Shown: piece after piece, positions 1-64,000 of the stretch
How the letters are laid out: each line of letters opens with the position of its first letter
Numbering within the stretch: position 1 is the stretch's first letter
Source: a virus
Lineage: Duplodnaviria > Caudoviricetes
Reading direction: 5' to 3' (one strand)
DNA: 64,000 bases
Virus record (IMG/VR): IMGVR_UViG_3300028886_000037
Coordinates: 96,001-160,000 of that record
Notes under the pieces: model-generated
Databases searched by the model: none
What the model was told of the DNA's origin: nothing
What the model saw: only the letters and a program-made list of their open reading frames with translations
Program-made: the position numbers and the translations under genes

Positions 1-760
1 ATTCAGCTTGCTGCGGTGCCTGGTAGGTCTCGACGGGCTGTTCGTAAGTCTGTTCCTGCGGCTGTTCCTGTTCCTGCATCTCTTCTGGAAGCGGTGCGAA
101 GTCAACCTTCTGCGGTGCAGCTTGCTGTTGATTCTGCGGAACTGGAATGTTGCTGTGAATCTCGACTGGATGAATCTCTGTCGGCGGAATCACGTCAGTG
201 AGGATAGCGTTTAGCAGCTCGGGATTGTATACTCCAGCCTGAAGGTTCGGCTCGCCAGCTCTTCTCGGAACTGGATTCGGGTTAGATCCTTCGATCTTGA
301 CTGGCTTCTTGAACGGCTTTGGCGCTGGCTTCGGCTCTGGACGGCGCGGCAGATCCTCTTCTCTCTCGTTGATCTCATCGTCTCTGTAACGGACTCTTTC
401 CGGCGGACGACGGTAGTTCGGACTGTACCTGAGGTTTGCCATTCTGTCCTCGTAGTTCGTTCCGCCCTTGAGACTATCGATGTATCTAGCGAGAGAGTCT
501 GCGATGCCCTCATCGATCTTCTTTAGACCAGCTAGGCCGTAACGGATGAAGCATGAGTCGATCTTCTTGTACAGACGCTGCTTGTAGAAGTCGACTTCGT
601 CCATCACTTTCTCGTCTTCGCGGTCGAAGGTTCTCTCTTCAACTCTAGCTCTTCTTTGAGGAGCTCTTTCCTCATAGTTCTCTTCCACCTCGGGTTCGAA
701 ATCCGGTTCGACCTGCGAAGCTGGTCTTCTTTGACTTTCTAAGAAATCATGAAATCCCAT
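1..760 (-). CDS. Hypothetical Pro/Gln/Glu-rich protein, runs off the window start (partial)
   Basis: Manual translation from ATG at 760 (MGFHDFLESQRRPASQVEPDF...) open to base 1; GAGG RBS and TATAAATA upstream; absent from the ORF track because there is no stop in the window. Confidence 0.8.
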   Translation of the reverse strand, partial: MGFHDFLESQRRPASQVEPDFEPEVEENYEERAPQRRARVEERTFDREDEKVMDEVDFYKQRLYKKIDSCFIRYGLAGLKKIDEGIADSLARYIDSLKGGTNYEDRMANLRYSPNYRRPPERVRYRDDEINEREEDLPRRPEPKPAPKPFKKPVKIEGSNPNPVPRRAGEPNLQAGVYNPELLNAILTDVIPPTEIHPVEIHSNIPVPQNQQQAAPQKVDFAPLPEEMQEQEQPQEQTYEQPVETYQAPQQAE

Positions 761-792
761 ATTAGTTGTCCTCAATGTTGAGTGTTCTGTGT

Positions 793-800
793 TATTTATA
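793..800 (-). promoter_or_regulatory. T4-type late promoter TATAAATA
   Basis: Exact TATAAATA on minus strand ~35 nt upstream of the 760 ATG. Confidence 0.6.
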
Positions 801-1203
801 CCGTCTTGTCGGACTCTTTGGCTGCCTTCGCAGCTTCACGTCTAGCTTTGCGGCGCTTCCTTGCACGCTCACGGCGATATTCCTTCTTCTCTTCCGGAGA
901 CATTTTCTTGAGCTTGTTGTATTTTCCGCGAGGCACGATGTTGCACGTCCAGTCTTTTTCGAGAAGAGTCGGATCTGGTGCAGCGGAACGGAACCAGATT
1001 CGGCCGCTATTCACGGCTGCCATCGTGGATCCCCATCGGACTATGCGGAACTTTTTCTTGACGAAGTTGAACTTCGCCTCCATCAAGTCTCCTTGGATCG
1101 AGAGCACCTTGTAGTCGTTGCCCTGTTCGTCTTTGTACTCACCGCCCACCTTGAACTGGGGCACCTGGATCACTTCCTTCTCGAGATAAGATTCGTTCTT
1201 CAT
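796..1203 (-). CDS. Hypothetical protein with basic C-terminus
   Basis: 135 aa ORF, GGAG RBS, phage-like codon usage. Confidence 0.7.
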   Translation of the reverse strand: MKNESYLEKEVIQVPQFKVGGEYKDEQGNDYKVLSIQGDLMEAKFNFVKKKFRIVRWGSTMAAVNSGRIWFRSAAPDPTLLEKDWTCNIVPRGKYNKLKKMSPEEKKEYRRERARKRRKARREAAKAAKESDKTV

Positions 1204-1471
1204 AATTCTCCACTAGTCTGTTTAGTTCGTCGAGCAAGATCTCCTTTCCGATGAACTCGTCAGACAAATGGATTGAAACGAAAGCGACAATCTCTTCGAC
1301 TGTCTTGAACTTCTCGTCTTGGAACTTGTTGAGGTTTTCAGTTACTTTTGTAGCGGTACCGAGCAAGTCCATCATGCGCTTGCACTCGGCCGGATTCTTG
1401 ATCATCCTCATCACGTCTTTCTCGCGACGAGTCTTGGGAATGGCGTTAGCCCACGTATGCTTCTTTTTCAT
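1139..1471 (-). CDS. Hypothetical protein
   Basis: ORF in operon orientation (MKKKHTW...), overlaps next gene by 65 nt. Confidence 0.6.
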   Translation of the reverse strand: MKKKHTWANAIPKTRREKDVMRMIKNPAECKRMMDLLGTATKVTENLNKFQDEKFKTVEEIVAFVSIHLSDEFIGKEILLDELNRLVENYEERILSREGSDPGAPVQGGR

Positions 1472-1739
1472 CAGAGTCACCCTGAAATTCGTTCATTGCG
1501 CACTCTAGAAGGTACTGGTAGGACTCGCGATCTACAAACGAGAAGAACGGGAGCTTCTTGTGATTGCTCTCGTTTACTGGGAACTTCAGCCACCATTTTC
1601 CCGTTGTCGGATCGTTGAACAGCTTTACGCCTGTGATGCGGAAGAGACCGCAGAGAGTAGCTTTGAATATCGCTACGCAGTTGTGTGAGCCGTCTTTGAG
1701 TTTTACCATATCTAGTGTGTCGACTGTCATTTTAGTCAT
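1446..1739 (-). CDS. SpoVG-like nucleic-acid-binding protein
   Basis: 97 aa; A-x-F-K-A-T-L...F-R-I-T-G-V-K-L...W-L-K-F-P pattern and C-terminal helix resemble SpoVG. Confidence 0.55.
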   Translation of the reverse strand: MTKMTVDTLDMVKLKDGSHNCVAIFKATLCGLFRITGVKLFNDPTTGKWWLKFPVNESNHKKLPFFSFVDRESYQYLLECAMNEFQGDSDEKEAYVG

Positions 1740-1830
1740 GTTAGCTCTTTCCTTAAAGTTATGTTCTATTTATATCTTCTCGGACTCTAACATTATTTTT
1801 AATATAAGAAGTTCGAGACGACTTGTAAAC

Positions 1831-2616
1831 CTATATTTTGGATAGTTTACGATTTTTTACATGAGATTCGTTGATTTTGTTCATAGGATTCAGCCAGATT
1901 TTCTCTGAATCAGTGCCGAGCTTCAGGTCGAGCTCCTGGTACATGAGCTCTTCGTCATAAGAGATTCCGTACTTGATGTCGTCCATGAGCATGTCGAAAG
2001 TAGCGTAGTTCTTCACTCGGTTCTTCGAGCTCTGCTCACGATTCGGCTTTACTTTGAAGATTCCTCTAGCGTCTGTCTTCTTGATCTCTTCGATCTGCTC
2101 TGGCGTCAGAGACTTCACTGGAATCAGATCACGGCTTCTCAGCACTACGACGTACACGTTAGCGAGCGTCTTAGTCGAGTGAATGAGCTTAGCGTGATTC
2201 TTTTTCTCTTCCTCTGTGTCGTCAGCGAACTGCTCGATCGGTCCGATCTTCTTTCCGTAGATCGCAGTAGCTTGTCTAGCGATCTTCGTCCAGAAAGCGC
2301 CGTGTCCAGCTCTATATCTTCTCGTGTCTGGATTCATCATGTTGTTGTACAGATGGATCATCTCGTGAAGTATAGTGTTAGCGAGCGGTTTCTTGTTGTC
2401 GAAGAGATAGCGGTTGACATAGATGTACTTCTTGCCGTTGTCATAGAGCGAAAGCCCGCTGACCGAGTCGAAGTCTTCTTGGCCGAAATACTCAACAGCT
2501 TCTGATTTGTCACATGTTATGACGCATTTTCCGAGCTTACAACCCAATTCTCCAAGGAAAAAGTCCTTGTCGAAAAATGCATAAATCCGCTTCGCGTCAG
2601 CTAGTGAGTATTTCAT
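1831..2616 (-). CDS. SprT-like zinc metalloprotease
   Basis: TILHEMIH (HExxH) plus GHGAFW motif. Confidence 0.75.
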   Translation of the reverse strand: MKYSLADAKRIYAFFDKDFFLGELGCKLGKCVITCDKSEAVEYFGQEDFDSVSGLSLYDNGKKYIYVNRYLFDNKKPLANTILHEMIHLYNNMMNPDTRRYRAGHGAFWTKIARQATAIYGKKIGPIEQFADDTEEEKKNHAKLIHSTKTLANVYVVVLRSRDLIPVKSLTPEQIEEIKKTDARGIFKVKPNREQSSKNRVKNYATFDMLMDDIKYGISYDEELMYQELDLKLGTDSEKIWLNPMNKINESHVKNRKLSKI

Positions 2617-2641
2617 CGGCTACCTCTCGTATTGGTCTTAG

Positions 2642-4255
2642 CTAGAATCCTATGTCGTCATCTCCTTCCAGATCCTCGTCCTTGTCTTCTGGAGCAGCCT
2701 CATCCTTAGCAGCCTTAGCAGCGTCGATGATAGCTTCGCACTCCTGATTGATGTACTGCTGATTCTTGATGATGTCAGAGTCAGACATGTGAAGGATCGT
2801 CTCGTAGAGATACTGTTTGGAGATCAACGGCTTAGCCTCTTCTGAGTCAGGCTTAGCGTTTGCGAGGCTCGGGAGCATCTGCTGGAGCTGGCTTATGATT
2901 CCGCCCATCTTCTCCCATACTGCTAGCTGTCTGATCTTCTCGAAGCTGTTTGCGCCGTTGAGGTTGATGTTGTAGAGTGCTGGATCAAGATACTTTTTCT
3001 TGAATCCGACAAGCTTCAAATGGACTAGGAACGTGTGCTTGATGATCTGGTCGCAGTATCTCTGTGCGAGATCCCGGCACATCTCCTGGAAAGCGATCTC
3101 GTTGACTTCCTGTTCTGGAGAAACGCTGTAGTTCGTTCCACCGCTTTCTCCGTTCGCCCATCTCTGAGCCGGGAAGAGAATAGCGTCCATCACTTGCTGC
3201 TGGAACATTCTCACGTCGTCCATCTGGCCGTTGAACTCGGTAGAAGACTTGATCGGCTCGACGGTAGTGCCATAGCCCTGGTCAGTCTTTCCGACGAAGA
3301 TGTCTTCCGTGAACGACTGGACGTTCTTAGAGCACTCGATCATGCCCGTCACTGGGTTGATCGTCATAGTCTTGCGGTACTTGTTCTTGATGTCGTTGAT
3401 CATCGCATTAGCAGCAGCGTCGTTCTTACGGCCGATGAAGATGTTCCATAGTCTTCTCTCTGGAGCACGGTTGATTCTAGTGACCGTCAATGCGTCCTCG
3501 ATAGCTCTCAGCTGATTCAATGGACGGATAGCAGCGTCCAAGTGACCGCGAACGTCGTTTCTGTTAGAGCCCCACATGCCGTAGTCAGAGTAAGAGATCT
3601 GGTCGAGCGTGAACTTCTTGATCTCGCCAGTCGACTGTAGATCGATCATTCTCGGATCTTGGATGTAGCCGACAGCCTTGCCCTCTTCGTAGATGACTAG
3701 CGAGCAGTATGGCGGAAGGACCTTGAGTCCAACGAGCTTGCTTCCGTCGTCAGCAGCGCAGTTCTCCACGAACTGTTCTCCATCCACGAGCCATCTTCTG
3801 ACCATGTTCTTGATCTTGCTGCTTCCGCCGAAGACGCAGTTGATCACGTAGTCGAACTCCTCCTTGAGTGACTTGTACTCAGTCTGATTGAACTGGTCTG
3901 CGAAAGCCTTAGTGATGTTGAATGATGCGATCTCGTTCTCAGCGTTCGGCTTGCACATCTCGTTGATCATGACCATGATGGCCTTCTTGATGAGCGGGTA
4001 GTTGAACATGCTGCGGTAGAAAGCGATTCTCTGTTTCTTGGTCTCGAAGACAGCATCGAACAGAATAGACTGCTGGTCTGGGTTGACAGCATCGCCGTTC
4101 TTAGATCCCCAGCCTCCAGCGGCAGCGCTCCAGTTCGTCTGGTCTTCATCAAGACCGATTGAGTTGTTCTTAGCTTCAAGTTCACGAAGAGTCTGTGCGT
4201 CCTCCTCGTTCTTCAAGAAATTGTTGCTTAGAAAGTTTAGAAAGTTCAGATTCAT
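2642..4255 (-). CDS. T4-like portal protein (gp20)
   Basis: RRWLVDG, HLDAAIRPLNQLRAIEDALTVTRINRAPERRLWNI: gp20 signature. Confidence 0.95.
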   Translation of the reverse strand: MNLNFLNFLSNNFLKNEEDAQTLRELEAKNNSIGLDEDQTNWSAAAGGWGSKNGDAVNPDQQSILFDAVFETKKQRIAFYRSMFNYPLIKKAIMVMINEMCKPNAENEIASFNITKAFADQFNQTEYKSLKEEFDYVINCVFGGSSKIKNMVRRWLVDGEQFVENCAADDGSKLVGLKVLPPYCSLVIYEEGKAVGYIQDPRMIDLQSTGEIKKFTLDQISYSDYGMWGSNRNDVRGHLDAAIRPLNQLRAIEDALTVTRINRAPERRLWNIFIGRKNDAAANAMINDIKNKYRKTMTINPVTGMIECSKNVQSFTEDIFVGKTDQGYGTTVEPIKSSTEFNGQMDDVRMFQQQVMDAILFPAQRWANGESGGTNYSVSPEQEVNEIAFQEMCRDLAQRYCDQIIKHTFLVHLKLVGFKKKYLDPALYNINLNGANSFEKIRQLAVWEKMGGIISQLQQMLPSLANAKPDSEEAKPLISKQYLYETILHMSDSDIIKNQQYINQECEAIIDAAKAAKDEAAPEDKDEDLEGDDDIGF

Positions 4256-4274
4256 AGGTATTTCCCTTATGAGT

Positions 4275-4282
4275 TATTTATA
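4275..4282 (-). promoter_or_regulatory. T4-type late promoter of portal
   Basis: TATAAATA 20 nt upstream of portal ATG. Confidence 0.75.
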
Positions 4283-4288
4283 AGACCG

Positions 4289-4819
4289 CTACTGCTTCTT
4301 TACGAGTCCGAAGATCTCGTTCTCTGTGATAGCCCTGAACGTGAATCCACGCTTAGCTGCCCATACTTTAGCAGCCTCCCACTTCTCAGCGTTTCTCCGT
4401 ATAACCTGGCACTTCTCCTGCCATTTCGCTAGAGCTCTCTGAGTCTTTCTCTTCGGCGCCGGAGGGTAGATCACGTTGCCGTTAGCGTCGAGCTTCTCTG
4501 CCTGATTGTCTGGCTTCACTTCGACGGCATACTTCTGTATCTTTCCAGACTTGTCCCTCAGGATGATGAGAAAGTCTAAGATGTACTTGTGGCTGCGATT
4601 GTCTATCTGAGAGTAGTAAGGAATCTCTACGACTTCAGAACCCCAAGACAGAATGTCCAGCTCCATGTCACAGAAGTTGCACATGATCTGCTCCCATGAG
4701 CTTCTGTACGTGATCGGAAGCGTCTTGTCAGGGTATAGTTTTCCATTGAAGTTCAGACACTTCTCTGGATGCTTAGGAACGAAAGTTCCCTGATAGTAGT
4801 TTTTCGCAAATACTGACAC
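4289..4819 (-). CDS. Head completion nuclease (T4 gp4-like, TnsA-type fold)
   Basis: YRSSWE, WGSE..IPY, Y..DF, VEVKP, N.EKWEAA motifs. Confidence 0.9.
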   Translation of the reverse strand: MSVFAKNYYQGTFVPKHPEKCLNFNGKLYPDKTLPITYRSSWEQIMCNFCDMELDILSWGSEVVEIPYYSQIDNRSHKYILDFLIILRDKSGKIQKYAVEVKPDNQAEKLDANGNVIYPPAPKRKTQRALAKWQEKCQVIRRNAEKWEAAKVWAAKRGFTFRAITENEIFGLVKKQ

Positions 4820-4884
4820 AAAGTATTTACACGAAAAAAGACTGGATCCACAAGAGATCCAGTCTCTTTGGCATGCAGGAGACT

Positions 4885-5127
4885 TTACTTGACTTTCTTG
4901 TAAGTCGGTTTCTTGACGGTAGCTGTGAAGACGGTCTTAGTCGTCGACCAAGGACGTTCGTAACGCAGATCCTGACACTTCCTTTGCCATTTCTCGGTTT
5001 TCTGAAGCCAGACAGCAAATTGCTGATTATACATTGGCTTGTCCAAGACTGTATTTCTATTGAGCTTCTCTATGACTGCTCTATCGGCCAAATCTTCGTC
5101 ATATTCGATGTAGATGTCTGTGTTCAT
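4885..5127 (-). CDS. Hypothetical protein
   Basis: Probable start MNTDIY after AGGAG. Confidence 0.6.
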   Translation of the reverse strand: MNTDIYIEYDEDLADRAVIEKLNRNTVLDKPMYNQQFAVWLQKTEKWQRKCQDLRYERPWSTTKTVFTATVKKPTYKKVK

Positions 5128-5140
5128 TGTATCTCCTTTT

Positions 5141-6244
5141 CTAGTCTTCTTCCTCATCCACTTCTGGCGTATCTCCTCTCTGCGGCAGAGGAAGATCTTC
5201 TTTCACCTTAGCCAGTTCTAGCGCCTTGTACTGGTCGGGATAGCGTGTAAAATAGCGTCTCAGCTCTTCGATCGTGAACTTCTTTCGTCTCTTCAGGTAC
5301 ATTACGACGTCGTTGATGTCATTGATGTCTGTCGGAAGATTGTAGTCGAAGATGAACGAGCTCCACATGAAGACTGGTCGTCCCTGATTGACTCTCTTCC
5401 AAGCGTTCTTTCGTCCGCCCTTGTCGTTGTCGAAGATGAACCAGCAGTTCAAGTTCTTGAGCTTGTCATCGATCTCGCCAGAGGATCCAGCGCCGACAGT
5501 CGCCGTAGAGTTCTCGACGAACATGCTGTTGATCGGACCCTCTAGAACGGCGATTGGCTTCTCTTTGTCCACGAAGTCCCAGTTGTAGAGTGCAGTGCTT
5601 CCGACTCTAGACAGGTACTTGACGTCGTTGTCCTTGTCCAAGGTGCGCCCCTGGAAGAATTCGATCTTGCCGTCCTTGTCGTAGAACGGAATGATCACGC
5701 GTCCGCGATACTTGTCTTCGTCGCAGTAGTAGAACCGCTTCCAAACCTCTTCGGGAATCAAGCGGCTCTTGCAGAAGTGAATAGCAGCCAACTGGTACTT
5801 GCCAGGTTTGTCGATCTTCTTGAAGAATCGTGTCGCCTTGCGGTCCTTCTCGATAGCTCTCTGCAGGTCCTGCTTCTCTTTGATAAGGTCATCTGCTCTC
5901 TTGCGTTCGATAATAGCCTTCAGGGCATCGACTTCCTTCTTGTCTTTCTTTCCGTAAGACTTCAGCTCTTCGACATACTGGTCGTAGAGGCTCGAGTTGA
6001 CTTCCTTCAGCCACTTAGTAGCGAGAATTCCGTGATCAGCGCAACGGCAAGAGGCTCTCCAGCACGTATAGCACCAACGATAGGTGTTTGTGAGCCATAG
6101 AGTGCCCTTTAAGTCCTTGTCGCCGCAGAACGGACAGTTCACCTTGATCTCGCGTCCACGGCCCTTGTGGCGGACCGTATCGACTGCACGACGGATGTAC
6201 TTCTCTAGGACAAAAGTCTTTGTCTGGTCATCAACTTCGAACAT
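5141..6244 (-). CDS. DNA primase (T4 gp61-like)
   Basis: CPFCGD zinc finger, IIPFYD, FQGR, EGPIN, FDND toprim motifs. Confidence 0.92.
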   Translation of the reverse strand: MFEVDDQTKTFVLEKYIRRAVDTVRHKGRGREIKVNCPFCGDKDLKGTLWLTNTYRWCYTCWRASCRCADHGILATKWLKEVNSSLYDQYVEELKSYGKKDKKEVDALKAIIERKRADDLIKEKQDLQRAIEKDRKATRFFKKIDKPGKYQLAAIHFCKSRLIPEEVWKRFYYCDEDKYRGRVIIPFYDKDGKIEFFQGRTLDKDNDVKYLSRVGSTALYNWDFVDKEKPIAVLEGPINSMFVENSTATVGAGSSGEIDDKLKNLNCWFIFDNDKGGRKNAWKRVNQGRPVFMWSSFIFDYNLPTDINDINDVVMYLKRRKKFTIEELRRYFTRYPDQYKALELAKVKEDLPLPQRGDTPEVDEEED

Positions 6245-6588
6245 TAGAACTCACAGAGCTTTCTGAAATCAGGTCCAATTTCACCAGCGATGTAGTTGTT
6301 CGTGTGGACGAAGTAATTGGTCTCCTCGCCCGCATGCCAAGCGACGATAACCTGAACTAGTCCTCTGTTCGGCATCTCGACCAAAGAGATAGCAGCGCTG
6401 TACTTGCGTTTGTCCATCTCTTTTCTCAGCTTCTTGCACTGAGCAGTGTAGTACTTGATCACGTTCTCACGATTGACCTTCTTGTACTTGTAGTGATTCG
6501 CAGAGATTAGATCGAAGAGGATCTTTACGAACTCGTTGTCTTTCATCTCTTCGTCGGTCTTGTAGTGTGAAGTTTTCTTCTTAGCCAT
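6244..6588 (-). CDS. Hypothetical protein
   Basis: 114 aa ORF translationally coupled to neighbours. Confidence 0.7.
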   Translation of the reverse strand: MAKKKTSHYKTDEEMKDNEFVKILFDLISANHYKYKKVNRENVIKYYTAQCKKLRKEMDKRKYSAAISLVEMPNRGLVQVIVAWHAGEETNYFVHTNNYIAGEIGPDFRKLCEF

Positions 6589-7484
6589 TATGCTTCCTTC
6601 GGCACGTGAGCCAAAACGTTCTTTTCGACTTGAGCACAGATCGTCTTAGCTTCATCCAGATTCTTGCACGGGATGACGCCAACGTTGCTCTGTGCGGTGA
6701 ACACGTTCATCTTCTCCAGAATCTCCTTGCAGTCGATTACGGCAGTGCAGGAACGGAGAGTGATGTAGTTGGACTTCGGATGATAGAGGAGGAAGTAGTT
6801 TACGCCCTCCAAGTCCATCTGCTTGCTGATCTCTGCCTGATATTCGTTCGCTGTGATCATTCGGCCGTTATAGCCGAGCTTGAGCTGTGCGAGAGACTCG
6901 TAATAGAGCTTCCAGTCACGTACGTGTTCAGAGAGGATGTCCTTCTCAGCCTGAGTCAGAGCTAGCTTTCCGCCAGCAGACCAGCGCTTGATGAATGTAT
7001 ACGGATTGTCGGACTTCCAGAACAGAGTGTTGAAGTGGAACGAGCGAGGATCCTTCAACTTCCAGAGTTCGAAGTCATCAGCGAGAAGAGTAACGTCCCA
7101 GTAGCGTTCGAGATCAGCCATGAAACGCTTGTAGTACATGTAGACCATCATAGCGCCAGAGTAGTCCTGATTGACGTGATAGGCTTTGTTGCCGAGAGTC
7201 TTCCACCAGTTCGCGTTCTCGTGATGGTCGAAGATTACGACGGGCTTCTTGAAGTTCTTGACGAAGTCACGGCTCTGTGTCGGAGCGATGTTCGTGAAGA
7301 TCACGACGTCTATCTTGTCGCTCTCTTCGATCATAGTCTTAGTCATCTCGTCGGGACGGCGATACGACATGAAGTATGTTTTGCAGTTCTTGTAATAGGC
7401 TTTGAGAATTACAGACGAGATTGCGCCATTGACGCTCCAAGATGTGAAATTGAGAATTCTCAAGTTACGGTCTTTAAGATCCAT
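6588..7484 (-). CDS. DHH-family phosphoesterase
   Basis: IFDHHE, SGA, D.E.W and LRS motifs; first Asp motifs look degenerate. Confidence 0.7.
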   Translation of the reverse strand: MDLKDRNLRILNFTSWSVNGAISSVILKAYYKNCKTYFMSYRRPDEMTKTMIEESDKIDVVIFTNIAPTQSRDFVKNFKKPVVIFDHHENANWWKTLGNKAYHVNQDYSGAMMVYMYYKRFMADLERYWDVTLLADDFELWKLKDPRSFHFNTLFWKSDNPYTFIKRWSAGGKLALTQAEKDILSEHVRDWKLYYESLAQLKLGYNGRMITANEYQAEISKQMDLEGVNYFLLYHPKSNYITLRSCTAVIDCKEILEKMNVFTAQSNVGVIPCKNLDEAKTICAQVEKNVLAHVPKEA

Positions 7485-7559
7485 TTTGACCTCTTTGTTT
7501 GTAGTGCATTTCTAAATATACGATTTTCGATTGATTCTGTAAACCCTTTATTAAAGAGA

Positions 7560-7589
7560 AAGGCGCAGAAATTTGACTTCCTGCGCCTT
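7560..7589 (-). terminator. Intrinsic terminator after SSB gene
   Basis: AAGGCGCAG...CTGCGCCTT hairpin followed by T-rich run on minus strand. Confidence 0.7.
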
Positions 7590-7673
7590 GTTTCGTAACC
7601 TCGTGGACCCTCTAAGATAGGAGTAAAAGAGTAAAAGAGTTGTGAGGGTTCAACCGGTTCTGTAAAGATTGTT

Positions 7674-8597
7674 TTACTTTAGGCTGTCGAGGAAGTCGTC
7701 AATTCCTTCGGAAGACGGCTTCTCAGCATACGGTTCTGCTTCGCTCTGGACAGATTCGTTCAAGGCTGCAGTGTTGCCACTGTCGATGCCCGGAATGATC
7801 GGTTCATAGGTCGGCTTGCCCTCTGCGTCGACGCCACGCTTGAACAGCTTCTCGCCGTCAACGAACTTCTCGTAGATTCCGAGAACACCCTCAAATGTTT
7901 CGTTGCTGGTGTCCTTCTCGCACGGCTTGAGTTCGAAGAGCCCATCGTCAATGGCCTGGATCTCTTCCTCTGTGAGAGGATTGTTGTTCTTGTCAGAGAT
8001 CGGCTTCTGGTCGCCGAAGTAAGAATCCTTCGGGTTCGGGCCGTACTGGCTATCCTTGGCCTTGAAGATCAGGTTTGCGCCCTTGTAGTAGTCGAAGACG
8101 TTGACGCCCGGAATGAAGCCCTTGTCTGCGTCGTTCTTGTCGGCCATCTTCTCAAGGATCTTCTCCATGATCTGGATGCCGTACTTGAAGCGGTAGACCT
8201 TGCCTTCAGTAGTCGGGTCGGCGTTATTTCTCACCACGAGGACGTTGGAAACGAACTGGCGCTTTGCCTTCTTCTTGGAGATGTCCTTCGCCTTCTCTTT
8301 CGGGAATGCGTCGAACACTGCCTTGTTCCAATCGCAGATAGGACACTTGTGACCGGCCTTGCGGAGACAGTCAACCACGTGCCACTTGCCATCGGTTCCC
8401 TTGAAGGAGTGAGTGCGGTTCTCGATGAACGGAGAAGCTTCAGTCTTCGGCTGCGGGAGCAGACGTAGTACGACTTCACATTCACCGTTGATCATCTTCG
8501 GGACAAATTCGTTCTCAATCGAAAAAGAGCTACCACTCTTCTTGGCAGCCACGTTCTTGATCTGGTCGAAATAGTTGTCGAAATTGCGTTCAATCAT
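7674..8597 (-). CDS. Single-stranded DNA-binding protein (T4 gp32-like)
   Basis: LRLLP, HSF, C...CPIC, NVLVV, EGKVYRFKYG..I, acidic DDFLDSL tail. Confidence 0.93.
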   Translation of the reverse strand: MIERNFDNYFDQIKNVAAKKSGSSFSIENEFVPKMINGECEVVLRLLPQPKTEASPFIENRTHSFKGTDGKWHVVDCLRKAGHKCPICDWNKAVFDAFPKEKAKDISKKKAKRQFVSNVLVVRNNADPTTEGKVYRFKYGIQIMEKILEKMADKNDADKGFIPGVNVFDYYKGANLIFKAKDSQYGPNPKDSYFGDQKPISDKNNNPLTEEEIQAIDDGLFELKPCEKDTSNETFEGVLGIYEKFVDGEKLFKRGVDAEGKPTYEPIIPGIDSGNTAALNESVQSEAEPYAEKPSSEGIDDFLDSLK

Positions 8598-8710
8598 TGT
8601 TTTACCTTTATTGTACCTTTATCGTTCTTTATTGTTCTTACCGTCTCTACTGAGTGTATCTCAGCTGGACATGTTATATATAGGAATTTTTTCTAGTTCA
8701 AAATTTCGTC

Positions 8711-9412
8711 TCACGCTCTCTTGTGATACCATACGTTGCTGAGATCAAAACCGTCTTTTATGAGCCATTCCACCATCTTCAGGAAGCGCTTATACTCTTC
8801 GTCGATCTCCTTCATGTCGGTACGGATGCCGAAGCCGTCGTTTATCTTCCACAGATGCAGGTATAGATGGAGTCCGATCTTGCCGTCGCAGAGCAGATCG
8901 TAGAGCACGTTCGTCTGGTCTCTGCGAGGATTCAGGACGCTAACGTTCGTCTCTGCTGCAGCTTTAAGCACGCCCAGCTGATCCTTGAGATTCTCTGGCT
9001 TGTATAGCTCGATGCCCTCCAGCTTTCCTATCGCTTTCAGATCGACAGCGTTATACACGACTTTCTTCTTTTCGGGGTCCTTCTTAGTCGCCCTCATGTA
9101 CAGAGATCCGTCTTTCTTGCGCTTGAAGAACTTTCCGTGGAACTTTCTGATATACTCACCGACGATATAGACCTTCAGCGTCTTCATGTTCAGCAATCCG
9201 CACTCGAGCGAGTTAGCGAGATTGATGCAACGATCACGGCCGATCTGATCTATGACTGGCTGCTTTCCATAGGCTACAGCAGCCTCCATCTCCTCCTGTG
9301 CTACCGTCCATGCTGCTTCGCTGAACACGTTGCCCAGACTCAGAGACTTGCTAGTCTTCTTGATCTCTTTGTTGAAGAGATAGAGAATTGAGTATACGTC
9401 GCTTGCGTTCAT
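8711..9412 (-). CDS. Probable helicase loader (gp59-like)
   Basis: Position between gp33-like and gp32 as in T4; size; N-terminal DVYSILY resembles gp59; weak. Confidence 0.45.
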   Translation of the reverse strand: MNASDVYSILYLFNKEIKKTSKSLSLGNVFSEAAWTVAQEEMEAAVAYGKQPVIDQIGRDRCINLANSLECGLLNMKTLKVYIVGEYIRKFHGKFFKRKKDGSLYMRATKKDPEKKKVVYNAVDLKAIGKLEGIELYKPENLKDQLGVLKAAAETNVSVLNPRRDQTNVLYDLLCDGKIGLHLYLHLWKINDGFGIRTDMKEIDEEYKRFLKMVEWLIKDGFDLSNVWYHKRA

Positions 9413-9413
9413 A

Positions 9414-9788
9414 TCACTTGATCAGGAATTTGCTAGTTCTTTCTTGGGACATGCGGTTCTTCTTCTGGAGTTCCAGATATAGCGCGTCGTAGAGGTTAGT
9501 CTGGAGCAGCGTAAGGAGCTGTTGCTCGTCAAAGAAGTCTTCGATCAGGTACTTGCACATGTCGATCACGCTCACGCCGTGCTTACGGTGGATATACTCT
9601 AGCGTGCTGTTGAACATGATGAACGAGTTCAAGTCCTTCTTTTCGATGATGGGGATGAGACACTTCGGCAGACGAGATTCCTCGTCCAAGTCATACATGT
9701 CATATCCCTGCCGTTTCATTAGATCGAAAAACTCGGTCTTAGCGGTATCTCTCTCCAGAGCTTCTATTCTGTCATCACTGTTTACCAT
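9414..9788 (-). CDS. Probable late-transcription coactivator (gp33-like)
   Basis: SVIDMCKYL...L...LYLELQKKN resembles gp33 core; T4 synteny. Confidence 0.5.
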   Translation of the reverse strand: MVNSDDRIEALERDTAKTEFFDLMKRQGYDMYDLDEESRLPKCLIPIIEKKDLNSFIMFNSTLEYIHRKHGVSVIDMCKYLIEDFFDEQQLLTLLQTNLYDALYLELQKKNRMSQERTSKFLIK

Positions 9789-9798
9789 CTTGTTCTCC

Positions 9799-11259
9799 TT
9801 ATAGGATCGAGTTTATCTTGTCTAGATCCACTTTCGCAGAAGCTACATAAGCGTTGTCGGCGACATCAGTGTTCGTCTTGTCTTCGACTGCGGCAGTCTT
9901 CTCTTCTGCTATCTGAGCGACTGGAGTGGGCGTAGGCAGAGCAGCTGGTGCAGTGTTCGTCAGCTGTGGCGTTCTTTCGCTGGGTGCAGAGTTCAAGTCG
10001 TAGATCTGCTGCTTGTCGATGCATACGCCTATCATCACTTCTGTGTTCTTGTTGTTCTTCAATCTCGTCTTAGCGACCTTGATCTTGTACATGCCGTTCT
10101 CTAGCATCGTCTGGTCCTGAGTCGTAGCGAACATAGCGTCAACCTTAGTCGTAGAGCCGAAGGAGTCTGCGATGTCCGTCAAGCCGACAGATGCGCTGTC
10201 GGCTCCTCCTCTATTGACCTGGAAGCCAGTCACCGTAGGAATGCCGAGCTTCATGCAGATAGAGCCACGCCACTCAGCTACGACCTTCTGCAGGATAGTG
10301 TTCGTGTTCAAGTTGGGGTTCGGACGACCGTTAGGAATCATACATCCGACGTAGTCCAAGAAGATGATGTCTGGAGTGAACTTTTTCTTTTCCTTCAAGT
10401 CCTTCAACAGCGTCCTGACTCTCATCGTGTTCACAGCTGCTTCCTCGAGTTCTACGATCTTCAAGTGAGTAGCTGACATGGCCTTCATCTTGTTCTTGAG
10501 AGCGACGAATGAGTTCCTGTTGAGCATCTTGAGCTGTTCCTGCGAGATGTCGCACAGGTTCTGCATCATTCTAGTAGCGATCTTAGTCTTCGAGTCTTCG
10601 AAGGTGATGTATAGCACGTTCTTTCCTCGAGCCATGATGTTGGACGCCATACAGCTCATCATCAGGGTCTTACCAATGTTAGTGCCAGCTAAGAGGCCGA
10701 TCATGACCTTGTCTGGAATGCCTCCGTTCATGAGGTTGTCGAACTCCTTGATGCCCGTAGGAATGATGTTGACAGCTTGGATCATCTCTTCATAGACTTC
10801 GTCAAGGTCGTCAACGAGGTCGAAGCCGACATCTGTGTCGAAACTGAACGACTCAGCGTCAGCCATCATCTGAGCGAACGAGTCGCCAGCTGGAGGCTCA
10901 CCGTGAGAGAATAGGTACTCTTGGACTTTAAGGGTAACTTCATACATGAGCTTCTTGCGGATGAAGTCCTGGATGTCGTCGAGGATAGACTCGCTCTGCG
11001 CCTCTTCGTCTGGAATAGCGATAGCAGCGTCAAACTCTTCAAGAACGCCCATGTCATTTCTGAGCATAGTTCTCGACTCGATGACCGATGGGAATCTGCC
11101 CCACTTCTCCATGTAGTCGATGATCTTAGATACGATAGTGCTGATATTCTCGTTTTCTCTGAACCAGTCGTCTTTCAGGAACGGAGTAACTCTGTCTCTG
11201 ACGGACTGATTAGCGTATAGTGTCTTCAAAATTAAGTGCGGAAACTGTACATTCACCAT
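9799..11259 (-). CDS. Replicative DnaB-like helicase (T4 gp41)
   Basis: AGTNIGKT Walker A, NVLYITFE, IFLDY, QVNR, ADSFG. Confidence 0.95.
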   Translation of the reverse strand: MVNVQFPHLILKTLYANQSVRDRVTPFLKDDWFRENENISTIVSKIIDYMEKWGRFPSVIESRTMLRNDMGVLEEFDAAIAIPDEEAQSESILDDIQDFIRKKLMYEVTLKVQEYLFSHGEPPAGDSFAQMMADAESFSFDTDVGFDLVDDLDEVYEEMIQAVNIIPTGIKEFDNLMNGGIPDKVMIGLLAGTNIGKTLMMSCMASNIMARGKNVLYITFEDSKTKIATRMMQNLCDISQEQLKMLNRNSFVALKNKMKAMSATHLKIVELEEAAVNTMRVRTLLKDLKEKKKFTPDIIFLDYVGCMIPNGRPNPNLNTNTILQKVVAEWRGSICMKLGIPTVTGFQVNRGGADSASVGLTDIADSFGSTTKVDAMFATTQDQTMLENGMYKIKVAKTRLKNNKNTEVMIGVCIDKQQIYDLNSAPSERTPQLTNTAPAALPTPTPVAQIAEEKTAAVEDKTNTDVADNAYVASAKVDLDKINSIL

Positions 11260-11333
11260 GATATACCAAAAATAGAAAAAAAAGAGACCGGAAGTTATTT
11301 ACATCCAGTCCCTTTGCAGTGAGAAGGAAAACT

Positions 11334-12644
11334 TTAGTCTTCGTTCTTGGCAGCTTCGATCTCTTCCTTGCTGTATTTCTGGAAGATTCCGGTGCCATCG
11401 AGTTCGAGATCTTCGTTCTCGTCGCCGTATTCAGATTCAAACTGAGCTTCCTCGTCGCCAGCGTTGATGACTGGCATCGTCTCGTCGGTGATCTCAGCAG
11501 CGCCGTCGATGAGAGCCATGACGTCGATAGAAGCAGAGATGAGCTTAGCGTTGACGAAGCTGTACTTGTCTTCGCAGTAGTCTACGAACTTCTGATCGAG
11601 GTAGAGCGGAACCCAGAAGGCAGCGCAGTAGAGCTCAGACTCTTTCCACATCTTCTTGACTTCGCCAGTTTCCTTGTCGACGTCGTAGTCGGTTCTAGCG
11701 TAGTAGCCCGGCTTCGGCTTAAAGACCACTTCGGCTTCAATAGCGTCGTCTAGGAGACCGAAGAACGGATCAAGACCGCCGTCATGACGAATGAGATACT
11801 TGGTCTTGAGGAATTCCTTAGCGCCACGACCCTTTTTGACGCCGACTGTAACGACCTTTCCGAGAATGTTGTCCTGAGCGTCCTTGTACTTAGCAGCAGA
11901 GGAAGCGAGGCCGATGGAGTCAGAGTTGAAGAACAAGCGCTTACCGCCAGGAATCTTGAACTTCTCGCCATACTGTTCGAGTGAGCTGTAGACGTGGTTG
12001 ATCACGAAGGTAGTGTTGCCGCAAGCGTTGATGATGTTAGCGAGCTCGTTCTTGAACTTAGCGCCAGACATGTTCACAGACGAAGAGGCCTCTTCTGCCT
12101 TCTCCATCACCTGAACTTCCACGATCGGACCCCAAGAGTCCATCAGGACGAACGTGTTCATAGCCTCTTCACGGCTCTTGCCCTTGTTGATGCGAGCGAA
12201 GATCTGCTTCAGCTCGTTGATCTTGGAGGTCTGGTAGATCACGATCTTGTCTAGATCGATGCCCAGCTGCTTGAGTAGGTCGAGGTTGATAGCGTGTTCC
12301 GTGTCGATTACGACGCATGCCATACCAGAACGGTATGCGCACTGTAGAAGGTTGTAGCCGATCAATGACTTACCGAGCTGAGAGTCAGCAGCCATAGATG
12401 TGATAGCGCCCTTCTTGATGCCGCCACGGATCTTTCCAGAGAAGACGAGGTTCAGTGAGATGACGTTGGTGTTGAGCCACTCATACTTCATCGTCTCGGG
12501 ATTGATTACGAGCTTGTTGAGCTCCTTGTCTTTCTTGATTTCCTTGATGATTTCGTCGGCCTTGCTGAATGTCGCTGGACCAGTTCCGAAGTCGTTAGTT
12601 GTAGTCTTGCCAATATCCTTTGCTTTTCTATCTTTCTTTGACAT
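11334..12644 (-). CDS. uvsX: UvsX/RecA-like recombinase
   Basis: AADSQLGKS, IDTE, MDSWG, INHVY, PGG motifs. Confidence 0.93.
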   Translation of the reverse strand: MSKKDRKAKDIGKTTTNDFGTGPATFSKADEIIKEIKKDKELNKLVINPETMKYEWLNTNVISLNLVFSGKIRGGIKKGAITSMAADSQLGKSLIGYNLLQCAYRSGMACVVIDTEHAINLDLLKQLGIDLDKIVIYQTSKINELKQIFARINKGKSREEAMNTFVLMDSWGPIVEVQVMEKAEEASSSVNMSGAKFKNELANIINACGNTTFVINHVYSSLEQYGEKFKIPGGKRLFFNSDSIGLASSAAKYKDAQDNILGKVVTVGVKKGRGAKEFLKTKYLIRHDGGLDPFFGLLDDAIEAEVVFKPKPGYYARTDYDVDKETGEVKKMWKESELYCAAFWVPLYLDQKFVDYCEDKYSFVNAKLISASIDVMALIDGAAEITDETMPVINAGDEEAQFESEYGDENEDLELDGTGIFQKYSKEEIEAAKNED

Positions 12645-12743
12645 ATATTATCCTTCTCATCCGTTGTGTGGATGATAATGTAAATATACTCATTTTTGCG
12701 GAATTTTTATTTCGCGACAGCTTTTAAGAAAATCTGATTTTGA

Positions 12744-12775
12744 GGGTTTAGATTTCTCTGAAATATACTTATATT
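12744..12775 (+). promoter_or_regulatory. Early promoter, repeated family GGGTTTA(G/C)-N~18-TATATT
   Basis: GGGTTTAGATTTCTC...CTTATATT then CAACAAGGACC RBS. Confidence 0.75.
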
Positions 12776-12803
12776 TGACATGTAAACAAAAACAACAAGG
12801 ACC

Positions 12804-13169
12804 ATGACCATGAAAAAGACTCTCACTGAAGAAGAAAAACTCCGTCGCAAGGAACGAGCTGCTGCACGTCGCGCTAAAAAGAAGGAAGCCAAGGCTGCCG
12901 AAGCGGCTAAAGAGGCTGAGAAGAAAGCTGCCCGCAAGCGTCGCGCCGAAGAGCGCAAGCGCAAGAAACGTGAAGAGAAGCTTCAGGAGAGGATCGCGTT
13001 CGACAGAAAGGAACGCCGTCTCAAAGACATCTACATCGGAAAGAATCTCCACAACACCGATCTCGAACTCATCAACTATCCGTTCTACACGACTAGCTTC
13101 AACAGCGAAGTCAAGCTCGACGTCGATGACAACAACATCATCCGCTCTGTCAAGCTCACGAGAATGTAA
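12804..13169 (+). CDS. Hypothetical basic early protein
   Basis: K/R/E/A-rich ORF directly behind early promoter. Confidence 0.75.
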   Translation: MTMKKTLTEEEKLRRKERAAARRAKKKEAKAAEAAKEAEKKAARKRRAEERKRKKREEKLQERIAFDRKERRLKDIYIGKNLHNTDLELINYPFYTTSFNSEVKLDVDDNNIIRSVKLTRM

Positions 13170-13183
13170 AATTCACTAAACAA

Positions 13184-13453
13184 ATGACCAACACTATGAA
13201 ACCTATCATGACTAAATCAGAACTGCTTAAGATGCTTGAACCATTGTCCGATACTGACGTCATTCAGTGTCAGGTAAACTATACGACCAGCAAGACAGAA
13301 GCGGCATATTCACAATACAAGAATACCACGGAAGTAGTTCCTATCACTGGTGTGTCTGTGGAAGAGCCTCCGAAAGGTCCTAACAGAAACCACAAGGTGT
13401 ATGTTAATGCATATAAATTGGCATATCTTCAAGTGAATGTGGAGATCGACTAA
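13184..13453 (+). CDS. Hypothetical protein
   Basis: 89 aa ORF in plus-strand operon. Confidence 0.65.
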   Translation: MTNTMKPIMTKSELLKMLEPLSDTDVIQCQVNYTTSKTEAAYSQYKNTTEVVPITGVSVEEPPKGPNRNHKVYVNAYKLAYLQVNVEID

Positions 13454-13474
13454 ACTCCGAAAACTGAGGAACTT

Positions 13475-13765
13475 ATGATCAGCATTATCCAAGAAGATCG
13501 AGAGAACTACTCGTTCCTGCTAAAAGTCACCAATTACAACCACGACCAACGATGTGAAATATCTGAGGCTATTATGGCCGAAGGCGACAGCGCAGTCCAT
13601 GAGTGCGGAGATTATTGGATCGTCATCCCGAACGATGACTATACGACATGGAGCAAGATGTCAGATCTCATCCACAGTCTCATGGACAAGTACAACGATG
13701 GGTGCAACGATAACGTAGGACTTCAGCTTACTAAGGACGAAGTCATTGCATTGAGTGTCTATTAA
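13475..13765 (+). CDS. Hypothetical protein
   Basis: 96 aa, GAGG RBS. Confidence 0.7.
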   Translation: MISIIQEDRENYSFLLKVTNYNHDQRCEISEAIMAEGDSAVHECGDYWIVIPNDDYTTWSKMSDLIHSLMDKYNDGCNDNVGLQLTKDEVIALSVY

Positions 13766-13844
13766 AACAAAACAGGAGAAATGACTAAGTGTTAAAATTT
13801 CATATATTTAATAATGACATTTTTCAACAATAAGGATAACTAAT

Positions 13845-14663
13845 ATGAGAGAACTAGACATGAATGCAAATAGATTGAAGACAGAAGAGCAGAAGATTCA
13901 CTGGCTTGAGAACGAGATCAAGGACCTAGAATATGTCCTTTCTTCTGACTGCATTAACAGAAACCTTAAGCTGAACCAGCTTCAGATGTACAGAGAGTTT
14001 CTTGCTGTAAAGCGAGAACAAATGAATGAATCTACGAGGGAACAAGAGAAACTTGGCAAGCTTAAGGTCAGGGTTTTGGATCTTGTCTTCTGTGAGGCCT
14101 CTAACGACCCAGAACTTGTTGCTAGGGCAGATGTCGAAGTTACTAACGATGGTTCAGTCATTACCCTCAATGATCTTGACCTCAGACATAACGACTCTAC
14201 GGGAATCTACAGTATTGTCGAGCCAGAGCTTCCATCAGGCGTATGTATAAATGGATTTACATGTAGAGCAGTTACAAGTGCTGTTGCGGCTCGTTATGAA
14301 CAAATAAAGAACTCAGATGGAAAGCTTGAAAAGCTCGATACTGCTACGAGCATTGACAGGAAGGAATATGACGAATTTCTCAAAGTGATTTATGAACATT
14401 TCGACAGAGACGACATGGATATCGGTGATTGTCTCGAAGAGTGCAAGTTGAAGTTAAAGGCAGCACATGCATACATCAACTACTTAGAAGATGCTAATAA
14501 AGTAGGCAATAAAGACAAGATCAACAAGATGTTTACTGAAATGTTCGAAACTAGCATAAAATCAGTTGTCGATGACAGCTTGGCCAAGATCGAAACTACA
14601 TGCATCACTGCGTTAGATAAGTTCTGCCAGCAGATGGACTCATCCGCATACGATAAACAGTGA
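13845..14663 (+). CDS. Hypothetical protein with central SpoVG-like segment
   Basis: LVARADVEV...ITLNDLDL...YSIVEP...AVAARYEQ resembles SpoVG; helical flanks. Confidence 0.6.
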   Translation: MRELDMNANRLKTEEQKIHWLENEIKDLEYVLSSDCINRNLKLNQLQMYREFLAVKREQMNESTREQEKLGKLKVRVLDLVFCEASNDPELVARADVEVTNDGSVITLNDLDLRHNDSTGIYSIVEPELPSGVCINGFTCRAVTSAVAARYEQIKNSDGKLEKLDTATSIDRKEYDEFLKVIYEHFDRDDMDIGDCLEECKLKLKAAHAYINYLEDANKVGNKDKINKMFTEMFETSIKSVVDDSLAKIETTCITALDKFCQQMDSSAYDKQ

Positions 14664-14693
14664 TTTTTCTAGTAGTCACAAAAGGATAATCAG

Positions 14694-14726
14694 AATGCTC
14701 AAGACTAGTCTTGAGCATTTTTTTTT
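14694..14726 (+). terminator. Intrinsic terminator
   Basis: AATGCTCAAGA-CTAG-TCTTGAGCATT followed by T-run. Confidence 0.85.
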
Positions 14727-14727
14727 G

Positions 14728-14826
14728 CTAAAGTTCGTGTTCAAGTATAGAATGCAGCTCTTTGAAGGTAACTATAGACTCGATTCCATTTCTTCTTATC
14801 TTAACTTTCTGATTTTCATCACAACA
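14728..14826 (-). pseudogene. Orphan copy of the terminase split-intein N-fragment
   Basis: Translates CCDENQKVKIRRNGIESIVTFKELHSILEHEL*, no start codon. Confidence 0.85.
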
Positions 14827-15035
14827 TTATCTAGTAAGTTCATACTTTAGCGTTCCGCAGTCATAGATCCTATAATACCCATGTTCGTTCATTATTTCGT
14901 GTTCAGTTTTTCCAGGGCTATATCCCATTTTTACAAGGTTGCTTTTCTGAAATTTCATTCTATTAACACGCTTATGATCGACTAATATAGATTTTTCTCT
15001 CGATAGAAATTTCGTGATAGTGCTCAAATCTGGTG
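14827..15035 (-). pseudogene. C-terminal remnant of a Hef-like homing endonuclease
   Basis: KRVNRMKFQKSNLV...KTEHEIMNEHGYYRIYDCGTLKYELTR* parallels the C-terminus of 19299..20729. Confidence 0.8.
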
Positions 15036-15068
15036 AACAAAAAAAATATGAGAAAATCTCAATTTTGC

Positions 15069-15099
15069 TGTTTAGATTTCTCTTGAAAATACTTATATT
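15069..15099 (+). promoter_or_regulatory. Early promoter (repeated family)
   Basis: GTTTAGATTTCTC...CTTATATT; AAAGGACC RBS. Confidence 0.7.
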
Positions 15100-15132
15100 A
15101 TACTTGTAAAACTCAATAAAAGGACCAGAACT

Positions 15133-16770
15133 ATGAAAAACCTTCTTGAAACCGTCATCTACGACTACAAGATCCATAACTCTATAGAACTCCGCAACTG
15201 GCAGCTTCAGGCGATGAAGAATCTCGAACGTCTCATCAGCAATCGCCCAATCTCTGTACTGGTCGATGCGACATGCGGTTCTGGTAAGAGCACGGTTCAG
15301 CACATGGCAATTGACTATGTCGCTCGTCTGAAAGAAGCAGAAGGAAAGAAAGCTATGATTCTTCTAGCTTCTCCACGTCTTCTTCTCAATAAACAGCTTC
15401 TCGAATGCTGCAAATCGAACATTAAAGACTTCGATGATCGATTCACAGTTCTCAACATGGCTTCTAACGATCTCGGAGACGCTAAGTTCGATATGCTCAC
15501 TTCAACTGGCTTCGGCATCTCTAACAAGCTCAATTCGAATAAGCACATCCTTCTTCTCGCATGCGACACTTCGGTCAACATGGACTTCGATAACGCTGCA
15601 CGCCAGATCGAATCTAGAATCATGCATCTCGCTTCACATCGCACTAAGAACGGACACGAAGTAACTTTCGATCTCGCAATGATCGATGAAGCTCACAAGG
15701 ATATCGACGACTCTGTTCTGCTCGAACTCAAGAAGATGAGCAACACTCTAATCACCTATACTGCTACTCCTTCTAAGCGCTTGTCTAAGATCTGCTCTAC
15801 TAAGCGAATCTCTTACGGCTTCCGTCAGGCTATCAAGGACGGCGTCGTGGTTCCGCCTTCTCTCTACCTCGTATCTAGAACTAACAAGCTCAAAGAAAAG
15901 GACAAGGCTACTTCGATCGTCGCTAGCATCAAGCACCTCATCAATGAAGCGGAAAATACTCCGAAGCTCGGCTACGATAAACGCGCAGTAGAAGTCGTAT
16001 TCGACAACAGCATCGACTATCTCCGTAACTACGAGAACACTCTCCGTTCGATTTACACAATCGATGAACTTGACATCGCAATTCTCGCTTCTGAGAAGGA
16101 AGTAGCGGTCAAGAATCAGCACGGTGAACGTGTCAAGAAGTACGAGATTTACTCTAGCTTCAACGGAGAAAAGCTCGAAGATGCAGAAGTCCTCGAAAAA
16201 GTCAGAAACTCCAAGAAGCACACGATCATCCTCTCGGCTTACAAGGTGCAAGAAGGAATCGACATCAAGGCTATCAACGGCGTCTGCATTCTCTGCGATA
16301 AGCGCGAAAACAATCTCTATCAGGCTATCTGCCGTGGCGACAGAACTGCTCCGGGCAAAAAGAAGTTCAATATCTACATCACGGCTGACTCAGATGACCA
16401 GATTCATGACTTCTTGGACAAGATGGTTGAAGGATTCGAAAGTGAAATCGACTTCGGAGATGGTATCGAACTCGGCGCTGGCAAAGAGGTAGAAACTGAA
16501 GAAGTCGACATCAGCGCTCTCAAGTCTGTCGTACCGATGGCTATCCGCTACCGCAACGCTATCGTAAAGGCTGTAGAAGAATACAAGGCAGAGAACGAAA
16601 TCCAGATCGCTTCTGAAGCATTCAAAGATGAAGCATGGAAGATGTGGCACAACGGCGACGAGATCGGAAAGATCTGGACTCTTTTCGCTCGAGACGAGTT
16701 CGATCACTTCTCTGCTACAGTAGAAGATGATCTCGTAAACTGGGTTGAAAACGAACTTTTCTCTAAATAA
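15133..16770 (+). CDS. SF2 DEAH helicase (Type I/III Res-like)
   Basis: LRNWQ, ATCGSGKS, IDEAH, YTATP, EGIDI, QAICRGDR. Confidence 0.9.
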   Translation: MKNLLETVIYDYKIHNSIELRNWQLQAMKNLERLISNRPISVLVDATCGSGKSTVQHMAIDYVARLKEAEGKKAMILLASPRLLLNKQLLECCKSNIKDFDDRFTVLNMASNDLGDAKFDMLTSTGFGISNKLNSNKHILLLACDTSVNMDFDNAARQIESRIMHLASHRTKNGHEVTFDLAMIDEAHKDIDDSVLLELKKMSNTLITYTATPSKRLSKICSTKRISYGFRQAIKDGVVVPPSLYLVSRTNKLKEKDKATSIVASIKHLINEAENTPKLGYDKRAVEVVFDNSIDYLRNYENTLRSIYTIDELDIAILASEKEVAVKNQHGERVKKYEIYSSFNGEKLEDAEVLEKVRNSKKHTIILSAYKVQEGIDIKAINGVCILCDKRENNLYQAICRGDRTAPGKKKFNIYITADSDDQIHDFLDKMVEGFESEIDFGDGIELGAGKEVETEEVDISALKSVVPMAIRYRNAIVKAVEEYKAENEIQIASEAFKDEAWKMWHNGDEIGKIWTLFARDEFDHFSATVEDDLVNWVENELFSK

Positions 16771-16832
16771 CAGTTTTTGATTTCTCTCGAAATTACTTAT
16801 ATTATAAGAGAAACTTCAACAAAGGACCACAC

Positions 16833-17609
16833 ATGAACAACTTATTCACTCACAAAGCGATGACTGCAGTGCTCAAGCCGAACACTGTAATGGACGACAG
16901 TCAGTTCGACTACAACAAGGCATACTTGGATTTCTTCGAACACATGGCTAATGTCGGTTGCATCGAATACGACAATCCCGAGTATCTCCGCAACACGATC
17001 AACGAATTTGGAAAGAAGTTCGTTGAAGAGTACAAGACTAAGTTTCTCTCTATCGCGTCTGAGAAGGACATCGAGACCTCTATTGAGCAGAACAAGAAGA
17101 TCACTATTGACGAATACTTCTTCGATCTTCGATTGAAGTATGTCGGAAATCTTTTCGAAGCAGTCATGCAGTGCTACTTCTCGCTAGCTAATGTGCGTGA
17201 CTCTAGACTGCAGCAGTTCACTGGATACGAAGAGGTCAACGGTGGGGACTGGGATTTCAAGGGTGTAGACGCATGGCTAACTGAACCGACTTATGGAATA
17301 AAGATTCCAGTCAACGCTAAGCACAAGACGATTGAAGAGATCAAGGAATTTGCGCCTTTCCAGAAGCTTCAGAGCGCTAGCCGTGAAGTAGTCAAGGAAC
17401 TAAAGAAAAAGTCCTCAGAAGCGGCTTTAGCTGCTCTAGACTGCCCGTCTGGCATACTCTTCACCGACATCGTTGCTAAGCCTCTTCTCCCAGAGAAGTT
17501 CCCTGACGTGATCGTCATCGACAGCTGGACGCTGTTCCAAGCTCTCGGAAAGGGTGCTGTGCCTAACAGGTCTTTCTGGGAAGCTTCGCTTGAACTTATG
17601 AAGAAATAA
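16833..17609 (+). CDS. Putative PD-(D/E)xK restriction-like nuclease
   Basis: GNLFE...DFKGVDAW...VNAKH; own early promoter at 16773-16803; next to methylases. Confidence 0.5.
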   Translation: MNNLFTHKAMTAVLKPNTVMDDSQFDYNKAYLDFFEHMANVGCIEYDNPEYLRNTINEFGKKFVEEYKTKFLSIASEKDIETSIEQNKKITIDEYFFDLRLKYVGNLFEAVMQCYFSLANVRDSRLQQFTGYEEVNGGDWDFKGVDAWLTEPTYGIKIPVNAKHKTIEEIKEFAPFQKLQSASREVVKELKKKSSEAALAALDCPSGILFTDIVAKPLLPEKFPDVIVIDSWTLFQALGKGAVPNRSFWEASLELMKK

Positions 17610-17713
17610 AAGCAAGAAAAAATTAAGATTTTCTCAAATTCTGGGTTTAGAGAAATCCAGAATTTTCTTATATTATAAGAGAAATCGTAACAACCTTTCT
17701 CTAGGAGAAACTC

Positions 17714-18748
17714 ATGGAATACCGCTGGAACAAGAACTGGGCTGCTAAGTATATCGCAGGCGTAACTGATAAGAAGATCCTGGTCGTAAACGACCTCCAG
17801 CTAGCTCGAAAGCTCGCTGTGAGCAACTCGGTGACTTATCTTACTGATGATGAGAAATCCTATCACACATTCCTCAAAATGGTATCTCCTCTAAATAATG
17901 TAAATTTTGGAATGGACGACTCCGTCCATCTGGTCGACTACAAAGGCGACTACACGAAGGAGATAACTGGTATGAAATTTGACTTGATCGTTGGCAATCC
18001 TCCTTATGACCGTTCTCTTCACTTGAAGATACTTGATCAACTGCTTCCTTACGCTAAAGAGATTGTATGGATAAGTCCAGTTCGTTGGCTTCAAGATCCA
18101 TTGGCCAAGTACAAGAAGACTTCTGATCTGCTGAAGTACAAAGACACTATCTTGACAAAGTTGAAAGAAGTTGAAGTAGTTAGCGCTAAGGATGCTATAG
18201 CTATGTTTGATAACGCTAGATTCACTATGGACTTAGCCATCTATCATATCAAAGAATCAAACGCATCTTCTTTCGATCCAAGACCTCTATACAAGAATGC
18301 ATGGATTATTGAACATGTAGTAGATAGAGTAGTAAATGGAGAGGTCGACTCAATAGCAGATCACTATCTTGACAGAGATGAACTAGATATGAGTATTCCT
18401 TTCATGAGATTTAGTGATATTCATGGTCATAAACATCAGAATGACTGGCATATATTCTTGTCACCTGATCATAAGCTCGCATTTGACAAGAATGCTAAGA
18501 AGGTTGGTGGCTTGAACTTCAATACTCAAGAAGAAGCCGAGAATTTCTTCAACTATATGCAGACTGCCTTCATCAAGTTCTTGGGCATCACGATTAAGCG
18601 GGACGTGAACGTCCCGCTTGGCTTCATCCCTTATATGAATGACTACACTCGTCCTTGGACAGACGAAGATCTGTTCCAGCTCTTCAACATCACAGAAGAA
18701 GAACAGAAGATTATCCATGACACTGTAAAGGATGTTGCGAAATGGTAA
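17714..18748 (+). CDS. N6-adenine DNA methyltransferase, catalytic half (motif IV + target recognition)
   Basis: FDLIVGNPPY, ISPVRW, C-terminal WTDEDLFQLFNITEEE; no SAM-binding motif I recognised. Confidence 0.85.
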   Translation: MEYRWNKNWAAKYIAGVTDKKILVVNDLQLARKLAVSNSVTYLTDDEKSYHTFLKMVSPLNNVNFGMDDSVHLVDYKGDYTKEITGMKFDLIVGNPPYDRSLHLKILDQLLPYAKEIVWISPVRWLQDPLAKYKKTSDLLKYKDTILTKLKEVEVVSAKDAIAMFDNARFTMDLAIYHIKESNASSFDPRPLYKNAWIIEHVVDRVVNGEVDSIADHYLDRDELDMSIPFMRFSDIHGHKHQNDWHIFLSPDHKLAFDKNAKKVGGLNFNTQEEAENFFNYMQTAFIKFLGITIKRDVNVPLGFIPYMNDYTRPWTDEDLFQLFNITEEEQKIIHDTVKDVAKW

Positions 18749-19197
18749 AGACTATCTACGATTACGACAACGACTTCAACCACTATGAGCACGCTGACAA
18801 GAAGGAGCGCCAGAAGCTCGGACAAGTATGGACTCCCTACGACACAATCGCTAAGATGATGGACAAGTGGCCTATCGAGAACTGGAAGGATCATTCGAAG
18901 ACTATGCTAGATCCGACTATGGGAGCTGGAAACATCGTCATAGCTATGCTGTATCGCAGAATCGTAGAGCATGGCCAAGATCCAATCGCTGCTCTCAAGA
19001 ACACCTACGGCGTAGAGCTAGATCCTCCAACTCACAAATACGCTCAACAGCGCATAATCAGATTCATGAAGAACTTCACGGACGAAGATGTCAGAGATAT
19101 CGTAAAGCATAACTTCGTCAACTCAGACATCTTCGAATGGAACTTAGAGACCTGGAAGAGCAAAAACGACAAGAAGTCGAAGTTTCTTATCAAGTAA
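18742..19197 (+). CDS. DNA methyltransferase, SAM-binding half (motifs X, I-III)
   Basis: LGQVWTP, LDPTMGAGN, YGVELD; no NPPY. Confidence 0.85.
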   Translation: MVKTIYDYDNDFNHYEHADKKERQKLGQVWTPYDTIAKMMDKWPIENWKDHSKTMLDPTMGAGNIVIAMLYRRIVEHGQDPIAALKNTYGVELDPPTHKYAQQRIIRFMKNFTDEDVRDIVKHNFVNSDIFEWNLETWKSKNDKKSKFLIK

Positions 19198-19199
19198 CT

Positions 19200-19298
19200 T
19201 TAGAGCTGGTGTTCAAGAATGCTAGCCAATTCCTCCATCGAGACGACGCTTTCTACGCCGTCTCTTCTTATTTTGACTAACTGGTGCCCATCTGTGCT
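19200..19298 (-). pseudogene. Orphan copy of the terminase split-intein N-fragment
   Basis: Translates STDGHQLVKIRRDGVESVVSMEELASILEHQL*, in frame after the endonuclease stop. Confidence 0.8.
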
Positions 19299-20729
19299 TT
19301 AGCTTCTAGTCCACTCGTACTTAAGAGTGCCACAGTCGTATATTCGTGGACACTTTCGTTCCTTCATAATCTCATGCTCTGACTTATTCGGATCTGCTCC
19401 TTCTGCCACGAGCTTGTGCTTCTGGAACTCGAAACGAGAATGTCTCTTGTGTTTGACGATGTATGCATAGGATGGATCCGACTTGTGTATGAACTTGAAT
19501 CCGAGCTTATCATATAGATCCCCTCTCGACCATCTTCGATCTGCGTAGCTTACTATCTTCGAGATTTCCGGGTGATCTTTGACGAAATGAGACAGGAGCT
19601 TGCTAGCTCCTCCCACTACATTTACGTCAACTTCAGTAGCGAAGCGAAGAAGCTCTATCTCGTCAGCGAATCTAGACTTTCCGAAGGTCATCACAGCGAC
19701 AAGGCCGTCATGATAGAACAGACCGTACTGCCACTTCGACGTGCAGCTGCCCTGAATGTGGCATAAATCTAGGAACTCTTTGCTCTCTTTGAAGCTTATT
19801 TGCTTACACACAGTCTCTCTTGCGAATATGCATTCATTTCTTCCGAGCATACCACGAAGACGGCTCTTCACAATATCTTTCTTGTTCTTCCATTCATCTT
19901 CGAATATGTGAATGAGCTGCCAGCCTTTATCTTCGCAAGCCTCTGTCTTCTTCAAATGGTAGTCTTTCCCTACTACATTCTCATTGTGCCAGTAGAATCC
20001 GTCATACTCGATAGCTATTTTGTGATCTGATAGTACAATGTCTAGTTCTTTTCCGTCAAGAAGCTTTCGATCATTGAGAGATATTCTTCCTGGCTTAAGA
20101 TCTTTGATGAACTCTCTAATCTCACGCTCAGGAATGCTGACGGACTTTCTGTTGTTGCAGAAGTGACATATACCGTAGTCCTCTGTTCTCGCCATGCGGT
20201 CGATGAGAGATCTGACATAAGTGCTCTCGTTTCCGCACTTGTTGCATCTGAAAGTGACTGGTTGCTTCTCAGTCTGATCATATCTGATGAATGTGCAGTC
20301 TGCTTTCTCGAAGTACTTCTTGAACGACTCTTCGCTGCGCTTCTGACGCTTCTCAAGCTCTTCATACGATATGCACTTTCCATCAGCGTTCTTATGAGAT
20401 TCGATATTCTTCAGACGCCACTCGCGTACCTGGTCTTCTGTGAGCTTCGATATGCTCTCAGCACGCTTAGCCTTGACTTCTGGATCCTGCCATACGCACT
20501 TGTTAGAGCAGAATTTTTGATAGCCTTTGATGAGACCTCGGAAAGGAGTCGGACCACCACATGTCGGACAGATTCCATCCTCTGGCTTCTTCAAGAACTC
20601 GTCATAGTAGCTATGAACTGTGTAGTCATTGTGGTGAAACTGAATGTGCGTAGTTAGCTGAGTTATCTTCTCAAAATTATCATGGCATATCTTGCACTCG
20701 AACATAGAAACCTCTCTTATACATATCAA
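19299..20729 (-). CDS. Hef-like free-standing homing endonuclease
   Basis: Zn fingers, ELDI...IAIEYDGFYWH, LIHIFEDEW, C-terminal SYADRRWS/IYDCG domain; directly behind terminase. Confidence 0.8.
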   Translation of the reverse strand: MICIREVSMFECKICHDNFEKITQLTTHIQFHHNDYTVHSYYDEFLKKPEDGICPTCGGPTPFRGLIKGYQKFCSNKCVWQDPEVKAKRAESISKLTEDQVREWRLKNIESHKNADGKCISYEELEKRQKRSEESFKKYFEKADCTFIRYDQTEKQPVTFRCNKCGNESTYVRSLIDRMARTEDYGICHFCNNRKSVSIPEREIREFIKDLKPGRISLNDRKLLDGKELDIVLSDHKIAIEYDGFYWHNENVVGKDYHLKKTEACEDKGWQLIHIFEDEWKNKKDIVKSRLRGMLGRNECIFARETVCKQISFKESKEFLDLCHIQGSCTSKWQYGLFYHDGLVAVMTFGKSRFADEIELLRFATEVDVNVVGGASKLLSHFVKDHPEISKIVSYADRRWSRGDLYDKLGFKFIHKSDPSYAYIVKHKRHSRFEFQKHKLVAEGADPNKSEHEIMKERKCPRIYDCGTLKYEWTRS

Positions 20730-20780
20730 ATATATAAAAGTTGTTTCTCGTTTGAAGTGTTTCTACCCATTTATTTTCTA

Positions 20781-20879
20781 TTAAAGTTCGTGTTCTAGGA
20801 TAGAATGTAGCTCTTTTAGCGTCAAAACTGACACTATTCCATTTCTTCTCACTTTTACGAGCTGATCTCCATCACAACA
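20781..20879 (-). mobile_element. Short (32 aa) N-intein of an atypically split intein
   Basis: Block A-like C-x-x-G-D-x-L-V...NG...L-K-E-L starting right after QEYA. Confidence 0.8.
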
Positions 20880-21677
20880 AGCATATTCCTGAGCGAAGTG
20901 CTTGACTCCGTAGTCACGAATGATTCTAGCCTTCCAAGCTTCATCACGTCCATCGATCTCGAACCATTGCACCTTGCATGGAATGAACGAGTTCTCTCCA
21001 GCTACAGCTTTCTGCCAGATGTCAGCAAAGTGATTCATTCCGTTAGGCGTAGAGATCAAGATCAGCTCAGCGTCAGGGTCAGATGCCTGCACAGGCATGA
21101 CTGACTGAATGAAGTCGTCTGCGATAGAGTCATCCAAGTGAGCGAACTCGTCCACCAGCATGTAGTTTACTGACTTACCACGAATAGCGGATGAAGATGA
21201 TGCAGCAGCGAAGACCTTAGTGCCGTTGTCGAGTCCTATGCAGCTCTTAGACCAGCCTCCACGCTGTGGATCGATTCCCTGCTGCAGCCATAGAGGCAGT
21301 CTGACATACGCGTCTCTGATACGTGCCATGATTTCCAGAGCCTGGGATAGCTTGTTAGCGAGGATAGCGATCGTCTTGTCCTCTTCGAACAGCGCTTTCC
21401 AAGTCAGATACAGAGTAGCGATAGTCGTCTTTCCAGACTGACGACCCTGCATGATGATGCGGTTGTTCTTGCCCTCGACTTTAGCGCACAGCGTCTTCAC
21501 CTCTCGGATCTGGTACTCACGCAGAGGAATCGGTCTTGAGCCCTTCGGAGTCAGAATGTAGAAGTACTTAGCGAAGTGGAAGATGTCAGTCTTGCACTTC
21601 ACGTACTCTTCGAGCTGCTCTTCAGTCATCTCGATCTTCTCTTTATGGCCTCTGATATTGTCTGCACCTTGGAACAT
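20781..21677 (-). CDS. terL: Terminase large subunit, N-terminal ATPase half fused to split-intein N-fragment
   Basis: GRQSGKT, AIRGKS, LVDEFAH, ISTPNG.NHF, FAQEYA then CCDGDQLV...KEL and stop; nuclease domain absent. Confidence 0.93.
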   Translation of the reverse strand: MFQGADNIRGHKEKIEMTEEQLEEYVKCKTDIFHFAKYFYILTPKGSRPIPLREYQIREVKTLCAKVEGKNNRIIMQGRQSGKTTIATLYLTWKALFEEDKTIAILANKLSQALEIMARIRDAYVRLPLWLQQGIDPQRGGWSKSCIGLDNGTKVFAAASSSSAIRGKSVNYMLVDEFAHLDDSIADDFIQSVMPVQASDPDAELILISTPNGMNHFADIWQKAVAGENSFIPCKVQWFEIDGRDEAWKARIIRDYGVKHFAQEYACCDGDQLVKVRRNGIVSVLTLKELHSILEHEL

Positions 21678-21700
21678 ATTTTTGAGTTTTCTCCGATTTA

Positions 21701-21733
21701 GGGGTTTAGAGTTTCTCTTGAATTACTTATATT
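21701..21733 (+). promoter_or_regulatory. Early promoter (repeated family)
   Basis: GGGTTTAGAG...CTTATATT; CAACAAAAGGACC. Confidence 0.7.
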
Positions 21734-21766
21734 TACACCGTAACTTCAACAAAAGGACCATAACTT

Positions 21767-21940
21767 ATGCCGCAATTCACTGCACTCATCGTAACTCGCC
21801 GCAAGGACGGCGTTCCTGCTACCTACACTCTCACTCACGAGATCGAAAACCGCATCGCTATGTTCAACTACGTAATCAATCGCTACACGAACAGGTACGA
21901 AGATGTAGAAACTATCACCATCCTCTCGGAGGAAAACTAA
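21767..21940 (+). CDS. Small hypothetical protein (57 aa)
   Basis: MPQFTALIVTRRKDG...SEEN*, below ORF-track cutoff, behind promoter/RBS. Confidence 0.7.
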   Translation: MPQFTALIVTRRKDGVPATYTLTHEIENRIAMFNYVINRYTNRYEDVETITILSEEN

Positions 21941-21943
21941 GCT

Positions 21944-22381
21944 ATGCTGATTGATCCGTCTCAATATGATCTCAGCCAGAACGGCTACACAGTCAATGAG
22001 TTCTACAAGGCTTACAATCATCCGTTCAACCGTCAGGAGAAGAACCTCTCTGTTGAGGATGCATCGAAGTTCGTAGAAGCGGTGCTGCTTCGCGCTATTC
22101 CTCTCACAGCGATTCTCTGCAAGGGATTCAAGGAAGAACACTTCGTCATCACCAACGGCATCGTCTGGTTCAACGCTATCGCCGACTATATGGAAGACAA
22201 GTTTGCGCTCAAGGCTAAGTATCTCACTGCACTCGACGGCAAGAAGTTCTCCGAGATCAGCCGAATGTACCAGCGCAGGATCGAAGAGACGTCTGTGTCA
22301 GTGAAGTTCATGCAATACGGAGACGAACAACACATGAATATGCTCTTCGACTTCATCGACCACTACACTAGACTCCAATAA
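21944..22381 (+). CDS. DUF262/ParB-like domain protein (degenerate)
   Basis: SKFVEAVLLRAIPL...VITNG...LDGKKFSEI...QRRIEET pattern. Confidence 0.55.
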   Translation: MLIDPSQYDLSQNGYTVNEFYKAYNHPFNRQEKNLSVEDASKFVEAVLLRAIPLTAILCKGFKEEHFVITNGIVWFNAIADYMEDKFALKAKYLTALDGKKFSEISRMYQRRIEETSVSVKFMQYGDEQHMNMLFDFIDHYTRLQ

Positions 22382-22509
22382 GATTTCTCTAATTTTAGGG
22401 TTTAGATTTCTCTAAAAAGTACTTATATTTGCCATGTAACTCAAACAAAGGACCTTAACGGTCACGACAAGAAAAAGCCCTGGAAAGACTAACAACAAGG
22501 AGAATCCCA

Positions 22510-22905
22510 ATGAAAAAACTCGCACTCATTCTCGCGCTCTTCACTGCATTTGCTTTCTCGGCAGAATGCAATCAGATCTCTGACCAGATCTCGATCAAGT
22601 TCCTCTGCACTGACGGTCAGATCATCACGCTGCGTGTCAATGACGTCCAAGACACGTACAAAGTCCTGAACGGCATAAACGTAACCGTTGACAACAAGGA
22701 CGGCACTTACACGATCACTGAACATCTGTCTAACTTCAAGGACGAGAAGTGCAAGTCGAAGTATCTGTTCTTCAAGGAAGTCTACGACGAGTTCGGAATC
22801 CGCATCAGCGGCACAGAGAAGTGCACGAACGACGCTAGCTACAGTCCGACTGCTGTATGGAACAACCTTCACGCTCATCACACTTTCTACAAGATGGCCA
22901 AATAA
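22510..22905 (+). CDS. Secreted/periplasmic hypothetical protein
   Basis: Signal peptide MKKLALILALFTAFAFSA; early promoter at 22398-22429. Confidence 0.75.
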   Translation: MKKLALILALFTAFAFSAECNQISDQISIKFLCTDGQIITLRVNDVQDTYKVLNGINVTVDNKDGTYTITEHLSNFKDEKCKSKYLFFKEVYDEFGIRISGTEKCTNDASYSPTAVWNNLHAHHTFYKMAK

Positions 22906-22983
22906 GACTCCGCAAAACACAAAGATGGCGCTGATTACTCCGGTCAGCGCCGTTCTTGTTGTTAGTCTATTGTTAGTCTATTG

Positions 22984-23226
22984 TCAGTCTACGCCGAAGT
23001 CTACATCGTCAGCAGCGCATGCAGCTCCGATAGCGTCGCAGATGGCTTCTCCAGGAACAAGATATTCCTCTACGCCCTCGAAGTCGATGTGAATGCATCG
23101 CTTTCCTTCGTGCCATTCTGGATCGATCTCGTCAGAGATGCCAGTTATCCCCTTGTGATTGCGGATATAGTTGATGAGGCCATCAGCCATCGCGATCTTA
23201 GCTTTGTCTGAGAATTCTAGCATCAC
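22984..23226 (-). CDS. Hypothetical protein
   Basis: 80 aa, coupled to gyrB stop. Confidence 0.65.
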   Translation of the reverse strand: MMLEFSDKAKIAMADGLINYIRNHKGITGISDEIDPEWHEGKRCIHIDFEGVEEYLVPGEAICDAIGAACAADDVDFGVD

Positions 23227-25106
23227 TTCACCTCCAAGAGCACTTTTCTGAACTCAGAGTCGCCAGCCATCGTCTGTTCGAGCGTCTCTAGCGTCTTGTC
23301 GTCATACTTCATCTGGATCAGCTTTCTAGTCTTCGGAGAGATGCAGAGAGTAGCCAAGTCGTCAGCGTTGCACTCTCCCCAACCCTTGAGTCGAGTGATC
23401 GTGTACTGTTTGCACTTCGCTTCCTTCATCTTCTTTTCGACTTCGTTTCTGCTGTTTCCATAGACTCTAGCGCTAGCGCCATTAGCCATGAACAACGGAG
23501 AGTCCACAGTGTATACGTGACCGTTCTTTACGAGGTCTGGCATATACTTCAGAAGGAACGCCAGAACGAGGTTTGTGATGTGAAGTCCGTCAGGGTCAGC
23601 GTCTGTCAAGATGATCAGCTTGCTGAATCTGAGCTTAGACTCGTCATACTGGTCGAGAACGCCACAGCCGAGTGCAGCAGTCAGGTCCTTGATCTCTCTG
23701 TTTCCGTCTTGCTCTGAACCCTTCTTTGTCGATCCGAAGAGCTGTGTCTGAGTAGCCTTCGCAGCGTTGATGATCTTTCCGCGAAGCTTCAGACAGGCCT
23801 GGAATCCCTCACGAGCTTGCTTGAAGTGACCACCAGCAGAGTCTCCCTCCACTACGAACATCTCAAGGTCGTCTACGTTTCTGTACTTGCGTCTGTCGGC
23901 GTCAGAGAACTTCTCGGAGATGTACTTAGCAGCGTTGTTGAGCTTGTTAAGACCCTTGAGCATGTCCTTGCTAGCTTTCATCTTCTGACGCTCGTCATAC
24001 ATCTTCTCTGCGAACTTGACGATCCGGTCGAGAGTGGACTTGTTGTCACGGAAGAACTTTCTGAGCGGCTTGTCCAGCAGATCCTGAACGTCCTTCTCGG
24101 CCGATACTGTAGTCAGCTCATTCTTAGTCTGGCCCTGATACTGCGGATCAGCCATCTTGAAGTGAATAGCTCCGACCATTCCCTCTAGAATGTCGTCGCT
24201 AGTGATGGACTTCTTAGAGCTCTCTTTGACGATGTCGCAGATGGCTTTTCTGAATCCCTTGAGATGAGTACCGCCCATGTCTGTGTAGACGTTGTTCACG
24301 TACGAGCGGAAGGAAGAACCCTCACGCTGAGTGAAGTTGATGGCTGCGTCGATATTCTCGGCAGAGTAGGAGAAGATGATCTCTTTGTCTTTGCCCTCTG
24401 ATACCATGTCGGCTAGACCAGACTCAGAATAGAAGTCGGTCTCGGCTCCGTCCACGAAGAGCTTTATGCGAAGCTTCGGACATAGATACTTCACGTCGTC
24501 TAGCTCACGCTTGAGCCTAGAGATGTCCATGTCGATTCCGTCTTCGAAGATCTTAGCGTCTGGAAGGAATCTTACGATCGTTCCTGTGTCTTTGACCCAC
24601 TTCTCGAACTCTCCACATCCACCTCTTGTGACCTCTCCGTCAGCTACCCCACGAACGAACGCTTGATGCATCCACGTGCGCTTCTCGTTGTTGTTAGAGT
24701 ACGCGACGAGCCACTTAGACAGAGCGTTAGTGCCCTTGTTTCCGACGCCGTTCTTACCAGCAGAGATCTTGTAAGACTCTTTGTCGAACTTGCCACCAGC
24801 GTGCATCTGGCCAAATACGAGCCATAGAGCTGATTTTCCGGTCTTTTTGTTGATACCCGTGGGAATACCGCGACCGTTGTCGATGACCGTGCAGATCTTG
24901 CTTTCTGTGCTGTAATCGATCACTATTAGATTGTTGTGACCGATGATGTACTCATCCAGAGAGTTGTCGATGATCTCTCGAAGGCATCGGTAGAGCGCTG
25001 GGGCGTACTTACCAGTCGTAGCGCCCATGTACATGTCTGGTCTCTTTCGAACGAAGTCTGGATAGACTAGACCCTCGATCGCGTTGGCGTCATAAGCTTT
25101 AGCCAT
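23223..25106 (-). CDS. gyrB: Type IIA topoisomerase B subunit (GyrB/ParE-like)
   Basis: VRKRPDMY, EIIDNS.DE, DNGRGIP, HAGGKF, VEGDSAGG, LRGKI, TDADPDG, RLKGWGE. Confidence 0.93.
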   Translation of the reverse strand: MAKAYDANAIEGLVYPDFVRKRPDMYMGATTGKYAPALYRCLREIIDNSLDEYIIGHNNLIVIDYSTESKICTVIDNGRGIPTGINKKTGKSALWLVFGQMHAGGKFDKESYKISAGKNGVGNKGTNALSKWLVAYSNNNEKRTWMHQAFVRGVADGEVTRGGCGEFEKWVKDTGTIVRFLPDAKIFEDGIDMDISRLKRELDDVKYLCPKLRIKLFVDGAETDFYSESGLADMVSEGKDKEIIFSYSAENIDAAINFTQREGSSFRSYVNNVYTDMGGTHLKGFRKAICDIVKESSKKSITSDDILEGMVGAIHFKMADPQYQGQTKNELTTVSAEKDVQDLLDKPLRKFFRDNKSTLDRIVKFAEKMYDERQKMKASKDMLKGLNKLNNAAKYISEKFSDADRRKYRNVDDLEMFVVEGDSAGGHFKQAREGFQACLKLRGKIINAAKATQTQLFGSTKKGSEQDGNREIKDLTAALGCGVLDQYDESKLRFSKLIILTDADPDGLHITNLVLAFLLKYMPDLVKNGHVYTVDSPLFMANGASARVYGNSRNEVEKKMKEAKCKQYTITRLKGWGECNADDLATLCISPKTRKLIQMKYDDKTLETLEQTMAGDSEFRKVLLEVK

Positions 25107-25560
25107 TGAAGTCCTCCGGCTTCTTGTCTGCGATAGACTCTGCGTAAGTCTTCAGATCAGCGATAGTGATGTTCCACTCGGATTCAGATAGCAGAGGAAG
25201 CGGATGATCGAGATGATCGTACTCGGCTAGAACAGCCTGAGTGATAGTCTCCATAGCTCTTCTGATGCATTGCACATCTTCAACTTCGCAGAATCTCTCC
25301 ATCTTCTTTACGAGCGCTGGAATTTCCTCTTCAGCGCATACTACGATCTTGCAGAGCTTCTGAATGTTGGCGTAGAAGTGATTTAGATAGAAGACTGCCT
25401 TCTTGACGTCTTCTGCGGGTAGTTTCTTGCTCTTGTAGCGAGCGAGATACTTGAATGCGTTTCCAAGATCGAAGTTGAGATTTCCAGTGACTTCGATAAC
25501 CTCAATTCCTGCCTTGTTGTTGCAGTAGTGCGATGGATGATTTACGTTGTCTACGGCCAT
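25099..25560 (-). CDS. DUF3310-family protein
   Basis: DNVNHPSHY, LGNAFKY..R...K...EDVKKA.FYL. Confidence 0.85.
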   Translation of the reverse strand: MAVDNVNHPSHYCNNKAGIEVIEVTGNLNFDLGNAFKYLARYKSKKLPAEDVKKAVFYLNHFYANIQKLCKIVVCAEEEIPALVKKMERFCEVEDVQCIRRAMETITQAVLAEYDHLDHPLPLLSESEWNITIADLKTYAESIADKKPEDFNG

Positions 25561-25862
25561 TATACCATATCTCCCATGTCGTATTGTCTAGCGGCATTTT
25601 TCATTTCGCGGTTCCGCTGCGCTGCAGCTGCCATCCTTCTCTCTTCCTCGATCTTTCGCTTGATCTCGTTGTTGCGGTCGATCGCCCACATGATTCGGTA
25701 AGGAAGAGCGACCACGACGCATAGACCAAGAAAAGCGAAGAAGTACGGCGCAACCAGTCTCACGAACCACATAGCAGTAGCTCCGAAGAGGCCGATTCCG
25801 CACATCGTAGCGAGATAGAAGAATGCGACTATCAGGCTAGGAATAACATACTTCTTTTTCAT
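25560..25862 (-). CDS. Membrane protein
   Basis: Two hydrophobic segments then charged tail. Confidence 0.7.
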   Translation of the reverse strand: MKKKYVIPSLIVAFFYLATMCGIGLFGATAMWFVRLVAPYFFAFLGLCVVVALPYRIMWAIDRNNEIKRKIEEERRMAAAAQRNREMKNAARQYDMGDMV

Positions 25863-25864
25863 TT

Positions 25865-26176
25865 TTACTCTCTTTCGTAAGTTTCCTTGAAGATGTCGGG
25901 CTTGCAGAAGTAGAACTCGCCCTGAACTCCCTTGATGACGAAGTCACCCTTTGAAGCGACGTGCTTAGCCTTCTTGTCCTTTCCATCTTCGAGAGTCACG
26001 ACGACCAGTTCATCGTCTTCGAGCTTGACGTTGTCGCCTGCGAACTTCTTGACTGCATCGAAGTTGTCGCCAGTCCACTTGATAGCCTCGATAGATACTG
26101 GCTTCTTGCGGAACTTGACGTGTTCCTTGTCGCAATCTGGATTCTTTGATTCGTTTAGCCAACTTGTGAATGACAT
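25865..26176 (-). CDS. Conserved phage protein (FRKKPV.IEA family)
   Basis: FRKKPVSIEAIKW...TLE...GDFVIKGVQGEFY.CKPDIF.ETYE. Confidence 0.8.
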   Translation of the reverse strand: MSFTSWLNESKNPDCDKEHVKFRKKPVSIEAIKWTGDNFDAVKKFAGDNVKLEDDELVVVTLEDGKDKKAKHVASKGDFVIKGVQGEFYFCKPDIFKETYERE

Positions 26177-26196
26177 ACTTAGTTCCTCCTTATAAG

Positions 26197-26568
26197 TTAG
26201 ATTCCGAACATGCCAGCTCTGGACATGCCGTTAGCCTGATCAGAAGTGTTCTCGAGGAACTCGTCTGCGTGTTCGCCCTCTTCGAGAATCATGATGATTT
26301 CAGGCTCCTTGCAGATCCAGACATCCTTCTTCTCGCCGTCCTTCTCGTAGTCGAGATGGAGAGCTGCGATGTTGTTGATGATGACGCGGTCGCCCTCTTT
26401 GACTCCCGGAGCACGACGCTGTCCATCGGGATAGTAGCGGCCAGGGCCAACCTTGATGACAGTGCCCTCTACGAGGCCGATTGTCTTGTGAGCTTCGGGA
26501 ATGTAGATTCCCTTGACTTGAACCTTCTTTGGAACTTCGATTGCGATCTTGTCGTCTACGATGATCAT
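26197..26568 (-). CDS. groES: GroES-like co-chaperonin
   Basis: DKIAI, GIYIP, GTVIKVGPG, VKEGDRV. Confidence 0.85.
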   Translation of the reverse strand: MIIVDDKIAIEVPKKVQVKGIYIPEAHKTIGLVEGTVIKVGPGRYYPDGQRRAPGVKEGDRVIINNIAALHLDYEKDGEKKDVWICKEPEIIMILEEGEHADEFLENTSDQANGMSRAGMFGI

Positions 26569-26655
26569 AGTCTTTCTCCAGTTTAGTAAAATACACGCCT
26601 CAGTAAGGCGGTCTTTAAATGAATATACAAATTTATAGTGAAGTTTGAATTCGTA

Positions 26656-27501
26656 TCAGAAATTGATCAGGAATTCCTTCTTGTCTAGCTTGTGGTGAGG
26701 CGGCTTGTCTGGGCTTCCGACTGAGTTAGAGATAGACAGGATTTTCTTTCCGTCTACCGTCACTTCTCGCTTGAACTGATCATGAAGATGTCCAGAGTGC
26801 CAGATCGCTCCATCGGGAAGCTTCTCTAAGATCTTAGATCCGTCGAATGCAGAGAGTCCGTAGTCAAGTCCCTTGGACTCAAGATCAGAGTTTCTCTCGA
26901 TCAGCTGGATCGCTGGAAAGTGCGTAATGAGAATCTTCGTCGTCTTGCTTATGCTTCGACCCACTGCCTCGTTCTCGTACTCAGCCATCTCGTTGAAGTC
27001 TGTAGTCCAGCCGAGCTTGAAGTTCTTGTAGTCTTTGCCGTTCTGCCACTTCTGGAGCATGTGTTCAGAATCTGAAGTAGCTGATCCGTCAGCATATCCC
27101 ATGCCTCCACAGATGTACTTGCCGTTCCAGAACTTCTCAGAGCCCTTGAGAATGTCTAGCATGTCTACTCTCTTTCTCTCGTCGAAAGTAGCTGTGTGCA
27201 GAAACGTCTCTATTCTCTCACGCTTAGTGTAAGTGTCGAGACCACGATTGCAGTCCTCTTCGTTGAGGCGCATCTCGTGATTCCCATACACATAGAAAAT
27301 GTGCTGGTACATGTCTGCCAGCACTTTGAATGTCGAAAATATCGAGTTAACTGAGCAGGCTACGTCTCCAGCGATGAACAGACAGTCAGCGGGAAGACAC
27401 CATTTCTCCAAGAGCTTCTTGTACTGAGCTGTGTTGGAGAAGGCTGACTGTGTCTTGACCCACTTGTCTATATGGAGATCGTTGATGAAGTAGCCAGTCA
27501 A
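26656..27501 (-). CDS. Calcineurin-like metallophosphoesterase
   Basis: DLH, AGD, GNHE, THF, GHLH. Confidence 0.88.
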   Translation of the reverse strand: MTGYFINDLHIDKWVKTQSAFSNTAQYKKLLEKWCLPADCLFIAGDVACSVNSIFSTFKVLADMYQHIFYVYGNHEMRLNEEDCNRGLDTYTKRERIETFLHTATFDERKRVDMLDILKGSEKFWNGKYICGGMGYADGSATSDSEHMLQKWQNGKDYKNFKLGWTTDFNEMAEYENEAVGRSISKTTKILITHFPAIQLIERNSDLESKGLDYGLSAFDGSKILEKLPDGAIWHSGHLHDQFKREVTVDGKKILSISNSVGSPDKPPHHKLDKKEFLINF

Positions 27502-27510
27502 GATTTCCTC

Positions 27511-28179
27511 TTACTTGAAGCTGATTTCGACCTGGTAATTCTCTGTATTTCCAGAGTAAGACGGAATGTGCTCGCGAATGAGGTTATCGAGCTGATTCTT
27601 GATCAGTTCCTCTTCTGAGTCGTATTCTCTCGAGTCGAAAGTATCGACGAACTTTCTCCAGACTTCGCCGCTGCCAGAGAACTTGATCATCCAGTTTCTC
27701 TCGCTAGTAGTCGTGAAGTAGAAGACCGAGTTAGAGTTCTCGCCGTAAGCTCCATCGTGACCCCAGTCGGCTATAGGCTCGTCGTCCACGTCCTTAGTGA
27801 CCTTTGCCTGGCCGTGCTGCTCGGTTACGGTGATTCCGAATTTGTTCAATGCTTCTTGAATAGCGTTCACGTCGATCCAAGTCCAAGCTCTAGTCACTTC
27901 GACGTCGCCCTTCTTGTGGAACATGCCGACAGTTCTTCCGCCCATCATACTTCCCTGTTCTCCAGACTCGTCGAGTCCGTAGCTGCGATGGAGCATGTGA
28001 TAGGTTCTGCGACCTTCCTTGGTGCTCATATCTGCAACTTTCACAGTGTCGTGCTTGATGTAGACATTAGCTACGACTACCTTCTCGTCGATAGATTCAT
28101 CCACTCTTTTTTCTGTCGGTGCGATGATCTCGTACTCGCCAGTCGATTCAAGAAGCTTGTAAGCGCTCAAAAATTTCAT
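27511..28179 (-). CDS. Hypothetical protein (late promoter upstream)
   Basis: 222 aa; TATAAATA at 28206-28213, AGGAG RBS. Confidence 0.75.
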   Translation of the reverse strand: MKFLSAYKLLESTGEYEIIAPTEKRVDESIDEKVVVANVYIKHDTVKVADMSTKEGRRTYHMLHRSYGLDESGEQGSMMGGRTVGMFHKKGDVEVTRAWTWIDVNAIQEALNKFGITVTEQHGQAKVTKDVDDEPIADWGHDGAYGENSNSVFYFTTTSERNWMIKFSGSGEVWRKFVDTFDSREYDSEEELIKNQLDNLIREHIPSYSGNTENYQVEISFK

Positions 28180-28204
28180 AAAGATACTCCTTATCTAGTA
28201 CCTG

Positions 28205-28732
28205 TTATTTATACTTCGACTTGCCCTTCTTGTCGGACTCCATCTCTTCGGCCACGATGTCTTTCCAGCGGTTACGAATTCTCTCCGCTTCGTCGACATC
28301 CATGCCCTCCATGTAGTCCCTAGCTTTTTCGATCGTATAGAAGTACTCGTGCATGATTGCGCGTAGGAGCTCTTCGTCTGGCTCTTGGAACTTCTTGTAG
28401 ATCTTGCTCGTGAAGTAGTGCTTCTGGCGTCTCAGAGTGCAGCACATGAGCTCGTAGAAGTCTTTGTCGCTCAGTTCGAGCTGCGAGATCACGTTGAAGA
28501 TCGGAAGATACTCTTCATAGGTAGAGAGCCACTTGAGAATCATGTACTGACTCATAGCGCCGCGCTCTTCGTCTGTGAGGTCTTCCCACGGACACTTGTC
28601 GCCGCCCATGTGGTCTACCAAGCTAAAGAACGGGCTCTTTTTCTTCTCTTTCTTGACTTCTGTCGTCGGCTGTGCGTTCTGCAAGCGCAACTGCTTCCTG
28701 AAAAGTGCGATGCTCGATTGTCGTCTTGGCAT
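28205..28732 (-). CDS. Clamp loader small subunit (gp62-like)
   Basis: SQYMILKWLS, FYELM, I..EY.Y.IEKA.DY; near gp44/gp45. Confidence 0.65.
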   Translation of the reverse strand: MPRRQSSIALFRKQLRLQNAQPTTEVKKEKKKSPFFSLVDHMGGDKCPWEDLTDEERGAMSQYMILKWLSTYEEYLPIFNVISQLELSDKDFYELMCCTLRRQKHYFTSKIYKKFQEPDEELLRAIMHEYFYTIEKARDYMEGMDVDEAERIRNRWKDIVAEEMESDKKGKSKYK

Positions 28733-29351
28733 ATTTCATATCCTCTGTGAACTTCTGGATGAGAAGGTTTGCTGTGTCCGAGTACTCGTTTGTCTCGAAC
28801 ACGTCAAAAATAACAATTTTACGGCCGAACTTGCTCAGAACTCGAACCTTCGTAGTCGGGTCATCTGGCAGTCCAGGATGAGTGTCGATGTCGATCGCTA
28901 ACTCATCATAGCATTTTGCGGCGTTTAGAGCCGCTTTACGGCCCTCTTCCGAGTACTCCGGTGGGAAAACATAGAGAGCAGTCTTAAACTCCCTAGAAGC
29001 GGCTTTCTGCCGCTTTAACAGCTCATCCTCAGACATTGGCGTCTTTGGGAAGCACTCTTCGAGGAACTTAACGAGCTCGGTGAAGTCGTTTCCGAACCTT
29101 TGGCCACGCTCGACGAACTTGATCTCGTTGTCGAGATAGCCCGCAGTGAGCGGAAAGCCGATACGGTCGAGAAGTTCCCAGATGACCTGTTTCTCCGACT
29201 CCGTAACGACTTCCACGATGTAGAGATACGGGCTGTCTATGCGCTCGATGTCCCTCTTGTAGTCCACGCAGAACTGACAAGTGTCGGACACGAAGACATA
29301 GAGTCCGTGCTTGTAGCCCAGAATGAAGCTCTGTGCGGTTATCTTCTGCAT
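28623..29351 (-). CDS. Thioredoxin-fold protein
   Basis: SDTCQFC (CxxC) and GFP cis-Pro; probable start MQKITAQ. Confidence 0.6.
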   Translation of the reverse strand: MQKITAQSFILGYKHGLYVFVSDTCQFCVDYKRDIERIDSPYLYIVEVVTESEKQVIWELLDRIGFPLTAGYLDNEIKFVERGQRFGNDFTELVKFLEECFPKTPMSEDELLKRQKAASREFKTALYVFPPEYSEEGRKAALNAAKCYDELAIDIDTHPGLPDDPTTKVRVLSKFGRKIVIFDVFETNEYSDTANLLIQKFTEDMKYAKTTIEHRTFQEAVALAERTADDRSQEREEKEPVL

Positions 29352-29365
29352 CCTGAAGATTTCTC

Positions 29366-30289
29366 CTATTCGAGTCCCATCAAAGAGAGAAGACAGCAAG
29401 CGAGCTGGATGTCTGGAAGTCGTGAAGTAGCGCCAGCGAGCTCGTACTGACCGATGATGAGGATCGCGCTACCCTTCTTCTTGCAGGTCGGGACGTACTT
29501 GTCGTAGAGGAAGCGGTACACGTCCACGTCAGAGTAGCCCTTCTCGTTGATCAGCGTTCTAGCCTCTTCGAGCTTCTTAGCCTTGATGCAGTCGATAAGC
29601 TTCTCGTCAACTTCCGAGAAAGCCATGATGCCCTTGTCGATCTTGCCGTAGAGCATGTAGTACTTCTGCAGGAGCGAGAAGATCTCACGGATCGAAGTTC
29701 CGAGACGATCTACGAGAGCCTTGACAGCCTCTTCGTCGAACTCTACCTTCTCGAACTTAAGGATTCCGATCGTTCTCTTGAGGATCTGTTCCTTCATCTC
29801 CTGCTGCTTGACTGGATCGTTGAAGTTGAAGTCGAGCTCCATCGTTCGACCCTCTTTCAACGCGTCGATCACGTTCATCGGGAAGTTGCAAGTCATGATG
29901 TAGCTGCAGCCCTTAGCTGTCTCCTCGATGAGGTTGCGGAGAGCGCCCTGGAACTTAGCGGAGCACATGTCGAACTCGTCCAAGAACACGATCTTCGGCG
30001 TCTTCTTGGGATTCTTGGTGCGTGCGAAAGTAGCGAGATCTTCACGGAGAAGCTCGATCTTGCCCTCCATCGAAGCGTTGATCTTGAACACCTGAGCGTC
30101 AAGGTCGTTGATGAGCGCGAGAGCGATAGAGGTCTTTCCTCTTCCCTTTGCGCTGTATAGCATCAGGTTGGGCACTTCACCAGTCTGGACGATATTGTCG
30201 AACATGCGGCGTTCGGCCTTCGGAAGAATGACGTCCTTGACGTGATCTGGGCGGTACTTCTCTACCCACTTGGAACAATTCTTGTTCAT
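29366..30289 (-). CDS. Clamp loader large subunit (gp44)
   Basis: WVEKYRP, GRGKTS, INAS, LDEFD, QGALR, TCN. Confidence 0.95.
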   Translation of the reverse strand: MNKNCSKWVEKYRPDHVKDVILPKAERRMFDNIVQTGEVPNLMLYSAKGRGKTSIALALINDLDAQVFKINASMEGKIELLREDLATFARTKNPKKTPKIVFLDEFDMCSAKFQGALRNLIEETAKGCSYIMTCNFPMNVIDALKEGRTMELDFNFNDPVKQQEMKEQILKRTIGILKFEKVEFDEEAVKALVDRLGTSIREIFSLLQKYYMLYGKIDKGIMAFSEVDEKLIDCIKAKKLEEARTLINEKGYSDVDVYRFLYDKYVPTCKKKGSAILIIGQYELAGATSRLPDIQLACCLLSLMGLE

Positions 30290-30373
30290 AAAGTCTCCAT
30301 ATACAAAAATGTCTTCCTTTCAAATATAGAACTTTGAGAGGAAGACGGAATTCGTTCCTTAGAGATATGTTCC

Positions 30374-30697
30374 TTAGAACTTCATCTTGCGGGCAGCCTT
30401 AGCGGCAGCTCTGCGCTGAGCTCTGTTTCCGTTGTGCATCTCTGGAGGGAGAATGCACGGACAAGCTCTGGGTTCGCCAGTGTCGGGATTGATGGACACA
30501 TATCCATTTCCGTGGCAGCGCTGGCAGTCAGACTTCGGCTCCTTGATCTCGACGCCGAGAATCTGGTACCCGAGACGGAGTCTCTCGAGCGGAGGAAGCG
30601 ATCTGAGATACTCGACTCCCTGCTGCTCGTCTTCTGTAGCGATGGCGTCTGGCTTGTTGAGTCCAGCGAAGTTGTTGATCGGATTCTGGAAGTTCAT
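30374..30697 (-). CDS. Zn-finger hypothetical protein
   Basis: CQRCHGNG...CPC, NRAQRR. Confidence 0.7.
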   Translation of the reverse strand: MNFQNPINNFAGLNKPDAIATEDEQQGVEYLRSLPPLERLRLGYQILGVEIKEPKSDCQRCHGNGYVSINPDTGEPRACPCILPPEMHNGNRAQRRAAAKAARKMKF

Positions 30698-31434
30698 TAT
30701 TCCTCCGCGAGCAGCATGATCTGGAGCTTGATGTCGTCTTCACGTTCCTGGACGAGGACGAGACAGCCGTCAGCGTCAATGTCGATCTTGTACTTGCCCT
30801 TCGGAAGAAGGTTGAGAGTGTCGGCAGTGAACTTGAGGCTGAAGTTCTTAGCAGCTGGCTGATTGAGGAAGATCGGATAGTCTGCACGGTCAGCAGAGCG
30901 CATCGTGTACACGTTGAAGTTGAGAATGTTCTCGTTCGCGGTCACGTCGATGTAGTCTGCGCCGATGATAGAGATCTTGCGCTGTAGCTCGTTGATGGTC
31001 TCTTCGTCGAACTCTACCGCTACGTCCTGATTGTGCTCAGCGAGTTCATGGAATGAAGAGTCGAAGGTCGGAAGAGTGGTGTCGCCGAGACGCAGTGTGA
31101 GCTTGTCGGAACGAGCTTCGTTCTTGAAGATCATGTCGACTGCGCTGCCATCGTCATCCACGTTCACAGAGAGGGTGGAGGTGACGGTCTTGGAGCTCAT
31201 AGCTTCGTAGAACTTCTTGAAGCGGTTGAAGTCGATGAAGCCGAGTTCGTTGACTGGCATGTTGAAGTAGGAAACGGGCGCTTCGAGAATGTAGCAGAAG
31301 TTAGAGGACTGATTGTTGGCCATGATGGTCAGCTTGTCGCCATTCTTAACGACCTTGATTCTCGGATTGACGGCAGAGAGGGTTTCGAGCACGTCAATGT
31401 AGCTCTTGTTGTAATCTAGTTTTTGTTCAGTCAT
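30697..31434 (-). CDS. Sliding clamp (gp45)
   Basis: L..LSAVNP, FIDFNRF, LNLLPKGKYKIDI; synteny with gp44. Confidence 0.8.
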   Translation of the reverse strand: MTEQKLDYNKSYIDVLETLSAVNPRIKVVKNGDKLTIMANNQSSNFCYILEAPVSYFNMPVNELGFIDFNRFKKFYEAMSSKTVTSTLSVNVDDDGSAVDMIFKNEARSDKLTLRLGDTTLPTFDSSFHELAEHNQDVAVEFDEETINELQRKISIIGADYIDVTANENILNFNVYTMRSADRADYPIFLNQPAAKNFSLKFTADTLNLLPKGKYKIDIDADGCLVLVQEREDDIKLQIMLLAEE

Positions 31435-31549
31435 ATTGCAATATATTCCTTTGTGGAAGTTTCTAGGGTAAATTTACATACAAAAACGGCTGAGAAATTT
31501 TCATCTAAGCCTTGGTAAAGAATTCTTTACTTATTGGACGTTAAATACC

Positions 31550-32080
31550 TCATGCGCATACGAATACTTCTCCTCTGTCAGTTCCGAAGATCTTCATCTT
31601 GCGGATAGCCTCTTCTCTAGTCGACTCTCGAATGCTGTCGAGTAAGTATCTCTCATCGAGATCCTTCACGACCCATTCGTCACCTCGTTTCTTGATTGCG
31701 AATCTCGCAGCCTGGATGTTGCTGCACGGCTCTCCGTTATGATCGAACAGCTCTGCGTCCTTCAGAGGCTCCTTGAGCCAGTTCAGAACTTCCTTCGCAG
31801 CTTCGACAGCTTCCTCTGCAGTGTTGAACCAAGATCGTGCGTCGTGCTTGTTGCCGAGCGGCACATACTGTTTCTCATAATACTTCACAGGAAACTTGCT
31901 TCGTCTTGACTCGGGAGTCTCTACTTTGACAGCGATCCTGTACTTGCCGTAGCGAGAATAGTCGCTATAGACTTTCAGCCTAGTGTGCTTTTCAGGAAAG
32001 GGCCTGTAAGCTCCTTTTCCAATGAAAGGTGGGCTATCTTTCTCTGCGAGGTCGATCATCATAGCTAGAAAATCAGTCAT
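31550..32080 (-). CDS. Hypothetical protein
   Basis: Probable start MTDFLAMM after AGGAG. Confidence 0.7.
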   Translation of the reverse strand: MTDFLAMMIDLAEKDSPPFIGKGAYRPFPEKHTRLKVYSDYSRYGKYRIAVKVETPESRRSKFPVKYYEKQYVPLGNKHDARSWFNTAEEAVEAAKEVLNWLKEPLKDAELFDHNGEPCSNIQAARFAIKKRGDEWVVKDLDERYLLDSIRESTREEAIRKMKIFGTDRGEVFVCA

Positions 32081-32252
32081 ACATTTTCTCCTTTGTAGTG
32101 CGGAATTGACATATCGTAGTGCATCATGTTCTCCCATGCCGATCCGTAGCGTGGCAGATATTCCTGACGGTAACGTGCGACGATCATCTCATGCACTCTC
32201 TGTTGCATTTCGATGTCTCTCAGGTTGTACTCGATGAATGCCTTCCAGTCTG

Positions 32253-32543
32253 TCATCGGTTAGCTCCCTTGATCACTACATATACTGTCGGATAGCGGAT
32301 CTCTGGCGCACAAGGACGGGTAGCGCCCTTGCCGATGATCACGTTTGCTTTACGGAAGCACTTCTGGAGATTCTCTTGAAGATTAGAGATCTCATCAGAC
32401 TTGGTCTGTGGAGTGAGAACAGCGCAGATGGCTCGTTTGCCGTCAAGAATTCCAGCAGTGACTCGTTCGAACGAGACGCCAGTCGTGTTCAATACGCCGA
32501 CAGTTCTCTGGATGACCTTTCGTTCGTAGTAAGTGAGTGCCAT
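32253..32543 (-). CDS. Hypothetical protein
   Basis: 96 aa, GGAGG RBS. Confidence 0.7.
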   Translation of the reverse strand: MALTYYERKVIQRTVGVLNTTGVSFERVTAGILDGKRAICAVLTPQTKSDEISNLQENLQKCFRKANVIIGKGATRPCAPEIRYPTVYVVIKGANR

Positions 32544-32601
32544 TTCAAATTCCTCCGAGAATTAAGCGAGAACCTTCTTGATCATCGGAATGATCTGACC
32601 G

Positions 32602-33603
32602 TTAAATTTTTTCAGTATTGATATATCTTATAATGTCATCAAGTCGATTCCAATCTGATATTCCACTTATTTTTGAAATGCATTTAAAGTTATCAAGCTT
32701 AAGAAAGTGATTATTTCTCAGCTCTTCGTAGAACCCATTGACTAAAATTGCATTCCATACTTTTTCCACATCCATCTTAAACTTCTTATTCTTTACTTTT
32801 ATCAAATTAAGAAAGCGAATTATGAGTATGGTTAAATATAAAGCCAATACGAAAATCATAAAACCATTTATAAATTTATAATCGTCTAATTTTCGATCTA
32901 TATATTCTTTACTGTATTTGTCATAAGTTATTATGCGATCCTCTGTTGATACGAGATTGTTTTTGAAGAAAATAGAATCTTTCATTTCCGTAATTTTTGA
33001 ATGAGCTCTTTCTGCTGCTATTTTAACTGTTGTAGCCTTAATATATTCTGATTCAGAAACACTACCTTTTAATTTCACACCATCAGTCCATATAGTATCA
33101 CTCCATGCTGGTATATATCTTTCGTCATTGTACTTAACAATTTTAATACATTTTCCTAGGCATGCCTGCTTAATATCCTCATCGTACTCTCTTTTACAAA
33201 CGGAAATGCAATTATAGTCCTTTTTGATGTCGGTTTTAACGTCGGTATACCAAAATCCGGAATGATTTTTTATCCTTTTTATCTTAGCGAATTTTATATT
33301 CTTCTCTACGGAATCAATAATTGAATTAGCAATGCTTAAACCTATTGAGTCTTCGATTTTATCTAAATTTAATACCTTTATGTCTAAAGAGTCCATAACG
33401 GCTTTGTCATTTCTCAAAATTGTGAGATCTTTAGAAATAGAATTATTATAATAAATCAATCCAAAGATCGGCAAAATGAGAAATAGGATAAATCCCATAA
33501 TGGATTCTCCTCTTGCAGTCCAATTATCAAAAATATGGCCATTTTGATAGTCAGATTTTTCTGCGAAGAAAAATTTTATGATATATTTAATAAGTTTTTT
33601 CAT
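32602..33603 (-). CDS. AT-rich two-TM membrane protein
   Basis: Two hydrophobic helices flanking a Cys-containing loop; early promoter 33636-33667. Confidence 0.75.
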   Translation of the reverse strand: MKKLIKYIIKFFFAEKSDYQNGHIFDNWTARGESIMGFILFLILPIFGLIYYNNSISKDLTILRNDKAVMDSLDIKVLNLDKIEDSIGLSIANSIIDSVEKNIKFAKIKRIKNHSGFWYTDVKTDIKKDYNCISVCKREYDEDIKQACLGKCIKIVKYNDERYIPAWSDTIWTDGVKLKGSVSESEYIKATTVKIAAERAHSKITEMKDSIFFKNNLVSTEDRIITYDKYSKEYIDRKLDDYKFINGFMIFVLALYLTILIIRFLNLIKVKNKKFKMDVEKVWNAILVNGFYEELRNNHFLKLDNFKCISKISGISDWNRLDDIIRYINTEKI

Positions 33604-33648
33604 GTTTGGTCCTTGTTATTGAGTTTTACAAGTAAAATATAGGAAATT

Positions 33649-34359
33649 CTATGAGTTTTCTAAACCCTTAAATCTTGTAAAACCTCGATTTTTATATAGC
33701 TCGTTTCTCTCACTCATTCCTACATATTCCCACTGCAGCTTCTCGCCAGTCTTGGGATCGACTCCACAGTACTTCCTTTTGCCTTGACAGACGGAAGTTA
33801 TGTGAAATGCTTTGATATTGAAATATCTCTTCGCCTCACGAATTGAATCGAACACCTGTCCGGTCGTTATGCATCTGACTTTGCTCCAGATCTTCTCTTT
33901 CACCATCTTCTGCATCTTATCTCTGAAGACTTTGTTATTCCAGTTCTCTTTAGCAACTTCACTAGACCTTGCACGGCGATCTGGACGCTTATTGAACTCA
34001 ACAAAGTCCATTCCCCAATGATTTGCTTTAAGCTCTGCGGCAAATAGCTTCTTAGCATTCTCATACTCGTGAGCGCTGACTATCTTCTGGTATGGACTGT
34101 CTGCTTTCTTAGATCGGATTGACATCTGCCAGATCGCTGCATACATAGCTCTCGAAGGCCAAATCTTGCACAGCAGCTTGTGAGCGATGTAGTGCTCACG
34201 AGCAGTCAACAAGACAAGATTGTGCTTGTTTCTCTCATATTGAGGAAATAGTGATTTTGGGAATATGTGATGTTCTTCGAAGTACTCTTCTGAAGACTTT
34301 ATACGGTGCTTCGCTCTCGCAGAAAACACCAGACTGGTGTATATTGCTCTATAGTTCAT
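33649..34359 (-). CDS. HNH homing endonuclease
   Basis: EEHHIFP, NLVLLTAREHYIAH, C-terminal VRCITTGQVFDSIREA DNA-binding repeat; late promoter upstream. Confidence 0.88.
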   Translation of the reverse strand: MNYRAIYTSLVFSARAKHRIKSSEEYFEEHHIFPKSLFPQYERNKHNLVLLTAREHYIAHKLLCKIWPSRAMYAAIWQMSIRSKKADSPYQKIVSAHEYENAKKLFAAELKANHWGMDFVEFNKRPDRRARSSEVAKENWNNKVFRDKMQKMVKEKIWSKVRCITTGQVFDSIREAKRYFNIKAFHITSVCQGKRKYCGVDPKTGEKLQWEYVGMSERNELYKNRGFTRFKGLENS

Positions 34360-34472
34360 TTTTTACCTTTTAGGCCACCTTCAATGGCCGTATAGGTTAT
34401 TTATACACAAAAGGTAAGGGAGAGATAGAGCATCTCTCCCAAATGGTTGAAGGCCATCTGTCCCGTTTTTAT

Positions 34473-35570
34473 TTATAAGACCTTGTCGATCATTGGGATC
34501 ACCATCCCATGTTTGCTTATGACAGCCATCTTACCGATCTCGATGCCAAGATCCTTCATCTTAGCCATGTTGGAGAGCGAGACACGAGAGACGGTAGTGC
34601 CTTCGAGCTGGACCGGATTGATGATAGCGACTGGAGAGAGGGTAGAGCCAGCCATTTCCCAAGAGATGTCGATGATTTCAGAGACGGCAGTTTCGAGTTC
34701 CGGCTTGAGAGCCACGTCGCGCTTAGGAGTCTTGAGCTGGCGGTCTTCGCGGTCGATATCGTCTGCCTTGATGACGACGCCGTCGCAGTTGAACTTGATT
34801 TCTCCGTTAGCGATGCGTTCACGAAGATGTTCACGAATGTAGTCTGCAGAAGAGATGAGTTCCTTTGCTTCGACGGTGCAGTGCGGAGTGATCTCGAAGA
34901 AGCAGCTGTTAGAGAGCCAGTCCATGAGTTCGGTCTGAGTCTCGAATTCCTTTCCCATCACGTCGTAGCAGATCGCGTGGACGTATTGCAGATCGTTCTT
35001 GTCTTCAGTAGAGAGTGTTTCGAACTTGCGGTTGATGATGCCAGCGACAGCGTTGCGCGCGTTAGCGTTCTTGTGAGCGAAGCGAGCCTTGAACTCTTCG
35101 TTATAGATGACCATTTCGGCGCGAATGGAGCCAGTGAAGGACTGATCGATGGACTTCGGAAAGTTCATGAGGTTGAGAGTAGCAGTGCGATCGAGGCCAG
35201 TAGCGCCATCTCCTCGAGTGATAGCCTTGACGAACTTGCCATCGGCGTACTGGAGTTCCATGCTGGAGCCGTCGATCTTTAGTTCGAGGCTGTAGCGCTT
35301 TGCAGTCTTCTTCTTAGCAGCCCAGTCCTTGAGCTCGTCGATGTTTGCGCATTTAGCGAGGGTTCCAGTGGTCATGGTGTGATTGATCTTCTTTTCGTCG
35401 CAGTTGGAGTCGGCAGCAGCCATGCCGTTTGCGCAGAGAGGATCTGTCGGATCGATCTCTTTCAGACGGTTGATCAGAGCGTCATATTCAGAGTCGGTCA
35501 TGATTTCCTGACCGTTATAGTAAGCTTCGGCAGCCTTGAGGAGGAGTTCGCGGATCTGGTTCTTGTCCAT
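34473..35570 (-). CDS. ligA: NAD-dependent DNA ligase, N-terminal part (Ia, adenylation, OB)
   Basis: AYYNG..MTDSEYD, ELKIDGSS, TRGDG, RNAVAG, DGVVIK, PVQLEGTTVSRVSLSN, ends just after motif VI (HGMVIPMI). Confidence 0.92.
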   Translation of the reverse strand: MDKNQIRELLLKAAEAYYNGQEIMTDSEYDALINRLKEIDPTDPLCANGMAAADSNCDEKKINHTMTTGTLAKCANIDELKDWAAKKKTAKRYSLELKIDGSSMELQYADGKFVKAITRGDGATGLDRTATLNLMNFPKSIDQSFTGSIRAEMVIYNEEFKARFAHKNANARNAVAGIINRKFETLSTEDKNDLQYVHAICYDVMGKEFETQTELMDWLSNSCFFEITPHCTVEAKELISSADYIREHLRERIANGEIKFNCDGVVIKADDIDREDRQLKTPKRDVALKPELETAVSEIIDISWEMAGSTLSPVAIINPVQLEGTTVSRVSLSNMAKMKDLGIEIGKMAVISKHGMVIPMIDKVL

Positions 35571-35651
35571 GAGTTAGGTCCTTTTGTTGAGTTTTACATC
35601 TATAATATATGTATTTTTAAGAGAAATCTAAACCCTCAAATTGAGATATCT

Positions 35652-36071
35652 TCATTCTCGTGATGCGCAGAGTCTTGTCGTGAGTAGGCTCGTTCCATAG
35701 CTTCTTTCCCATGTAGTGATGAACATCTCGAGCGCATCTTGCTCGTAATTTCCATTGCCGTCTGACTTTACGCCCACTGGGCTGTTCTGCTCAGTGAAGA
35801 AGCCTTTGACTGCTTGTCGGATCATATCTTCGTTCCAGAACAGACGACAGCACCCGAGGATGAAGTTGACTCGCTGATAGTATGGCTGTCCCGCCATCTC
35901 GAAGTTCTCAGCGTCGTCGATCTGGTTCTGCAGCTCGAATCCGCTGTTGTCTTCCAAGATCAAGTCTGCGATGTCGAACATAACTGGATCGATCTTATTC
36001 CAGTCGATGTCGCAACGGTCTAGAACGGCCTCATCGGTAGGAGTCACTAAAACGTCTAGGATCGATACCAT
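35652..36071 (-). CDS. Hypothetical protein
   Basis: 139 aa ORF. Confidence 0.7.
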   Translation of the reverse strand: MVSILDVLVTPTDEAVLDRCDIDWNKIDPVMFDIADLILEDNSGFELQNQIDDAENFEMAGQPYYQRVNFILGCCRLFWNEDMIRQAVKGFFTEQNSPVGVKSDGNGNYEQDALEMFITTWERSYGTSLLTTRLCASRE

Positions 36072-36275
36072 TTAGCTCTCTACTAGGCAGTGCAATCCAC
36101 AGTGACATAGGCCAGGCTCTTTAGCCTTGATCTGGTCTCTGAATTGCTTACACATGCACTTGGTGTCTTTCGTCTTCATCAGGGCGCACGGACAGTAGCC
36201 GTCGTTGTCCTTGATCTTCTGCTCGAACGCTTTGACTTGCTCTTCGGTCCATTCGGGATTCTTGATAACTTTCAT
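36072..36275 (-). CDS. Ferredoxin-thioredoxin reductase catalytic-subunit-like protein
   Basis: GYCPC...CMC...CHCGL motif set. Confidence 0.8.
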   Translation of the reverse strand: MKVIKNPEWTEEQVKAFEQKIKDNDGYCPCALMKTKDTKCMCKQFRDQIKAKEPGLCHCGLHCLVES

Positions 36276-36304
36276 AATTTCCTCTTTTGAGAGTATTTAT
36301 CGGC

Positions 36305-36859
36305 TTATTCCCAAAATATAGTCACAATTCCGTCGTTCGTCATTATTCTTGTAGTCATCTTCGTCATCCAGCGACCATTGCCGTAGCATACATCTGCGAT
36401 AGGGTACTCGTTCTTCAGCTCATATCCCTTGAACTCGACTGGATATTCCTGTTGAGTCTTCGGCATGTTGATGCGTCTGATGCGGTAAGAGCGCAACAGC
36501 TTGAGCTCTTCTGTGGTGAGATTGTAGAGATTCTCTATCCACCGTAACGCCGAGATCAGCGCGTCAACAGTGCCGATGTGATTCTCTATCACTTTCAGCA
36601 CCTCTTCGCTAGCTTGCTCTGACAATCCAGTAGCTACCTTGACGTGCTTTACTCTCCATCCTGGCTCTTCTGTGTACTTCATGATCGCAGCAGCGTAGAG
36701 CATAGCAGTCACGTCTCTGACGTCTCGACTCGGCAAGAACAGTCTGCGCTTCAACAGCAGCTCACCTAGGATCTGAGTCACCAGGTCTCTGTCGCCTATC
36801 GTGTTGATGACGTGAATCTCTAGCGGATCATATACTCCTTCGTCATTTGCCAAAATCAT
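36305..36859 (-). CDS. Hypothetical protein, tandem paralogue 4
   Basis: VTAMLYAA and C-terminal IFWE shared with three upstream genes. Confidence 0.7.
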   Translation of the reverse strand: MILANDEGVYDPLEIHVINTIGDRDLVTQILGELLLKRRLFLPSRDVRDVTAMLYAAAIMKYTEEPGWRVKHVKVATGLSEQASEEVLKVIENHIGTVDALISALRWIENLYNLTTEELKLLRSYRIRRINMPKTQQEYPVEFKGYELKNEYPIADVCYGNGRWMTKMTTRIMTNDGIVTIFWE

Positions 36860-37470
36860 AGTTCTTCCATCTTATGTGTATGATCGCGTGAGGACCAGTT
36901 CCATACATAGTCTGTGCCCTGCAGCCATTGTCGTACCACTGTTCTCCGTTGTGGTTATAGTTAAGACACTTGATCTCGTAAGACTTGTAGAGCTTCTTTT
37001 CGAGGAAGTTGAGATCCCAGTGCTCGAAGTTTCCGAACTCTCTGACGGCAGATCGAAAGAAGTTCAACGGATAGTAGAGCTCACGATAAGTCCGTAGGAT
37101 GTTGTCTATGTCGGCGTCCGAGAATTGCTTTAAACGATCCGCTGCTGACTCGATGTGACCAGTCCATGCGAAGTCACGCACTGACCGTTCTGACAGCTCT
37201 AGAATGTATGCTAGAATCTCTCTAGTGTAGTGTCTGCGCTCGTATGAATCAAGCGTGTTCTCCATGAATGCGAAAGCCGTCAGGATGGCAGTTCTTCTCT
37301 GCAAGATCTGTTTCTCTGTTCTCGTGCGCTCGTACCATCCCTGGTCGTTGAACAGCTTGTCGAGATCTCGCTTGAGTAGAATGCTGCACATCAGAAACAA
37401 CCCATCAACTCCGATAGATTGATGGAGGTCGCACTGCAGCTCAGGAAATTCTCTAAATACGTGTTCTACC
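36843..37470 (-). CDS. Hypothetical protein, tandem paralogue 3
   Basis: RRTAILTAF, C-terminal HIRW; start uncertain (about MVEHVF). Confidence 0.7.
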
Positions 37471-37977
37471 ATACGACACTGATTCCTCTTCCGTAATAAG
37501 GAACGAAGCACTTGTTGACGTTGTGAGTTCTGACTGCGGAACGCATCATAGTTACTCTGATTGACTTCTGGCCCTCTACTGACTGGACAGCGAGGTTCTT
37601 CCAGTCGACATTAGCGTTGAGATACTCATTTGCTCGCTTGACATGTTCTCTCGCTTCTGGAGTAGAGATGATCGCGTCAAGAAAGAGATTCATGCGCTCT
37701 CTGTCGGAGAAGTAGCCTCGGCAAGCGGAACCGAGCAGCCTCTCGATCAGCCAACGCTTGTCGAAGATCTGCTCACGCACAAGGGCGATTCCGATTAGCG
37801 TAGCCGTCCGGAACTTGCGTATCGAGATCTGATCAGTTTTTTCGAAAGTGTCTAAGTCTCTTTCGAAGCCGTCAAGATCCAATACGACAGTCTTTAGAAA
37901 ATAGCGGTAGAATCCAGCTAGATTCTCCCGCCATAGTCTTACTTCAAATTTTCGTTCTGGCAGTTCCATTAGTTCCA
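37466..37977 (-). CDS. Hypothetical protein, tandem paralogue 2
   Basis: FRTATLIGI, C-terminal SVVW; probable start MELMELPE. Confidence 0.7.
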
Positions 37978-37991
37978 TTAGGCTATCTTCG

Positions 37992-38453
37992 TTAGTCCCA
38001 GATGATCTTGAACGGAACTTCAGTCTTCGGCTTGTGTTCGATGAAGCCGAGACGGACTTCATACTTACGAGCGGTCTTCATCTGGTCTTCGCCGACAGCA
38101 GTGTTAGTGAGCTTCTGAACCACTTCGCGCATGATCTTCTGGCCCTTAGCGTCCATCTTCATGTACGCGATGAAGTCCTTGACAGACTCTTCGTTCACTT
38201 CGTCGATGCGAGAAGTGTCGCAGAGATGTTCGATAGCGTGTCCCACAGCGTCAACGCCGATTTCCTGATCGATCAGGCAGAGTGCAGCGAGCAGAGCAGT
38301 GCGACGACGGCGCTTCTTTGCGGAAGTTGCGCGATCGTAGCCGTTCAGGCACTGAGCGAGCTTCTTGAGATTCGGGTTGAGGAGGAGGGAGGTTGCGCGT
38401 TCTGCATCATGGTCATCGATGTAGTCGTAGAGTTCGAGTGTGTTCTTTGCCAT
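37992..38453 (-). CDS. Hypothetical protein, tandem paralogue 1
   Basis: RRTALLAAL, C-terminal KIIWD; early promoter 38498-38529. Confidence 0.75.
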   Translation of the reverse strand: MAKNTLELYDYIDDHDAERATSLLLNPNLKKLAQCLNGYDRATSAKKRRRRTALLAALCLIDQEIGVDAVGHAIEHLCDTSRIDEVNEESVKDFIAYMKMDAKGQKIMREVVQKLTNTAVGEDQMKTARKYEVRLGFIEHKPKTEVPFKIIWD

Positions 38454-38545
38454 TTTTGAGTCCTTTGTTGGCAGGTTGAACGAAAGTTTGTATTGTCAAT
38501 ATAGGTATTTCAAGAGAATTCGTAAACCCTATTTTAGAAAAATCT

Positions 38546-39202
38546 CTAAAAATTCCACCTCTTTGCTTGCTCTTTGTCCATTTCGATCAATGTCTTAGCG
38601 AGACGAACGTGGTCCTGCTTCAAGTTCTGTATCAGTTCCATCGTAGCCTCTCCAGTGATCTCGAGGTCCAGTTCGACGATCGCGTCTGTTAGAGTAGATT
38701 TGAAGTACTTGAACGATGGCGCCTCACGCTTGTAGCTGTTGTACATAGATAGCGGACCATAGGAGGTCTTGCGGTCGATCTCTTTCAGGCACCGGTCCAG
38801 CAGCTCTTCGTCGCCGAGTCCAGACGGCGTAGAAGTCTTGAACAAGAGCGACCAGAGCATGTCCACGTTGTTCATAGCACGCTTACGGATTCCGGGATTC
38901 TCGTTGTCGTCGTCGAACATGTAGATCGAATCTAGGTAGGACTGCGTAGAGCCCAGAATGTCGCTATAGAGGATGAACTTGATCTCCTTTGCGACTTTCC
39001 ATTCCTCTGGTGGCATATTGATGTAGTCAGCCTTTACGCGCAAAAGAAGCGATGTCTCTTTCTTCTCCGCTTCGAGCTCGAGAGAAGTTCCGTCACCATA
39101 CTCGACGTCAAGGAACGGGAACGTAGTCTCTAGCGAACGCTTGTATCGTGCCCGTCTCACATCAAGCATTCTCTTGAACTTGTCGATCGATACGCTGAAC
39201 AT
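38546..39202 (-). CDS. Hypothetical protein
   Basis: Probable start MFSVSID coupled to upstream stop. Confidence 0.7.
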   Translation of the reverse strand: MFSVSIDKFKRMLDVRRARYKRSLETTFPFLDVEYGDGTSLELEAEKKETSLLLRVKADYINMPPEEWKVAKEIKFILYSDILGSTQSYLDSIYMFDDDNENPGIRKRAMNNVDMLWSLLFKTSTPSGLGDEELLDRCLKEIDRKTSYGPLSMYNSYKREAPSFKYFKSTLTDAIVELDLEITGEATMELIQNLKQDHVRLAKTLIEMDKEQAKRWNF

Positions 39203-39747
39203 TATCGTCTCTCCAGTGACTTCTGAACTCTGTCTGCGATCTTGACTACGGCTTCTGGACTGAACTCGAGGATTCCGAACGGCGAGTTCTGCGGTGGAAT
39301 TCCTAGGCCAGCTCCCCACTTGAGAATCTCTGATACCGTCGAGTCGTCTAGTTTAACTACTGGATTGTAGTGTTTCTGGTGCCAGTACGTATCAGGTGAT
39401 ATGTGCATAGGATAGAGCTCGTTCAGATCTCTGGGATGTGTTCTACGGATCTCTTCGAAAAAGCTCTTAGCGCCAGTGCTCCACGGCTCTTTGATCCATC
39501 TGATGCGATACATCACGGACAGTCTTGACGACTTGACTTTGATTACAGATTGAAGGCTACGTGTCAGTCGGTATGTCTCTACGCTGTCTGGAAGAGTGAA
39601 GTCTGCCTTGAATGTGCCGTCATCGTCTTCAACCCGGAATTTCATTCTCGGATCGATCTGATTCAATTCGTGCACAATACGCGAGTACAGAAGCTTTACC
39701 GTTCTGCTTCCTTTCTCTTCATCAATTGTCATGTCGAAGTTGGTCAT
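39202..39747 (-). CDS. Hypothetical protein, possibly near-leaderless
   Basis: ATG lies within ~10 nt of the -10 box of promoter 39756-39787. Confidence 0.65.
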   Translation of the reverse strand: MTNFDMTIDEEKGSRTVKLLYSRIVHELNQIDPRMKFRVEDDDGTFKADFTLPDSVETYRLTRSLQSVIKVKSSRLSVMYRIRWIKEPWSTGAKSFFEEIRRTHPRDLNELYPMHISPDTYWHQKHYNPVVKLDDSTVSEILKWGAGLGIPPQNSPFGILEFSPEAVVKIADRVQKSLERR

Positions 39748-39858
39748 ACATGTCAAATATAAGCAAAATGGCTCAGTTTGTAAACCCTATACAAACAGGA
39801 GACGGACAAAATCCGTCTCCAGGAACTCTTCCTACGCTAGCAGGTGAGCTATTTAGTC

Positions 39859-40524
39859 TTAGATGTGCCTAAGACAGTTACTGTCGAGATCGGCTACGAT
39901 TCGTTCATAGCTGACACCGCGATCGAGCTTACTTTGGATCATCTCGCGATTATTGTCGATCAGACAGTCGACTTCGTCCCAGTCGAATCCGCCTTCGTCG
40001 TGCAGATAGTTCTCGAACTCGTCAATTGGATCCATCAGCGGACCTACTGCTTCTCGAATGAGAGCAAATCCCTCGTTCTTGAGGAGCTTCTTAGCAGCTC
40101 TCAGCTTCTTGAGATTCTCTTCAGTGTCCTTGTCGTCTTTCTCTTTCGACGGAACTGCTTTAGCCTTCGGATTGTACAGAGGCTTAGGCAGACAGCCCTT
40201 GCCAGGACCGCCGTGAGGAATTCCCTGATTGAGTCCAGTAGGACCGCTTACGCCCATCGAGAAGTCCTCTTCGACCACGTTGCTTAGTTCACGAACGAAG
40301 TCGATGATGCAGTCAAGCTCTTCTCTAGAGGCGTCAGTAGCTACAGCTACGTACTTGCCTGCGCAGACAGTTCCGTTGACGTAGCCGTCAAGGTCGGAAA
40401 GTTCTCCCTTTCCCCAAATTGCCTTCGATAGCTCATTGCTGACGCGTGAAGCCGTTGTCGAGTTTCCGAACTCGAACAAGAGGCTCATGTACTTTTCATC
40501 GACTACGATATTTTCCCATTCCAT
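39859..40524 (-). CDS. Hypothetical protein
   Basis: 221 aa, AGGAG RBS. Confidence 0.75.
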   Translation of the reverse strand: MEWENIVVDEKYMSLLFEFGNSTTASRVSNELSKAIWGKGELSDLDGYVNGTVCAGKYVAVATDASREELDCIIDFVRELSNVVEEDFSMGVSGPTGLNQGIPHGGPGKGCLPKPLYNPKAKAVPSKEKDDKDTEENLKKLRAAKKLLKNEGFALIREAVGPLMDPIDEFENYLHDEGGFDWDEVDCLIDNNREMIQSKLDRGVSYERIVADLDSNCLRHI

Positions 40525-40527
40525 ATT

Positions 40528-40839
40528 TTACTCCTTGATGAGTTTCATACCCACAGAATTTAGAATTTTCTCTGCTTCTTGTAAACCCCTGTTTCTGAAG
40601 CACCAAGACTTTAGCCAGTCTGTGCAAGCGTCGAGCGCCTGCAGATTGTTGTCGAAAGCGAAAGTGAACGCGTTGCCGATACACCAGCATCCCATGAAGA
40701 ACTCACGATACTTGGACAGCTCGCCATTAAGGGCTTTAGAGAATTCGACTCTAACCTTGATGGCAGACTTTTGGCTGTTCATCTTGAATAGTGCGGAACA
40801 CTCGTCATCATCTACATCAATGTCTAAAAGTCTAATCAT
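40528..40839 (-). CDS. Hypothetical protein
   Basis: 103 aa, TATAAATA just upstream. Confidence 0.65.
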   Translation of the reverse strand: MIRLLDIDVDDDECSALFKMNSQKSAIKVRVEFSKALNGELSKYREFFMGCWCIGNAFTFAFDNNLQALDACTDWLKSWCFRNRGLQEAEKILNSVGMKLIKE

Positions 40840-40854
40840 ACATTATTTATATGA

Positions 40855-41430
40855 CTACCACTTTCTCCATTCATCGTAATTTTTGAAGGGATCTTTGTCG
40901 CTTATAGAGTATTGGCCAGGATAGTACCCGCCAGAAGAGAATGTACCAGGTTTGCTCAGATAGCTCTCAGCCTCTTCGACTTCCTTGGATTCCTCTTCTG
41001 GCTGATTTTCCTTGAGCTCGTGCATTTCCTTGGCGACCTGCATCTCGATCACTCTCTTAGCCTTCTCGATCTCATCGTCAGACTTTAATTCGGCCTTAGA
41101 GAAGAGATCGATCATGTCGTTCGCATTGTCGCTTACGACGCGCCAGATGTCAGAGAAAGCTGAGAGTCCGAGCTTGCTTCTCCAGACACGCAGTTCTTCC
41201 TTGTTTCTCACTGACGGGATCTTGATATAGGGGTCTGGATAGCTTACGACCCAGTTGTCGACAATGAGCTTAGCGATCTCACGGCACTCCATCGTGTCGC
41301 CGTTGATCTTGACTCGATAAGGGCACGTGTCGTCTGGCTTGCCGATCTCTAACTCTACTGCTGGCTCATTCAAGTACATGCGCACTGTGCCGTTGGCGAA
41401 CTGAATTCCTATGCTCTTAACTTTGCTCAT
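40855..41430 (-). CDS. Hypothetical protein
   Basis: 191 aa coupled ORF. Confidence 0.7.
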   Translation of the reverse strand: MSKVKSIGIQFANGTVRMYLNEPAVELEIGKPDDTCPYRVKINGDTMECREIAKLIVDNWVVSYPDPYIKIPSVRNKEELRVWRSKLGLSAFSDIWRVVSDNANDMIDLFSKAELKSDDEIEKAKRVIEMQVAKEMHELKENQPEEESKEVEEAESYLSKPGTFSSGGYYPGQYSISDKDPFKNYDEWRKW

Positions 41431-41876
41431 ACTTCTTTACCTTTGAAGCGATCTACTAAGTCCTCTACTGTCTCTGGTGATGTCGATGGACTGATCATCG
41501 TGCACTTCATGACATATTCGTTGATCTTGTTGTACCAGATCGGCTTCAAGTTAGTTATGCGAGTCGAAGTGATGCCCTCATAGCGCAGAGGAAATGCCTG
41601 AGGCAGACGAGAATCTTCCTCGACAAGATATGACAATATCGACTTGATAGTCTCGAAGCCGTGCCTTACGATCCACTGTCCATCTTCCTTGACCTGAAAG
41701 AGGAGATCGTTTGGCTGAATGCCGAGGAGAACGTTCTCGACGAAGCTTCTGTTCTCTCGAACGTTCCAAGACTTAGTGTCCTGATGAAAGAGGATCTCAC
41801 CGTCGCGAACTTTGCGAGTGAGATCGAAGATCCTGACTGGAATCTGGTATATGACGGCTTCCTTTTCGTGGTACAT
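41427..41876 (-). CDS. DUF262-like protein (degenerate)
   Basis: WNVRENRSFVENVLLGIQ...F...EDGQWIV..G. Confidence 0.55.
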   Translation of the reverse strand: MYHEKEAVIYQIPVRIFDLTRKVRDGEILFHQDTKSWNVRENRSFVENVLLGIQPNDLLFQVKEDGQWIVRHGFETIKSILSYLVEEDSRLPQAFPLRYEGITSTRITNLKPIWYNKINEYVMKCTMISPSTSPETVEDLVDRFKGKEV

Positions 41877-41880
41877 CTGC

Positions 41881-42273
41881 TTAGCCCTTCTTATTGCGTG
41901 CTAGACGAAGAGTCATAGCCTTTGCGTACTTCTTTAGATCTATCTCTGGAATCGCCTTAAGATCTTTGCTGAGAGGTTCGATGCATTTCGGAGCTAGATT
42001 CTCTACAAGGAACGTCATGGCTGGAACAGATAGTGTTTTGAGATTTAGAAGCTCTTTAGCTTTCTCCGAAATTATTTCGTCTCTTTTTGCCCAGACGAAA
42101 GCCTCATTGAAGCTTTTTGTCTTTCCATCTATCGATATCCGAGCTATATCGACGTATTTGTAAAATGTGCCATTGAGTGTGATACCTTTACTATCGATAG
42201 ATATGCTGGGATCAATGTATATCTGCCAGCATTGAACCCCGGTAAACGTCAATGTGTCCATGTAGATTTGCAT
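41881..42273 (-). CDS. Hypothetical protein
   Basis: 130 aa; N-terminus loosely similar to 40855..41430. Confidence 0.65.
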   Translation of the reverse strand: MQIYMDTLTFTGVQCWQIYIDPSISIDSKGITLNGTFYKYVDIARISIDGKTKSFNEAFVWAKRDEIISEKAKELLNLKTLSVPAMTFLVENLAPKCIEPLSKDLKAIPEIDLKKYAKAMTLRLARNKKG

Positions 42274-42283
42274 CGGCTTAGGC

Positions 42284-43147
42284 TCACTTGATCATAGAGA
42301 GGAAGTCTTCCGGGCTGATGATCTCGATTCCAAGAGACTTAGCCTTGACAGACTTAGACGAGGTAGAAGACGGATCTTCTTGGACGAGGAAGGAGAGACC
42401 CTTCTTGACGGAAGAGATGGTGCCGCCGTTAGCGATGACGAGTTCTTCGCACTTAGAGCGAGAGCCGATAGCTTCGGCCTTGCCAGTGAAGCAGAAGCTC
42501 TTTCCAGTGAGCTTGCCGTCCTTGACTTCGACCTTCTTTGCAGCTTCCAGCTTGACGAGGCCAGTCTTGATAGCGTTGACCATGTCTTCGCGCTTGAGGC
42601 AGAATTCGAAAGCGAACTTAGCGATCACGTCTTCGCTGACCATAGATGCGGGATGGTGCTTCTTGAGATCCTGAGCAGTTACGCCTGTCAGGACAGCTTC
42701 AGGATCTTCGTAGACGCCCTTGAACGGTGCCAGCTGATCGAGATCGAGGAACTTCTTTTCGCCGAAGCCGCGAAGATCGAACAGAGAGACGAACTTAGCG
42801 AGAGTCATCGGCTTAGCGAGAGCCTTGTGGAGATTCATGTGGATCTTGTAGCCGTTCTTGCTCATGATCACGTTGTAGAAGTCGGTGTTGCTCATCTGTA
42901 GGACTTCCGTGATGGTCTTCTTCTCAGCAGCGAGGTTCTCGATGAAGCCTTCGCCAGCGCCTTCGACTTCGAGCTTCGTGAAGAACTCGGCGAACATGTG
43001 CTTGACTTTGTTCTTGCAGCTCATGTTCTGGCACTCGACGAAGCCAGATTCTGTGATAGTGAGGTCTCCGCCGCAGCACGGGCAAGAGGTCGGAAGGTTG
43101 AGGTTCTTGGTGATGTAGTTGGCGAAGATCGGATGGCAGTTGATCAT
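42284..43147 (-). CDS. ligA: NAD-dependent DNA ligase, C-terminal part (Zn finger, HhH, BRCT)
   Basis: LPTSCPCCGG...CQNMSC, VEGAGE, LRGFGEK, LTGKSFCFTG...SSVKK...SSKSVKAKSLGIEIISPEDF; own early promoter 43180-43211. Confidence 0.9.
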   Translation of the reverse strand: MINCHPIFANYITKNLNLPTSCPCCGGDLTITESGFVECQNMSCKNKVKHMFAEFFTKLEVEGAGEGFIENLAAEKKTITEVLQMSNTDFYNVIMSKNGYKIHMNLHKALAKPMTLAKFVSLFDLRGFGEKKFLDLDQLAPFKGVYEDPEAVLTGVTAQDLKKHHPASMVSEDVIAKFAFEFCLKREDMVNAIKTGLVKLEAAKKVEVKDGKLTGKSFCFTGKAEAIGSRSKCEELVIANGGTISSVKKGLSFLVQEDPSSTSSKSVKAKSLGIEIISPEDFLSMIK

Positions 43148-43257
43148 GTTGACGGTCCTTGTTTTAAGTTTGTATAACAAATATAAGAAAATCAGGGCTT
43201 TTCGTAAACCCTGATTTTTGAGATTTTCTTGATTTTTCTGAGCTTATCTACGCTTTC

Positions 43258-43551
43258 TCATATCTTGTACTCCTGCACCTTCAGACGATACGATCCAGAA
43301 TTTCCGTACTTGAAGAGAAATTCGTCATTTCCGTTCAACATCATCTGCTCAAGAAGATCGAGACGCTCGACCATCCTCCAAGATGAGCTGAACGGTACTT
43401 CGTGTTCTTCGTCTGGCGTGAAGACTCTAGGGCACATTCCAGATAGCGCACGAAGAGCCTCTTCTCTGAACTTAGACGCAAAATCTTCACGCTTGAAGCC
43501 GTGAGCCGCGATATGAGCATGATACTCGTCGGATTCGATTAGAAATAGCAT
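43258..43551 (-). CDS. Hypothetical protein
   Basis: 97 aa coupled ORF. Confidence 0.6.
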   Translation of the reverse strand: MLFLIESDEYHAHIAAHGFKREDFASKFREEALRALSGMCPRVFTPDEEHEVPFSSSWRMVERLDLLEQMMLNGNDEFLFKYGNSGSYRLKVQEYKI

Positions 43552-44033
43552 TAGCAGATCCTCTCAGCATACTGATTGTTTGACGCGAGCTCTACGCCGA
43601 GCACTTCGTCTTTGTGTTTCTCTTCTCCAGGCCGATAGCGTCCGAACTTTACGATGATGTTGTCGAACATCATGTTCAGATAGGTTATCTTCGGATCGAT
43701 CTCCTTAGGATTGTAGCCAGTGTAGATCACGACGACATCGTGAGTGACTTCACGGAACGCCTTGATCAAGCCGATCATTTCCTCCCAGCTGTCAAAGGGC
43801 TCTAAACCGGCGAATACGACCGCTTTTGTCAAATCGTTAGAAACATACCGGGCGACTACGTCCTCTGCTTCTACGACGATTCTACGCGCCTTAGCGAGCT
43901 CCCAGTTCTGACATACCTGATTGCCGTTCTCTGTGTCGCACTTGAACGAGCAGTAAGGAAAAGCTACCAGCATGTGCGGTAGCTTATATTCAGTGAAGCT
44001 CTCGTCGATGAGATCAACCAGCGTTAGTTTCAT
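43551..44033 (-). CDS. nrdG: Anaerobic RNR activase-like radical-SAM protein (NrdG-like)
   Basis: CSFKC...CQN, GLEP, IYTGY, KFGRY, LASNNQ. Confidence 0.75.
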   Translation of the reverse strand: MKLTLVDLIDESFTEYKLPHMLVAFPYCSFKCDTENGNQVCQNWELAKARRIVVEAEDVVARYVSNDLTKAVVFAGLEPFDSWEEMIGLIKAFREVTHDVVVIYTGYNPKEIDPKITYLNMMFDNIIVKFGRYRPGEEKHKDEVLGVELASNNQYAERIC

Positions 44034-44529
44034 CGAAACCGACCTTGAAGTAGCTCTCCTGACCAGACAGGAATTCGATCAACTTGCTGCAGAGCTTCTG
44101 TGCGTTGCCGCGATCGATCTTGAAGTAGCGGCGTCCCGGTCTCCATTCATTCGGCTCCTTTGACGGAACGTTCTGATCTTCTGGACGATCAGACGGAGTC
44201 TCTGGCTGCTGCACCATATCTGGCGCTTCGAAGCCCGGAAACTCTTCACCGTTCGCCCAGTAGCGGTAGCGCACCTTCTCTTCATAGGTGAGGCTGAACC
44301 AGTGCTGATTGTAGAGTCTGTGGAGATTCTGGATGCGAGCAGAGAGCTTTCCGAGCTCTTTCTGATAGCACTCTGCGTACTCGATGACATTGTTGATCGA
44401 GAGAAGCGGATTGCTCAGCTTTTCTCTCAGCTGTCTCTTGAGAGCAGTGCGAGTCTTTTCGAGTTCATAGATCTTGTCGATGAACTTTTTCATCTTGACA
44501 TACTTTCCGTTTGTATATAAATCAGGCAT
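44014..44529 (-). CDS. Hypothetical protein
   Basis: 171 aa ORF. Confidence 0.7.
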   Translation of the reverse strand: MPDLYTNGKYVKMKKFIDKIYELEKTRTALKRQLREKLSNPLLSINNVIEYAECYQKELGKLSARIQNLHRLYNQHWFSLTYEEKVRYRYWANGEEFPGFEAPDMVQQPETPSDRPEDQNVPSKEPNEWRPGRRYFKIDRGNAQKLCSKLIEFLSGQESYFKVGFDETNAG

Positions 44530-44660
44530 TTTCGTTTCCTTTGTGTTTTAGTTTTCTCGTATACTTAGTTTTGTCTTTCACTACTCTAGTCCGAAGTGTG
44601 GAACCGTTGTTGGTACCACTGATGCGCTCGCTTCTGAGCCGTTCGGACTCTGTAGCCTTG

Positions 44661-44837
44661 TTAGCCATCCTTGACTCCGTTGTGCATAGCTAGCTTGAGT
44701 CGCTCTGGAATCACGCGAGTCTTGTTGCACACGTCACAGCAGTACCCGTTCTCTACGATCGGATATGCGCTATTGCCGTAGCCTACGTACTTCTGTCCGC
44801 AGAGGCAGCATGTAGAGAGTAAGTTGTGATCTTTCAT
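44661..44837 (-). CDS. Small Zn-finger protein (58 aa)
   Basis: MKDHNLLSTCCLCGQKYVGYGNSAYPIVENGYCCDVCNKTRVIPERL; GAGGAG RBS; paralogous to N-terminus of 62853..63308. Confidence 0.75.
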   Translation of the reverse strand: MKDHNLLSTCCLCGQKYVGYGNSAYPIVENGYCCDVCNKTRVIPERLKLAMHNGVKDG

Positions 44838-44864
44838 AGTTATGCACTCCTCAGTTGTAGTTGA

Positions 44865-45104
44865 TCAGTTGCAGTTGAGAGCGATGTTCGAGATATAGTC
44901 ATCAGCTTTGAACTTCTTGATCGTAGATACGACGAAGTCGATCATGTGGAAGTCCATAGGATCTCCGATGTCGATGCGTCGTTCCCAAGGATGCCATTCG
45001 ATATCCGACAGCTGAGACTTGAGTTCGTCAAGTATCTCTTCGATGACGTCAGCGTCCAGTTCGTTATTGAAGCTGATATAGCCGAAAGTTCCAGATGTAG
45101 CCAT
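44865..45104 (-). CDS. Hypothetical protein
   Basis: 79 aa, AGGAG RBS, promoter upstream. Confidence 0.7.
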   Translation of the reverse strand: MATSGTFGYISFNNELDADVIEEILDELKSQLSDIEWHPWERRIDIGDPMDFHMIDFVVSTIKKFKADDYISNIALNCN

Positions 45105-45184
45105 TTTGATCTCCTGTTGAAGTAGCCATTTAGTAGCTATTTAGTATAATATAGCTATTTATGGCAGATTTGTAAACCAAGTTC

Positions 45185-45874
45185 TTACCATTCCTTTGTG
45201 CCATCTGCGCCCTTGTGTTCGATCAGGGCTTCCATAGAGTCATACTTGACGTAGCCGCTTTCGTGAATCTTCGCAGCGCCGCTCTCGATAACAGCCTTGA
45301 TGTCTTCCCAGTCTGCCTTGAAGTCATCCACAGAAGTGTACTTCTTGCCGTTGATCTGGCACTGGAGATCGGGCCATTCCTGTTCGCAGTAGCCGTTCAC
45401 GTCGCGGCCCCAGCCGTAGTGAGTCGAAGAGTCGGTAGTGCGCTTCGGCTCGTAGACTCGAACGATCTCGTACCATTTGCCGTCTTGAGCCTTGTACATG
45501 AAAGCCGAGACCCAAGCGAGAGTCTGATGATGACCGTTTATGTGACCCTCATAGTTGGCGTAGACAGACGGATAGAGGAATTCGGCGGGCATAGAGTTCC
45601 AGGTCTCGGAGATCTTCTCCCACCGTTCGATCATCTTTGTCGCTTCGTTGTGAGCCTTGACGAGACGCTTTGCCTTGCGGATCTTCCTTGCGTTCTTGAC
45701 AGGATCAGTTTCCTTGTCGACGTTAGCAGTAGCGCGATCGGACTGCAGACGGAGCTTCTTTTCCTGTTCCCTCCAGTGTTCGAGAACCTTAGCGTTGTAA
45801 GCGCGACGGTCCTGACAGACGCAGTGCTTGCCAGTGAGTTCGTAGATGGAAGAGAGATCGGAAATAGTGACCAT
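45185..45874 (-). CDS. Hypothetical early protein
   Basis: 229 aa behind early promoter 45904-45934. Confidence 0.8.
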   Translation of the reverse strand: MVTISDLSSIYELTGKHCVCQDRRAYNAKVLEHWREQEKKLRLQSDRATANVDKETDPVKNARKIRKAKRLVKAHNEATKMIERWEKISETWNSMPAEFLYPSVYANYEGHINGHHQTLAWVSAFMYKAQDGKWYEIVRVYEPKRTTDSSTHYGWGRDVNGYCEQEWPDLQCQINGKKYTSVDDFKADWEDIKAVIESGAAKIHESGYVKYDSMEALIEHKGADGTKEW

Positions 45875-45954
45875 TGAAGGCTCCTTGTTGAAGTTACATG
45901 ATCAATATAGGTATTTCCCTGAGAAATCTAAACCCCTAAAATCAAGAAAATCTA

Positions 45955-45992
45955 CAAAAATAGGCAGACACAGTCACTGCCATGTCTGCCTG
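45955..45992 (-). terminator. Terminator of tRNA array
   Basis: AGGCAGACA...TGTCTGCCT hairpin + ATTTTT. Confidence 0.75.
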
Positions 45993-46045
45993 TATCGTCC
46001 TATTTGGCCCAGAACGATATTTGTTTTTCGGCTTTATCTGTGTAG

Positions 46046-46130
46046 TCCTCCAGGAGAGACTCGAACTCTCACGGGCATATTGCCCACCTGCCCCTCAAGC
46101 AGGCCCCTATACCAATTCGGGTACCGGAGG
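46046..46130 (-). tRNA. tRNA-Leu(GAG)
   Basis: Cloverleaf, CCTGC-TT GAG GG-GCAGG, long V arm. Confidence 0.9.
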
Positions 46131-46135
46131 AAAAC

Positions 46136-46276
46136 GAGATTCATTTTAGCGGACCGCCTCCTTTAACCACTTGGATATCTCCGCGAATGAGGTTGTTATG
46201 CGGAGAGACAGGATTCGAACCTGCGAAGGCGCAAGCCAGCGGTTTTACAGACCCTGGGAATTGCTGTTAGAATCTC
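46136..46276 (-). ncRNA. ACAGCAA-scaffold RNA carrying circularly permuted tRNA-Tyr(GTA)
   Basis: GAGATTC/GAATCTC stem; 3' half (TGTAAAACCGC..T arm..TCTCCGC A) precedes 5' half (GCGGAGA..D arm..GCGGTC). Confidence 0.85.
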
Positions 46277-46279
46277 TAG

Positions 46280-46352
46280 CAGGGAAGACAGGATTTGAAC
46301 CCATACCTCGCAGATTTGGAGTCTCGTGTGCTGCCAGTTGCACCACTTCCCT
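46280..46352 (-). tRNA. tRNA-Trp(CCA)
   Basis: Cloverleaf, CT CCA AA loop. Confidence 0.88.
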
Positions 46353-46356
46353 GAAT

Positions 46357-46450
46357 GCCTCTTTTGATCAATTTCAGAACTTGATCCTGCTGGTGGTAGT
46401 TTTCGATCACAGTGAAGTATCTCGAATTCACTGCTCTCTAGAGCAGAGGC
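46357..46450 (-). ncRNA. Structured RNA, GTGAAYTCGAGATA family copy 1
   Basis: GCCTCT/AGAGGC closing stem, CAGTGAA/TTCACTG hairpin. Confidence 0.5.
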
Positions 46451-46469
46451 TGAACCTTATCATTCCATA

Positions 46470-46542
46470 TTGCCCGTGATGGACTCGAACCACCGAATAC
46501 ACGAGTCAGAGTCGTGTGCCTTACCAACTTGGCGAACGGGCA
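46470..46542 (-). tRNA. tRNA-Gln(CTG)
   Basis: CACGA-CT CTG AC-TCGTG. Confidence 0.92.
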
Positions 46543-46549
46543 GAAAAAC

Positions 46550-46932
46550 ATGATAGGGACGCCGATCGTTGCTCATTTAAGGCTTATTGATCAGCCGCTG
46601 CTTCGTGTCTCTTCTCTCTTGATCCGAATAGCAGCTTACAAAAGATCAGTCAACGGTTTCTCGTTGACGCTATCTGGTGTGACCAGCACTATCTCTATTC
46701 TTATTAGAGCAAGCACCAAGTTCTTCGTCTTGGAACTAGTAGAGACTGGCATGACCTTACTGAGCAGTTTGCCCAGGAGTTAGACCGATGTTCTGACCAT
46801 CAGCCAAGGGAGCTGAGATTCAAGCTGTGCTGCTCAGCTCTCGCCCTGTCCTCGTTAGCCAAGGCAATTTCCAGTTGCTCTACGCTGCATCGGTTTGTAG
46901 GAATTAAGCTTTAGAGTTGCTGTGCCTATCAT
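46550..46932 (-). ncRNA. Large ACAGCAA-scaffold RNA (~380 nt)
   Basis: ATGATAGG-C-ACAGCAA-CTCT ... CCTATCAT-G; several internal hairpins; no credible ORF. Confidence 0.7.
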
Positions 46933-46936
46933 TAAG

Positions 46937-47069
46937 AATCTCTGATGACGCATTACTGAGCTATCCTTTACGCGTTCTCAGCCACTATTCCGCAACTTAT
47001 GCTACTGCACTAGCCCCAAAAGGATCTACCTTGGACGGGCTTTTACTTACATCATCTTCATCAGTGATT
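46937..47069 (-). ncRNA. Structured RNA, TGATGTAAGTA family copy 1
   Basis: AATC-A-CTGATGA/TCATCAG-A-GATT closing stem. Confidence 0.5.
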
Positions 47070-47072
47070 TAG

Positions 47073-47146
47073 TCCCATAGCCGAGATTCGAACCCGAACT
47101 TCATGCGCCACAAGCATGCGTGCTAACCAATTAACACTACTGCGGG
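47073..47146 (-). tRNA. tRNA-His(GTG), no G-1, A73
   Basis: CATGC-TT GTG GC-GCATG. Confidence 0.88.
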
Positions 47147-47151
47147 GATGT

Positions 47152-47238
47152 GTAACGAGAGCGTGATGGTGGGCAGTTTAGAACTGCCAAGAATCCTTGC
47201 GGATCACCATCTTCATTTCACCATCACGTTCTCGTTAC
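47152..47238 (-). ncRNA. Long-stem RNA capped by GNRA hairpin and T-arm-like hairpin
   Basis: ~20-bp stem GTAACGAGAACGTGATGGTG/CACCATCACGCTCTCGTTAC; GGCAG-TTCTAAA-CTGCC. Confidence 0.6.
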
Positions 47239-47242
47239 TTAG

Positions 47243-47316
47243 TAGCTCTGTCGGGACTTGAACCCGAATTTCTAGCTTGAGAGGCTAACGAACTAAACCA
47301 GTTATTCGACGGAGCC
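47243..47316 (-). tRNA. tRNA-Glu(CTC)
   Basis: TTAGC-CT CTC AA-GCTAG. Confidence 0.9.
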
Positions 47317-47322
47317 AAAGAC

Positions 47323-47439
47323 GAGATTCACTTTAGCGGGACTCGAACCCGTAACCTCTTCACTATTTCAGTGAAGTGCTCTACCAATTGAGCTATTTTC
47401 CCAACGGCGGAAAAAACCAGAGTTTGCTGTTGGAATCTC
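47323..47439 (-). ncRNA. ACAGCAA-scaffold RNA carrying permuted tRNA-Phe(GAA)-like module
   Basis: 3' acceptor strand TTTTTCC precedes GGGAAAA-D-anticodon-T arms; GAGATTC/GAATCTC stem. Confidence 0.8.
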
Positions 47440-47442
47440 TAG

Positions 47443-47514
47443 AGCACCTAGCGAGGATCGAACTCGCGACTACAGTTTGGAAGACTATCATGTTAGCCAC
47501 TACACCATAGACGC
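47443..47514 (-). tRNA. tRNA-Gly(TCC)
   Basis: ATAGT-CT TCC AA-ACTGT. Confidence 0.9.
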
Positions 47515-47520
47515 GGATGT

Positions 47521-48210
47521 TTAATTTATAGAGGAGAGGGTGGGATTCGAACCCACGGAGGTTTCCTCCTCATATAATTTAGTAAAATCATTTCCATACT
47601 TATTTTCGACGTATTCTAAGTATGGCTTAATCTCTCTTTTCGTAATAATCGAAAGCTCTTTAGGAAATTGGTCATATTTTGCTTGCCACTGCTTAGACCA
47701 ATATCCCTTCAATTCAACATATTTTCCATCGACTATGAAGTCTGGAAGATAGTTATATTCTTTGCCTTCGAATATGTACTTAAACTTTTCTTTGTTCCTT
47801 TCGAATTTTATTCCGTGTTCAAGATTATATATCACGTATGCTAGTTCCCAAGAGCTGTCGCAGAAATATCCTTTATACCAACCCTTCTTTCCACGACCAG
47901 ATCCTTTACGATAGCCACCTAATGTGTGCCTAATCTTATTAGTCTCTTTTATCTTTTGTCGTGTTTCTTCCGTTTGGGCATGTTTCTTATATTCGACCCT
48001 TTCTGGATTCTTATAACATCTTTTTTCATGGAATCTCAGTGTATGCTTATATTCAAAATAGTTTCCGCAAAATTTACAATTTCCACCTTTATTAAATAGG
48101 AATTTCTTATGCTCTTTTTTATGATTTTCAGACTTATGTTTCTGAAGATCTCTTCTACTAGTACCGACATATTCACAGAATGAACATGGCCAAGTGTATG
48201 ATAATCTCAT
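47521..48210 (-). CDS. PD-(D/E)xK homing endonuclease inside tRNA-Ser
   Basis: Zn fingers; GWYKGYFCDSSWELA..YLPDF..YVELKG; C-terminus reads through tRNA T arm. Confidence 0.85.
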   Translation of the reverse strand: MRLSYTWPCSFCEYVGTSRRDLQKHKSENHKKEHKKFLFNKGGNCKFCGNYFEYKHTLRFHEKRCYKNPERVEYKKHAQTEETRQKIKETNKIRHTLGGYRKGSGRGKKGWYKGYFCDSSWELAYVIYNLEHGIKFERNKEKFKYIFEGKEYNYLPDFIVDGKYVELKGYWSKQWQAKYDQFPKELSIITKREIKPYLEYVENKYGNDFTKLYEEETSVGSNPTLSSIN

Positions 48211-48397
48211 ATTACTCTCTCAAAGAAGTAAAGCGGGTGTCCGATTCGAACGGACGAGAGGTTTTAACCTCTGCTTGGGTTCAGGCCAAGTGCGATAAAC
48301 CAACTCCGCCAACCCGCCATAAATTATTTATACAATCAAGACTAGTGCTTTTTGCCAGTTTCAAATCCGGATCCATAAACCACTCGGACACCTCTCC
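47532..48397 (-). pseudogene. Disrupted tRNA-Ser(TGA): 5' half 48355-48397, 3' half 47532-47568
   Basis: GGAGAGG...TT TGA AA and ...GTGGGTTCGAATCCCAC CCTCTCC T CTA; acceptor strands complementary. Confidence 0.85.
48231..48318 (-). tRNA. tRNA-Ser(TGA), replacement copy
   Basis: CTTGG-CC TGA AC-CCAAG, long V arm; C at position 33. Confidence 0.8.
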
Positions 48398-48404
48398 AAA
48401 GTAG

Positions 48405-48492
48405 AGGCGGGTGCAGGATTCGAACCTGCGGCTCCTTTATGGGGAGCAACTCGTTAGCACCGAGCCGGTTTAGACCACTCACCCAACCCGCC
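48405..48492 (-). tRNA. tRNA-Ser(GCT)
   Basis: GCTCG-GT GCT AA-CGAGT, long V arm. Confidence 0.9.
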
Positions 48493-48495
48493 ATA

Positions 48496-48569
48496 TCCAC
48501 CCGCTAGGACTTGAACCTAGAACCTCGGGGTTATGAGTCCCTTGCACCAACCAATTGTGCTACAGATGG
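48496..48569 (-). tRNA. tRNA with CAT anticodon (Ile2 or Met)
   Basis: CT CAT AA loop; imperfect anticodon stem. Confidence 0.8.
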
Positions 48570-48574
48570 GAATC

Positions 48575-48707
48575 AAGATGTCATCTGTGCTCCCGGGGCT
48601 GGACTCGAACCAGCAGCCTTCTGGCGTCTTACTGAGGAAGGTCCTCTGCGACAGCCGTTCTAACCAGTTGAACGTACCCTGGAAAATAGAATTGCGGTTG
48701 ACATCTT
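48575..48707 (-). ncRNA. Scaffold RNA (ACCGCAA variant) carrying tRNA body with remodelled anticodon arm
   Basis: AAGATGTCA/TGACATCTT stem; D and T arms normal; anticodon loop replaced by GAGGA-CCT-TCCTC extension. Confidence 0.75.
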
Positions 48708-48714
48708 TTATTAG

Positions 48715-48762
48715 AGCTACCAGCAGGACTCGAACCTGCGAAGGGATGAACCCAGCAGATTA
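48715..48762 (-). pseudogene. 3' half of long-V-arm tRNA with U73 (probably Cys)
   Basis: AATCTGC-TGGGTTCATCCCTTC-GCAGGTTCGAGTCCTGC-TGGTAGC T CTA begins at endonuclease stop. Confidence 0.7.
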
Positions 48763-49374
48763 TAACAATTTACTGAGGATTCCCTCTATATAGGTTCGTT
48801 TAGCCTCTTTAGGAAGACGTTGGTATTCGGACCAATTACAGCGTCCTAATAGCGTCCATCCTTGCTCCTTTAAATTCTCTGTTCTTTCTTCATCATGTAA
48901 TTTTCCTTTTGATGTGTAATGCGTCTTGCCATCAACTTCAAAATAAAGCTTTTTATCAGGCCATGCAAAATCTAACCAATAGGGTTTTACATAATAGTTA
49001 TTTTCAAATTTTACGTTCTCATTTGTAAAAATGTTAAACCAACTTTGCTCAGCATAACTTCGTTTTCGTCTTCCTATCCATGAACTTGCGCGTCCTTCTC
49101 TATGTGCTTTTTTCATTCCGAGAGAAATTCTTTTGCATATAGCTTCGGTGTTTTTATGTCCTTTACATCGCAGCTTATTTGGATTCTTCTCGCAATGCAT
49201 TTCATGTCTAGTCATTTCACCACGAGTAATATGCTTGATTTTACCGCAGTATTTACATTTTAAATCATATTTAGGTGCTTGGCCATTTTTAATCTTATGT
49301 TCTTCGCTTTTATGCTTATAGAGCTTTCTACGTGATTCGATTTCAGCACCGCAATGTTCGCATACCCAAATCAT
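48760..49374 (-). CDS. DUF559/Vsr-like homing endonuclease
   Basis: SYAE, LDFAW, FEVDGKTH, D..R...L...GW; N-terminal Zn fingers. Confidence 0.85.
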   Translation of the reverse strand: MIWVCEHCGAEIESRRKLYKHKSEEHKIKNGQAPKYDLKCKYCGKIKHITRGEMTRHEMHCEKNPNKLRCKGHKNTEAICKRISLGMKKAHREGRASSWIGRRKRSYAEQSWFNIFTNENVKFENNYYVKPYWLDFAWPDKKLYFEVDGKTHYTSKGKLHDEERTENLKEQGWTLLGRCNWSEYQRLPKEAKRTYIEGILSKLL

Positions 49375-49396
49375 TTTTATTTCTCCATTTTAGCTT

Positions 49397-49484
49397 TATA
49401 GTCGTTCCAGCGACCATATTATTTATAGCAGTTAGAAGAACTGGAGATGTTCCTCAGCTGGCTGGAACCAGTTGTCCCACTATA
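49397..49484 (-). ncRNA. Three-way-junction + kissing-hairpin RNA around late promoter, copy 1
   Basis: Covaries with copy at 54255-54342. Confidence 0.7.
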
Positions 49485-49487
49485 GTA

Positions 49488-49575
49488 AGCGCTCAGTTGG
49501 ATTTGAACCAACGTGGAGATTTCTCTCAGCGGCTTTGCAGGCCGTGGTCTTCGACCAGGCTCGACCCATGAGCGC
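49488..49575 (-). tRNA. tRNA-Cys(GCA) with long variable arm
   Basis: CGGC-CT GCA AA-GCCG, U73, GAGA-GAAA-TCTC V hairpin. Confidence 0.85.
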
Positions 49576-49586
49576 ATATTGTTTAG

Positions 49587-49660
49587 TACTCCGTCCAAGA
49601 TTCGAACTTGGATCAAGGGCTTCGTAGGCCCGTATGCTGAGTCCATTACACCAACGGAGC
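49587..49660 (-). tRNA. tRNA-Arg(ACG)
   Basis: GGGC-CT ACG AA-GCCC. Confidence 0.9.
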
Positions 49661-49666
49661 ATAGTC

Positions 49667-49781
49667 AAGATAACGTCTTTTGAGCTGAGTCCTGAGCCAC
49701 TAGACGACACCGGTATACGCCGATGACTGGATTCGAACCAGTGTTGCAGCTTTGGGATAGTGAAGATGCTGTTGTTATCTT
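49667..49781 (-). ncRNA. Scaffold RNA carrying circularly permuted tRNA-Gly(CCC)
   Basis: AAGATAAC/GTTATCTT stem, ACAGCAT; TCCCAAAGCTG..T arm..CATCGGC precedes ACCGGTG..D arm..CAGCTC. Confidence 0.85.
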
Positions 49782-49785
49782 ATAG

Positions 49786-49868
49786 TCCTCCAGGAGGGAC
49801 TTGAACCCTCACGCCATTTCTGGCACCAGTTCCTAAGACTGGCGTGTCTGCGATTCCACCACCAGAGG
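49786..49868 (-). tRNA. tRNA-Leu(TAG)
   Basis: CCAGT-CT TAG GA-ACTGG. Confidence 0.9.
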
Positions 49869-49872
49869 ATAG

Positions 49873-49945
49873 TGCCACCCCTCCGTAACGATCGGAGATC
49901 CTCGGATTTTCAGTCCGTTGCATAGACCATCTTTGCTAGAGTGGC
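49873..49945 (-). tRNA. tRNA-Phe(GAA)
   Basis: CGGA-CT GAA AA-TCCG; atypical T loop ATCGTTA. Confidence 0.85.
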
Positions 49946-49951
49946 ATAATC

Positions 49952-50007
49952 GAGATTCTTTTGTTTCTTAACCAAAAAGAAGATTTTAGAGTTGCTGTAA
50001 GAACCTC
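49952..50007 (-). ncRNA. Minimal ACAGCAA-scaffold RNA with one 5-bp/7-nt stem-loop
   Basis: GAGGTTCTT/AAGAATCTC; TTCTT-TTTGGTT-AAGAA. Confidence 0.75.
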
Positions 50008-50011
50008 TTAG

Positions 50012-50085
50012 TCGGCAACCTTGGACTTGAACCAAGAACCTCTGCCTTATCAGAGCAGTGCTCTAACCAATTGAGCTAGATGCCG
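50012..50085 (-). tRNA. tRNA-Ile(GAT)
   Basis: CTGCT-CT GAT AA-GGCAG. Confidence 0.92.
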
Positions 50086-50097
50086 ATAAAAAATTTC

Positions 50098-50165
50098 AAG
50101 ATCCATTTTTCTAACGTAGTCTGATTACCAATCGGATGTTATAAGAATTTTGCAGTTAGGATCTT
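50098..50165 (-). ncRNA. Scaffold RNA (ACTGCAA) carrying isolated Thr(GGT) anticodon arm
   Basis: AAGATCC/GGATCTT; TCCGA-TT GGT AA-TCAGA. Confidence 0.8.
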
Positions 50166-50211
50166 TAGTAGTCTCCGATCAGGGATTCGAACCCCGGACC
50201 TGAAACTTTTA

Positions 50212-50285
50212 TCTTCGACCTAGGACTTGAACCTAGAACATCCGTCTTGTAAGGGCGGCGCTCTAACCAATTGAGCTAGCCGAAG
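50212..50285 (-). tRNA. tRNA-Val(TAC), replacement copy
   Basis: CCGCC-CT TAC AA-GACGG; overlaps endonuclease 3' end. Confidence 0.88.
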
Positions 50286-50919
50286 TTACGAACGATTTAA
50301 TTGATGAAATTGCCTCTGAAGTATTTCTCATTATGTACTTCCAAGTCAATCTCAGACATTTCCAACCGTTCTCTTTGCAATAAGTGTCTTTTTCGACATC
50401 CATTGCTTTTCTGCTGGGCCATTCATGTTGAGATCCATCAATTTCCAGATAGATCTTTAATTCTGGCCAAGCAAAATCCATGAACCATTTGCCAAAATGA
50501 TATTCTTCAACAAATGGAAAATTAGAAAGCTCCGTTTCGAGTAACCTCTTTGTCCATTCTTCAGCATAAGATCTTTTACATTTACTTCTCGACGACCACC
50601 AGATTCCGCCATTTTCTTTTATCTGTTTCTTACGAATTTCAGATAGCTTCTTCTTTGTGGCTTCAGTATGTTTAGATCCCAAGCGTAAGGCATTTTCGCC
50701 TGAATACCTTTTGCTAAAAGTTTCACTTGCTTGTTTTACTCTCGGATCATTATCCTTAGTTAGTCCTTTGTTCCAAGAAGGATGAGATTTAGAAAAGCCG
50801 TGTTCATCTTTGTGATGTTTCTGGAGTTCTCGTCTCGTTCTACCAACGAACGGACAATACTTGCAGCACCAGTCACCAGATGCGTTTTTCTGTTTTCTCT
50901 CTTTCTCATATCTTCCCAT
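50263..50919 (-). CDS. DUF559/Vsr-like homing endonuclease
   Basis: SWNKGLTK, HTEATKKKLS, SYAE, MDFAW, LEIDGSQH, GWKCLRL.W. Confidence 0.85.
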   Translation of the reverse strand: MGRYEKERKQKNASGDWCCKYCPFVGRTRRELQKHHKDEHGFSKSHPSWNKGLTKDNDPRVKQASETFSKRYSGENALRLGSKHTEATKKKLSEIRKKQIKENGGIWWSSRSKCKRSYAEEWTKRLLETELSNFPFVEEYHFGKWFMDFAWPELKIYLEIDGSQHEWPSRKAMDVEKDTYCKENGWKCLRLTWKYIMRNTSEAISSIKSFVTSASSIG

Positions 50920-50975
50920 ATTTTATTTATAGGAAGGATGGCACTCTGAACCAGCTGAGTTAACCGGAGAGATAG

Positions 50976-51049
50976 TGCCCCACCAAGGACTTGAACCTTG
51001 AACTCTCTGCTTAAGAGGCAGATACTCTAACCAATTGAGTTAGTGAGGC
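50976..51049 (-). tRNA. tRNA-Lys(CTT)
   Basis: TCTGC-CT CTT AA-GCAGA. Confidence 0.92.
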
Positions 51050-51055
51050 ATATAG

Positions 51056-51128
51056 TTCCGGTAGCAGGGATCGAACCTGCGACTTTCTCCGTATGAAGGA
51101 GATGCTCTACCAACTGAGCTATACCGGG
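51056..51128 (-). tRNA. tRNA-Met(CAT)
   Basis: TCTCC-TT CAT AC-GGAGA; C1:A72 mismatch. Confidence 0.88.
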
Positions 51129-51199
51129 GGGAAATCCACTGGCAGTTTGTGAGATACTGCCTAAACTCCTGAGGGCTACCTCAGAAAGCTAAAAGATAC

Positions 51200-51269
51200 G
51201 AGATAGAGTGGCCTTGCGCCACGAAACCGCATGATGGAGCAGAGGGGTGAAACTTGCTGTGTCTATCTC
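51200..51269 (-). ncRNA. ACAGCAA-scaffold RNA, short cargo with GCAA-loop hairpin
   Basis: GAGATAGA/TCTATCTC-G stem. Confidence 0.7.
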
Positions 51270-51277
51270 AAATTTAG

Positions 51278-51351
51278 TAGCGCCATCGGGACTCGAACCC
51301 GAATTTCCGACTTGAAAGGCCGGTGAACTGAACCAGTTATTCGATGGCGCC
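51278..51351 (-). tRNA. tRNA-Glu(TTC)
   Basis: CCGGC-CT TTC AA-GTCGG. Confidence 0.9.
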
Positions 51352-51357
51352 AAAAGC

Positions 51358-51464
51358 GAGATACGTTCTTTGTGTATAGCCCATCTGACTTTCGTCAGAC
51401 TTGCAGCTTTTCAGCTTATGGATTCGAACCACTTACAGTAAGAAATCATTGCTGTTTGTATCTC
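51358..51464 (-). ncRNA. ACAGCAA-scaffold RNA with T arm + two GAAA hairpins
   Basis: GAGATAC/GTATCTC; GTGG-TTCGAAT-CCAT, AGCT-GAAA-AGCT, TCTGAC-GAAA-GTCAGA. Confidence 0.8.
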
Positions 51465-51478
51465 TTTTTCAAATGTGT

Positions 51479-51621
51479 CAGATACGGCGGATTCGAACCG
51501 CGATCTCAGACGTTGCGACATCTGGGACTTTTTGCACCGTCTCCACGACGGGACCGAAGCTACCTGCTTGTCAGAAGAGATAGAGTTCGCAACCTCTAAA
51601 ACTTCCTATCGGTACATATCC
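51479..51621 (-). ncRNA. Enlarged tRNA-like RNA (acceptor + T arm, expanded interior)
   Basis: GGATATG/CGTATCT acceptor, GCGG-TTCGAAT-CCGC, ~110 nt multi-hairpin interior. Confidence 0.6.
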
Positions 51622-52414
51622 TACGCTTAGTAGCGGGACCGGGACTAGAGTCCCGGTCAGAAATGCTAAAACTTTCTTGAATTTTGATAGTCTGTAATAA
51701 TCTGAAAATTTCGTTTTCTCTTTCAATTTTAGAAAGTTTTTGAAATTCAGACCATCTAATTCTTTTTAAGAGCATCCAACCGTTTTCTATTAAAAATTCC
51801 GTTCTGATCTTGTCGTGTTCGATACCTTCTTTAGTATAGTGCTGTTCTCCATCAACTTCAATGTATATTTTTGATTTAGTCCATGCAAAATCTAAAGTAT
51901 ATCGGCCAACTTGATGTTGAGTTTCGGCATCTGTAAATATAGTTTCAAAATACTCTTCAGCATAAGATTTTCTTTTGTTTAACCAATTACAGTGTGTACC
52001 GCTAAGATTTTTAATAGCTGCATCTGATAATTTCCTTTTAGTTTCATCCGAAGTTTTATGACCTTGCCAAATTTGCTTATTCGGATTTTCTTTACAAAAC
52101 TTTTCGTGTCTTGTTAAATCGCAAGCTCTTTTATAAATTAAACCACAGAATTGACAAGGTATGTTTAAATCTGGATGATAGCCATAGAATTTACCTTTGA
52201 TTTCGTTAATATGTCCTTCTTTGCGATGCTGTTGTAATCTACTTCGTGAATGAAAATCATTGCCACAAATTGAACATTTCCAAATTTTAGAATTCTTTTG
52301 TATTCCTCTATTCGGATTTTTAAGACACTGCTTAGAAATGTGTGTTCCTAATTGTGCCCCAGTAGTAAACTCCATGTTACAAAATTTACATATATGTTTT
52401 ATTTCCAATTCCAT
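51596..52414 (-). CDS. DUF559/Vsr-like homing endonuclease inside an initiator-tRNA remnant
   Basis: Three Zn fingers, SYAE, LDFAW, IEVDGEQH; probable start MELEIKH after TATAAATA. Confidence 0.85.
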   Translation of the reverse strand: MELEIKHICKFCNMEFTTGAQLGTHISKQCLKNPNRGIQKNSKIWKCSICGNDFHSRSRLQQHRKEGHINEIKGKFYGYHPDLNIPCQFCGLIYKRACDLTRHEKFCKENPNKQIWQGHKTSDETKRKLSDAAIKNLSGTHCNWLNKRKSYAEEYFETIFTDAETQHQVGRYTLDFAWTKSKIYIEVDGEQHYTKEGIEHDKIRTEFLIENGWMLLKRIRWSEFQKLSKIERENEIFRLLQTIKIQESFSISDRDSSPGPATKRRICTDRKF

Positions 52415-52448
52415 ATAGTATTTATAACATGAGCTAACCACTGCTCTA
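51631..52448 (-). pseudogene. Disrupted initiator-type tRNA-Met: D arm 52431-52448, T arm/acceptor remnant 51631-51657
   Basis: TAGAGCAGTGGTTAGCTC and ACCGGG-ACTCTAGT-CCCGGT-CCCGCT A CTA. Confidence 0.65.
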
Positions 52449-52453
52449 AATTA

Positions 52454-52537
52454 TAGCGGGAGCCAGAGTCGGACTGGCACAAGCATTATCTGTCCCTGGG
52501 TTATGAGCCCAGTATCTTACCATTAGACTATCCCGCG
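52454..52537 (-). tRNA. Initiator-type tRNA-Met(CAT) with long variable region
   Basis: C1 mismatch, CTGGG-CT CAT AA-CCCAG, 17-nt V region. Confidence 0.8.
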
Positions 52538-52544
52538 ATAATAG

Positions 52545-52619
52545 TGGACCGTAAGGGAATCGAACCCTTGACATCCAGCTTGCAAAGCTGGCGCTCTACC
52601 AAAACTGAGCTAACAGCCC
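52545..52619 (-). tRNA. tRNA-Ala(TGC)
   Basis: G3:U70; CCAGC-TT TGC AA-GCTGG. Confidence 0.92.
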
Positions 52620-52624
52620 GAAAG

Positions 52625-52677
52625 AATCTGTGAATGGCTCTGACCTCGAAAGGTTCTCCGTACTTACATCACAGATT
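52625..52677 (-). ncRNA. Structured RNA, TGATGTAAGTA family copy 2
   Basis: AATCTGTGA/TCACAGATT stem, ACCT-TTCG-AGGT hairpin. Confidence 0.55.
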
Positions 52678-52681
52678 TTAG

Positions 52682-52754
52682 CTGTCCCACCTGGACTCGA
52701 ACCAGGGACGGGGTGATTAACAGTCACCTACTCTACCAACTGAGCTATGGGACA
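52682..52754 (-). tRNA. tRNA-Asn(GTT)
   Basis: GGTGA-CT GTT AA-TCACC, G73. Confidence 0.92.
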
Positions 52755-52758
52755 TTAA

Positions 52759-52855
52759 AGATAAAGCCGAAGATTTCAATATGCAGATCGGATTCTCGAT
52801 CCAGATCTTTTTTGTTTGATTCTAATATAGAAACTTCTTTCGGGTTTGTAAACCC
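52759..52855 (-). promoter_or_regulatory. Promoter + hairpin/boxA-like leader of tRNA operon
   Basis: GGGTTTAC..TATATT, AGATC hairpin, TGCATATTGAAA, TTCGGCTTTATCT. Confidence 0.7.
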
Positions 52856-52894
52856 TCTTTCTCAGAATTTTTTGAGAAAGTTGTTTATTTATAG

Positions 52895-52967
52895 CTCCCT
52901 GTGGACGACTTGAACGACCGACATCGAAATTACAAATTTCGCGTTCTACCAACTGAACTAACAGGGA
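52895..52967 (-). tRNA. tRNA-Thr(TGT)
   Basis: CGAAA-TT TGT AA-TTTCG; U1-A72, G73 body. Confidence 0.85.
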
Positions 52968-52977
52968 ATAAGAGCGC

Positions 52978-53043
52978 TGAGGATATGAGTGAAAAGCTAT
53001 CTCGAGTTCACAGTTCATCGGATATCCTCTCTAAGCATCCTCA
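52978..53043 (-). ncRNA. Structured RNA, GTGAAYTCGAGATA family copy 2
   Basis: TGAGGAT/ATCCTCA closing stem; shares GCT(C)TAGAGAG and GTGAAYTCGAGATA with 46357-46450. Confidence 0.5.
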
Positions 53044-53052
53044 TCTTCACGT

Positions 53053-53128
53053 GATCGACGAGTGGATTGGAACCACCGCACCAGGCCCCGAATGGGCCTG
53101 CGCTCTACCATGCTGAGCTACGAAGATA
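53053..53128 (-). pseudogene. tRNA-like element with extended anticodon stem
   Basis: D and T arms normal; CAGGCCC-ATTCG-GGGCCTG; mismatched acceptor. Confidence 0.6.
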
Positions 53129-53156
53129 CGTCCTTGAATTCAGACGCTTAGATTAG

Positions 53157-53240
53157 TGGGTAAGGTAGGATTCGAACCTACTAAGCCCGAAGGCAACGGC
53201 TTTACAGGCCGCCCCAACTCACCATCGTTGGCGCTTACCC
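53157..53240 (-). tRNA. tRNA-Tyr(GTA)
   Basis: GCGGC-CT GTA AA-GCCGT, long V arm. Confidence 0.9.
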
Positions 53241-53244
53241 TTGT

Positions 53245-53528
53245 ACGGCCGGTCATTTATAGTCTTGTGACCGAAGACTTTACCCAACTCACGCTTATGC
53301 CGTTATTTTTCGCGATAGAACCATCACATGTGATGGTAGAATCGAATTCAAGATTCCAGCGGCCTGGTCAGGATGCTTATGCCTATGCTCTCCCCTGACT
53401 CCTTCACAGCCTTCGTCCGCTTGTCTATACGGACTTCTGCTGATCAACCAGTAAGCGCCCTTCCATTGGATCCAATTGACGGCGAAGTAGCGCTCAATGT
53501 AGCGGCCTTTGCAAGGATGGCGACTCCA
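53245..53528 (-). ncRNA. Candidate structured ncRNA with 3' H-type pseudoknot
   Basis: AGTCTT-CGGTCAC-AAGACT-ATAAA-TGACCG; other hairpins; no credible ORF. Confidence 0.5.
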
Positions 53529-54230
53529 CTATTGCCAGAGTCTCTCCTTCAATTCATAGCGGGACCGATGGGATTCGAACCCACAGCCTCCAGCCTTATT
53601 TTCATAAAGCATTTCTATTCGTTCAGTCCCGTATTTTTTATAAACGTACTCTAAATACTTTTTCATCTCTCTTCTATATAGGACGATTAACGGATATTTG
53701 AAAGTTCTTAATTTTTCCTCCCATCTATTATTTCTACGTCCTTTTATTTCATAATATGTATCGCCTATTTTAAAATCAGGATAGTATTTATGGATTTCTC
53801 CATTGCTTACATATTCAAAGCCTATTTTATTTCTCTCAAATTCTATTCCGTGATCTAAATTATAAATTACGAAAGCTAATTCCCAACGTGAATTGCAATA
53901 AAAGCCTTTATACCATCCAGAATAAATAGTACCAGATTTTTCTCTATAACCACCGCATCCAGCAGCTTTAGAAGTCTCTCTTAACTTCTCTTTTAATTCG
54001 TCCGTCATTCTATGCTTTCTATAGCAATCTTTACAAAATCCGGTCGAATTACGATTATCTAAAGATTTTCCGCAGTCTTTACAAAATCTCTTTTCAGTTT
54101 TTGAAAATAGTTTTGATAGTCTTCTCTTTAGTTCTTCTGTTCTTATTCTGCTATTAGCGCATGCTCTTGAGCAGAATCTTCCGCTTCCAAAAGAGCCATC
54201 ATGCTCTTTTCCACATTTTTCGCAGATCAT
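53529..54230 (-). CDS. PD-(D/E)xK homing endonuclease reading into tRNA-Asp 3' half
   Basis: GWYKGFYCNSRWELA..YYPDF..YYEIKG; paralogue of 47521..48210. Confidence 0.85.
   Translation of the reverse strand: MICEKCGKEHDGSFGSGRFCSRACANSRIRTEELKRRLSKLFSKTEKRFCKDCGKSLDNRNSTGFCKDCYRKHRMTDELKEKLRETSKAAGCGGYREKSGTIYSGWYKGFYCNSRWELAFVIYNLDHGIEFERNKIGFEYVSNGEIHKYYPDFKIGDTYYEIKGRRNNRWEEKLRTFKYPLIVLYRREMKKYLEYVYKKYGTERIEMLYENKAGGCGFESHRSRYELKERLWQ
53560..53594 (-). pseudogene. 3' half of tRNA-Asp
   Basis: GCTGG-AGGCT-GTGGGTTCGAATCCCAT-CGGTCCC G CTA; Asp identity inferred from acceptor and G73. Confidence 0.7.
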
Positions 54231-54254
54231 ATAGCCTCTTTTAACTTTATTTTA

Positions 54255-54342
54255 ACGAGGATCCTTCCATATCCTCGTATTATTTATAGAGGTTAGATCG
54301 AATGGCGAATTCGATCAGGAGGTGGAAGCCTCTTGTCCCTCT
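54255..54342 (-). ncRNA. Three-way-junction + kissing-hairpin RNA around late promoter, copy 2
   Basis: Covaries with copy at 49397-49484. Confidence 0.7.
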
Positions 54343-54348
54343 TTTTAA

Positions 54349-54422
54349 CGATGCCGGCGAGATTCGAACTCGCGTATGTCGGTTAGACAGACCGATGTGT
54401 TAGGCCACTTCACCACGGCACC
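54349..54422 (-). tRNA. tRNA-Asp(GTC), replacement copy
   Basis: TCGGT-CT GTC TA-ACCGA, G73. Confidence 0.9.
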
Positions 54423-54428
54423 AGAGAC

Positions 54429-55289
54429 GAGATAGTTTTTCTTACGCGCTCTACCAGTTGAGCTACCTCACAGCATGGCTGCAAGGACGTTAAAATACAC
54501 ATCTCAATAATATCTTCCTATTAGTAATTTATCAGAACTAAAAGCCGATGAATTACAAATATATTCTTTATATTTTGGTATATAACACTTAAATAATCTT
54601 ACAATTTCTGGCAAAAGAGGAATGTTTTCTAATTTTGCAAATTCTCTAATTGACTTATAATTTCCAGAATGGAAATAGTCCCATAATTCCCTTGCTCTAT
54701 TAAATGCACTTATTTTACTTTTGTTAAAGAGTATACTATTTTCTCCTCTAAATAGATTTCTTCCAAGAACCCAATCCTTATTAGGTAAAATTTTGAATTT
54801 TTTGCATTCTCCATTGATTCTATTCGTATACCATTTAGTTCCGTATTGTGAATTTTTATTTCCTTTTTGTTTCAATTTCATACTTTCAGAAACGTATTTT
54901 GCAAATTCTGTTCTAAGCTTTTCGTATGCTCTAGAATTCATATAACGACTCTTATCTTCTGTAGGATGTCCTCTCATCCTCCAGAAGGCATACATCATTT
55001 TTCTTCTCTCATCTGTTCCCTTCTTGAATATCTTTACCAATAGCCAATGACAGAGGAAATGCTCTCTAGCAGTCAAAGGAACTAAGTTATCACGTTGATC
55101 CGATCCTCCTAAAGAACTAGGAAGAATATGATGTTCTTCATAATAACCTTCCGGTTTTCCTCTTATCTTTGCCCTATATACTATTTTCAGATAAACTTTT
55201 CTATAATCCATGTATTATTTATACATTTCATATCTCGAACCCGCAACATCGGTCTTAACAGGACATTTGAGAGTTGCTGTAACTACCTC
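54429..55289 (-). ncRNA. ACAGCAA-scaffold RNA carrying permuted tRNA-Asn(GTT), interrupted by an HNH gene
   Basis: GAGGTAGTT/AACTATCTC stem; GTC-CT GTT AA-GACCG..GCGGGTTCGAG | HNH | CCTTGCAGC-CAT-GCTGTGAGG-D arm. Confidence 0.8.
54504..55211 (-). CDS. HNH homing endonuclease
   Basis: EEHHILPSSLGG...NLVPLTAREHFLCH; paralogue of 33649..34359. Confidence 0.88.
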   Translation of the reverse strand: MDYRKVYLKIVYRAKIRGKPEGYYEEHHILPSSLGGSDQRDNLVPLTAREHFLCHWLLVKIFKKGTDERRKMMYAFWRMRGHPTEDKSRYMNSRAYEKLRTEFAKYVSESMKLKQKGNKNSQYGTKWYTNRINGECKKFKILPNKDWVLGRNLFRGENSILFNKSKISAFNRARELWDYFHSGNYKSIREFAKLENIPLLPEIVRLFKCYIPKYKEYICNSSAFSSDKLLIGRYY

Positions 55290-55341
55290 TAAAATTCAAA
55301 CTGACCCTACTCACCTCAACGCGTCTTATTGGCTTTCAGTT

Positions 55342-55412
55342 AGCGCATGCGAGACTCGAACTCGCAGCCAGCGGCTTTCGACCGCCCGTTCTTCCATTGA
55401 ACGATATGCGTT
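55342..55412 (-). pseudogene. tRNA-like element with non-canonical anticodon loop
   Basis: D and T arms intact; GGCGG-TCGAAAG-CCGCT. Confidence 0.6.
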
Positions 55413-55427
55413 ATCAGTTAAACACAG

Positions 55428-55500
55428 CGCTGGAAGACAGGCTCGAACTGCCGATCGTCTGCTTACGAAGCAGCTGCTCTACCAGCTGAGCTATTCCAGC
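55428..55500 (-). tRNA. tRNA-Thr(CGT)
   Basis: CTGC-TT CGT AA-GCAG. Confidence 0.9.
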
Positions 55501-55504
55501 GAAT

Positions 55505-55656
55505 AAGAGTACCGGACCCGAGTTTCTTTCCAGAGCGTCCTCTAGTCTTACGCTCGGGTCCTAGATCAAATCGTGCAGTATGGCAGTGAGGTTGGTCTCC
55601 TTCTCACATCTACGGCGCTAATGCTTAAATCGACCAAAGTGTCGAACCGTGCTCTT
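55505..55656 (-). ncRNA. Candidate structured ncRNA
   Basis: AAGAGCAC/GTACTCTT closing stem, GGACCCGAG/CTCGGGTCC and TCGAC/GTCGA arms. Confidence 0.5.
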
Positions 55657-55700
55657 TTTATAGACATCTAAGCTATGCCTTGCACAATGTTGATCGTTAG

Positions 55701-55774
55701 TCGGGCATGCAGGATTCGAACCTGCGACCTGGTGCTCCCAAAGCATCCGCTCTACCAGACTGAGCTAATGCCCG
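55701..55774 (-). tRNA. tRNA-Pro(TGG)
   Basis: TT TGG GA loop, C1-G72 A73. Confidence 0.92.
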
Positions 55775-55959
55775 ATGACGCCAGTACTAATTCTTGCATG
55801 AAAGTTCCTGACTTGCGAATCTCCTATACTGAAAGAAAATATATCCGCGACGATCGGATGCACTTTGTAGTCCACGTCCAGAGTATGCAACCTCCAGAGC
55901 GTAGAGCCTCTGTTCTTACCACAGTTCATTTTCTATCGCCAGTGTGATCGGCCATTTAG

Positions 55960-56033
55960 TGGACACAGATGGGGTTCGAACCCATGACCCTCTGCTTGCT
56001 AAGCAGATGTTCTACCAGCTGAACTACTGGCCC
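55960..56033 (-). tRNA. tRNA-Ala(AGC)
   Basis: TCTGC-TT AGC AA-GCAGA, G3:U70, one bulged base in acceptor. Confidence 0.75.
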
Positions 56034-56051
56034 ATAAGAAGTTTCCGGTTT

Positions 56052-56130
56052 TTCAATATGCAGATCCGGTTCTCGACTGGATCTTTTGTTGTTGATCAAA
56101 ATATACTAAAACGAAGCGGAGTTGTAAATA
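56052..56130 (-). promoter_or_regulatory. Promoter + hairpin/boxA-like leader
   Basis: TTTACA..TATATT, AGATCC/GGATCT hairpin, TGCATATTGAAA. Confidence 0.65.
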
Positions 56131-56167
56131 CCTCCGCTTCAAAAAATTTGAATTTTTTTGATGGAGG

Positions 56168-56575
56168 TTACCTGATAGGATCCTTGAGCATGTTTAGATA
56201 CTTCAGAGAGCAGAAGGCATCCTTCAGAACGTGGCGCTTGTTGTAGTACTTGATCTGCCATTCGAACTTGCGGTATGGACGGTAACCGAGCAGCTGAGCT
56301 TCTGTGCCGTCTTCGCAGCGGAACCAATGACCGATAGGACTCTGACCTTCTAGCGAAGTTCCCTTGAGCATATCCTTGAGCTGATCAAGAACATAGCCTG
56401 GAATCTTTGCGTCTCCCGAGGCGTCTACTTCTGCCAGCTCTAGAATGCACTTAGCTTCGTAGTCGCTGTACTTGAATGAGATTCCGTTGAGACGGAGGTT
56501 GTTCTCCTTTGCCCAGTCCTTGAGCACCGGATTGAGTTGTTCGCGGAGAGAGTCGCACTTGCTAGAATTGAACAT
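56168..56575 (-). CDS. Hypothetical protein in tRNA array
   Basis: 135 aa, AAGGA RBS, TATAAATA upstream. Confidence 0.75.
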   Translation of the reverse strand: MFNSSKCDSLREQLNPVLKDWAKENNLRLNGISFKYSDYEAKCILELAEVDASGDAKIPGYVLDQLKDMLKGTSLEGQSPIGHWFRCEDGTEAQLLGYRPYRKFEWQIKYYNKRHVLKDAFCSLKYLNMLKDPIR

Positions 56576-56608
56576 GTCTTTATCCTTGTTGTGTTTGTTT
56601 ATTTATAG

Positions 56609-56699
56609 TTGAGCAGGCTGGATTCGAACCAGCGACGGAGGAACTTCCTCTCTAGTGGCTTCAAAGGCCACCGCCTTGACCAGACTTGGCGACTGCCCA
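56609..56699 (-). tRNA. tRNA-Gln(TTG) with long variable arm
   Basis: GTGGC-CT TTG AA-GCCAC; GAGGA-AGT-TCCTC V hairpin. Confidence 0.85.
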
Positions 56700-56705
56700 A
56701 GATAG

Positions 56706-56788
56706 TAGCCGAGGAGAGACTCGAACTCTCACGAGGTTGCCCTCCATGAATTTTAAGTTCACTGCGTCTTCCGTTCCGCCACTCGGCC
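56706..56788 (-). tRNA. tRNA-Leu(TAA)
   Basis: GTGAA-CT TAA AA-TTCAT. Confidence 0.9.
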
Positions 56789-56794
56789 AGATTC

Positions 56795-56986
56795 TTAGAA
56801 GAACTGGCGTTGTAACTTGAGCTGGCGCTTCTCAGCTTCGATCTTGTTTCGTTCCTTCTTGACCTTTCCGAGATCGATGCCTGCCTGCTTAGCGAAGCTC
56901 AGAGCCTTCTTTGACTGCTTAGCCCAGCGAGCGTTCTTCTGTTCCATCGTCTCTTCGACTCGTTCTTTCTTTTCCTTCGGTTTCAT
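56795..56986 (-). CDS. Small basic hypothetical protein
   Basis: 63 aa, GGAG RBS, TATAAATA upstream. Confidence 0.7.
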   Translation of the reverse strand: MKPKEKKERVEETMEQKNARWAKQSKKALSFAKQAGIDLGKVKKERNKIEAEKRQLKLQRQFF

Positions 56987-57019
56987 AAGATCTCCAAGTT
57001 TTTAGTGTTGTATTTATAG

Positions 57020-57091
57020 TGCGGGTGGCGGGGTTCGAACCCACGACTCGAAGATTAAAATTTAGTACTCTACCAACTGAGTTACACCCAC
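57020..57091 (-). pseudogene. tRNA-Lys(TTT)-like gene with unpaired anticodon stem
   Basis: Acceptor, D, T arms intact; CTAAA cannot pair with TCTTC. Confidence 0.7.
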
Positions 57092-57200
57092 GAGTTCTGC
57101 TTCTTTATCCAAGGGATGCAGACAGACCTTGTACGATGAACGGCAGTTTGGTGTGAGCTCGTTCGGGGTATCATGTGAGCTCATTGCCGTTCGCTCATAG

Positions 57201-57280
57201 TACGCCAGGCGGGCTTCGAACCCGCATTTGCAGCTCCAGTTACGGCTAACGGATTAGAAGTCCGACCCGGCTACTGGCGT
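57201..57280 (-). ncRNA. Arm-rearranged tRNA-Arg(TCT)-like RNA
   Basis: No D arm before CGGA-CT TCT AA-TCCG; D-loop-like GTAACTGGA hairpin follows it. Confidence 0.75.
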
Positions 57281-57289
57281 ATGTGTTTC

Positions 57290-57574
57290 TTAGACGCGAG
57301 ATCGAATCTTCTTGAGATCGAACTTCATCGCGGGATAGGTGCAGAAGCCAGAGAAGCCGCAGACTTCGTCGAGTTCTTCAGCTACGCCGTCTTCCGTGAG
57401 AACTTTCACGATGTCGGGCCAGTTGTTGTCGTCAACGAAAGCGCAGTCTTTGGGGAGCTTTTCGCTCTGCCCTTGCAGATAGACGGTAGCGACGCCGTAA
57501 GGACTGCCATCGTCGTTGTTCGCCATCACAGCTAGAGTCTGGCCGTAGTCGTATTTCGATCTTACCCATTCCAT
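57290..57574 (-). CDS. Hypothetical protein (DUF4313-like)
   Basis: PYGVATV.L, AFVDDNN, SGFCTYP..KF. Confidence 0.7.
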   Translation of the reverse strand: MEWVRSKYDYGQTLAVMANNDDGSPYGVATVYLQGQSEKLPKDCAFVDDNNWPDIVKVLTEDGVAEELDEVCGFSGFCTYPAMKFDLKKIRSRV

Positions 57575-57577
57575 GTG

Positions 57578-57919
57578 TTAGTCCTCCAAGAAGTCTTCGA
57601 AGTGTTCTTCAGTGACCGGTTCCACGTACTCGTAATTGTCGGAGTGAACCGTAGTGCCGAGGAAGGTCTTGAAGTTGTTGGACCAGAAGCTGTCGCCGTC
57701 CACGTAAGCGTAGTACTTCGGGAAGCAGCCGACCTTCTGGTAGACGTGCTTCATGAGAGCCTTGCCCTCATCCACGTCCTTGACCGTAGCTTCGATTGCG
57801 TCATCTTGGCAGATAACTCCGAGCCAGGTCATGCGGGCAGTCGGATTGACTTCTTTAGCCGCAGCCTGAAGTTCTTTGAGGTGATTGGTTTTGCCGATGA
57901 AGACGATTCGAAAAAGCAT
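57578..57919 (-). CDS. Hypothetical protein
   Basis: 113 aa behind promoter 57961-57992. Confidence 0.75.
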   Translation of the reverse strand: MLFRIVFIGKTNHLKELQAAAKEVNPTARMTWLGVICQDDAIEATVKDVDEGKALMKHVYQKVGCFPKYYAYVDGDSFWSNNFKTFLGTTVHSDNYEYVEPVTEEHFEDFLED

Positions 57920-58018
57920 AGCTTATTTCCTTGTTGAAGGTTTATCTCTTTTACATTGTAATTATAGCTTTTTCTCGACGTTTTGTAAACCCCAAAAATG
58001 AAGTTTTTTTCAAAATAG

Positions 58019-58091
58019 TCAGCGTGAGTGGGAACGATCCACTGACCTCACCGCCCCGAACGGTGCGCTCTACCAGCTGAGCTACACGCTG
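58019..58091 (-). tRNA. tRNA-Pro(CGG)
   Basis: CACCG-TT CGG GG-CGGTG. Confidence 0.88.
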
Positions 58092-58098
58092 AAATTAG

Positions 58099-58174
58099 CT
58101 GGGAAGGCAGGATTCGAACCTGCGATTTCTAGGGCATTACAGTGCCGTGGCATACCAGACTTGCCGACAACCCA
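58099..58174 (-). pseudogene. tRNA-like gene with 6-nt anticodon loop (CTGTAA), Asn/Gln-type body
   Basis: GGCA-CTGTAA-TGCC; U1-A72, G73; mismatches in acceptor. Confidence 0.6.
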
Positions 58175-58180
58175 ATGTAG

Positions 58181-58255
58181 TGGAGACGAAGGGAATCGAA
58201 CCCTTCACAGCCTGATTGCAAGTCAAGCTCGCCATCCTTGGTAACATGCATCCCC
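58181..58255 (-). tRNA. tRNA-Ala(TGC), atypical D arm
   Basis: G3:U70; CTTGA-CT TGC AA-TCAGG. Confidence 0.75.
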
Positions 58256-58259
58256 ATAG

Positions 58260-58342
58260 TCGGTACGGAAGGACTCGAACCTTCACGCCTTGCGGCATTC
58301 GATTTTGAATCGAACGTGTCTACCCTATTCCACCACGTACCG
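58260..58342 (-). tRNA. tRNA-Leu(CAA)
   Basis: TTCGA-TT CAA AA-TCGAA. Confidence 0.9.
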
Positions 58343-58346
58343 ATAA

Positions 58347-58395
58347 AGATAAAGCCGAATTGTCAATATGCAGATCTGCTTCACGAGCCGATCTT
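58347..58395 (-). promoter_or_regulatory. Hairpin/boxA-like leader
   Basis: AGATC/GATCT hairpin, TGCATATTGACA, TTCGGCTTTATCT. Confidence 0.65.
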
Positions 58396-58692
58396 GTAGG
58401 TATCAAAAGAAAAAGAGGAAGTCGAACTGACTTCCTCTTGAAATTTCGATACCAGATGGAAGTCAGCTATGGACTGATTGGCTTTGCTGCGATGTTGTTG
58501 TCTCTGCAGGCCAATTCAAAATCGAGTCCGCTATTCGGCGCAACAGCCAATTTGTAGTTGGCTTTGCCTTGATAAGATGTGATAGCGGTCAATTTCATTT
58601 TTGTGTCCAGTGCTGTTTCCAGCTTGTTACGTTTTATTTATACGACAATATAGATAACTTTTTGTGCTTTTCGATGTAAAACTTTGTTTACA

Positions 58693-59121
58693 TTACTTGA
58701 CGGCGTAGATTCCAGCTTCCTTGAGCAGCTGTAGTGCAGACTCTAGCTCTTTGCTCTCAGTCTTTTGCGTTTGCGGCTGCTGCTGAGACTGTTGCGTCTG
58801 CTGCCCCTGTTGCTGTGCGGGCTTCTGCTCAGCTGCCTTCTTGACGTAGTCTATGACCTGCAGAGAGCCGTCGAACTTCTTTACGTCCTTCGGATTCTTC
58901 TGATCCTGAACGACATACGTGATGTCGCTGTTAGCGGTCATAGCGCTCACCTTGTAGATGACAGTGAATCGATCATTGAGGACTACGCCCTCTGCTACCT
59001 TCGTTCCCTTCGGCTTTACTTTGATTCCGGCCTTCTTAGCGTCAACGCATACAGCGTTGATCATATTTGCCATGAGGAACTGGACTGGATCTTTCTTGAA
59101 CTTGTCTACGTTGACGTGCAT
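58693..59121 (-). CDS. Hypothetical protein with Gln-rich linker
   Basis: 142 aa, GAGG RBS, TATAAATA upstream. Confidence 0.75.
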   Translation of the reverse strand: MHVNVDKFKKDPVQFLMANMINAVCVDAKKAGIKVKPKGTKVAEGVVLNDRFTVIYKVSAMTANSDITYVVQDQKNPKDVKKFDGSLQVIDYVKKAAEQKPAQQQGQQTQQSQQQPQTQKTESKELESALQLLKEAGIYAVK

Positions 59122-59158
59122 TTGAAAACCTCTTTAGATTTGTACTTGTTATTTATAG

Positions 59159-59188
59159 AAAAAAGACTCTCAGTTTCCCGAGAGTCTT
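59159..59188 (-). terminator. Intrinsic terminator
   Basis: AAGACTCTC/GAGAGTCTT + T-run. Confidence 0.75.
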
Positions 59189-59193
59189 GATAG

Positions 59194-59266
59194 CAGCGCC
59201 TACCGGAGTCGAACCGGTGTTACAGCCTTGAGAGGGCCGTGTCCTAGGCCACTAGACGAAGGCGCC
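59194..59266 (-). tRNA. tRNA-Glu(CTC), second copy
   Basis: CGGCC-CT CTC AA-GGCTG. Confidence 0.92.
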
Positions 59267-59342
59267 GTAGCGAGATCAGTGTTGTTGCACTTACTTCACC
59301 TGTGCGGTACATCGCAGCCTTTTCAACTTTATCTCTTTGTAG

Positions 59343-59415
59343 TGACCAAGCCGGGAGTCGAACCCGGAGGTGCGGCTTAGAAGGCCGCTCGTTTATCCAG
59401 TTAACGGACCTGGCC
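59343..59415 (-). tRNA. tRNA-Arg(TCT)
   Basis: GCGGC-CT TCT AA-GCCGC. Confidence 0.9.
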
Positions 59416-59563
59416 ATATTGTTCCGCGACGGTCATCGTTCATGGGCATGCAGCATTACCAGTTTCGTCCATTGGCAGTTCTCGTTGGCGGAACGATCAT
59501 AATATAGAAAAGAAGTTCACCTTCGTAAACCCCTTCTCCATATTTTTTTAGTAGGCTCACCGG

Positions 59564-60190
59564 TTAGTAGTTCGAGATCTGACGGAACTTGTTAGTCGCC
59601 CACTTCGCGTAGAAGTACACGAACACGTCGATCTTGGACTTCATGATAGCCTGACCGAGCATCAAGAGATACGCGTAGAACTTCAGGATGCGGCGCCAGA
59701 ATGCCTTCTCGTCGACTAGAACCTGATCCTTCTTCCAGCTCTTGTTCTTCAAGCAGTTGGTAGCAGAAGTGAGGTACTCGTACACGCAGAGACGATTCTC
59801 GAATGTCATCGTGTAGTTGTCTTCGAAAATCTCATCTTCGTTGAACTGGTCCGGATGTACGCCTAGCAGAATCATCATCTCGGTAGCGAAGATCAGAGCG
59901 TCTTCGAACTCTTCCTTGACGTGTTCCCAGTTGCCCTCAGACTCAGCCATCTTCATCTCGCCGAGCTCTTCCATGACGCGCTGTGAGAGGATCTTGATGA
60001 TGAGCTGGTCGCGGGTGTTGTTGATGTCCAAGTTGCGGTGGATGTTGTATGGATTCTGCGGATCGTTCTCACCTTCGATCTTCACGTAAGCGTCGATGAG
60101 GCTGTCCTGCATCTTGAACATGCCAGCGATGATGCCCTGGTCCATGTACTTGACATACTCTTTGTTGTCTTTGTAGTCTGAAACGTTCAT
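59564..60190 (-). CDS. All-alpha NTP pyrophosphatase (dCTPase/dUTPase, MazG-like)
   Basis: MEELGE, KEEFEDALIF, LKNKSWK, Y.AK...NKFRQ..NY. Confidence 0.8.
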   Translation of the reverse strand: MNVSDYKDNKEYVKYMDQGIIAGMFKMQDSLIDAYVKIEGENDPQNPYNIHRNLDINNTRDQLIIKILSQRVMEELGEMKMAESEGNWEHVKEEFEDALIFATEMMILLGVHPDQFNEDEIFEDNYTMTFENRLCVYEYLTSATNCLKNKSWKKDQVLVDEKAFWRRILKFYAYLLMLGQAIMKSKIDVFVYFYAKWATNKFRQISNY

Positions 60191-60229
60191 TTTAGTTTTC
60201 CTTTCAAAAGTTAAGTAAAGCTTGTCTTC

Positions 60230-60784
60230 TTAGGCGAATGCGCCTGTTCCAAAATCTAGAATTTTCTTTACGTTCGCGGTATTCTCAATAGTCGCTTCGA
60301 ACCAGCCGTCAAACTTCTTGTAGTCAGAGTCCTTCGTCCAGTCGAAGATGAACAGAGGTCTGCCCTTGCAAGCGAGTTCGTTCTCGGTGAAGATCGTGTA
60401 CAGATCACGCAGCTTGTCGATGTTGTCGATGATGCCGTCCATCTGCTCGCGATCGCCAAAGTTCTTCACGGTGTCCATAGACGGGCATGCGTAGATGAAC
60501 ATGTCGATCTGAGAGAGGAAGTGATCCTTGTCGATGTACTCATCGTCAAATCGATCAGCGCCACGGAGAACGATGCCGTTCGTGAACTCTTCGATGATAG
60601 AGAATCTGTCGAACACGGACTTCTTGCCGTTGTTGAGATTTTCTTCTAGATAGTCAAGAACTTCTTTTGTCTGCATCTTCGGTCCGCCCTTTGATCGGAC
60701 GTACTCGAAACCGAACTTGTCGGCGATATGATTAGCCAAAGAAGTCTTGCCTGAATTGTCGCAACCGTATACTACTACATTCAT
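60230..60784 (-). CDS. dNMP (thymidylate-type) kinase
   Basis: YGCDNSGKTS P-loop, FDRF. Confidence 0.8.
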   Translation of the reverse strand: MNVVVYGCDNSGKTSLANHIADKFGFEYVRSKGGPKMQTKEVLDYLEENLNNGKKSVFDRFSIIEEFTNGIVLRGADRFDDEYIDKDHFLSQIDMFIYACPSMDTVKNFGDREQMDGIIDNIDKLRDLYTIFTENELACKGRPLFIFDWTKDSDYKKFDGWFEATIENTANVKKILDFGTGAFA

Positions 60785-60873
60785 AAGTTTACCTTCTTTT
60801 GAAGTTAAATATAATCATTTATAGAACACAAAAATTCCGCCCTTGCGAGCGGAACTTCTAGTGGAAGATCAGA

Positions 60874-61563
60874 TTAGAAGATCGTGTCTTCGAAGTCCTT
60901 GCGGTAAGCGTGGAGCGAGAACACAGTCTGCTGGAAGTTTCCTACCTTCATGCCGACTTTCTCTGCTACGTACTCGAGTAGACGGATAGAGAGGTACACG
61001 TCATTGCAGAAGTGAGTGTAGATGTCGCAGGAGCGCATCACGTTGTGCATGTTGAGCTTTCCGCCACGATAGAAGAAGTGATAGCCAAGAGTGCAGGGAC
61101 AACGGCCAACTCCAGTGAACTTGTCTGGATCTTCGTTCGGATCCCACATCGAGAGCCAAGCCTGACGAGTCATCGGGTCGTTCTTGAGACACTGGATGAT
61201 CTTGTCTAGCTGCTTGTTGCGATGGTAGCGCTCGTTGTAAGTGTAGCTCTGCTTGCCGTTCATCAGGAACTCAGTCCAGACTTCAGCTCTGAGCTTCCAA
61301 GCTTCACCTGGGTTCATGTCCTCAGGTGCGATACGTTCGAGAAACTCAGCGTCTGCCCACGGCTGCGTAACGCCAGTGATGTCGGAGGACTTAGCGTTCT
61401 GGAGAACCCATGAGTAGTTCTGGATCTCCTTGGTCTCGAACATCGGGTTCTTCTCGATGTCCTTGTTCTGGTAGGTTTTAGTGTGAACGGAGATGCCGTT
61501 CTCAGACACATCGCGCTTGATTTCGCCGTATGCGTCTTTCCAGTTAGCGTAGATTCTTGCCAT
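60874..61563 (-). CDS. Thymidylate-synthase homologue, dCMP hydroxymethylase/methylase type
   Basis: TRQA, CPCT catalytic Cys, MRSCDIYTHFCND, SLHAY. Confidence 0.8.
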   Translation of the reverse strand: MARIYANWKDAYGEIKRDVSENGISVHTKTYQNKDIEKNPMFETKEIQNYSWVLQNAKSSDITGVTQPWADAEFLERIAPEDMNPGEAWKLRAEVWTEFLMNGKQSYTYNERYHRNKQLDKIIQCLKNDPMTRQAWLSMWDPNEDPDKFTGVGRCPCTLGYHFFYRGGKLNMHNVMRSCDIYTHFCNDVYLSIRLLEYVAEKVGMKVGNFQQTVFSLHAYRKDFEDTIF

Positions 61564-61671
61564 GTTAGTTATTCCTTATAAGGTTGCTTAAAATATAGTC
61601 ATTCTAGCAATAGAAAAAATTTCGCACCAAGAACGGGTAGACTTGATGCGAAATTGTGCAACATGTTGCAC

Positions 61672-61872
61672 TTATCGGTTAGATAGGATCTTAGATGCGC
61701 CAAAGACAGCTAATGCTCCGACGAGCGCTGATATGACGATCTTTCGGAAGATGTGCCTAGATTCCTTAGGTTCATCCCGATTCTGAGATTTGAGATCCTG
61801 ATATTCTTCTTTCGAGCCCACGAACGCGAAGCTCGGAGTGTCGAACATACTTTCATCACTTTCTGCAGTCAT
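61672..61872 (-). CDS. Small tail-anchored membrane protein
   Basis: C-terminal hydrophobic helix. Confidence 0.65.
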   Translation of the reverse strand: MTAESDESMFDTPSFAFVGSKEEYQDLKSQNRDEPKESRHIFRKIVISALVGALAVFGASKILSNR

Positions 61873-61884
61873 TTTTGTCTCCTT

Positions 61885-62382
61885 TTAGAATTGATCTTTG
61901 TACTTCTTGTTAGGTTCGCCTTCGTTGATCCAGCCATTGACCTTGTCGTCCCATAGCTCGCTAAGGAAGCAGATCAGGCCGACGATCGGAATGCCGATGA
62001 TGAGTGCTACAATGATGAATCCAGCGATCGTTCCGACTATCCACAGAATTCCGAGCACCACGTAGAGGACTCCAGAGACTCCGAAGACGTTCTTGAGCTT
62101 GTTCGACTCTTCCCAGGCGTCGAAGTCCTGGCAGCTCATTCCCTTCTCGATGTAGTACTTGTCATCACGATTCTTGTCGAACTTGACTATCGCGTAGAGG
62201 TCAGTCTTTCCGTCGACGGTGATGACCTTCTCGGTCTTGCACTCTGGCATGTGAGCGAAGTAGCGTCCCTCGTTGTATACGTTGTAGCAAGCGAGAACGA
62301 CAGCTCCGACCAATAAAATGTAGAGGATCGGCTGACAGATCCACTTGATAGAGAATCTCAAAACTTTCTTGAACTTGCGCAT
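61885..62382 (-). CDS. Membrane protein
   Basis: TM, two-Cys loop, TM region. Confidence 0.75.
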   Translation of the reverse strand: MRKFKKVLRFSIKWICQPILYILLVGAVVLACYNVYNEGRYFAHMPECKTEKVITVDGKTDLYAIVKFDKNRDDKYYIEKGMSCQDFDAWEESNKLKNVFGVSGVLYVVLGILWIVGTIAGFIIVALIIGIPIVGLICFLSELWDDKVNGWINEGEPNKKYKDQF

Positions 62383-62816
62383 TATGCTTCCTCCTCTTCG
62401 TCTTCAGTGTTTAGCCATTCGAGTAGTTTCTTGAACGCGGTGATGATTCCTCCGACGATCAACACGATCAGAGCTACGATCTCGACTAGCAAGAAGATTC
62501 CCCAGCAGATCCATGCAGTTTCTCCGTATTGTTCGATCATCTTAGGGTTAGCGTTGTACTCAGCGCAAGTGCTGTAAGACTTGATCTTCGTGATCGAAGC
62601 TCCATCTTCGGAGACTTCATAGGCTCGAAGCTCTCCGTCTTGGGTGCATAAAGGATCCTTACGGAGCTCGACGCACGTGCGGTGTTCCGCTTCTACCTCT
62701 GGAGCTGTAAAGACCATATAAGGGCCGATATTGAGCAAAAGAACAGCTATCGTGCAGATCGCGATGACTATCTTGTGCCGCTTGTTGAATTTGTGTGTAC
62801 ATCTCAGCGATGACAT
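62382..62816 (-). CDS. Membrane protein, similar layout to 61885..62382
   Basis: TM, Cys loop, TM, ends W-L-N-acidic. Confidence 0.75.
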   Translation of the reverse strand: MSSLRCTHKFNKRHKIVIAICTIAVLLLNIGPYMVFTAPEVEAEHRTCVELRKDPLCTQDGELRAYEVSEDGASITKIKSYSTCAEYNANPKMIEQYGETAWICWGIFLLVEIVALIVLIVGGIITAFKKLLEWLNTEDEEEEA

Positions 62817-62852
62817 TGTTACCTCTCGGTTTGAGTGAAATATAGAATTTCT

Positions 62853-63308
62853 CTACCATTCCTCTTTTCGCGCTACGGGAGTGTAGCGTTGAGGACCTGG
62901 CTGATAGTTAGACTTCTTGTTGCGGTCACGCCAACTAGGAAGCTGGTCGTGACTTGTGAGATGGAACTGGCCGCAGAGCTTGCAGAAGTACACGTACTTC
63001 TCTTTGCGGTCTTCATAGCCGTTCTGCTTGCTGCGGTTGCACATCAGGAGGGCATATTCCGCATCTTCCTTCTTCTTGTAGCCGATCTTTCCTGACGGAC
63101 AAGTCGAGTTCTCTTTCATCTCGGCTACGGGAATGAAGCCAGTCGCCTGATTAGCCTCTTCGCGACGCCATTCGCGAATCTTGGCTTCACGAGCGGGAAT
63201 CACTCGAGTTCTGAAGCAGTTGTCGCAGCAGACGCCTTCCGTGATCGGATCGGCTTTGCGGAAGTAGTGTTTGAGGAGGAATCCACAGATAGAGCAGTTT
63301 TGGGCCAT
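62853..63308 (-). CDS. Double Zn-finger protein
   Basis: CSICG..CCDNC..RVIP; CPSGK...YFCKLCGQFHLTS. Confidence 0.75.
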   Translation of the reverse strand: MAQNCSICGFLLKHYFRKADPITEGVCCDNCFRTRVIPAREAKIREWRREEANQATGFIPVAEMKENSTCPSGKIGYKKKEDAEYALLMCNRSKQNGYEDRKEKYVYFCKLCGQFHLTSHDQLPSWRDRNKKSNYQPGPQRYTPVARKEEW

Positions 63309-63380
63309 TTTTGAGTTTTTCTGTTTTTAAGGTGAAAAAGAAGCTGCACCCTCTGGTCTGGGTGCAGCGGGAGGAAAGGC

Positions 63381-64000
63381 TTATGCAGCCTTGGCAGCCT
63401 TCTTAGCGGCCTTCTTGTCAGCCTTGCGCTGTTCGAAGTAAGCCTTGATGGCTTCCAGCTTGTCGTGGCGAGTCTTGTCGTCCATAGCTTCGGCGATCGC
63501 CTGCTGCGGGAACATCTTGACTTCCACGACCTTGACGTTGGCGTTGGCCGGGATCTCAGCGCGACCCTGCCATTCCTGACGCTTCTTGGTGATGATGTCG
63601 GCGTCAGCTTCGACGTAGACGTAGTAGGTGAGAGATTCAGATCCGTCCTTCTTGTGGCGCATCAGAGTGGTGTGAGTGCCGATGAGAGACTTCATGTAGC
63701 CGTTGTAGGCGCTGATGAGAGTATCTTCGGTAGCGTCGATGAGCTGGTCACAGAAGCGGATGAACTCGGCTTCGAATTCGAACTTCTGACGACGGAGAGC
63801 GAGGATGACCGTCTTGACCTCTTCGTTCTTGATATACGGCATCAAGTCGTTGAAGGAGACAGAGTCGATGAGACGCATGTGATTGATCTTGATGGACTTC
63901 ATGTTGAAGTTGCCGCCGATGGACTTGTAGTACCACATGCGCTTGGAGTTCTTGTAAGTGTGGAAGTCCGGGTTGGCTTCGCGAAGATCGAAGATCTTGT
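63381..64000 (-). CDS. Hypothetical protein, probably starts beyond the window end
   Basis: Frame stays open upstream of the tracked ATG at 63938 to base 64000. Confidence 0.7.
   Translation of the reverse strand, partial: KIFDLREANPDFHTYKNSKRMWYYKSIGGNFNMKSIKINHMRLIDSVSFNDLMPYIKNEEVKTVILALRRQKFEFEAEFIRFCDQLIDATEDTLISAYNGYMKSLIGTHTTLMRHKKDGSESLTYYVYVEADADIITKKRQEWQGRAEIPANANVKVVEVKMFPQQAIAEAMDDKTRHDKLEAIKAYFEQRKADKKAAKKAAKAA

What the first reader, a model, noticed from the sequence alone, without database searches (positions are those of the whole stretch)
46136..46276. Circularly permuted tRNA-Tyr(GTA) in a phage
Seen: the 3' half (TGTA AA ACCGC, V arm, GCAGG-TTCGAAT-CCTGT, acceptor strand, A73) lies upstream of the 5' half (GCGGAGA TA TCC AAGTGGTTAAA GGA G GCGGTC), joined by a ~14-nt linker. 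The break is at the anticodon loop and GGTC is present on both ends. Re-ordering gives a well-formed cloverleaf. Known: permuted tRNA genes are described in some algae and the archaeon Thermofilum, where they mature via a circular intermediate at BHB motifs. No BHB is evident here. An intact Tyr tRNA exists at 53157-53240, so a non-decoding role is plausible.
Basis: partly seen in the sequence, partly recalled or inferred. Interest (0 to 1): 0.85.

Follow-up and report, generated by a model that had tools for sequence, protein, structure and literature searches.

The report
Phage tRNA-mimic RNA with intact anticodon
The back-to-front tyrosine tRNA is real and under selection, but it is most likely not a tRNA gene: it is the cargo of a small phage RNA whose conserved 'handle' probably binds a Ro60-shaped phage protein, and unlike known bacterial Y RNAs it keeps a complete anticodon loop.

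Summary
In detail: the 3' half (46249-46199) precedes the 5' half (46184-46152) across a 14-nt linker, and the re-ordered sequence is called tRNA-Tyr(GTA). It is not an assembly artefact: four homologues show compensatory changes, and an independent DNA contig spans it. The halves sit inside a 7-bp closing stem plus ACAGCAA, a 'handle' found ten times in this tRNA cluster and once directly upstream of a DUF2828 gene whose model matches only Ro60 structures. DUF2828 occurs in 28/33 phage records with such RNAs versus 3/25 controls (unmatched). Across 52 family members the break lies in the anticodon STEM, so the anticodon loop stays closed. Discriminator bases fit the anticodon in 27/69 members versus 486/526 true tRNAs. 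There is no BHB motif and no splicing endonuclease, and a conserved extra base sits between T stem and acceptor stem. Best reading: a YrlA-like tRNA mimic with a different handle and an intact anticodon, probably used against host anticodon nucleases (inferred). The Tyr subfamily keeps TyrRS identity elements and both stem registers, so maturation to a tRNA is unlikely but not excluded. The scan noted this handle family before in at least 16 genomes; I found no paper describing it.

The parts
46136..46276 (-). whole handle RNA (141 nt), lying between tRNA-Trp (ends 46279) and tRNA-Leu(GAG) (starts 46130)
   Evidence: same position and neighbours in homologue L268
46270..46276 (-). handle stem, 5' arm (GAGATTC)
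   Evidence: pair probability 0.97-1.0 and compensatory changes at pairs 1 and 6 in five homologues
46261..46267 (-). unpaired ACAGCAA motif, 2 nt after the handle arm; putative protein-binding site
   Evidence: binding is inferred
46251..46253 (-). local strand forming the lower anticodon stem (positions 29-31)
   Evidence: pair probability 0.86-0.91; family counts; G to A at 46252 in L197
46244..46250 (-). intact 7-nt anticodon loop CTGTAAA, anticodon GTA (Tyr)
   Evidence: invariant in five homologues
46239..46243 (-). anticodon stem 3' strand (39-43), able to pair with both the local and the post-D strand
   Evidence: C to T at 46242 in L197
46225..46238 (-). long variable arm, class II type
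46207..46224 (-). T arm plus one extra nucleotide before the acceptor strand
   Evidence: extra base in 5/5 homologues; absent from 7 bacterial tRNA-Tyr genes with the same body and from 37 window tRNAs
46199..46206 (-). acceptor 3' strand and A73; no CCA encoded
   Evidence: none of the 37 window tRNAs encodes CCA either
46185..46198 (-). 14-nt linker closing the acceptor stem (5 nt after A73 in three homologues)
46152..46184 (-). 5' half: acceptor 5' strand, D arm, post-D anticodon strand (27-31 at 46157-46153) and C32
   Evidence: G to A at 46154 in L197
46136..46142 (-). handle stem, 3' arm (GAATCTC), followed by G as in all ten copies
49667..49781 (-). sister handle RNA with a second permuted tRNA-like cargo (CCC triplet where the anticodon would lie)
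54429..55289 (-). sister handle RNA with permuted Asn(GTT)-like cargo, interrupted in the T loop by ORF 54504-55211
46550..51464 (-). seven further handle RNAs with other cargo: 46550-46932, 47323-47439, 48575-48707, 49952-50007, 50098-50165, 51200-51269, 51358-51464
45962..45991 (-). 12-bp terminator-like hairpin ending the tRNA operon after tRNA-Leu
   Evidence: consensus match only

Best explanation
A phage non-coding RNA of Y-RNA design. It is transcribed in the tRNA operon and released when the flanking tRNA-Trp and tRNA-Leu are processed (inferred from abutting ends). Its 5' and 3' ends pair into a 7-bp stem next to ACAGCAA (shown by covariation). This handle is most likely bound by the phage's Ro60-shaped DUF2828/DUF7788 protein (inferred from fold, gene position and co-occurrence; about 0.7). 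The cargo folds as a near-complete tRNA whose acceptor end is closed by a loop. Its anticodon stem is built from two strands, with the handle grafted on at about position 29/30, so a normal GUA anticodon loop is displayed (shown comparatively). It is not spliced into a decoding tRNA (about 0.85). The most likely job is counter-defence: the protein-stabilised mimic acts as decoy or inhibitor for host anticodon nucleases, or as a scaffold for tRNA repair (inferred; about 0.4 for a decoy or inhibitor role).
For: Ten handle units in the cluster with varied cargo, some only an anticodon hairpin, and one between a promoter-like site and the DUF2828 start. DUF2828+DUF7788 protein: model pLDDT 90; all 13 PDB matches at E<=0.001 are Ro60/Rsr, TM 0.35-0.57. 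DUF2828 in 28/33 records with the RNA pattern (17/18 near-complete) versus 3/25 controls (2/13) (Fisher p 3e-8); two of the three control positives have handle RNAs within 6 kb of the gene. Composite stem in 52 dereplicated members: pairs 31:39 and 30:40 come from the local strand (44 and 43 Watson-Crick; shuffled 13 and 20), pairs 28:42 and 27:43 from the post-D strand (41 and 43; shuffled 14 and 15.5); the crossed combinations 31:39 and 30:40 post-D and 28:42 local are at chance. Discriminator fits anticodon in 27/69 versus 486/526 true tRNAs; 16/58 short-arm members carry Tyr, Ser or Leu anticodons. No strict BHB, no splicing endonuclease, no RtcB; Rnl1 in only 9/34 records. Conserved extra base in the acceptor/T helix. 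Literature: YrlA has the same T-acceptor-D order with a closed acceptor (10.1101/312249); Bas63 gp130, Ro60-like and upstream of the tRNAs, counters the Ppl defence (10.1101/2024.10.10.617714); retron-Eco7 degrades tRNA-Tyr (PMC11555353).
Against: No binding, processing or function was measured. The handle lacks the GNCGAAN0-1G motif of YrlA and the genome has no TROVE match. In this genome the protein gene lies about 65 kb from the element. Control records were smaller and not clade-matched (3 of 9 above 115 kb had the gene), and related phages are not independent. The Tyr subfamily is an exception within the family: it keeps G1:C72, A73, the long arm and GUA (7/8 long-arm Tyr members keep A73) and a full post-D stem. 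The energy minimum does not form the D arm or the post-D pairing, so the L-shape is inferred from conservation. The search pattern required a Y-U-NNN-A-A loop, so loop frequency in the family is biased.
Confidence: 0.66

Rival explanations
1. Two-piece, chargeable tRNA mimic. Host RNase P cuts at G1, the linker is trimmed, the phage's CCA-type enzyme adds CCA and TyrRS may charge it, while the handle stays attached at the anticodon stem. This is what M. smegmatis YrlA does short of charging. It is compatible with the best explanation as an extra step.
For: 7-bp acceptor stem with G1:C72 and A73 invariant in 5 homologues despite a rewritten stem. The phage encodes a PolyA_pol/CCA-family nucleotidyltransferase. 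22/104 family members have N-CCA after the acceptor strand. Precedent in PMC4201824.
Against: The conserved extra base disturbs the 12-bp acceptor/T helix. An RNA-library contig runs through the linker, so uncut molecules or DNA are present. Most family members lack synthetase identity.
Confidence: 0.3
2. A true permuted tRNA-Tyr gene. An unknown nuclease cuts both strands near position 32, phage Pnk/Rnl1 ligates them into a circle, and RNase P and 3' processing open the acceptor, giving a decoding tRNA.
For: Removing the handle in silico gives an ARAGORN tRNA in 67/69 members. The post-D strand pairs 5/5 in all five homologues and is followed by C32. Rnl1 lies directly upstream of the Ro60-like gene, with a kinase-like and a nucleotidase-like gene nearby. 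Short linkers do not exclude maturation: T. pendens tRNA-Tyr has 1 nt (PMC3978253). Wang et al. raised this possibility for YrlA.
Against: No BHB and no endonuclease. An intact tRNA-Tyr exists at 53156-53240. The extra base would remain in the product. The local register, not needed for splicing, is kept under selection. Rnl1 is missing from 25/34 records. No back-joined form is listed in three RNA runs, though contigs cannot prove absence.
Confidence: 0.08
3. Relic: a tandem duplication or a capture of slightly more than one turn of a tRNA-Tyr, now decaying without function.
For: The 4-6 nt redundancy at both ends fits an origin from a tRNA dimer (the model for YrlA). The cluster is full of tRNAs broken by endonuclease ORFs. 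Relatives L001 and G002 lack the element (both are fragments, but L001 covers the site).
Against: Three of four differences between the query and L197 are one coordinated change in all three stem strands. Acceptor, D and handle stems covary. 120 distinct permuted handle RNAs were found in fetched loci. This explains the origin, not the upkeep.
Confidence: 0.04
4. The handle is a processing or stability signal or a regulatory ligand independent of the Ro60-like protein, for example a ligand for T-box, RelA or modification enzymes.
For: Handles lie between tRNAs far from the protein gene; 5/33 records lack a DUF2828 match; one control record with the gene showed no handle within 6 kb.
Against: Strong co-occurrence, and a copy right at the gene's 5' end; 4 of the 5 records without the gene are incomplete.
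Confidence: 0.15

Closest known systems
YrlA Y RNA (Rfam RF02553; Chen et al. 2014 PMC4201824; Wang et al. 2018 10.1101/312249)
   Same: Ends paired into a protein-binding module; tRNA-like domain in T, closed acceptor, D order; Ro60-shaped protein in the same genome; several RNAs per genome.
   Different: Handle is a 7-bp stem plus ACAGCAA, not GNCGAAN0-1G; Rfam score 14.5 bits against a cut-off of 69; partner is DUF2828/DUF7788, not TROVE; YrlA lacks the anticodon loop whereas this RNA keeps loop, variable arm and a two-strand anticodon stem.
Permuted tRNA genes of red and green algae and Thermofilum pendens (review PMC3978253)
   Same: Order leader, 3' half, intervening sequence, 5' half, trailer; class II tRNA-Tyr; re-ordered sequence is a cloverleaf.
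   Different: No BHB, no splicing endonuclease; junction in the anticodon stem, whereas green algae mostly use 37/38 and archaea 59/60 (C. merolae uses various positions); redundant with an intact gene; member of a family that mostly lacks tRNA identity.
phiRo60 with Yrl1/Yrl2 of Thermus phage phiLo (PMC12135203)
   Same: Phage Ro60-fold protein with small RNA partners; its structure 9kop matches the model at E 1.2e-6.
   Different: Those RNAs use a CGAA motif; ACAGC does not occur in the paper's text; 16% identity.
Bas63 gp130 (bioRxiv 10.1101/2024.10.10.617714)
   Same: Ro60-like phage protein near a tRNA array, required against the Ppl defence; the authors guessed that some annotated tRNAs are Y RNAs.
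   Different: No RNA was identified there; I did not test whether gp130 is DUF2828.
Dictyostelid Class I RNAs (PMC7919456)
   Same: Short stem joining the ends, conserved motif beside the 5' arm, variable middle.
   Different: Eukaryotic, 42-65 nt, no tRNA-like cargo described; homology not tested here.

Membership tests
Permuted tRNA gene (algal/archaeal type) | 3' half upstream of 5' half; re-ordered sequence forms a cloverleaf | tested here: met
   (with one extra base in the acceptor/T helix)
Permuted tRNA gene (algal/archaeal type) | BHB motif at the junction | tested here: not met
   0 strict BHB in 5 homologues
Permuted tRNA gene (algal/archaeal type) | tRNA splicing endonuclease available | tested here: not met
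   PF01974 absent from the phage; host unknown but taken as bacterial from sigma-70-type promoters and rumen origin
Permuted tRNA gene (algal/archaeal type) | circular intermediate and ligated mature tRNA | tested here: inconclusive
   no back-joined form listed in three RNA runs, but only contigs were available
Permuted tRNA gene (algal/archaeal type) | aminoacylation identity matches anticodon | tested here: inconclusive
   met by this Tyr subfamily (G1:C72, A73, long arm), not by the family (27/69 versus 486/526)
YrlA (RF02553) | T arm, loop-closed acceptor stem, D arm order inside a terminal stem | tested here: met
YrlA (RF02553) | GNCGAAN0-1G Ro60-binding motif on the 5' strand | tested here: not met
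   leader sequence has ACAGCAA instead
YrlA (RF02553) | Rfam gathering score of 69 bits | tested here: not met
   14.5 bits, E 1.9
YrlA (RF02553) | no anticodon loop | tested here: not met
   7-nt loop on a two-strand stem
YrlA (RF02553) | TROVE-family Ro60 gene nearby | tested here: not met
   PF05731 absent; a Ro60-fold DUF2828 protein is encoded about 65 kb away
Y RNA in the wide sense (Ro60-bound ncRNA) | Ro60-fold protein in the same genome, co-occurring with the RNA | tested here: met
Y RNA in the wide sense (Ro60-bound ncRNA) | RNA physically bound by the protein | not testable with these tools
   needs EMSA or co-immunoprecipitation
Dictyostelid Class I RNA | 11-nt motif and Rfam model match | tested here: not met
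   no such family listed up to E 10; architecture alike

The most novel reading that the evidence does not exclude
The Tyr subfamily is a switchable precursor. The handle, held by the Ro60-like protein, keeps it as a mimic, and a BHB-independent cut plus phage Pnk/Rnl1 ligation converts it on demand into a working tRNA-Tyr. That would be the first permuted tRNA gene matured in a bacterial cell, and a reserve against tRNA-Tyr-destroying defences.
Probability: 0.08. Interest if true: 0.92.

Novelty: new variant of a known kind. Interest (0 to 1): 0.6.

Why it matters
The effector of YrlA-type tRNA mimics is unknown, and phage Ro60-like proteins have a counter-defence phenotype (Bas63 gp130) but no identified RNA partner. 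This family is widespread in large phages (120 distinct permuted members from capped scans), is missed by ARAGORN and Rfam, and displays at least 20 different anticodon triplets on intact loops. That makes one question directly testable: do phages use protein-stabilised anticodon decoys against tRNA-cutting defences? The two-strand anticodon stem with a grafted handle is a wiring I did not find in the papers searched.

Tried and rejected
Exact pattern for close copies in viral contigs: 0 hits. The neighbouring ORF 45185-45874 gave no related loci. blastn against annotated phages hit only parts of ordinary tRNAs, including tRNA-Tyr 3' parts in mycobacteriophages; an attP reading was dropped because both halves and the handle are present and covary. 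TROVE, RtcB and splicing endonuclease are absent. phmmer of the Ro60-like protein against PDB found nothing relevant. A first control scan gave only 4 loci. A group I intron or PIE arrangement was rejected: flanks are under 30 nt and there is no Rfam match. I first took short acceptor loops (36/104 at most 5 nt) as proof against maturation and withdrew this. Handle-stem pair counts over the whole family are not evidence, because the parser required pairing; a loose stem-plus-hexamer scan also fires on control words, so handle calls rest on the shared arm sequence, the 3' G and clustering. Contig depths in RNA runs were not used as expression levels. The unitig break at 46148-46177 in run X6 could be a variant or an RNA end and could not be resolved. 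Paper searches for ACAGCAA, DUF2828, permuted tRNA with phage, and tRNA decoys found no description. Burroughs and Aravind 2016 was not held, so it was not checked. No complex prediction was run: the tool does not take RNA partners.

Full report
Observation. The window is positions 96,001-160,000 of a 247,923-nt virus record, about 98% complete and found in bovine gut samples. It holds 37 ARAGORN tRNAs on the minus strand, none at 46131-46278. On the minus strand this gap reads: 29-nt leader, 3' half 46249-46199, 14-nt linker, 5' half 46184-46152, 21-nt trailer. Re-ordered, it is called tRNA-Tyr(GTA), though ARAGORN shifts the acceptor register because one extra base sits between the T stem and the acceptor strand. 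The unit folds better than 200 of 200 shuffles. A DNA contig from another study spans it without a joint, and an RNA-library contig holds it in permuted order.

The frame. Leader and trailer pair through GAGATTC/GAATCTC, with ACAGCAA two bases after the 5' arm and a G after the 3' arm. The same design occurs ten times in the cluster, with cargo from a lone hairpin to a 383-nt insert, and twice more with permuted tRNA-like cargo. An eleventh copy lies outside the window between a promoter-like site and the start of a 501-aa gene. That protein is DUF2828+DUF7788 with a trace of vWA_Ro60. Its model has pLDDT 90, and all 13 PDB matches at E<=0.001 are Ro60 or Rsr. A T4 Rnl1-type RNA ligase gene lies directly upstream, with kinase-like and nucleotidase-like genes nearby. 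The phage also encodes a CCA-family nucleotidyltransferase but no TROVE, RtcB or tRNA splicing endonuclease. The Ro60 link was suggested by earlier scan notes and then tested here.

Homologues. Four homologues were found: L197, L268 (same neighbours, in a complete 243-kb phage), L164 and L195. All 35 acceptor cells pair, with double changes at five of seven pairs; the D stem, handle and anticodon stem also covary. L197 differs from the query at four bases. Three are one coordinated change: C40 to U, with G to A in both strands that can pair with it. Both registers are therefore kept under selection. The extra base in the acceptor/T helix is present in all five, but in none of seven bacterial tRNA-Tyr genes with the same body and none of the 37 window tRNAs. 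No strict BHB forms in any of them.

Family anatomy. Capped scans yielded 120 distinct handle RNAs with permuted cargo. In 52 dereplicated short-arm members the loop was placed by its distance from the T arm and a Y-U-NNN-R pattern, without regard to pairing. Pairs 31:39 and 30:40 come from the strand just before the loop (44 and 43 of 52; shuffled 13 and 20). Pairs 28:42 and 27:43 come from the strand after the D arm (41 and 43; shuffled 14 and 15.5). Post-D pairing at 31:39 and 30:40 is at chance. So the permutation point is in the 5' strand of the anticodon stem, the handle is grafted there, and the anticodon loop is whole. Removing the handle in silico gives an ARAGORN tRNA in 67 of 69 cases. 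But the discriminator fits the anticodon in only 27 of 69, against 486 of 526 true tRNAs in the same loci, and 16 of 58 short-arm members carry class II anticodons. The family keeps tRNA shape and anticodon loops, not charging identity. Long-arm Tyr members are the exception (7 of 8 keep A73).

Co-occurrence. DUF2828 is present in 28 of 33 large records picked by the RNA pattern (17 of 18 near-complete) and in 3 of 25 tRNA-bearing controls (2 of 13). No control matches the permuted pattern, but two of the three positives have simpler handle RNAs near the gene. The controls are smaller and not clade-matched. Rnl1 occurs in only 9 of 34, so ligation is not a general part of the system.

Mechanism. 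Shown: structure by covariation, family membership, Ro60 fold, co-occurrence. Inferred: release from the operon by processing of the abutting tRNAs; protein binding at the handle (about 0.7); no conversion to a decoding tRNA (about 0.85); action against anticodon nucleases as decoy, inhibitor or repair scaffold (about 0.4 for decoy or inhibitor). The last step rests on the intact and varied loops (TGT and TTT most common in the scan not biased to Tyr), on the Bas63 gp130 phenotype and on tRNA-Tyr being a retron-Eco7 target. Opening of the acceptor by RNase P with CCA addition, as in M. smegmatis YrlA, is a real possibility for this member (0.3). Full splicing is unlikely (0.08) but not excluded: RNA contigs list no back-joined form but cannot prove absence.

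Comparison and novelty. It works like YrlA but fails YrlA membership on motif, Rfam score, partner family and the anticodon loop, which YrlA lacks. It fails membership of algal and archaeal permuted tRNA genes on BHB and endonuclease. I found no paper on the handle family; one relevant review could not be read. Earlier notes of this scan report the same handle in at least 16 genomes and an inside-out form with the Y arm inserted in the anticodon stem; these are unchecked notes, not support. Verdict: new variant of a known kind, interest 0.6.

Noticed in passing
window 46550-46932 (-): Largest handle RNA (383 nt), with long paired cargo and no Rfam match; the contigs with the greatest depth in RNA run X6 cover part of it (depth is not an expression level).
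   Followed up: no
window 54429-55289 (-); L001 8040-8760: An HNH-like ORF is inserted at the T loop (after GGTTCGAGA) of a permuted Asn-like handle RNA here, and at the same motif in a tRNA-Gln of relative L001.
   Followed up: partly
window 47521-54230 (-): Several endonuclease-like ORFs (three DUF559, one weak endonuclease I match) split tRNA genes into orphan halves, for example Ser halves near 48395 and 47530-47571.
   Followed up: no
window 47323-47439 and 48575-48707 (-): Handle RNAs with non-permuted D, anticodon-like and T arms; the hairpin in the anticodon position varies freely between relatives.
   Followed up: no
window 57019-57091 (-): tRNA called with anticodon TTA (ochre suppressor-like); relative L001 has Lys(TTT) at the same place.
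   Followed up: no
window 57201-57280 and 58178-58255 (-): tRNA-like genes missed by ARAGORN: one with a long D arm and TCT in the loop, one with a Cys-like GCA loop.
   Followed up: no
L004 5863-10535 (genome 205,863-210,535): Cluster of AAA_33 kinase-like gene, NT5C-like gene, Rnl1 ligase, handle RNA and Ro60-like gene: an RNA-repair-like neighbourhood.
   Followed up: partly
L008, L016, L017, L230: A second long-arm Tyr subfamily with encoded CCA paired into the acceptor loop, a C2-C71 mismatch and a fully duplicated anticodon 5' strand.
   Followed up: partly
L068 and L097: Handle RNAs permuted at another point: T arm, acceptor, D arm, then the anticodon arm last.
   Followed up: no

Follow-up and report, generated by a model that had tools for sequence, protein, structure and literature searches.

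In phage Aeh1, nrdA is split by mobE, and in the synthetic gene drive Cleave-and-Rescue (ClvR) a gene-destroying nuclease is tightly linked to a recoded, uncleavable copy. T4 SegF and SegG, which are cited in PMC2330249, were reportedly described by Belle et al. in 2002 and Liu et al. in 2003 as agents of intronless homing and localised marker exclusion. Another T4 enzyme, SegB, homes within the tRNA cluster of this phage, excluding the tRNA markers of T2L (PMC2330249). A homing family of Vsr-like nucleases, by which phage genes are fractured, has been described and, by the account given in the same source, I-Ssp6803I is a PD-(D/E)xK homing endonuclease of the group I intron of a cyanobacterial tRNA-fMet (PMC2677866).

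The window, the whole stretch of 64,000 nucleotides analysed here, belongs to the 248-kb genome of an uncultured T4-like phage and contains a tRNA array on the minus strand (46045-59415), the strand on which all features given below are located. Six nuclease genes lie within the array, each inside or beside pieces of a tRNA or tRNA-like gene, and five of the six adjoin a divergent intact copy of the cognate tRNA. Judged from the sequence, the arrangement looks like a natural 'cut target, carry spare' gene drive.

Anatomy of the six cassettes

Five cassettes (Ser, Val, fMet, Asp and Cys) had been outlined in a preliminary description of this DNA, and all were found in place to within a few bases, as were the two nuclease families it had named: the DUF559/Vsr-like proteins scored above the Pfam cut-off, and the others carry a PD...ExK motif together with a weak match to T7 endonuclease I. 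The odd anticodon loops that it had seen in some replacements were also confirmed (C at position 33 in Ser, U at position 37 in Asp). The GC content of the nuclease genes is 0.31-0.39 versus about 0.50 in core genes. When compared with the relative L007, inserts of ~745-890 nt were observed at the HNH, Asp, fMet, Cys and Ser sites, with flanks 83-94% identical; the Val insert was defined by comparison with L006. In 6/6 cassettes the breakpoints, which fall mostly in the anticodon arm, are exactly the insert ends, and the partner tRNA is cognate in 5/5. Substitute tRNAs are 59-71% identical to the originals. The motif TATAAATA, which resembles a T4 late promoter, occurs 18 times in the window versus 0.93 copies expected, always on the minus strand, and six of the 18 copies are directly upstream of the six nucleases. 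In three cassettes just 4 nt separate it from the ATG, an awkward spacing for a late transcript of the T4 type.

In the Ser(UGA) cassette, the resident tRNA is present as a 5' half (48354..48397) with acceptor, D arm, anticodon arm and a readable anticodon, matching in 41/45 positions the unbroken Ser(UGA) that L007 has at 19172, and as a 3' half followed by CTA (47529..47571; 36/36 versus L007); the acceptor strands of the two halves pair 7/7. Between the halves are TATAAATA, a second Ser(UGA) and the nuclease. This substitute tRNA-Ser(UGA) (48231..48318; ARAGORN; Rfam 44.8 bits) has C33, lacks the CTA trailer and is 67% identical to the original, and TATAAATA is just upstream of it (48325-48332). 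Nuclease 1 (47521..48210; GC 0.34) combines C2H2 zinc fingers with a PD-(D/E)xK domain, as assigned by residue conservation and fold comparison: among 29 homologues P156, D157 and K168 are invariant and E166 is near-invariant, the match to T7 endonuclease I is weak (E=1e-4), and the predicted fold has Z scores of 4.5-6.1 to TnsA, Bax1, I-Bth0305I and Vsr. The Ser 3' half is read as the final codons of this gene, and model residues 217-229 have pLDDT < 50.

The resident tRNA-Val(UAC) is broken after anticodon position 34. Its 5' half (50934..50970) matches the intact Val of L006 at 17208 in 35/37 positions and its 3' half, followed by CTA (50169..50199), in 31/31, the halves being contiguous in L006. 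The Val cassette comprises TATAAATA (50924-50931), the DUF559/Vsr-like nuclease 3 (50263..50919; PF04480 40.9 bits; GC 0.39) and, within the insert and overlapped by the final 23 nt of the nuclease gene, a substitute tRNA-Val(UAC) (50212..50285; Rfam 59.3 bits) that is 71% identical to the original, is never followed by CTA and is also found in L005 and L016. A nuclease 3 homologue (64%) with the same Val 5' half and the same overlapping Val is present in L016, and in L005 the final ~44 nt of nuclease 3 survive together with the substitute Val and a degenerated 3' half of the old gene. These vestiges show a decay stage in L005, the nuclease having been lost after invasion and the substitute Val left.

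The fMet cassette contains an intact initiator-type tRNA (CAU; 52454..52537; 84-85 nt; Rfam 50.9 bits) in which 1:72 is mismatched and the anticodon stem is GGG/CCC. This tRNA is 100% identical over 88 nt in L005, where it ends in CTA. The resident initiator tRNA has left a D-arm remnant (52428..52448; 16/18 versus the L007 fMet at 16870) and, within the terminal part of the nuclease 4 ORF, a T-arm and acceptor remnant with CTA (51628..51656; 26/29 versus the L007 fMet). Nuclease 4 (51596..52414; GC 0.33), with C2H2 fingers (zf-C2H2 above cut-off) and DUF559 (PF04480 38.5 bits), starts with ATG at 52414, a GTG-started frame extending to 52441, and is preceded by TATAAATA (52419-52426). Relatives of nuclease 4 in L036 and L037 are accompanied by an intact fMet and then the same D-arm remnant.

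At the Asp site, the intact tRNA-Asp(GUC) (54349..54422; Rfam 57.5 bits) has U37 and is followed by TTA instead of CTA; the identical allele ends in CTA in L006, L008 and L015. Its neighbour nuclease 5 (53529..54230; GC 0.34), a zinc ribbon plus PD-(D/E)xK protein by homologue alignment, is 41-42% identical to nuclease 1, with TATAAATA (54281-54288) within a leader of ~110 nt. Inside the end of its ORF is the resident 3' half of tRNA-Asp(GUC), beginning with the anticodon stem's 3' strand, plus CTA (53557..53594; 38/38 versus the intact Asp of L007 and L012). L029 holds a 98% homologue of nuclease 5, again preceded by this Asp and followed by this remnant, and in L030 a 49% homologue is arranged as Glu, nuclease and Glu-like 3' half.

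The Cys cassette consists of an intact tRNA-Cys(GCA) of 88 nt with a long variable arm and U73 (49488..49575; Rfam 43 bits), TATAAATA (49420-49427), nuclease 2 (48760..49374; GC 0.36) with zinc fingers and a DUF559/Vsr-like domain (PF04480 35.6 bits, cut-off 20.6), and an orphan 3' remnant (48712..48754) of possibly the variable arm, the T arm, acceptor, U73 and CTA, identified by position and U73. This remnant is located where every relative has its Cys 3' end, matches the L007 Cys weakly (27/35) and has no good match to any known Cys. The intact Cys of the window has the same position as the long-arm Cys of L007, the closest relative, and is 82% identical to it. Nuclease 2 homologues are beside Cys in both L034 and L035; that of L034 is 79% identical, with the same Cys acceptor allele upstream and a related remnant after the nuclease.

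A sixth cassette had been overlooked in the preliminary description. Nuclease 6 (54504..55211; GC 0.31), an HNH protein (phrog_655 homing endonuclease, E=4e-40), and its TATAAATA (55216-55223) interrupt a tRNA-like module in its T loop; of this module, a broken T arm (55235-55247) and a D-arm-like part (54445-54471) flank the insert. Relative to L007, L012 and L009, this insert is clean and ~745 nt long.

Intact alleles in relatives and conservation of the pairs

The insertion polymorphism was followed in nuclease-free relatives. Ser, Asp and fMet are intact in L007; L012 has intact Asp and fMet of the same alleles as L007; L006 has an intact Val matching the halves of the window, and L007 and L009 hold a variant of that Val. 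No nuclease is present at the corresponding positions of these intact sites in L006, L007, L009 and L012, and every one of these intact tRNAs spans the breakpoints of the window. The expectation that nuclease-free relatives should have one intact CTA-ending tRNA and no substitute is borne out by L007 and L012 at Ser, Asp and fMet and by L006, L007 and L009 at Val. Pieces of a broken tRNA do flank or adjoin each of the five cassettes, as had been described: for Ser, Val, Asp and fMet the fragments match intact tRNAs of these relatives beyond chance; for Cys the match is weak and the identity is assigned by position and U73 only. It had also been argued that nuclease-free relatives already carrying the 'replacement' would refute the proposal. 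Such relatives do exist, the Asp (L006/L008/L015) and fMet (L005) substitutes being there clean, CTA-ending sole copies, but they discriminate poorly because L005 keeps a stub of the Val nuclease, showing loss after invasion.

The discriminator base is followed by CTA in 27/37 tRNAs, the Ala(agc) call having been corrected by eye. As previously noticed, all five remnants end in CTA, and each of the five intact neighbours belongs to the 10 tRNAs without it (hypergeometric p about 6e-4). The proposal that its lack marks them as foreign did not stand, since the identical Asp (L006/L008/L015), the identical fMet (L005) and the homologous Cys of L034 are CTA-ending elsewhere. At Asp, fMet and Cys the missing CTA is a junction effect and no sign of foreign origin.

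For all five nucleases, the pair of nuclease and cognate tRNA is kept in unrelated contexts, in agreement with the pairing first proposed. Nuclease 1 homologues of 48-90% identity all adjoin Ser(UGA) (8/8 clusters examined), two of the eight (L027/28, L045) outside any tRNA array, and in L022-L028 and L042 nuclease homologues are likewise preceded by the substitute Ser allele. In L024/25 the Ser 5' and 3' halves come from different alleles, which we counted as evidence of movement between alleles. In a survey of 51 non-redundant IMG/VR clusters of the PD-(D/E)xK family, a tRNA was found within 1 kb in 50/51 and adjoining the stop codon in 26/51, 17 of those 26 being Ser(UGA). Most members of this wider family simply adjoin a tRNA, and broken halves, which were looked for, were not detected for most. 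Remnants travel with the cassettes (L016, L029, L034, L036); therefore, those of the window need not stem from a gene that this genome itself once had intact.

Proposed mechanism and alternatives

We consider it about 75% probable that cassettes with free-standing homing endonucleases have entered the array many times over, each specific to a single tRNA identity and moving with a linked, presumably uncuttable allele. A cassette consists of the T4-late-promoter-like TATAAATA and a low-GC nuclease gene tightly linked to one tRNA gene of fixed identity, the nuclease joining zinc-finger DNA-binding modules to a PD-(D/E)xK or Vsr-like/DUF559 catalytic domain. In a mixed infection, the nuclease would cut the other phage's allele of the cognate tRNA gene within or close to the anticodon arm, where alleles, and also tRNA identities, are most variable. 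The break would be repaired using the cassette-bearing genome as template, which would copy in the nuclease and the divergent linked allele; target and immunity are here predicted from anatomy. The first entry into each target would be an untidy join inside the tRNA gene, so that pieces of the old gene would remain at the cassette ends. In later rounds of homing they would provide the homology arms, a role that exon flanks play when the nuclease is encoded in an intron. The linked tRNA would preserve the decoding function lost through insertion, and the nuclease gene could decay later with only the substitute tRNA remaining, as in L005.

At Asp, fMet and Cys the polarity could be reversed, the intact tRNA being the resident and the nuclease having arrived just 3' of it with a remnant from its previous home, so that nothing was broken or brought. 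The sole Asp of L006/L008/L015 and the fMet of L005 run straight into the same downstream sequence, remnants move with cassettes (L029, L034, L036) and the window Cys shares the position of the L007 Cys. The Asp and fMet substitutes may be ordinary residents of other lineages and not cargo, and at both sites the relatives' alleles appear compatible with two directions of change. However, the relatives closest to the window in their flanks (L007; also L012) have the other allele, whose 3' half (38/38 for Asp) stands at the cassette end, and there this remnant-type allele continues into identical downstream sequence. The intact tRNA too moves with the nuclease to other contexts (L029, L036/37), and L005 demonstrably lost its Val nuclease, so clean sole copies can be secondary. 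A reversed polarity at these sites is unlikely.

Less probable still is that these are ordinary intergenic free-standing nucleases in recombination-prone array spacers, the fragments and duplicate isoacceptors arising by illegitimate recombination between similar tRNA genes and not by nuclease targeting. The arrays of all relatives do contain many tRNA-like fragments and polymorphic alleles away from any nuclease, and the scarcity of detectable broken halves beside most family members fits such an origin, but the exact match of breakpoints to insert ends in all six cassettes, the cognate partner in all five and the recurrence of the same pairs in unrelated contexts argue against it. Finally, the tRNA could be beneficial cargo of a small nuclease-flanked gene island, a concept already described (PMC10448857), with the C33 and U37 loops (four diverged genomes share one and the same Asp variant) escaping host tRNA-cleaving defences, as has been proposed for anticodon-loop variation in the account of PMC10264068 and as SegB escapes Septu by amplifying a tRNA gene (PMC13096335), and breakage of the old gene being incidental; we hold this very improbable, given that the Ser partner of L027/28 has a normal U33 and that the constant cognate match of partner to broken gene is left unexplained.

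Comparison with known systems

Like the nucleases of the window, T4 SegB is encoded by a free-standing gene between phage tRNA genes, and its homologues are statistically enriched beside tRNAs (PMC2330249; PMC13096335), an adjacency likewise seen here. SegB cuts the tRNA genes of a related phage without SegB, an activity predicted for the present enzymes. It is a GIY-YIG enzyme for which the conserved T-psi-C motif is the recognition site and which cuts many tRNA genes at their 3' end, whereas here PD-(D/E)xK, Vsr-like and HNH nucleases are found, each clade is tied to one tRNA identity, breakpoints are mostly in the anticodon arm and the target persists as fragments beside a cognate substitute. 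With SegF and SegG, as reportedly observed, the nuclease gene is beside a cleavage-insensitive target allele, as presumed here, and co-conversion replaces the other phage's sensitive allele, as we propose. Their target is a protein gene that is cleanly replaced; here a tRNA gene is replaced, often by insertion with remnants on both sides.

In fractured genes, a free-standing nuclease with its own control elements likewise splits a phage gene (Dassa et al. 2009, PMC2677866), and the nucleases are Vsr-like, the family of nucleases 2-4, GIY-YIG or HNH. There, function is restored via split inteins or assembly of two protein pieces, a route impossible for a tRNA, whereas here a second divergent gene copy accompanies the nuclease. 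I-Ssp6803I, by its description, is also a restriction-fold homing enzyme with a tRNA gene as target; as described, it is carried by an intron and the tRNA is regained by splicing, whereas the cassettes have no intron or splicing and carry a spare gene instead. The logic of ClvR, nuclease plus linked spare copy, is the same as that proposed here. ClvR is engineered, Cas9-based and spreads in diploid animals by killing non-carriers, whereas the present element is natural, uses a protein nuclease, acts in phages and is predicted to spread through copying during break repair.

Nuclease cassettes of the tRNA array

The record from which the window is taken is 247,923 bp long and belongs to an uncultured phage, and the window includes T4-type genes for the topoisomerase II large subunit and the portal protein. 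The tRNA array lies on the minus strand, from 59415 to 46045, with 37 tRNAs called by ARAGORN and confirmed by Rfam, and it contains six nuclease ORFs of 204-281 aa with a GC content of 0.31-0.39 versus ~0.50 in the core genes. The T4 late-promoter motif TATAAATA occurs 18 times in the window, always on the minus strand, versus 0.93 copies expected, and is found directly upstream of all six nuclease ORFs. The Val, fMet and HNH cassettes have it only 4 nt 5' of the ATG (50920-50931, 52412-52426 and 55209-55223, respectively), so that, if it is a late promoter, there is no room for a leader or a ribosome-binding site. A DNA search against GenBank phages returned nothing similar except one mycobacteriophage tRNA. 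Elsewhere in the window, at 32602-33603, a 333-aa ORF with a GC content of 0.29 in a genome of about 0.50 has no PHROG match and is probably another foreign insertion.

The nucleases, numbered here as 1 (Ser site), 2 (Cys), 3 (Val), 4 (fMet), 5 (Asp) and 6 (HNH cassette), belong to different families. Nucleases 2, 3 and 4 match Pfam DUF559 (PF04480) with 35.6, 40.9 and 38.5 bits (cut-off 20.6), and the protein alignment reveals an E-[VI]-D-G-x-x-H block in all three, a candidate for the acidic and histidine catalytic residues (E-x-D-G ... H ... D) of Vsr-like, EDxHD-type homing endonucleases. Nucleases 1 and 5 share 41-42% identity and carry a PD...(D/E)xK motif in which, over 29 homologues, P156, D157 and K168 are invariant and E166 is conserved in at least 90%. 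This family is weakly matched in sequence by T7 endonuclease I (E=1e-4), its match to Pfam PF05367 falling below the cut-off. In the AF2 model of nuclease 1 (pLDDT 83.7), fold alignment of residues 100-209 gave middling Z scores with the restriction-fold nucleases TnsA (6.1), Bax1 (5.7), I-Bth0305I (5.4), VRR-NUC (4.7) and Vsr (4.5). A Foldseek search of nuclease 1 against the PDB produced no match below E=1e-3, the top rows being zinc-finger proteins that match the N-terminal part. Nuclease 6 matches phrog_655, annotated as homing endonuclease (E=3.9e-40), and the Pfam HNH models weakly (E 0.02-0.09).

The leader and first ~22 codons of nuclease 5 (54164-54345) are 86% identical in DNA to those of a nuclease in the related locus L006 (L006:13608-14506), which is located at a different site, after Pro(UGG), and has a DUF559-type catalytic domain instead of PD-(D/E)xK. 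Promoter and N-terminal modules have apparently been shuffled between nuclease families. In the same locus, a GIY-YIG-type ORF (L006:15522-16151) ends 4 nt before the initiator tRNA, which gives fMet a partner from a third nuclease family in this phage group.

Intact originals in relatives and the substitute tRNAs

Relatives were recovered with the protein that flanks the array upstream. As a query it identified two IMG/VR loci, L005 and L006, and its profile retrieved nine more in a metagenome search (L007-L015) and nothing beyond L005 and L006 in IMG/VR; with the downstream flank protein as bait, relatives were not found. All eleven loci contain a syntenic array, each with a different set of nucleases. 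Locus L007, whose flank protein is 97% identical, is nuclease-free at all five sites at which the window has a broken tRNA gene. Its Ser(UGA) (19172-19263), Asp(GUC) (15723-15800) and initiator tRNAs (16870-16945) are intact and end in CTA, and these are the genes of which the window has pieces. Identity to the intact L007 tRNA is 41/45 for the Ser 5' half, 36/36 for the Ser 3' half, 38/38 for the Asp 3' half, 16/18 for the fMet D arm remnant and 26/29 for the fMet 3' part; the Asp and fMet alleles of L012 are the same as those of L007. The two Val halves of the window adjoin each other without a gap in L006, where Val(UAC) is intact (17208-17285; 35/37 and 31/31), and the breakpoint falls after anticodon position 34. 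The orphan Cys remnant occupies the position of the 3' end of the single Cys in every relative; it keeps U73 and matches no sampled Cys well (27/35). Compared with L007, each of the HNH, Asp, fMet, Cys and Ser sites of the window has gained an insert of ~745-890 nt, between flanks that are 83-94% identical, the Val insert being defined against L006 instead. The 5' halves of the old Cys and the old Asp were sought upstream of the intact genes and none was found, and the change at the Asp, fMet and Cys sites may have run in either direction. The preliminary description had proposed five nuclease cassettes, each breaking a tRNA and bringing a replacement. The fragment positions on which it was based are borne out by the sequence, and the observation now extends to six cassettes; the core of the interpretation is supported, and its details are corrected.

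The sixth, HNH cassette interrupts a tRNA-like module cleanly in its T loop; L007, L012 and L009 have this module in unbroken form. In L007 (15630-15700) this module is back-to-front, with a T arm, 3' acceptor strand and CTA a few bases upstream of the matching 5' acceptor and D arm, and the pieces of its window counterpart lie at 54445-54471 and 55235-55247. The first of these, a D-arm-like piece, occurs in every relative and is part of the module, not of Asp. Modules of this kind adjoin a recurring ACAGCAA hairpin motif across the array, and weak YrlA-like Rfam matches were obtained at 53079-53203 and 58067-58125.

The trailer CTA follows the discriminator base in 27 of the 37 tRNAs, and all five intact neighbours of the nucleases are among the ten without it (p ~6e-4). 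Its absence had been taken as the mark of incoming tRNAs. This absence holds for all five, but in three cases it does not indicate foreign origin: CTA is present at the end of the identical Asp allele in L006, L008 and L015, of the identical fMet allele in L005 and of the homologous Cys in L034, a locus with a nuclease 2 homologue. The Ser and Val substitutes alone had no CTA at any of the loci in which they were observed. A CTA-less tail was consequently rejected as proof of foreign origin on this allele comparison; the cassette of the window begins directly after the discriminator base, which accounts for the missing trailer.

The five intact neighbours, putative functional tRNA genes with a predicted cloverleaf, score 43.0-59.3 bits with Rfam RF00005 (gathering score 29), and ARAGORN agrees on their anticodons. 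They are 59-71% identical to the originals, with different anticodon stems, and some are atypical, having C33 in Ser, U37 in Asp and a long variable arm in Cys. Four diverged genomes share an identical U37 Asp variant, an argument for use or for recent spread. The tRNA-Cys(GCA), of 88-89 nt with a class II-like long variable arm and U73, is present at 49488-49575 of the window and at L007:18671-18759, L015:16133-16221 and L034:1300-1388; it is an established allele in the phage group, other members of which have a normal 74-nt Cys.

Several other features of the array were observed. A stretch of ~270 nt at 51357-51627, downstream of the fMet site, has two T-arm-like elements and no long ORF, and probably encodes a stable RNA of the array; its identity is ~99% in L005 over the first ~240 nt, 97% in L012 and 80% in L006. 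The T4 tRNA region likewise includes stable RNA. The segment at 53250-53556, between the Asp remnant and tRNA-Tyr, is 82-89% conserved in all relatives, contains no convincing ORF and is probably another non-coding RNA. The tRNA at 58098-58174, which ARAGORN did not assign, is the counterpart of the Asn(GUU) at position 12075 of L007, with one anticodon base deleted to give a six-base loop; a similar six-base-loop tRNA lies 3' of a nuclease 3 homologue in locus L020 (3444-3518). At 57019-57091 ARAGORN called a stop-reading tRNA (anticodon UUA) where the relatives have Lys(UUU), with the same loop-side sequence and a different body. It is doubtful that this tRNA is a suppressor, and the gene may be a further replaced allele. 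Finally, L005 and L006 lack the Met(CAU) tRNA that the window has at 48496-48569, between the Cys and Ser sites, and carry at its position a different CAU-anticodon tRNA-like sequence not called by ARAGORN (L005:11990-12090, L006:18385-18470). This difference is a further allele replacement, at a position from which a nuclease is absent.

Association of nuclease and tRNA across contexts

The co-travel of nuclease and tRNA in unrelated surroundings is the stronger evidence. The homologues of nuclease 1 number 1086. Nuclease 1 homologues with 90, 77, 63 and 58% identity (L022-L028) all have a Ser(UGA) of the same type 20-120 nt upstream, even in L027/28, where the pair is located between kinase-like and SprT-like genes, outside any tRNA array. 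Ser(UGA) adjoins each of four further homologues (48-60%, L042-L045) and is the only tRNA nearby in L045. In L024/25 the Ser 5' and 3' halves derive from different alleles, which matches the trace that entry of the cassette into another allele should leave. In L016, the nuclease 3 homologue (64%) is preceded by the same Val 5' half, and its stop codon is overlapped by the same substitute Val, in an array context that differs from that of the window, and another (L018/19, 56%) has the same layout with Ile(GAU) as partner. Around nuclease 5, the order of Asp, leader, nuclease and Asp 3' half is kept in L029 (98%) next to different downstream DNA, and L030 (49%) has Glu(UUC), leader, nuclease and a 3' half resembling the Glu(UUC) 3' end. 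For nuclease 2, the 79% identical homologue of L034 lies between the same long-arm Cys on its 5' side and a short, related remnant on its 3' side, and in L035 (53%) a Cys lies directly 3' of the nuclease. The homologues of nuclease 4 in L036/37 (91%) keep the long initiator tRNA and the D-arm remnant in another context.

A survey of the PD-(D/E)xK family comprised 80 IMG/VR loci, forming 51 clusters at 90% identity. A tRNA was found within 1 kb of the nuclease in 50 of the 51 clusters; in 26 a tRNA starts between -30 and +12 nt of the stop codon, and in 17 of these 26 this tRNA is Ser(UGA). Lak-type megaphages have domain relatives, likewise within tRNA clusters. When a paralogous broken half was sought on the far side of the nuclease across the family, only ~6 of the 55 comparisons scored better than shuffled sequences (L065 Trp, L060 Phe, L068 Pro, L085 Gln, L079 Ser and L107 Glu), in a test that is weak because substitutes differ strongly from originals; therefore, we do not claim the broken-half layout to be general in the wider family.

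In locus L005, the substitute Val is accompanied by a decayed old 3' half and by the 3'-terminal ~44 nt of nuclease 3; the nuclease itself and the old Val 5' half have been lost. Three stages are thus represented among the loci sampled: empty (L006, L007), occupied (the window, L016) and nuclease lost (L005). In view of this loss, the clean fMet of L005 may plausibly have originated by a deletion as well, between the two 8-nt acceptor ends on either side of the cassette.

Proposed mechanism and comparison with known systems

From the anatomy of the cassettes we infer that the nucleases would cut the nuclease-less allele at or near the insertion site, to which the breakpoints inside tRNA genes point, and that the substitutes would resist them, and the remnants that travel with a cassette could act as homology arms. 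One reading is that the cassettes are natural two-gene 'cleave and rescue' drives, in which a nuclease specific for the anticodon arm of one tRNA identity is coupled to an uncuttable cognate tRNA, each clade being dedicated to its own tRNA and all of them together driving allelic turnover in the tRNA arrays of large phages. We hold this reading tentatively, at a probability of roughly 0.35. It would involve Ser, Asp, Glu, Val, Ile, Cys and fMet as dedicated tRNAs and at least two nuclease families. If true, tRNAs with altered anticodon loops may spread as a side effect, which could matter against host defences that cleave tRNAs. More generally, the cassettes would explain why large phages have such mosaic tRNA arrays, with many fragments and with isoacceptors in duplicate; array turnover would owe much to selfish nucleases and not to codon usage. 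The cassettes also link to phage tRNAs as counter-defence and to SegB-driven tRNA gene amplification. The enzymes would be natural compact zinc-finger-guided nucleases, which may discriminate between near-identical tRNA genes.

The anatomy of the cassettes fits intronless homing, as shown for SegB, SegF and SegG (PMC2330249): there is presence/absence polymorphism between close relatives at the homologous locus, and the linked allele differs at the target. Unlike SegB, each nuclease clade here has one cognate tRNA partner, and most breakpoints fall within the anticodon arm or the variable region, whereas SegB recognises the shared T-psi-C motif. Moreover, the target pieces persist here and move with the cassette, unlike in SegB, SegF and SegG. 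Vsr-like nucleases are an already-described homing family that fractures phage genes (PMC2677866). In fractured genes, however, split inteins restore function, while the cassettes of the window have a spare tRNA gene instead. Such a spare copy would be a third way to tolerate a nuclease inside a gene, beside self-splicing introns or inteins and genes in pieces.

What the first reader, a model, noticed from the sequence alone, without database searches (positions are those of the whole stretch)
49397..54342. Covarying three-way-junction/kissing-loop RNA upstream of two unrelated endonuclease genes
Seen at 49397-49484 and 54255-54342: P1 (TATAGTGG/CTGCTATA; AGAGG/CCTCT), GACAA, P2 (CTGG/CCAG; GAGG/CCTC), CT, P3 (GAGGAAC/GTTCTTC; GATCGAA/TTCGATC), TAA, then TATAAATA and a hairpin whose loop (CTGGAA; TGGAAG) complements the P2 loop (TTCCAG; CTTCCA). 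G-U pairs fix the minus strand. In copy 1 the P3 loop (TCTCCA) complements the RBS TGGAGA. Known: T4 endonuclease genes are silenced in early transcripts by RNA structure that late promoters bypass. Inference: an elaborate translational switch, or a ribozyme acting at the 3' end of the replacement tRNA just upstream.
Basis: partly seen in the sequence, partly recalled or inferred. Interest (0 to 1): 0.7.

Follow-up and report, generated by a model that had tools for sequence, protein, structure and literature searches.

The report
Kissing-loop leader RNA of homing endonucleases
Three selfish DNA-cutting-enzyme genes of this uncultured cattle-gut phage each begin with the same uncatalogued folded RNA leader, widespread in phages, whose loops pair with a downstream hairpin and with the gene's ribosome-binding site. 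It therefore most likely keeps the nuclease untranslated on long read-through transcripts, until a late promoter inside the leader makes a shorter message.

Summary
Both copies (49484-49397 and 54342-54255, minus strand) fold into the described three-way junction (3WJ) followed by TATAAATA and a hairpin, P4, whose loop complements the P2 loop. A third, divergent copy lies at 34470-34373, before an HNH endonuclease gene.

I collected 58 distinct relatives from viral, metagenome and genome collections:
- All three stems covary (87% of cells paired; covariation score 0.64 against 0.19 for shuffles).
- 50 of 58 have a P4 loop that exactly complements the P2 loop, using 31 different loop sequences.
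- The P3 loop, or the 3' strand of P1, complements the Shine-Dalgarno or start-codon region far more often than chance (0 of 2000 permutations).
- 33 of 40 downstream ORFs are nucleases of several unrelated families.

Rfam has no match, and ten model phages, including T4 and Aeh1, lack the motif.

Best reading (about 0.6): a modular translational lock that acts on read-through transcripts and is bypassed by the internal late promoter. The principle is the one known from I-TevI, segB and mobE, but the conserved RNA architecture is new. The tRNA-3'-end ribozyme idea is not supported: 34 of 58 copies have no tRNA nearby. Catalysis or ligand sensing by the conserved junction is not excluded.

This scan has already flagged the same kind of leader in at least eight other genomes.

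The parts
49424..49484 (-). Copy W1, three-way junction. P1 49484-49477 pairs with 49431-49424. J12 (the strand joining P1 to P2) is GACA(A), 49476-49472. P2 is 49471-49458, with loop UUCCAG. J23 (joining P2 to P3) is CU. P3 is 49455-49435, with loop AUCUCCA. J31 (joining P3 back to P1) is UAA.
   Evidence: Sequence; minimum-energy fold; covariance models R1 at 70 bits and R2 at 66.5 bits.
49420..49427 (-). W1 internal T4-type late promoter box TATAAATA. It overlaps the 3' strand of P1. The late transcription start is inferred to lie about 6 nt downstream, inside the 5' arm of P4.
   Evidence: There are 18 TATAAATA boxes on the minus strand of the window and none on the plus strand. The start-site distance comes from established T4 knowledge and was not measured here.
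49397..49418 (-). W1 hairpin P4 (UAUGGUCG-CUGGAA-CGACUAUA). Its loop is the exact complement of the P2 loop.
   Evidence: A natural variant in run X4 changes a C-G pair to U-G in this stem.
49372..49387 (-). W1 translation initiation region. The SD sequence UGGAGA (49387-49382) is complementary to the P3 loop UCUCCA. The AUG is at 49374-49372.
48760..49374 (-). W1 downstream gene: a 204-aa endonuclease with a zinc finger and a DUF559/Vsr-like domain.
   Evidence: Pfam PF04480, E 9e-9.
54288..54342 (-). Copy W2, three-way junction. P1 54342-54338 pairs with 54292-54288. J12 is GACA(A), 54337-54333. P2 is 54332-54319, with loop CUUCCA. P3 is 54316-54296, with loop UUCGCCA. J31 is UAA.
   Evidence: R1 at 72.5 bits and R2 at 72.8 bits.
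54281..54288 (-). W2 internal late promoter box TATAAATA.
54255..54278 (-). W2 hairpin P4. Its loop contains UGGAAG, the exact complement of the P2 loop CUUCCA.
54228..54240 (-). W2 translation initiation region. The SD sequence AAGAGG lies at about 54240-54235 and the AUG at 54230-54228. The SD repeats the 5' strand of P1, so the 3' strand of P1 (CCUCU) can pair with it (5 bp). In the relative L128, the P3 loop UAGCC pairs with GGCUA at -6..-2.
53529..54230 (-). W2 downstream gene: a 233-aa putative endonuclease. It is unrelated to the W1 enzyme and has no Pfam hit.
   Evidence: PHROG 29037 'endonuclease', E 6e-5; BLASTP against the W1 protein, E 0.25.
34407..34470 (-). P1 34470-34463 pairs with 34414-34407. 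J12 is GACA(G). P2 is 34457-34443, with loop CCUUCAA. P3 is 34440-34418. J31 is UUA.
   Evidence: R1 with filters off at 24.4 bits, E 1e-5; R2 at 47.7 bits; sequence.
34373..34405 (-). W3 TATAAATA (34405-34398) and hairpin P4 (34389-34373). The P4 loop UUGAAGG is the exact 7-nt complement of the P2 loop.
33649..34371 (-). W3 SD region AAAAGG (34371-34366), complementary to the 3' strand of P1 (CCUUUU), followed by a 236-aa HNH-type homing endonuclease gene (33649-34359).
   Evidence: PHROG 655 'homing endonuclease', E 9e-33.

Best explanation
The element is a portable 5' leader of about 110 nt that belongs to free-standing homing endonuclease gene (HEG) cassettes.

**On long transcripts that read through from upstream genes or tRNAs (inferred mechanism):**
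- The three-way junction (3WJ) folds.
- Its P2 loop forms a 6-7 bp loop-loop 'kiss' with the downstream hairpin P4.
- This holds the junction next to the translation initiation region (TIR).
- The P3 loop, or in some copies the 3' strand of P1, then pairs with the Shine-Dalgarno (SD) sequence or the start codon and blocks 30S ribosome binding.

**On short transcripts (inferred):**
- A promoter lies between the 3' strand of P1 and P4. In this phage and 21 other family members it is the T4-type late box TATAAATA.
- It makes a transcript that lacks the junction.
- The ribosome site is then free, and the nuclease is made only late in infection.

**Shown here:**
- the fold and the covariation of its stems
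- the P2-P4 loop complementarity
- the complementarity of the P3 loop, or the 3' strand of P1, to the TIR
- the position of the promoter box
- the association with nuclease genes
- the location of the leader inside the mobile cassette

**Inferred:**
- that these pairings form in vivo
- that they block translation
- that the box fires as a promoter at this site
For: **The fold**
- On 28 distinct sequences, 87% of cells are paired and 16 of 19 pairs change on both sides. The covariation score is 0.637, against 0.188 for shuffles and at most 0.21 for slid controls (one search gave the same on the first 11).

**The P2-P4 kiss**
- 50 of 58 distinct members have a downstream hairpin whose loop is the exact 6-7 nt complement of the P2 loop.
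- These use 31 different loop sequences.
- After permuting partners, a mean of 2.5 and a maximum of 8 of 58 match.
- The pairing is kept even where a tRNA gene sits between the junction and P4 (L350, L232).

**The anti-TIR pairing**
- The P3 loop complements positions -22..+15 around the start codon in 32 of 50 members (at least 5 nt) and 20 of 50 (at least 6 nt).
- Shuffled or permuted controls give about 12-15 and 3-5. None of 2000 reach the observed values.
- The paired sites span -16 to +14, which is within the ribosome footprint.
- The 3' strand of P1 is also enriched: 13 of 50 with at least 6 nt, against about 3-5 expected.

**The promoter position**
- TATAAATA lies between the 3' strand of P1 and P4 in 22 of 58 members, with near matches in 9 more. 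It typically ends 1-5 nt before P4.
- The window has 18 such boxes on the gene strand and none on the other.

**The gene association**
- 33 of 40 downstream ORFs hit nuclease or HEG families: HNH, GIY-YIG, DUF559/Vsr-like, EndoVII-like and others.
- The window's own genome has three copies, all in front of HEGs.

**Part of the mobile cassette**
- DNA contigs of related cattle-gut phages skip 48759-49583 and 53595-54414. Each skipped stretch holds a HEG, its leader and the adjacent tRNA.

**Natural variation respects the fold**
- A strain variant turns both G.U pairs of W1 P1 into Watson-Crick pairs and changes a C-G pair to U-G in P4.

**Precedent for the logic**
- PMC2988022.
Against: - No expression data exist. 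The only RNA-library evidence is assembled contigs, which cannot show starts, ends or levels.
- A simple hairpin is enough for this job in T4 and Aeh1. The near-invariant junction nucleotides (GACA, U, G-C, U-N-A) and the elaborate kiss are more than the model needs. They hint at an extra function such as protein or ligand binding, or catalysis.
- The anti-TIR pairing is short (5-7 bp). It is absent or weak in about a fifth of members. W2's own P3 loop matches only 4 nt, and W3's matches none.
- In W2 and W3 the anti-SD segment is the 3' strand of P1. This cannot pair with the SD while P1 is formed, which implies alternative folds rather than one static lock.
- 27 of 58 members lack a recognisable TATAAATA. 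Their internal promoter is only assumed from AT-rich, -10-like sequence.
- The search patterns fixed several junction bases, so the junction conservation and the A.C/G.U correlation are partly built in by how members were found.
Confidence: 0.6

Rival explanations
1. The junction is a small self-cleaving ribozyme, or a recognition structure for a host RNase. It would cut the HEG message away from the upstream tRNA or gene transcript, with P4 docked through the kissing loop in the manner of a substrate helix.
For: - About 10-12 highly conserved nucleotides sit in the junction, surrounded by covarying stems and a tertiary loop-loop contact. This is the typical look of small ribozymes (alignments).
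- 20 of 58 copies start 0-15 nt after the 3' end of a tRNA.
- Cleavage would insulate host-gene or tRNA transcripts from the selfish gene.
Against: - No Rfam ribozyme family matches, even at E up to 10.
- The hammerhead core is not present. There is only a 'CUGA', and its GA is paired and covaries (A-U to G-C or C-G).
- 34 of 58 copies have no tRNA within 400 nt, and two lie upstream of a tRNA.
- Cleavage does not explain why the P3 loop tracks each gene's own SD or start codon.
- RNA-library contigs run uncut through both leaders (weak evidence).
Confidence: 0.1
2. The junction is a sensor: a riboswitch-like aptamer, or the binding site of a conserved host or phage protein. Binding would shift the balance between the folded junction and an alternative fold in which the 3' strand of P1 pairs with the SD. 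Nuclease translation would then respond to a signal, not only to which promoter made the transcript.
For: - The junction nucleotides are conserved between phages whose stems share no sequence.
- In W2, W3 and about a quarter of members, the 5' strand of P1 mimics the SD region and the 3' strand of P1 is anti-SD. This is the layout of translational ON-switches such as the add adenine riboswitch (the comparison rests on established knowledge).
- The pair next to P2 keeps wobble geometry (A.C, G.U or U.U, never G-C), as in specific tertiary folds.
Against: - There is no candidate ligand or protein.
- The nucleases belong to unrelated families, so self-regulation by the encoded enzyme is unlikely.
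- The middle base of J31 varies (A, U or C).
- Conservation is inflated because the search patterns fixed these bases.
- The internal promoter already gives a sufficient switch.
Confidence: 0.15
3. The structure mainly serves mRNA stability or insulation. It could act as a 5' or 3' protective fold for the HEG message or the upstream tRNA precursor, or as a barrier to ribosomes coming from the upstream ORF. Any effect on initiation would be incidental.
For: - P4 would sit at or near the 5' end of the late transcript.
- The stable junction directly abuts tRNA 3' ends in a third of cases.
- An A-rich linker, UAAA(A)UAAAG(G/U)UAAAA, is conserved after P4.
Against: This does not explain the partner-specific complementarity of the P3 loop to each gene's TIR. 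Nor does it explain the strict P2-P4 loop matching.
Confidence: 0.1

Closest known systems
RBS-sequestering leader structures with an embedded late promoter in T-even-type homing endonuclease genes: I-TevI, I-TevII, I-TevIII, T4 segB and Aeh1 mobE (PMC2988022; Gibb and Edgell 2009, as cited there)
   Same: - It lies in the 5' leader of a homing endonuclease gene.
- A sequence upstream of a TATAAATA late promoter complements the ribosome-binding site.
- Transcripts from the late promoter lack the inhibitory part.
- The presumed purpose is the same: restrict a selfish nuclease to late infection and to low levels.
   Different: - Those are simple, phage-specific hairpins with the SD in the stem.
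- This is a conserved three-way junction with near-invariant junction bases.
- A covarying 6-7 bp loop-loop kiss links it to a separate hairpin.
- The anti-TIR segment sits in a loop, or in the 3' strand of P1.
- Model R2 finds nothing in T4 or Aeh1.
- This family spans many unrelated phages and at least four nuclease families.
Hairpins and two conserved sequence motifs in the 5' UTRs of endonuclease genes in metagenomic 'fractured gene' loci (Dassa et al. 2009, PMC2677866)
   Same: - They lie in the 5' UTRs of free-standing HEGs, including Vsr-like/DUF559 ones, in uncultured phage-like DNA.
- 10 of 16 carry TATAAATA.
- Conserved motifs were noted that pair within a hairpin.
   Different: - They were described only as hairpins predicted by RNAfold.
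- No three-way junction, kissing loop or covariation analysis was reported.
- The motif sequences are in a supplement that is not held. I could not tell whether they are the same element.
add adenine riboswitch and other purine-type three-way-junction aptamers
   Same: - A three-way junction whose P1 helix competes with pairing to the SD.
- A loop-loop tertiary contact.
- Translational control.
   Different: - In those RNAs the kiss is between P2 and P3 of the same junction, and the junction strands are longer and different.
- No Rfam purine-family match was found.
- No ligand is known here.
Hammerhead and other small self-cleaving ribozymes
   Same: - A three-way junction with conserved junction bases and a distal loop contact.
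- Frequent in phage and mobile-element DNA.
   Different: - The hammerhead core (CUGANGA...GAAA...UH) is absent, and the junction strand lengths differ (4-5/1-2/3 nt against 7/3/1).
- No covariance-model match was found.
   Same: A small orphan RNA motif associated with mobile DNA.
   Different: RF02996 gives no match at E up to 10 in the window's own genome. It also gives no match in nine other family members.

Membership tests
T-even-type RBS-sequestering HEG leader with late-promoter bypass (I-TevI/segB/mobE kind) | Lies in the 5' leader of a homing endonuclease gene | tested here: met
   W1, W2 and W3 all directly precede nuclease ORFs. 33 of 40 family ORFs hit nuclease or HEG families.
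T-even-type RBS-sequestering HEG leader with late-promoter bypass (I-TevI/segB/mobE kind) | A segment complementary to the SD or start codon lies upstream of the late promoter | tested here: met
   P3 loop against the TIR: 32 of 50 with at least 5 nt, and 0 of 2000 controls reach this. The 3' strand of P1 against the SD is also enriched. W1 has 6 bp, W3 has 6 bp, and W2 has 5 bp.
T-even-type RBS-sequestering HEG leader with late-promoter bypass (I-TevI/segB/mobE kind) | A late promoter (TATAAATA) lies between the inhibitory segment and the SD | tested here: met
   All three window copies have it, as do 22 of 58 family members, plus 9 near matches. Promoter activity itself was not tested.
T-even-type RBS-sequestering HEG leader with late-promoter bypass (I-TevI/segB/mobE kind) | A simple stem-loop with the SD inside the stem; sequence or structure homology to the T4 and Aeh1 elements | tested here: not met
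   The architecture here is a three-way junction plus a kissing hairpin plus loop-to-TIR pairing. Model R2 finds no match in T4, Aeh1, KVP40, T5 or FelixO1, nor in five further model phages.
T-even-type RBS-sequestering HEG leader with late-promoter bypass (I-TevI/segB/mobE kind) | Translation repressed on early or middle transcripts and relieved on late ones | not testable with these tools
   Only assembled contigs of an RNA library were available.
Any Rfam 15 family (including hammerhead, twister, twister-sister, pistol, hatchet, HDV-like, purine, int-alpA RF02996) | Covariance-model match at or near the gathering score | tested here: not met
   No hit overlaps W1 or W2 at E up to 10, nor nine relatives. 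At W3 the only overlap is RF02527 at 25.5 bits against a cut-off of 80. RF02996 is absent from the window's own genome.
Small self-cleaving ribozyme | Site-specific self-cleavage | not testable with these tools
   Needs an in vitro transcription and cleavage assay.
Riboswitch | Conserved ligand pocket with a specific ligand, and a ligand-dependent change in the expression platform | not testable with these tools
   A conserved junction and competition between P1 and the SD are present in some copies, but no ligand is known.
Kissing-loop leader RNA of phage homing endonucleases (uncatalogued family, noted earlier by this scan in other genomes) | Multi-helix leader in front of HEGs, with one hairpin loop exactly complementary to a downstream hairpin loop, and covariation between copies | tested here: met
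   All three window copies meet this, as do 50 of 58 relatives, with 31 different loop sequences. Identity with the earlier-noted elements is judged from their descriptions only, not by alignment.

The most novel reading that the evidence does not exclude
The near-invariant core of the three-way junction (GACA / wobble pair / U / G-C / U-N-A) may be an active site or a ligand or protein pocket. That would make it a new class of small ribozyme or riboswitch-like sensor, carried by homing endonuclease cassettes across many phage lineages. The kissing hairpin would serve as docked substrate or expression platform. Nuclease expression, and so the mobility of the cassette, would then be tied to RNA cleavage or to a cellular signal, not only to the choice of promoter.
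Probability: 0.15. Interest if true: 0.9.

Novelty: new variant of a known kind. Interest (0 to 1): 0.66.

Why it matters
- **A possible shared control module.** Homing endonucleases are among the commonest selfish genes in phages, and how they avoid harming their carriers is known only from a handful of T4-type hairpins. This leader may be a common control module that has been overlooked. One conserved RNA architecture serves HNH, GIY-YIG, Vsr-like and other nucleases in unrelated uncultured phages, often several times in one genome.
- **A rich natural data set for RNA structure.** The leader carries over 30 different loop sequences for one kissing contact, and a loop-to-ribosome-site pairing that is rewritten for each gene. 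This makes it a natural, addressable translational lock, with clear value for structural work and RNA design.
- **Use in annotation.** A covariance model of the leader would flag HEG cassettes and their 5' boundaries in metagenomes. That includes cassettes that invade tRNA clusters.
- **If the junction is catalytic or ligand-binding.** It would be a new class of functional RNA.

Tried and rejected
- **Cultured relatives.** Megablast of 7 kb against cultured phages gave only a tRNA hit. The DNA ligase is at most 31% identical to any cultured phage. blastn with a leader gave only noise.
- **Model phages.** Model R2 found no credible match in T4, Aeh1, KVP40, T5, FelixO1, EFDG1, Twort, SPO1, A511 or rV5. 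The best hits were 11-13 bits at E above 0.3. I therefore could not name a culturable host system.
- **Loose search pattern.** The first loose pattern scan gave mostly chance hits. These were removed with a stem filter, which separated scores of 12 or more from scores of 10 or less, with only one locus at 10.
- **RNA evidence.** One metatranscriptome holds the region, but only as assembled contigs. No starts, ends, strand or levels can be read, and it is undecided whether the material is RNA or DNA.
- **Literature.** Five full-text searches found no description of this fold. The Dassa 2009 motif figure and supplement are not held. The supplements of the 2023 viral structured-RNA catalogue are not held.
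- **tRNA remnant or tRNA-like idea for the junction.** Rejected: it has three arms, gets no tRNA model hit, and most copies are far from tRNAs.
- **DNA-level (cruciform or target site) idea.** Rejected because G.U pairs and the loop complementarities work on the coding strand only.
- **A caveat on my own statistic.** The A.C/G.U correlation next to P2 is partly built into the two search patterns. Only the roughly 15 copies found by covariance model alone are unbiased.

Full report
**1. The observation**

- Copy W1 spans 49484-49397 and copy W2 spans 54342-54255.
- Each has P1, a junction strand GACAA, and P2 (a 4-bp stem with a 6-nt loop). Then come CU, P3 (which starts G-A and ends U-C), UAA and the 3' strand of P1.
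- The T4-type late box TATAAATA follows, overlapping the 3' strand of P1. After it comes a hairpin, P4.
- The P4 loop is the exact complement of the P2 loop: UUCCAG/CUGGAA in W1 and CUUCCA/UGGAAG in W2.

ViennaRNA returns this three-way junction plus P4 as the minimum-energy and centroid fold for both copies, with z-scores of -2.2 to -3.1 against dinucleotide shuffles. The sequence skeleton occurs twice in the window and never in 100 shuffles. G.U pairs in P1 and P3 of W1 fix the folded strand as the minus strand, which is the coding strand.

The two downstream proteins are unrelated (BLASTP E 0.25). W1 precedes a zinc-finger plus DUF559/Vsr-like enzyme. W2 precedes a protein with only a weak PHROG 'endonuclease' hit.

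**2. A third copy, and what the genome is**

A covariance model built from the first relatives (R1) was run over the window without filters. It found a divergent third copy at 34470-34407, and the refined model R2 scores it at 47.7 bits.

- W3 lies between a DNA ligase-like gene and an HNH homing endonuclease gene.
- It has the same layout, with altered junction bases: GACAG, UU and UUA.
- It has its own TATAAATA (34405-34398).
- Its P4 loop UUGAAGG is the 7-nt complement of its P2 loop CCUUCAA.

The whole 247.9-kb virus record holds just these three copies.

The phage is uncultured, and the runs that hold it are bovine gut metagenomes. Its ligase is at most 31% identical to that of any cultured phage. 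It uses TATAAATA as a strand-specific signal, with 18 boxes on the gene strand and none on the other. It carries 37 or more tRNA genes interspersed with endonuclease genes.

**3. A wide family**

I scanned IMG/VR, metagenome contigs and GTDB genomes for two skeleton patterns. I filtered the hits by stem formation and then by covariance model. Extra copies were picked up in the flanks and full records of the hits. This gave 58 distinct cores.

- On 28 distinct sequences aligned to the model, 87% of cells form standard pairs.
- 16 of 19 pairs change on both sides.
- The covariation score is 0.637, against 0.188 for shuffles and at most 0.21 for slid partners.
- The second pair of P3 changes from A-U to G-C or C-G. 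The 'GA...UC' is therefore helical and is not a hammerhead-like CUGA turn.
- The base before P2 and the base after it occur as A.C, G.U or U.U, and never as G-C. This suggests a wobble-geometry pair. The statistic is partly built into my search patterns, so only the roughly 15 copies found by model alone are unbiased.
- Phage records carry one to four copies each.

**4. The kissing loop**

- In 50 of 58 members a downstream hairpin of 4-10 bp has a loop that is the exact 6-7 nt complement of the P2 loop.
- These use 31 different loop sequences.
- After permuting partners, a mean of 2.5 and at most 8 of 58 match.
- Close relatives show single compensatory changes, such as UUGAUG/CAUCAA against UUGACG/CGUCAA.
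- In L350 and L232 a whole tRNA gene sits between the junction and P4, yet the loops still match: UUGCUG/CAGCAA.

This is as strong as comparative evidence for a tertiary contact gets.

**5. Pairing to the ribosome site**

- The P3 loop complements the region from -22 to +15 around the start codon in 32 of 50 members (at least 5 nt) and 20 of 50 (at least 6 nt).
- Loop shuffles give about 12 and 3, and partner permutations give about 15 and 5. None of 2000 trials of either control reach the observed values (on the first 25).
- The paired sites run from -16 to +14. They cover the Shine-Dalgarno (SD) sequence in some genes and the start codon in others. The loop therefore tracks each gene's own initiation region, not a generic anti-SD sequence.
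- W1 has UCUCCA pairing with UGGAGA.
- The 3' strand of P1 is also enriched for complementarity to the SD region: 13 of 50 with at least 6 nt, against about 3-5 expected.
- This P1 pairing is the main anti-SD pairing in W3 (CCUUUU:AAAAGG) and W2 (CCUCU:AGAGG). In both, the 5' strand of P1 literally repeats the SD region.
- W2's relative L128 has UAGCC in the P3 loop, pairing with GGCUA at -6..-2. W2 itself carries a point change that weakens this pairing.

**6. The promoter inside the leader**

- TATAAATA lies between the 3' strand of P1 and P4 in 22 of 58 members, with near matches in 9 more.
- The rest have AT-rich, -10-like strings at the same place.
- The box usually ends 1-5 nt before P4.
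- In T4 the late start site lies about 6 nt past the box. This is established knowledge and was not measured here. Late transcripts would therefore begin at or just inside P4. They would lack P1, P2 and P3, and with them both anti-TIR (translation initiation region) segments.
- This is the logic shown experimentally for I-TevI and proposed for I-TevII, I-TevIII, segB and Aeh1 mobE (PMC2988022).

**7. Association with endonuclease cassettes**

- Of 40 downstream ORFs tested, 33 hit nuclease or homing endonuclease families: HNH, GIY-YIG, DUF559/Vsr-like, EndoVII-like and others. One is a helicase and six have no nuclease or homing-endonuclease hit.
- The same nuclease family occurs with different leader variants or with no leader. 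One leader variant serves different nucleases within one genome, so leader and ORF are shuffled.
- DNA contigs from other cattle-gut samples join 48758 to 49584, and 53594 to 54415. They therefore lack the HEG, the leader and the adjacent tRNA. This places the leader inside the mobile insertion. These are contig joints with 39-63 nt sides, so the evidence is of moderate weight.
- A strain variant in the same data changes W1 P1 from GUGG/CUGC, with two wobble pairs, to GCAG/CUGC, all Watson-Crick. It also changes a P4 pair from C-G to U-G. Both changes respect the fold.

**8. The tRNA and ribozyme idea**

- Twenty of 58 copies begin 0-15 nt after the 3' end of a tRNA of twelve different identities. 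This fits nucleases that home into tRNA clusters.
- However, 34 of 58 have no tRNA within 400 nt, and two sit upstream of a tRNA.
- No ribozyme model matches.
- Contigs from an RNA library run through both leaders, but they may derive from DNA.
- Self-cleavage or RNase recognition remains untested.
- The tight conservation of the junction is the one feature the simple lock model does not need.

**9. Novelty**

- Nothing in Rfam 15 matches.
- Model R2 finds nothing credible in ten HEG-rich model phages, including T4 and Aeh1. The classic hairpins are therefore not members of this family.
- Five full-text searches found no description.
- The nearest prior notice is Dassa et al. 2009, who saw hairpins, TATAAATA and two conserved motifs in the 5' UTRs of metagenomic endonuclease genes. 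The motif sequences are not held, so identity cannot be judged.
- This scan has noted leaders of the same description in at least eight other genomes. Those are unchecked AI notes, not independent support.

**10. Verdict**

The finding is a real member of a widespread, strongly covarying, uncatalogued RNA leader family of homing endonuclease cassettes.

- **Most likely (about 0.6):** a transcript-isoform-specific translational lock. The regulatory principle is known, but the conserved architecture is new.
- **Ribozyme or RNase-processing function:** about 0.1.
- **Sensor function (ligand or protein):** about 0.15.
- **Mainly mRNA stability or insulation:** about 0.1.

Noticed in passing
L172, L146 (copy at 5282-5343), L350 (copy at 1727-1793); possibly L141 (copy at 649-710): The endonuclease ORF behind the leader stops after 33-48 codons and continues for 163-241 codons in the +1 frame. 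In each case the break is one extra C in front of GGA or GGT at a conserved glycine, followed closely by a 0-frame TGA (CAT C GGA ATT GA; GGT C GGA ATT GA; AAT C GGT GA). The same context recurs in independent contigs. It could be a programmed +1 frameshift, quadruplet decoding or decay.
   Followed up: partly
window 50919-50935 and 55211-55225 (minus strand): Two other endonuclease genes of this phage (ORFs 50263-50919 and 54504-55211) have no leader and no Shine-Dalgarno sequence. Instead, TATAAATA ends 4-6 nt before the ATG. A late transcript would be leaderless or nearly so. This may be a second way to restrict these nucleases to late transcripts.
   Followed up: no
L350:2773-2990 and L232:2047-2270: A tRNA-Thr gene sits between the junction/TATAAATA and the P4 hairpin of the leader. 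The order is therefore junction, promoter, tRNA, P4, endonuclease, and the P2 and P4 loops still match.
   Followed up: partly
L010, L413 (two copies), L422, L138, L442, L155: A subclass of the leader has no P4 hairpin. In it the start codon follows the junction by only about 20-30 nt. In five of the seven copies the P3 loop pairs 6-7 nt with the SD region or the sequence just upstream of the start codon. In three of the seven copies (two different sequences) the P2 loop is a palindromic 6-mer (UGGCCA twice, UAGCUA), which might allow pairing between two RNA molecules. L155 precedes a DEAD/ResIII helicase gene, not a nuclease.
   Followed up: no
window 48759-49583, 53595-54414, 54482-55233, 47559-48358: DNA contigs of related cattle-gut phages lack these stretches. 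Each holds an endonuclease gene, and the first two (48759-49583, 53595-54414) also hold the adjacent tRNA gene and the leader. The 53.6-54.4 kb case is replaced by 32 other bases, and a weak tRNA-like match lies at 53560-53630. This fits cassettes that split a tRNA gene and bring a replacement.
   Followed up: partly
window 57019-57091, 58098-58174, 49488-49575: The tRNA cluster includes three oddities. One is a predicted suppressor tRNA with anticodon UUA. One is a tRNA-like gene with an irregular anticodon loop (ARAGORN 'tRNA-???'). One is an 88-nt tRNA-Cys directly upstream of leader W1.
   Followed up: no
L417:7229-7400 (553-kb viral contig): The endonuclease ORF behind this leader copy has an in-frame TAG after 16 codons. 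This may reflect stop-codon recoding in that very large phage.
   Followed up: no
linker after P4 in most family members (in the window: 49396-49388, 54254-54241, 34372-34360): An A-rich linker with the consensus UAAA(A)UAAAG(G/U)UAAAA lies between P4 and the SD sequence. It is conserved between otherwise dissimilar leaders, and its role is unknown. It could be an S1-binding or enhancer site, or part of the fold.
   Followed up: no
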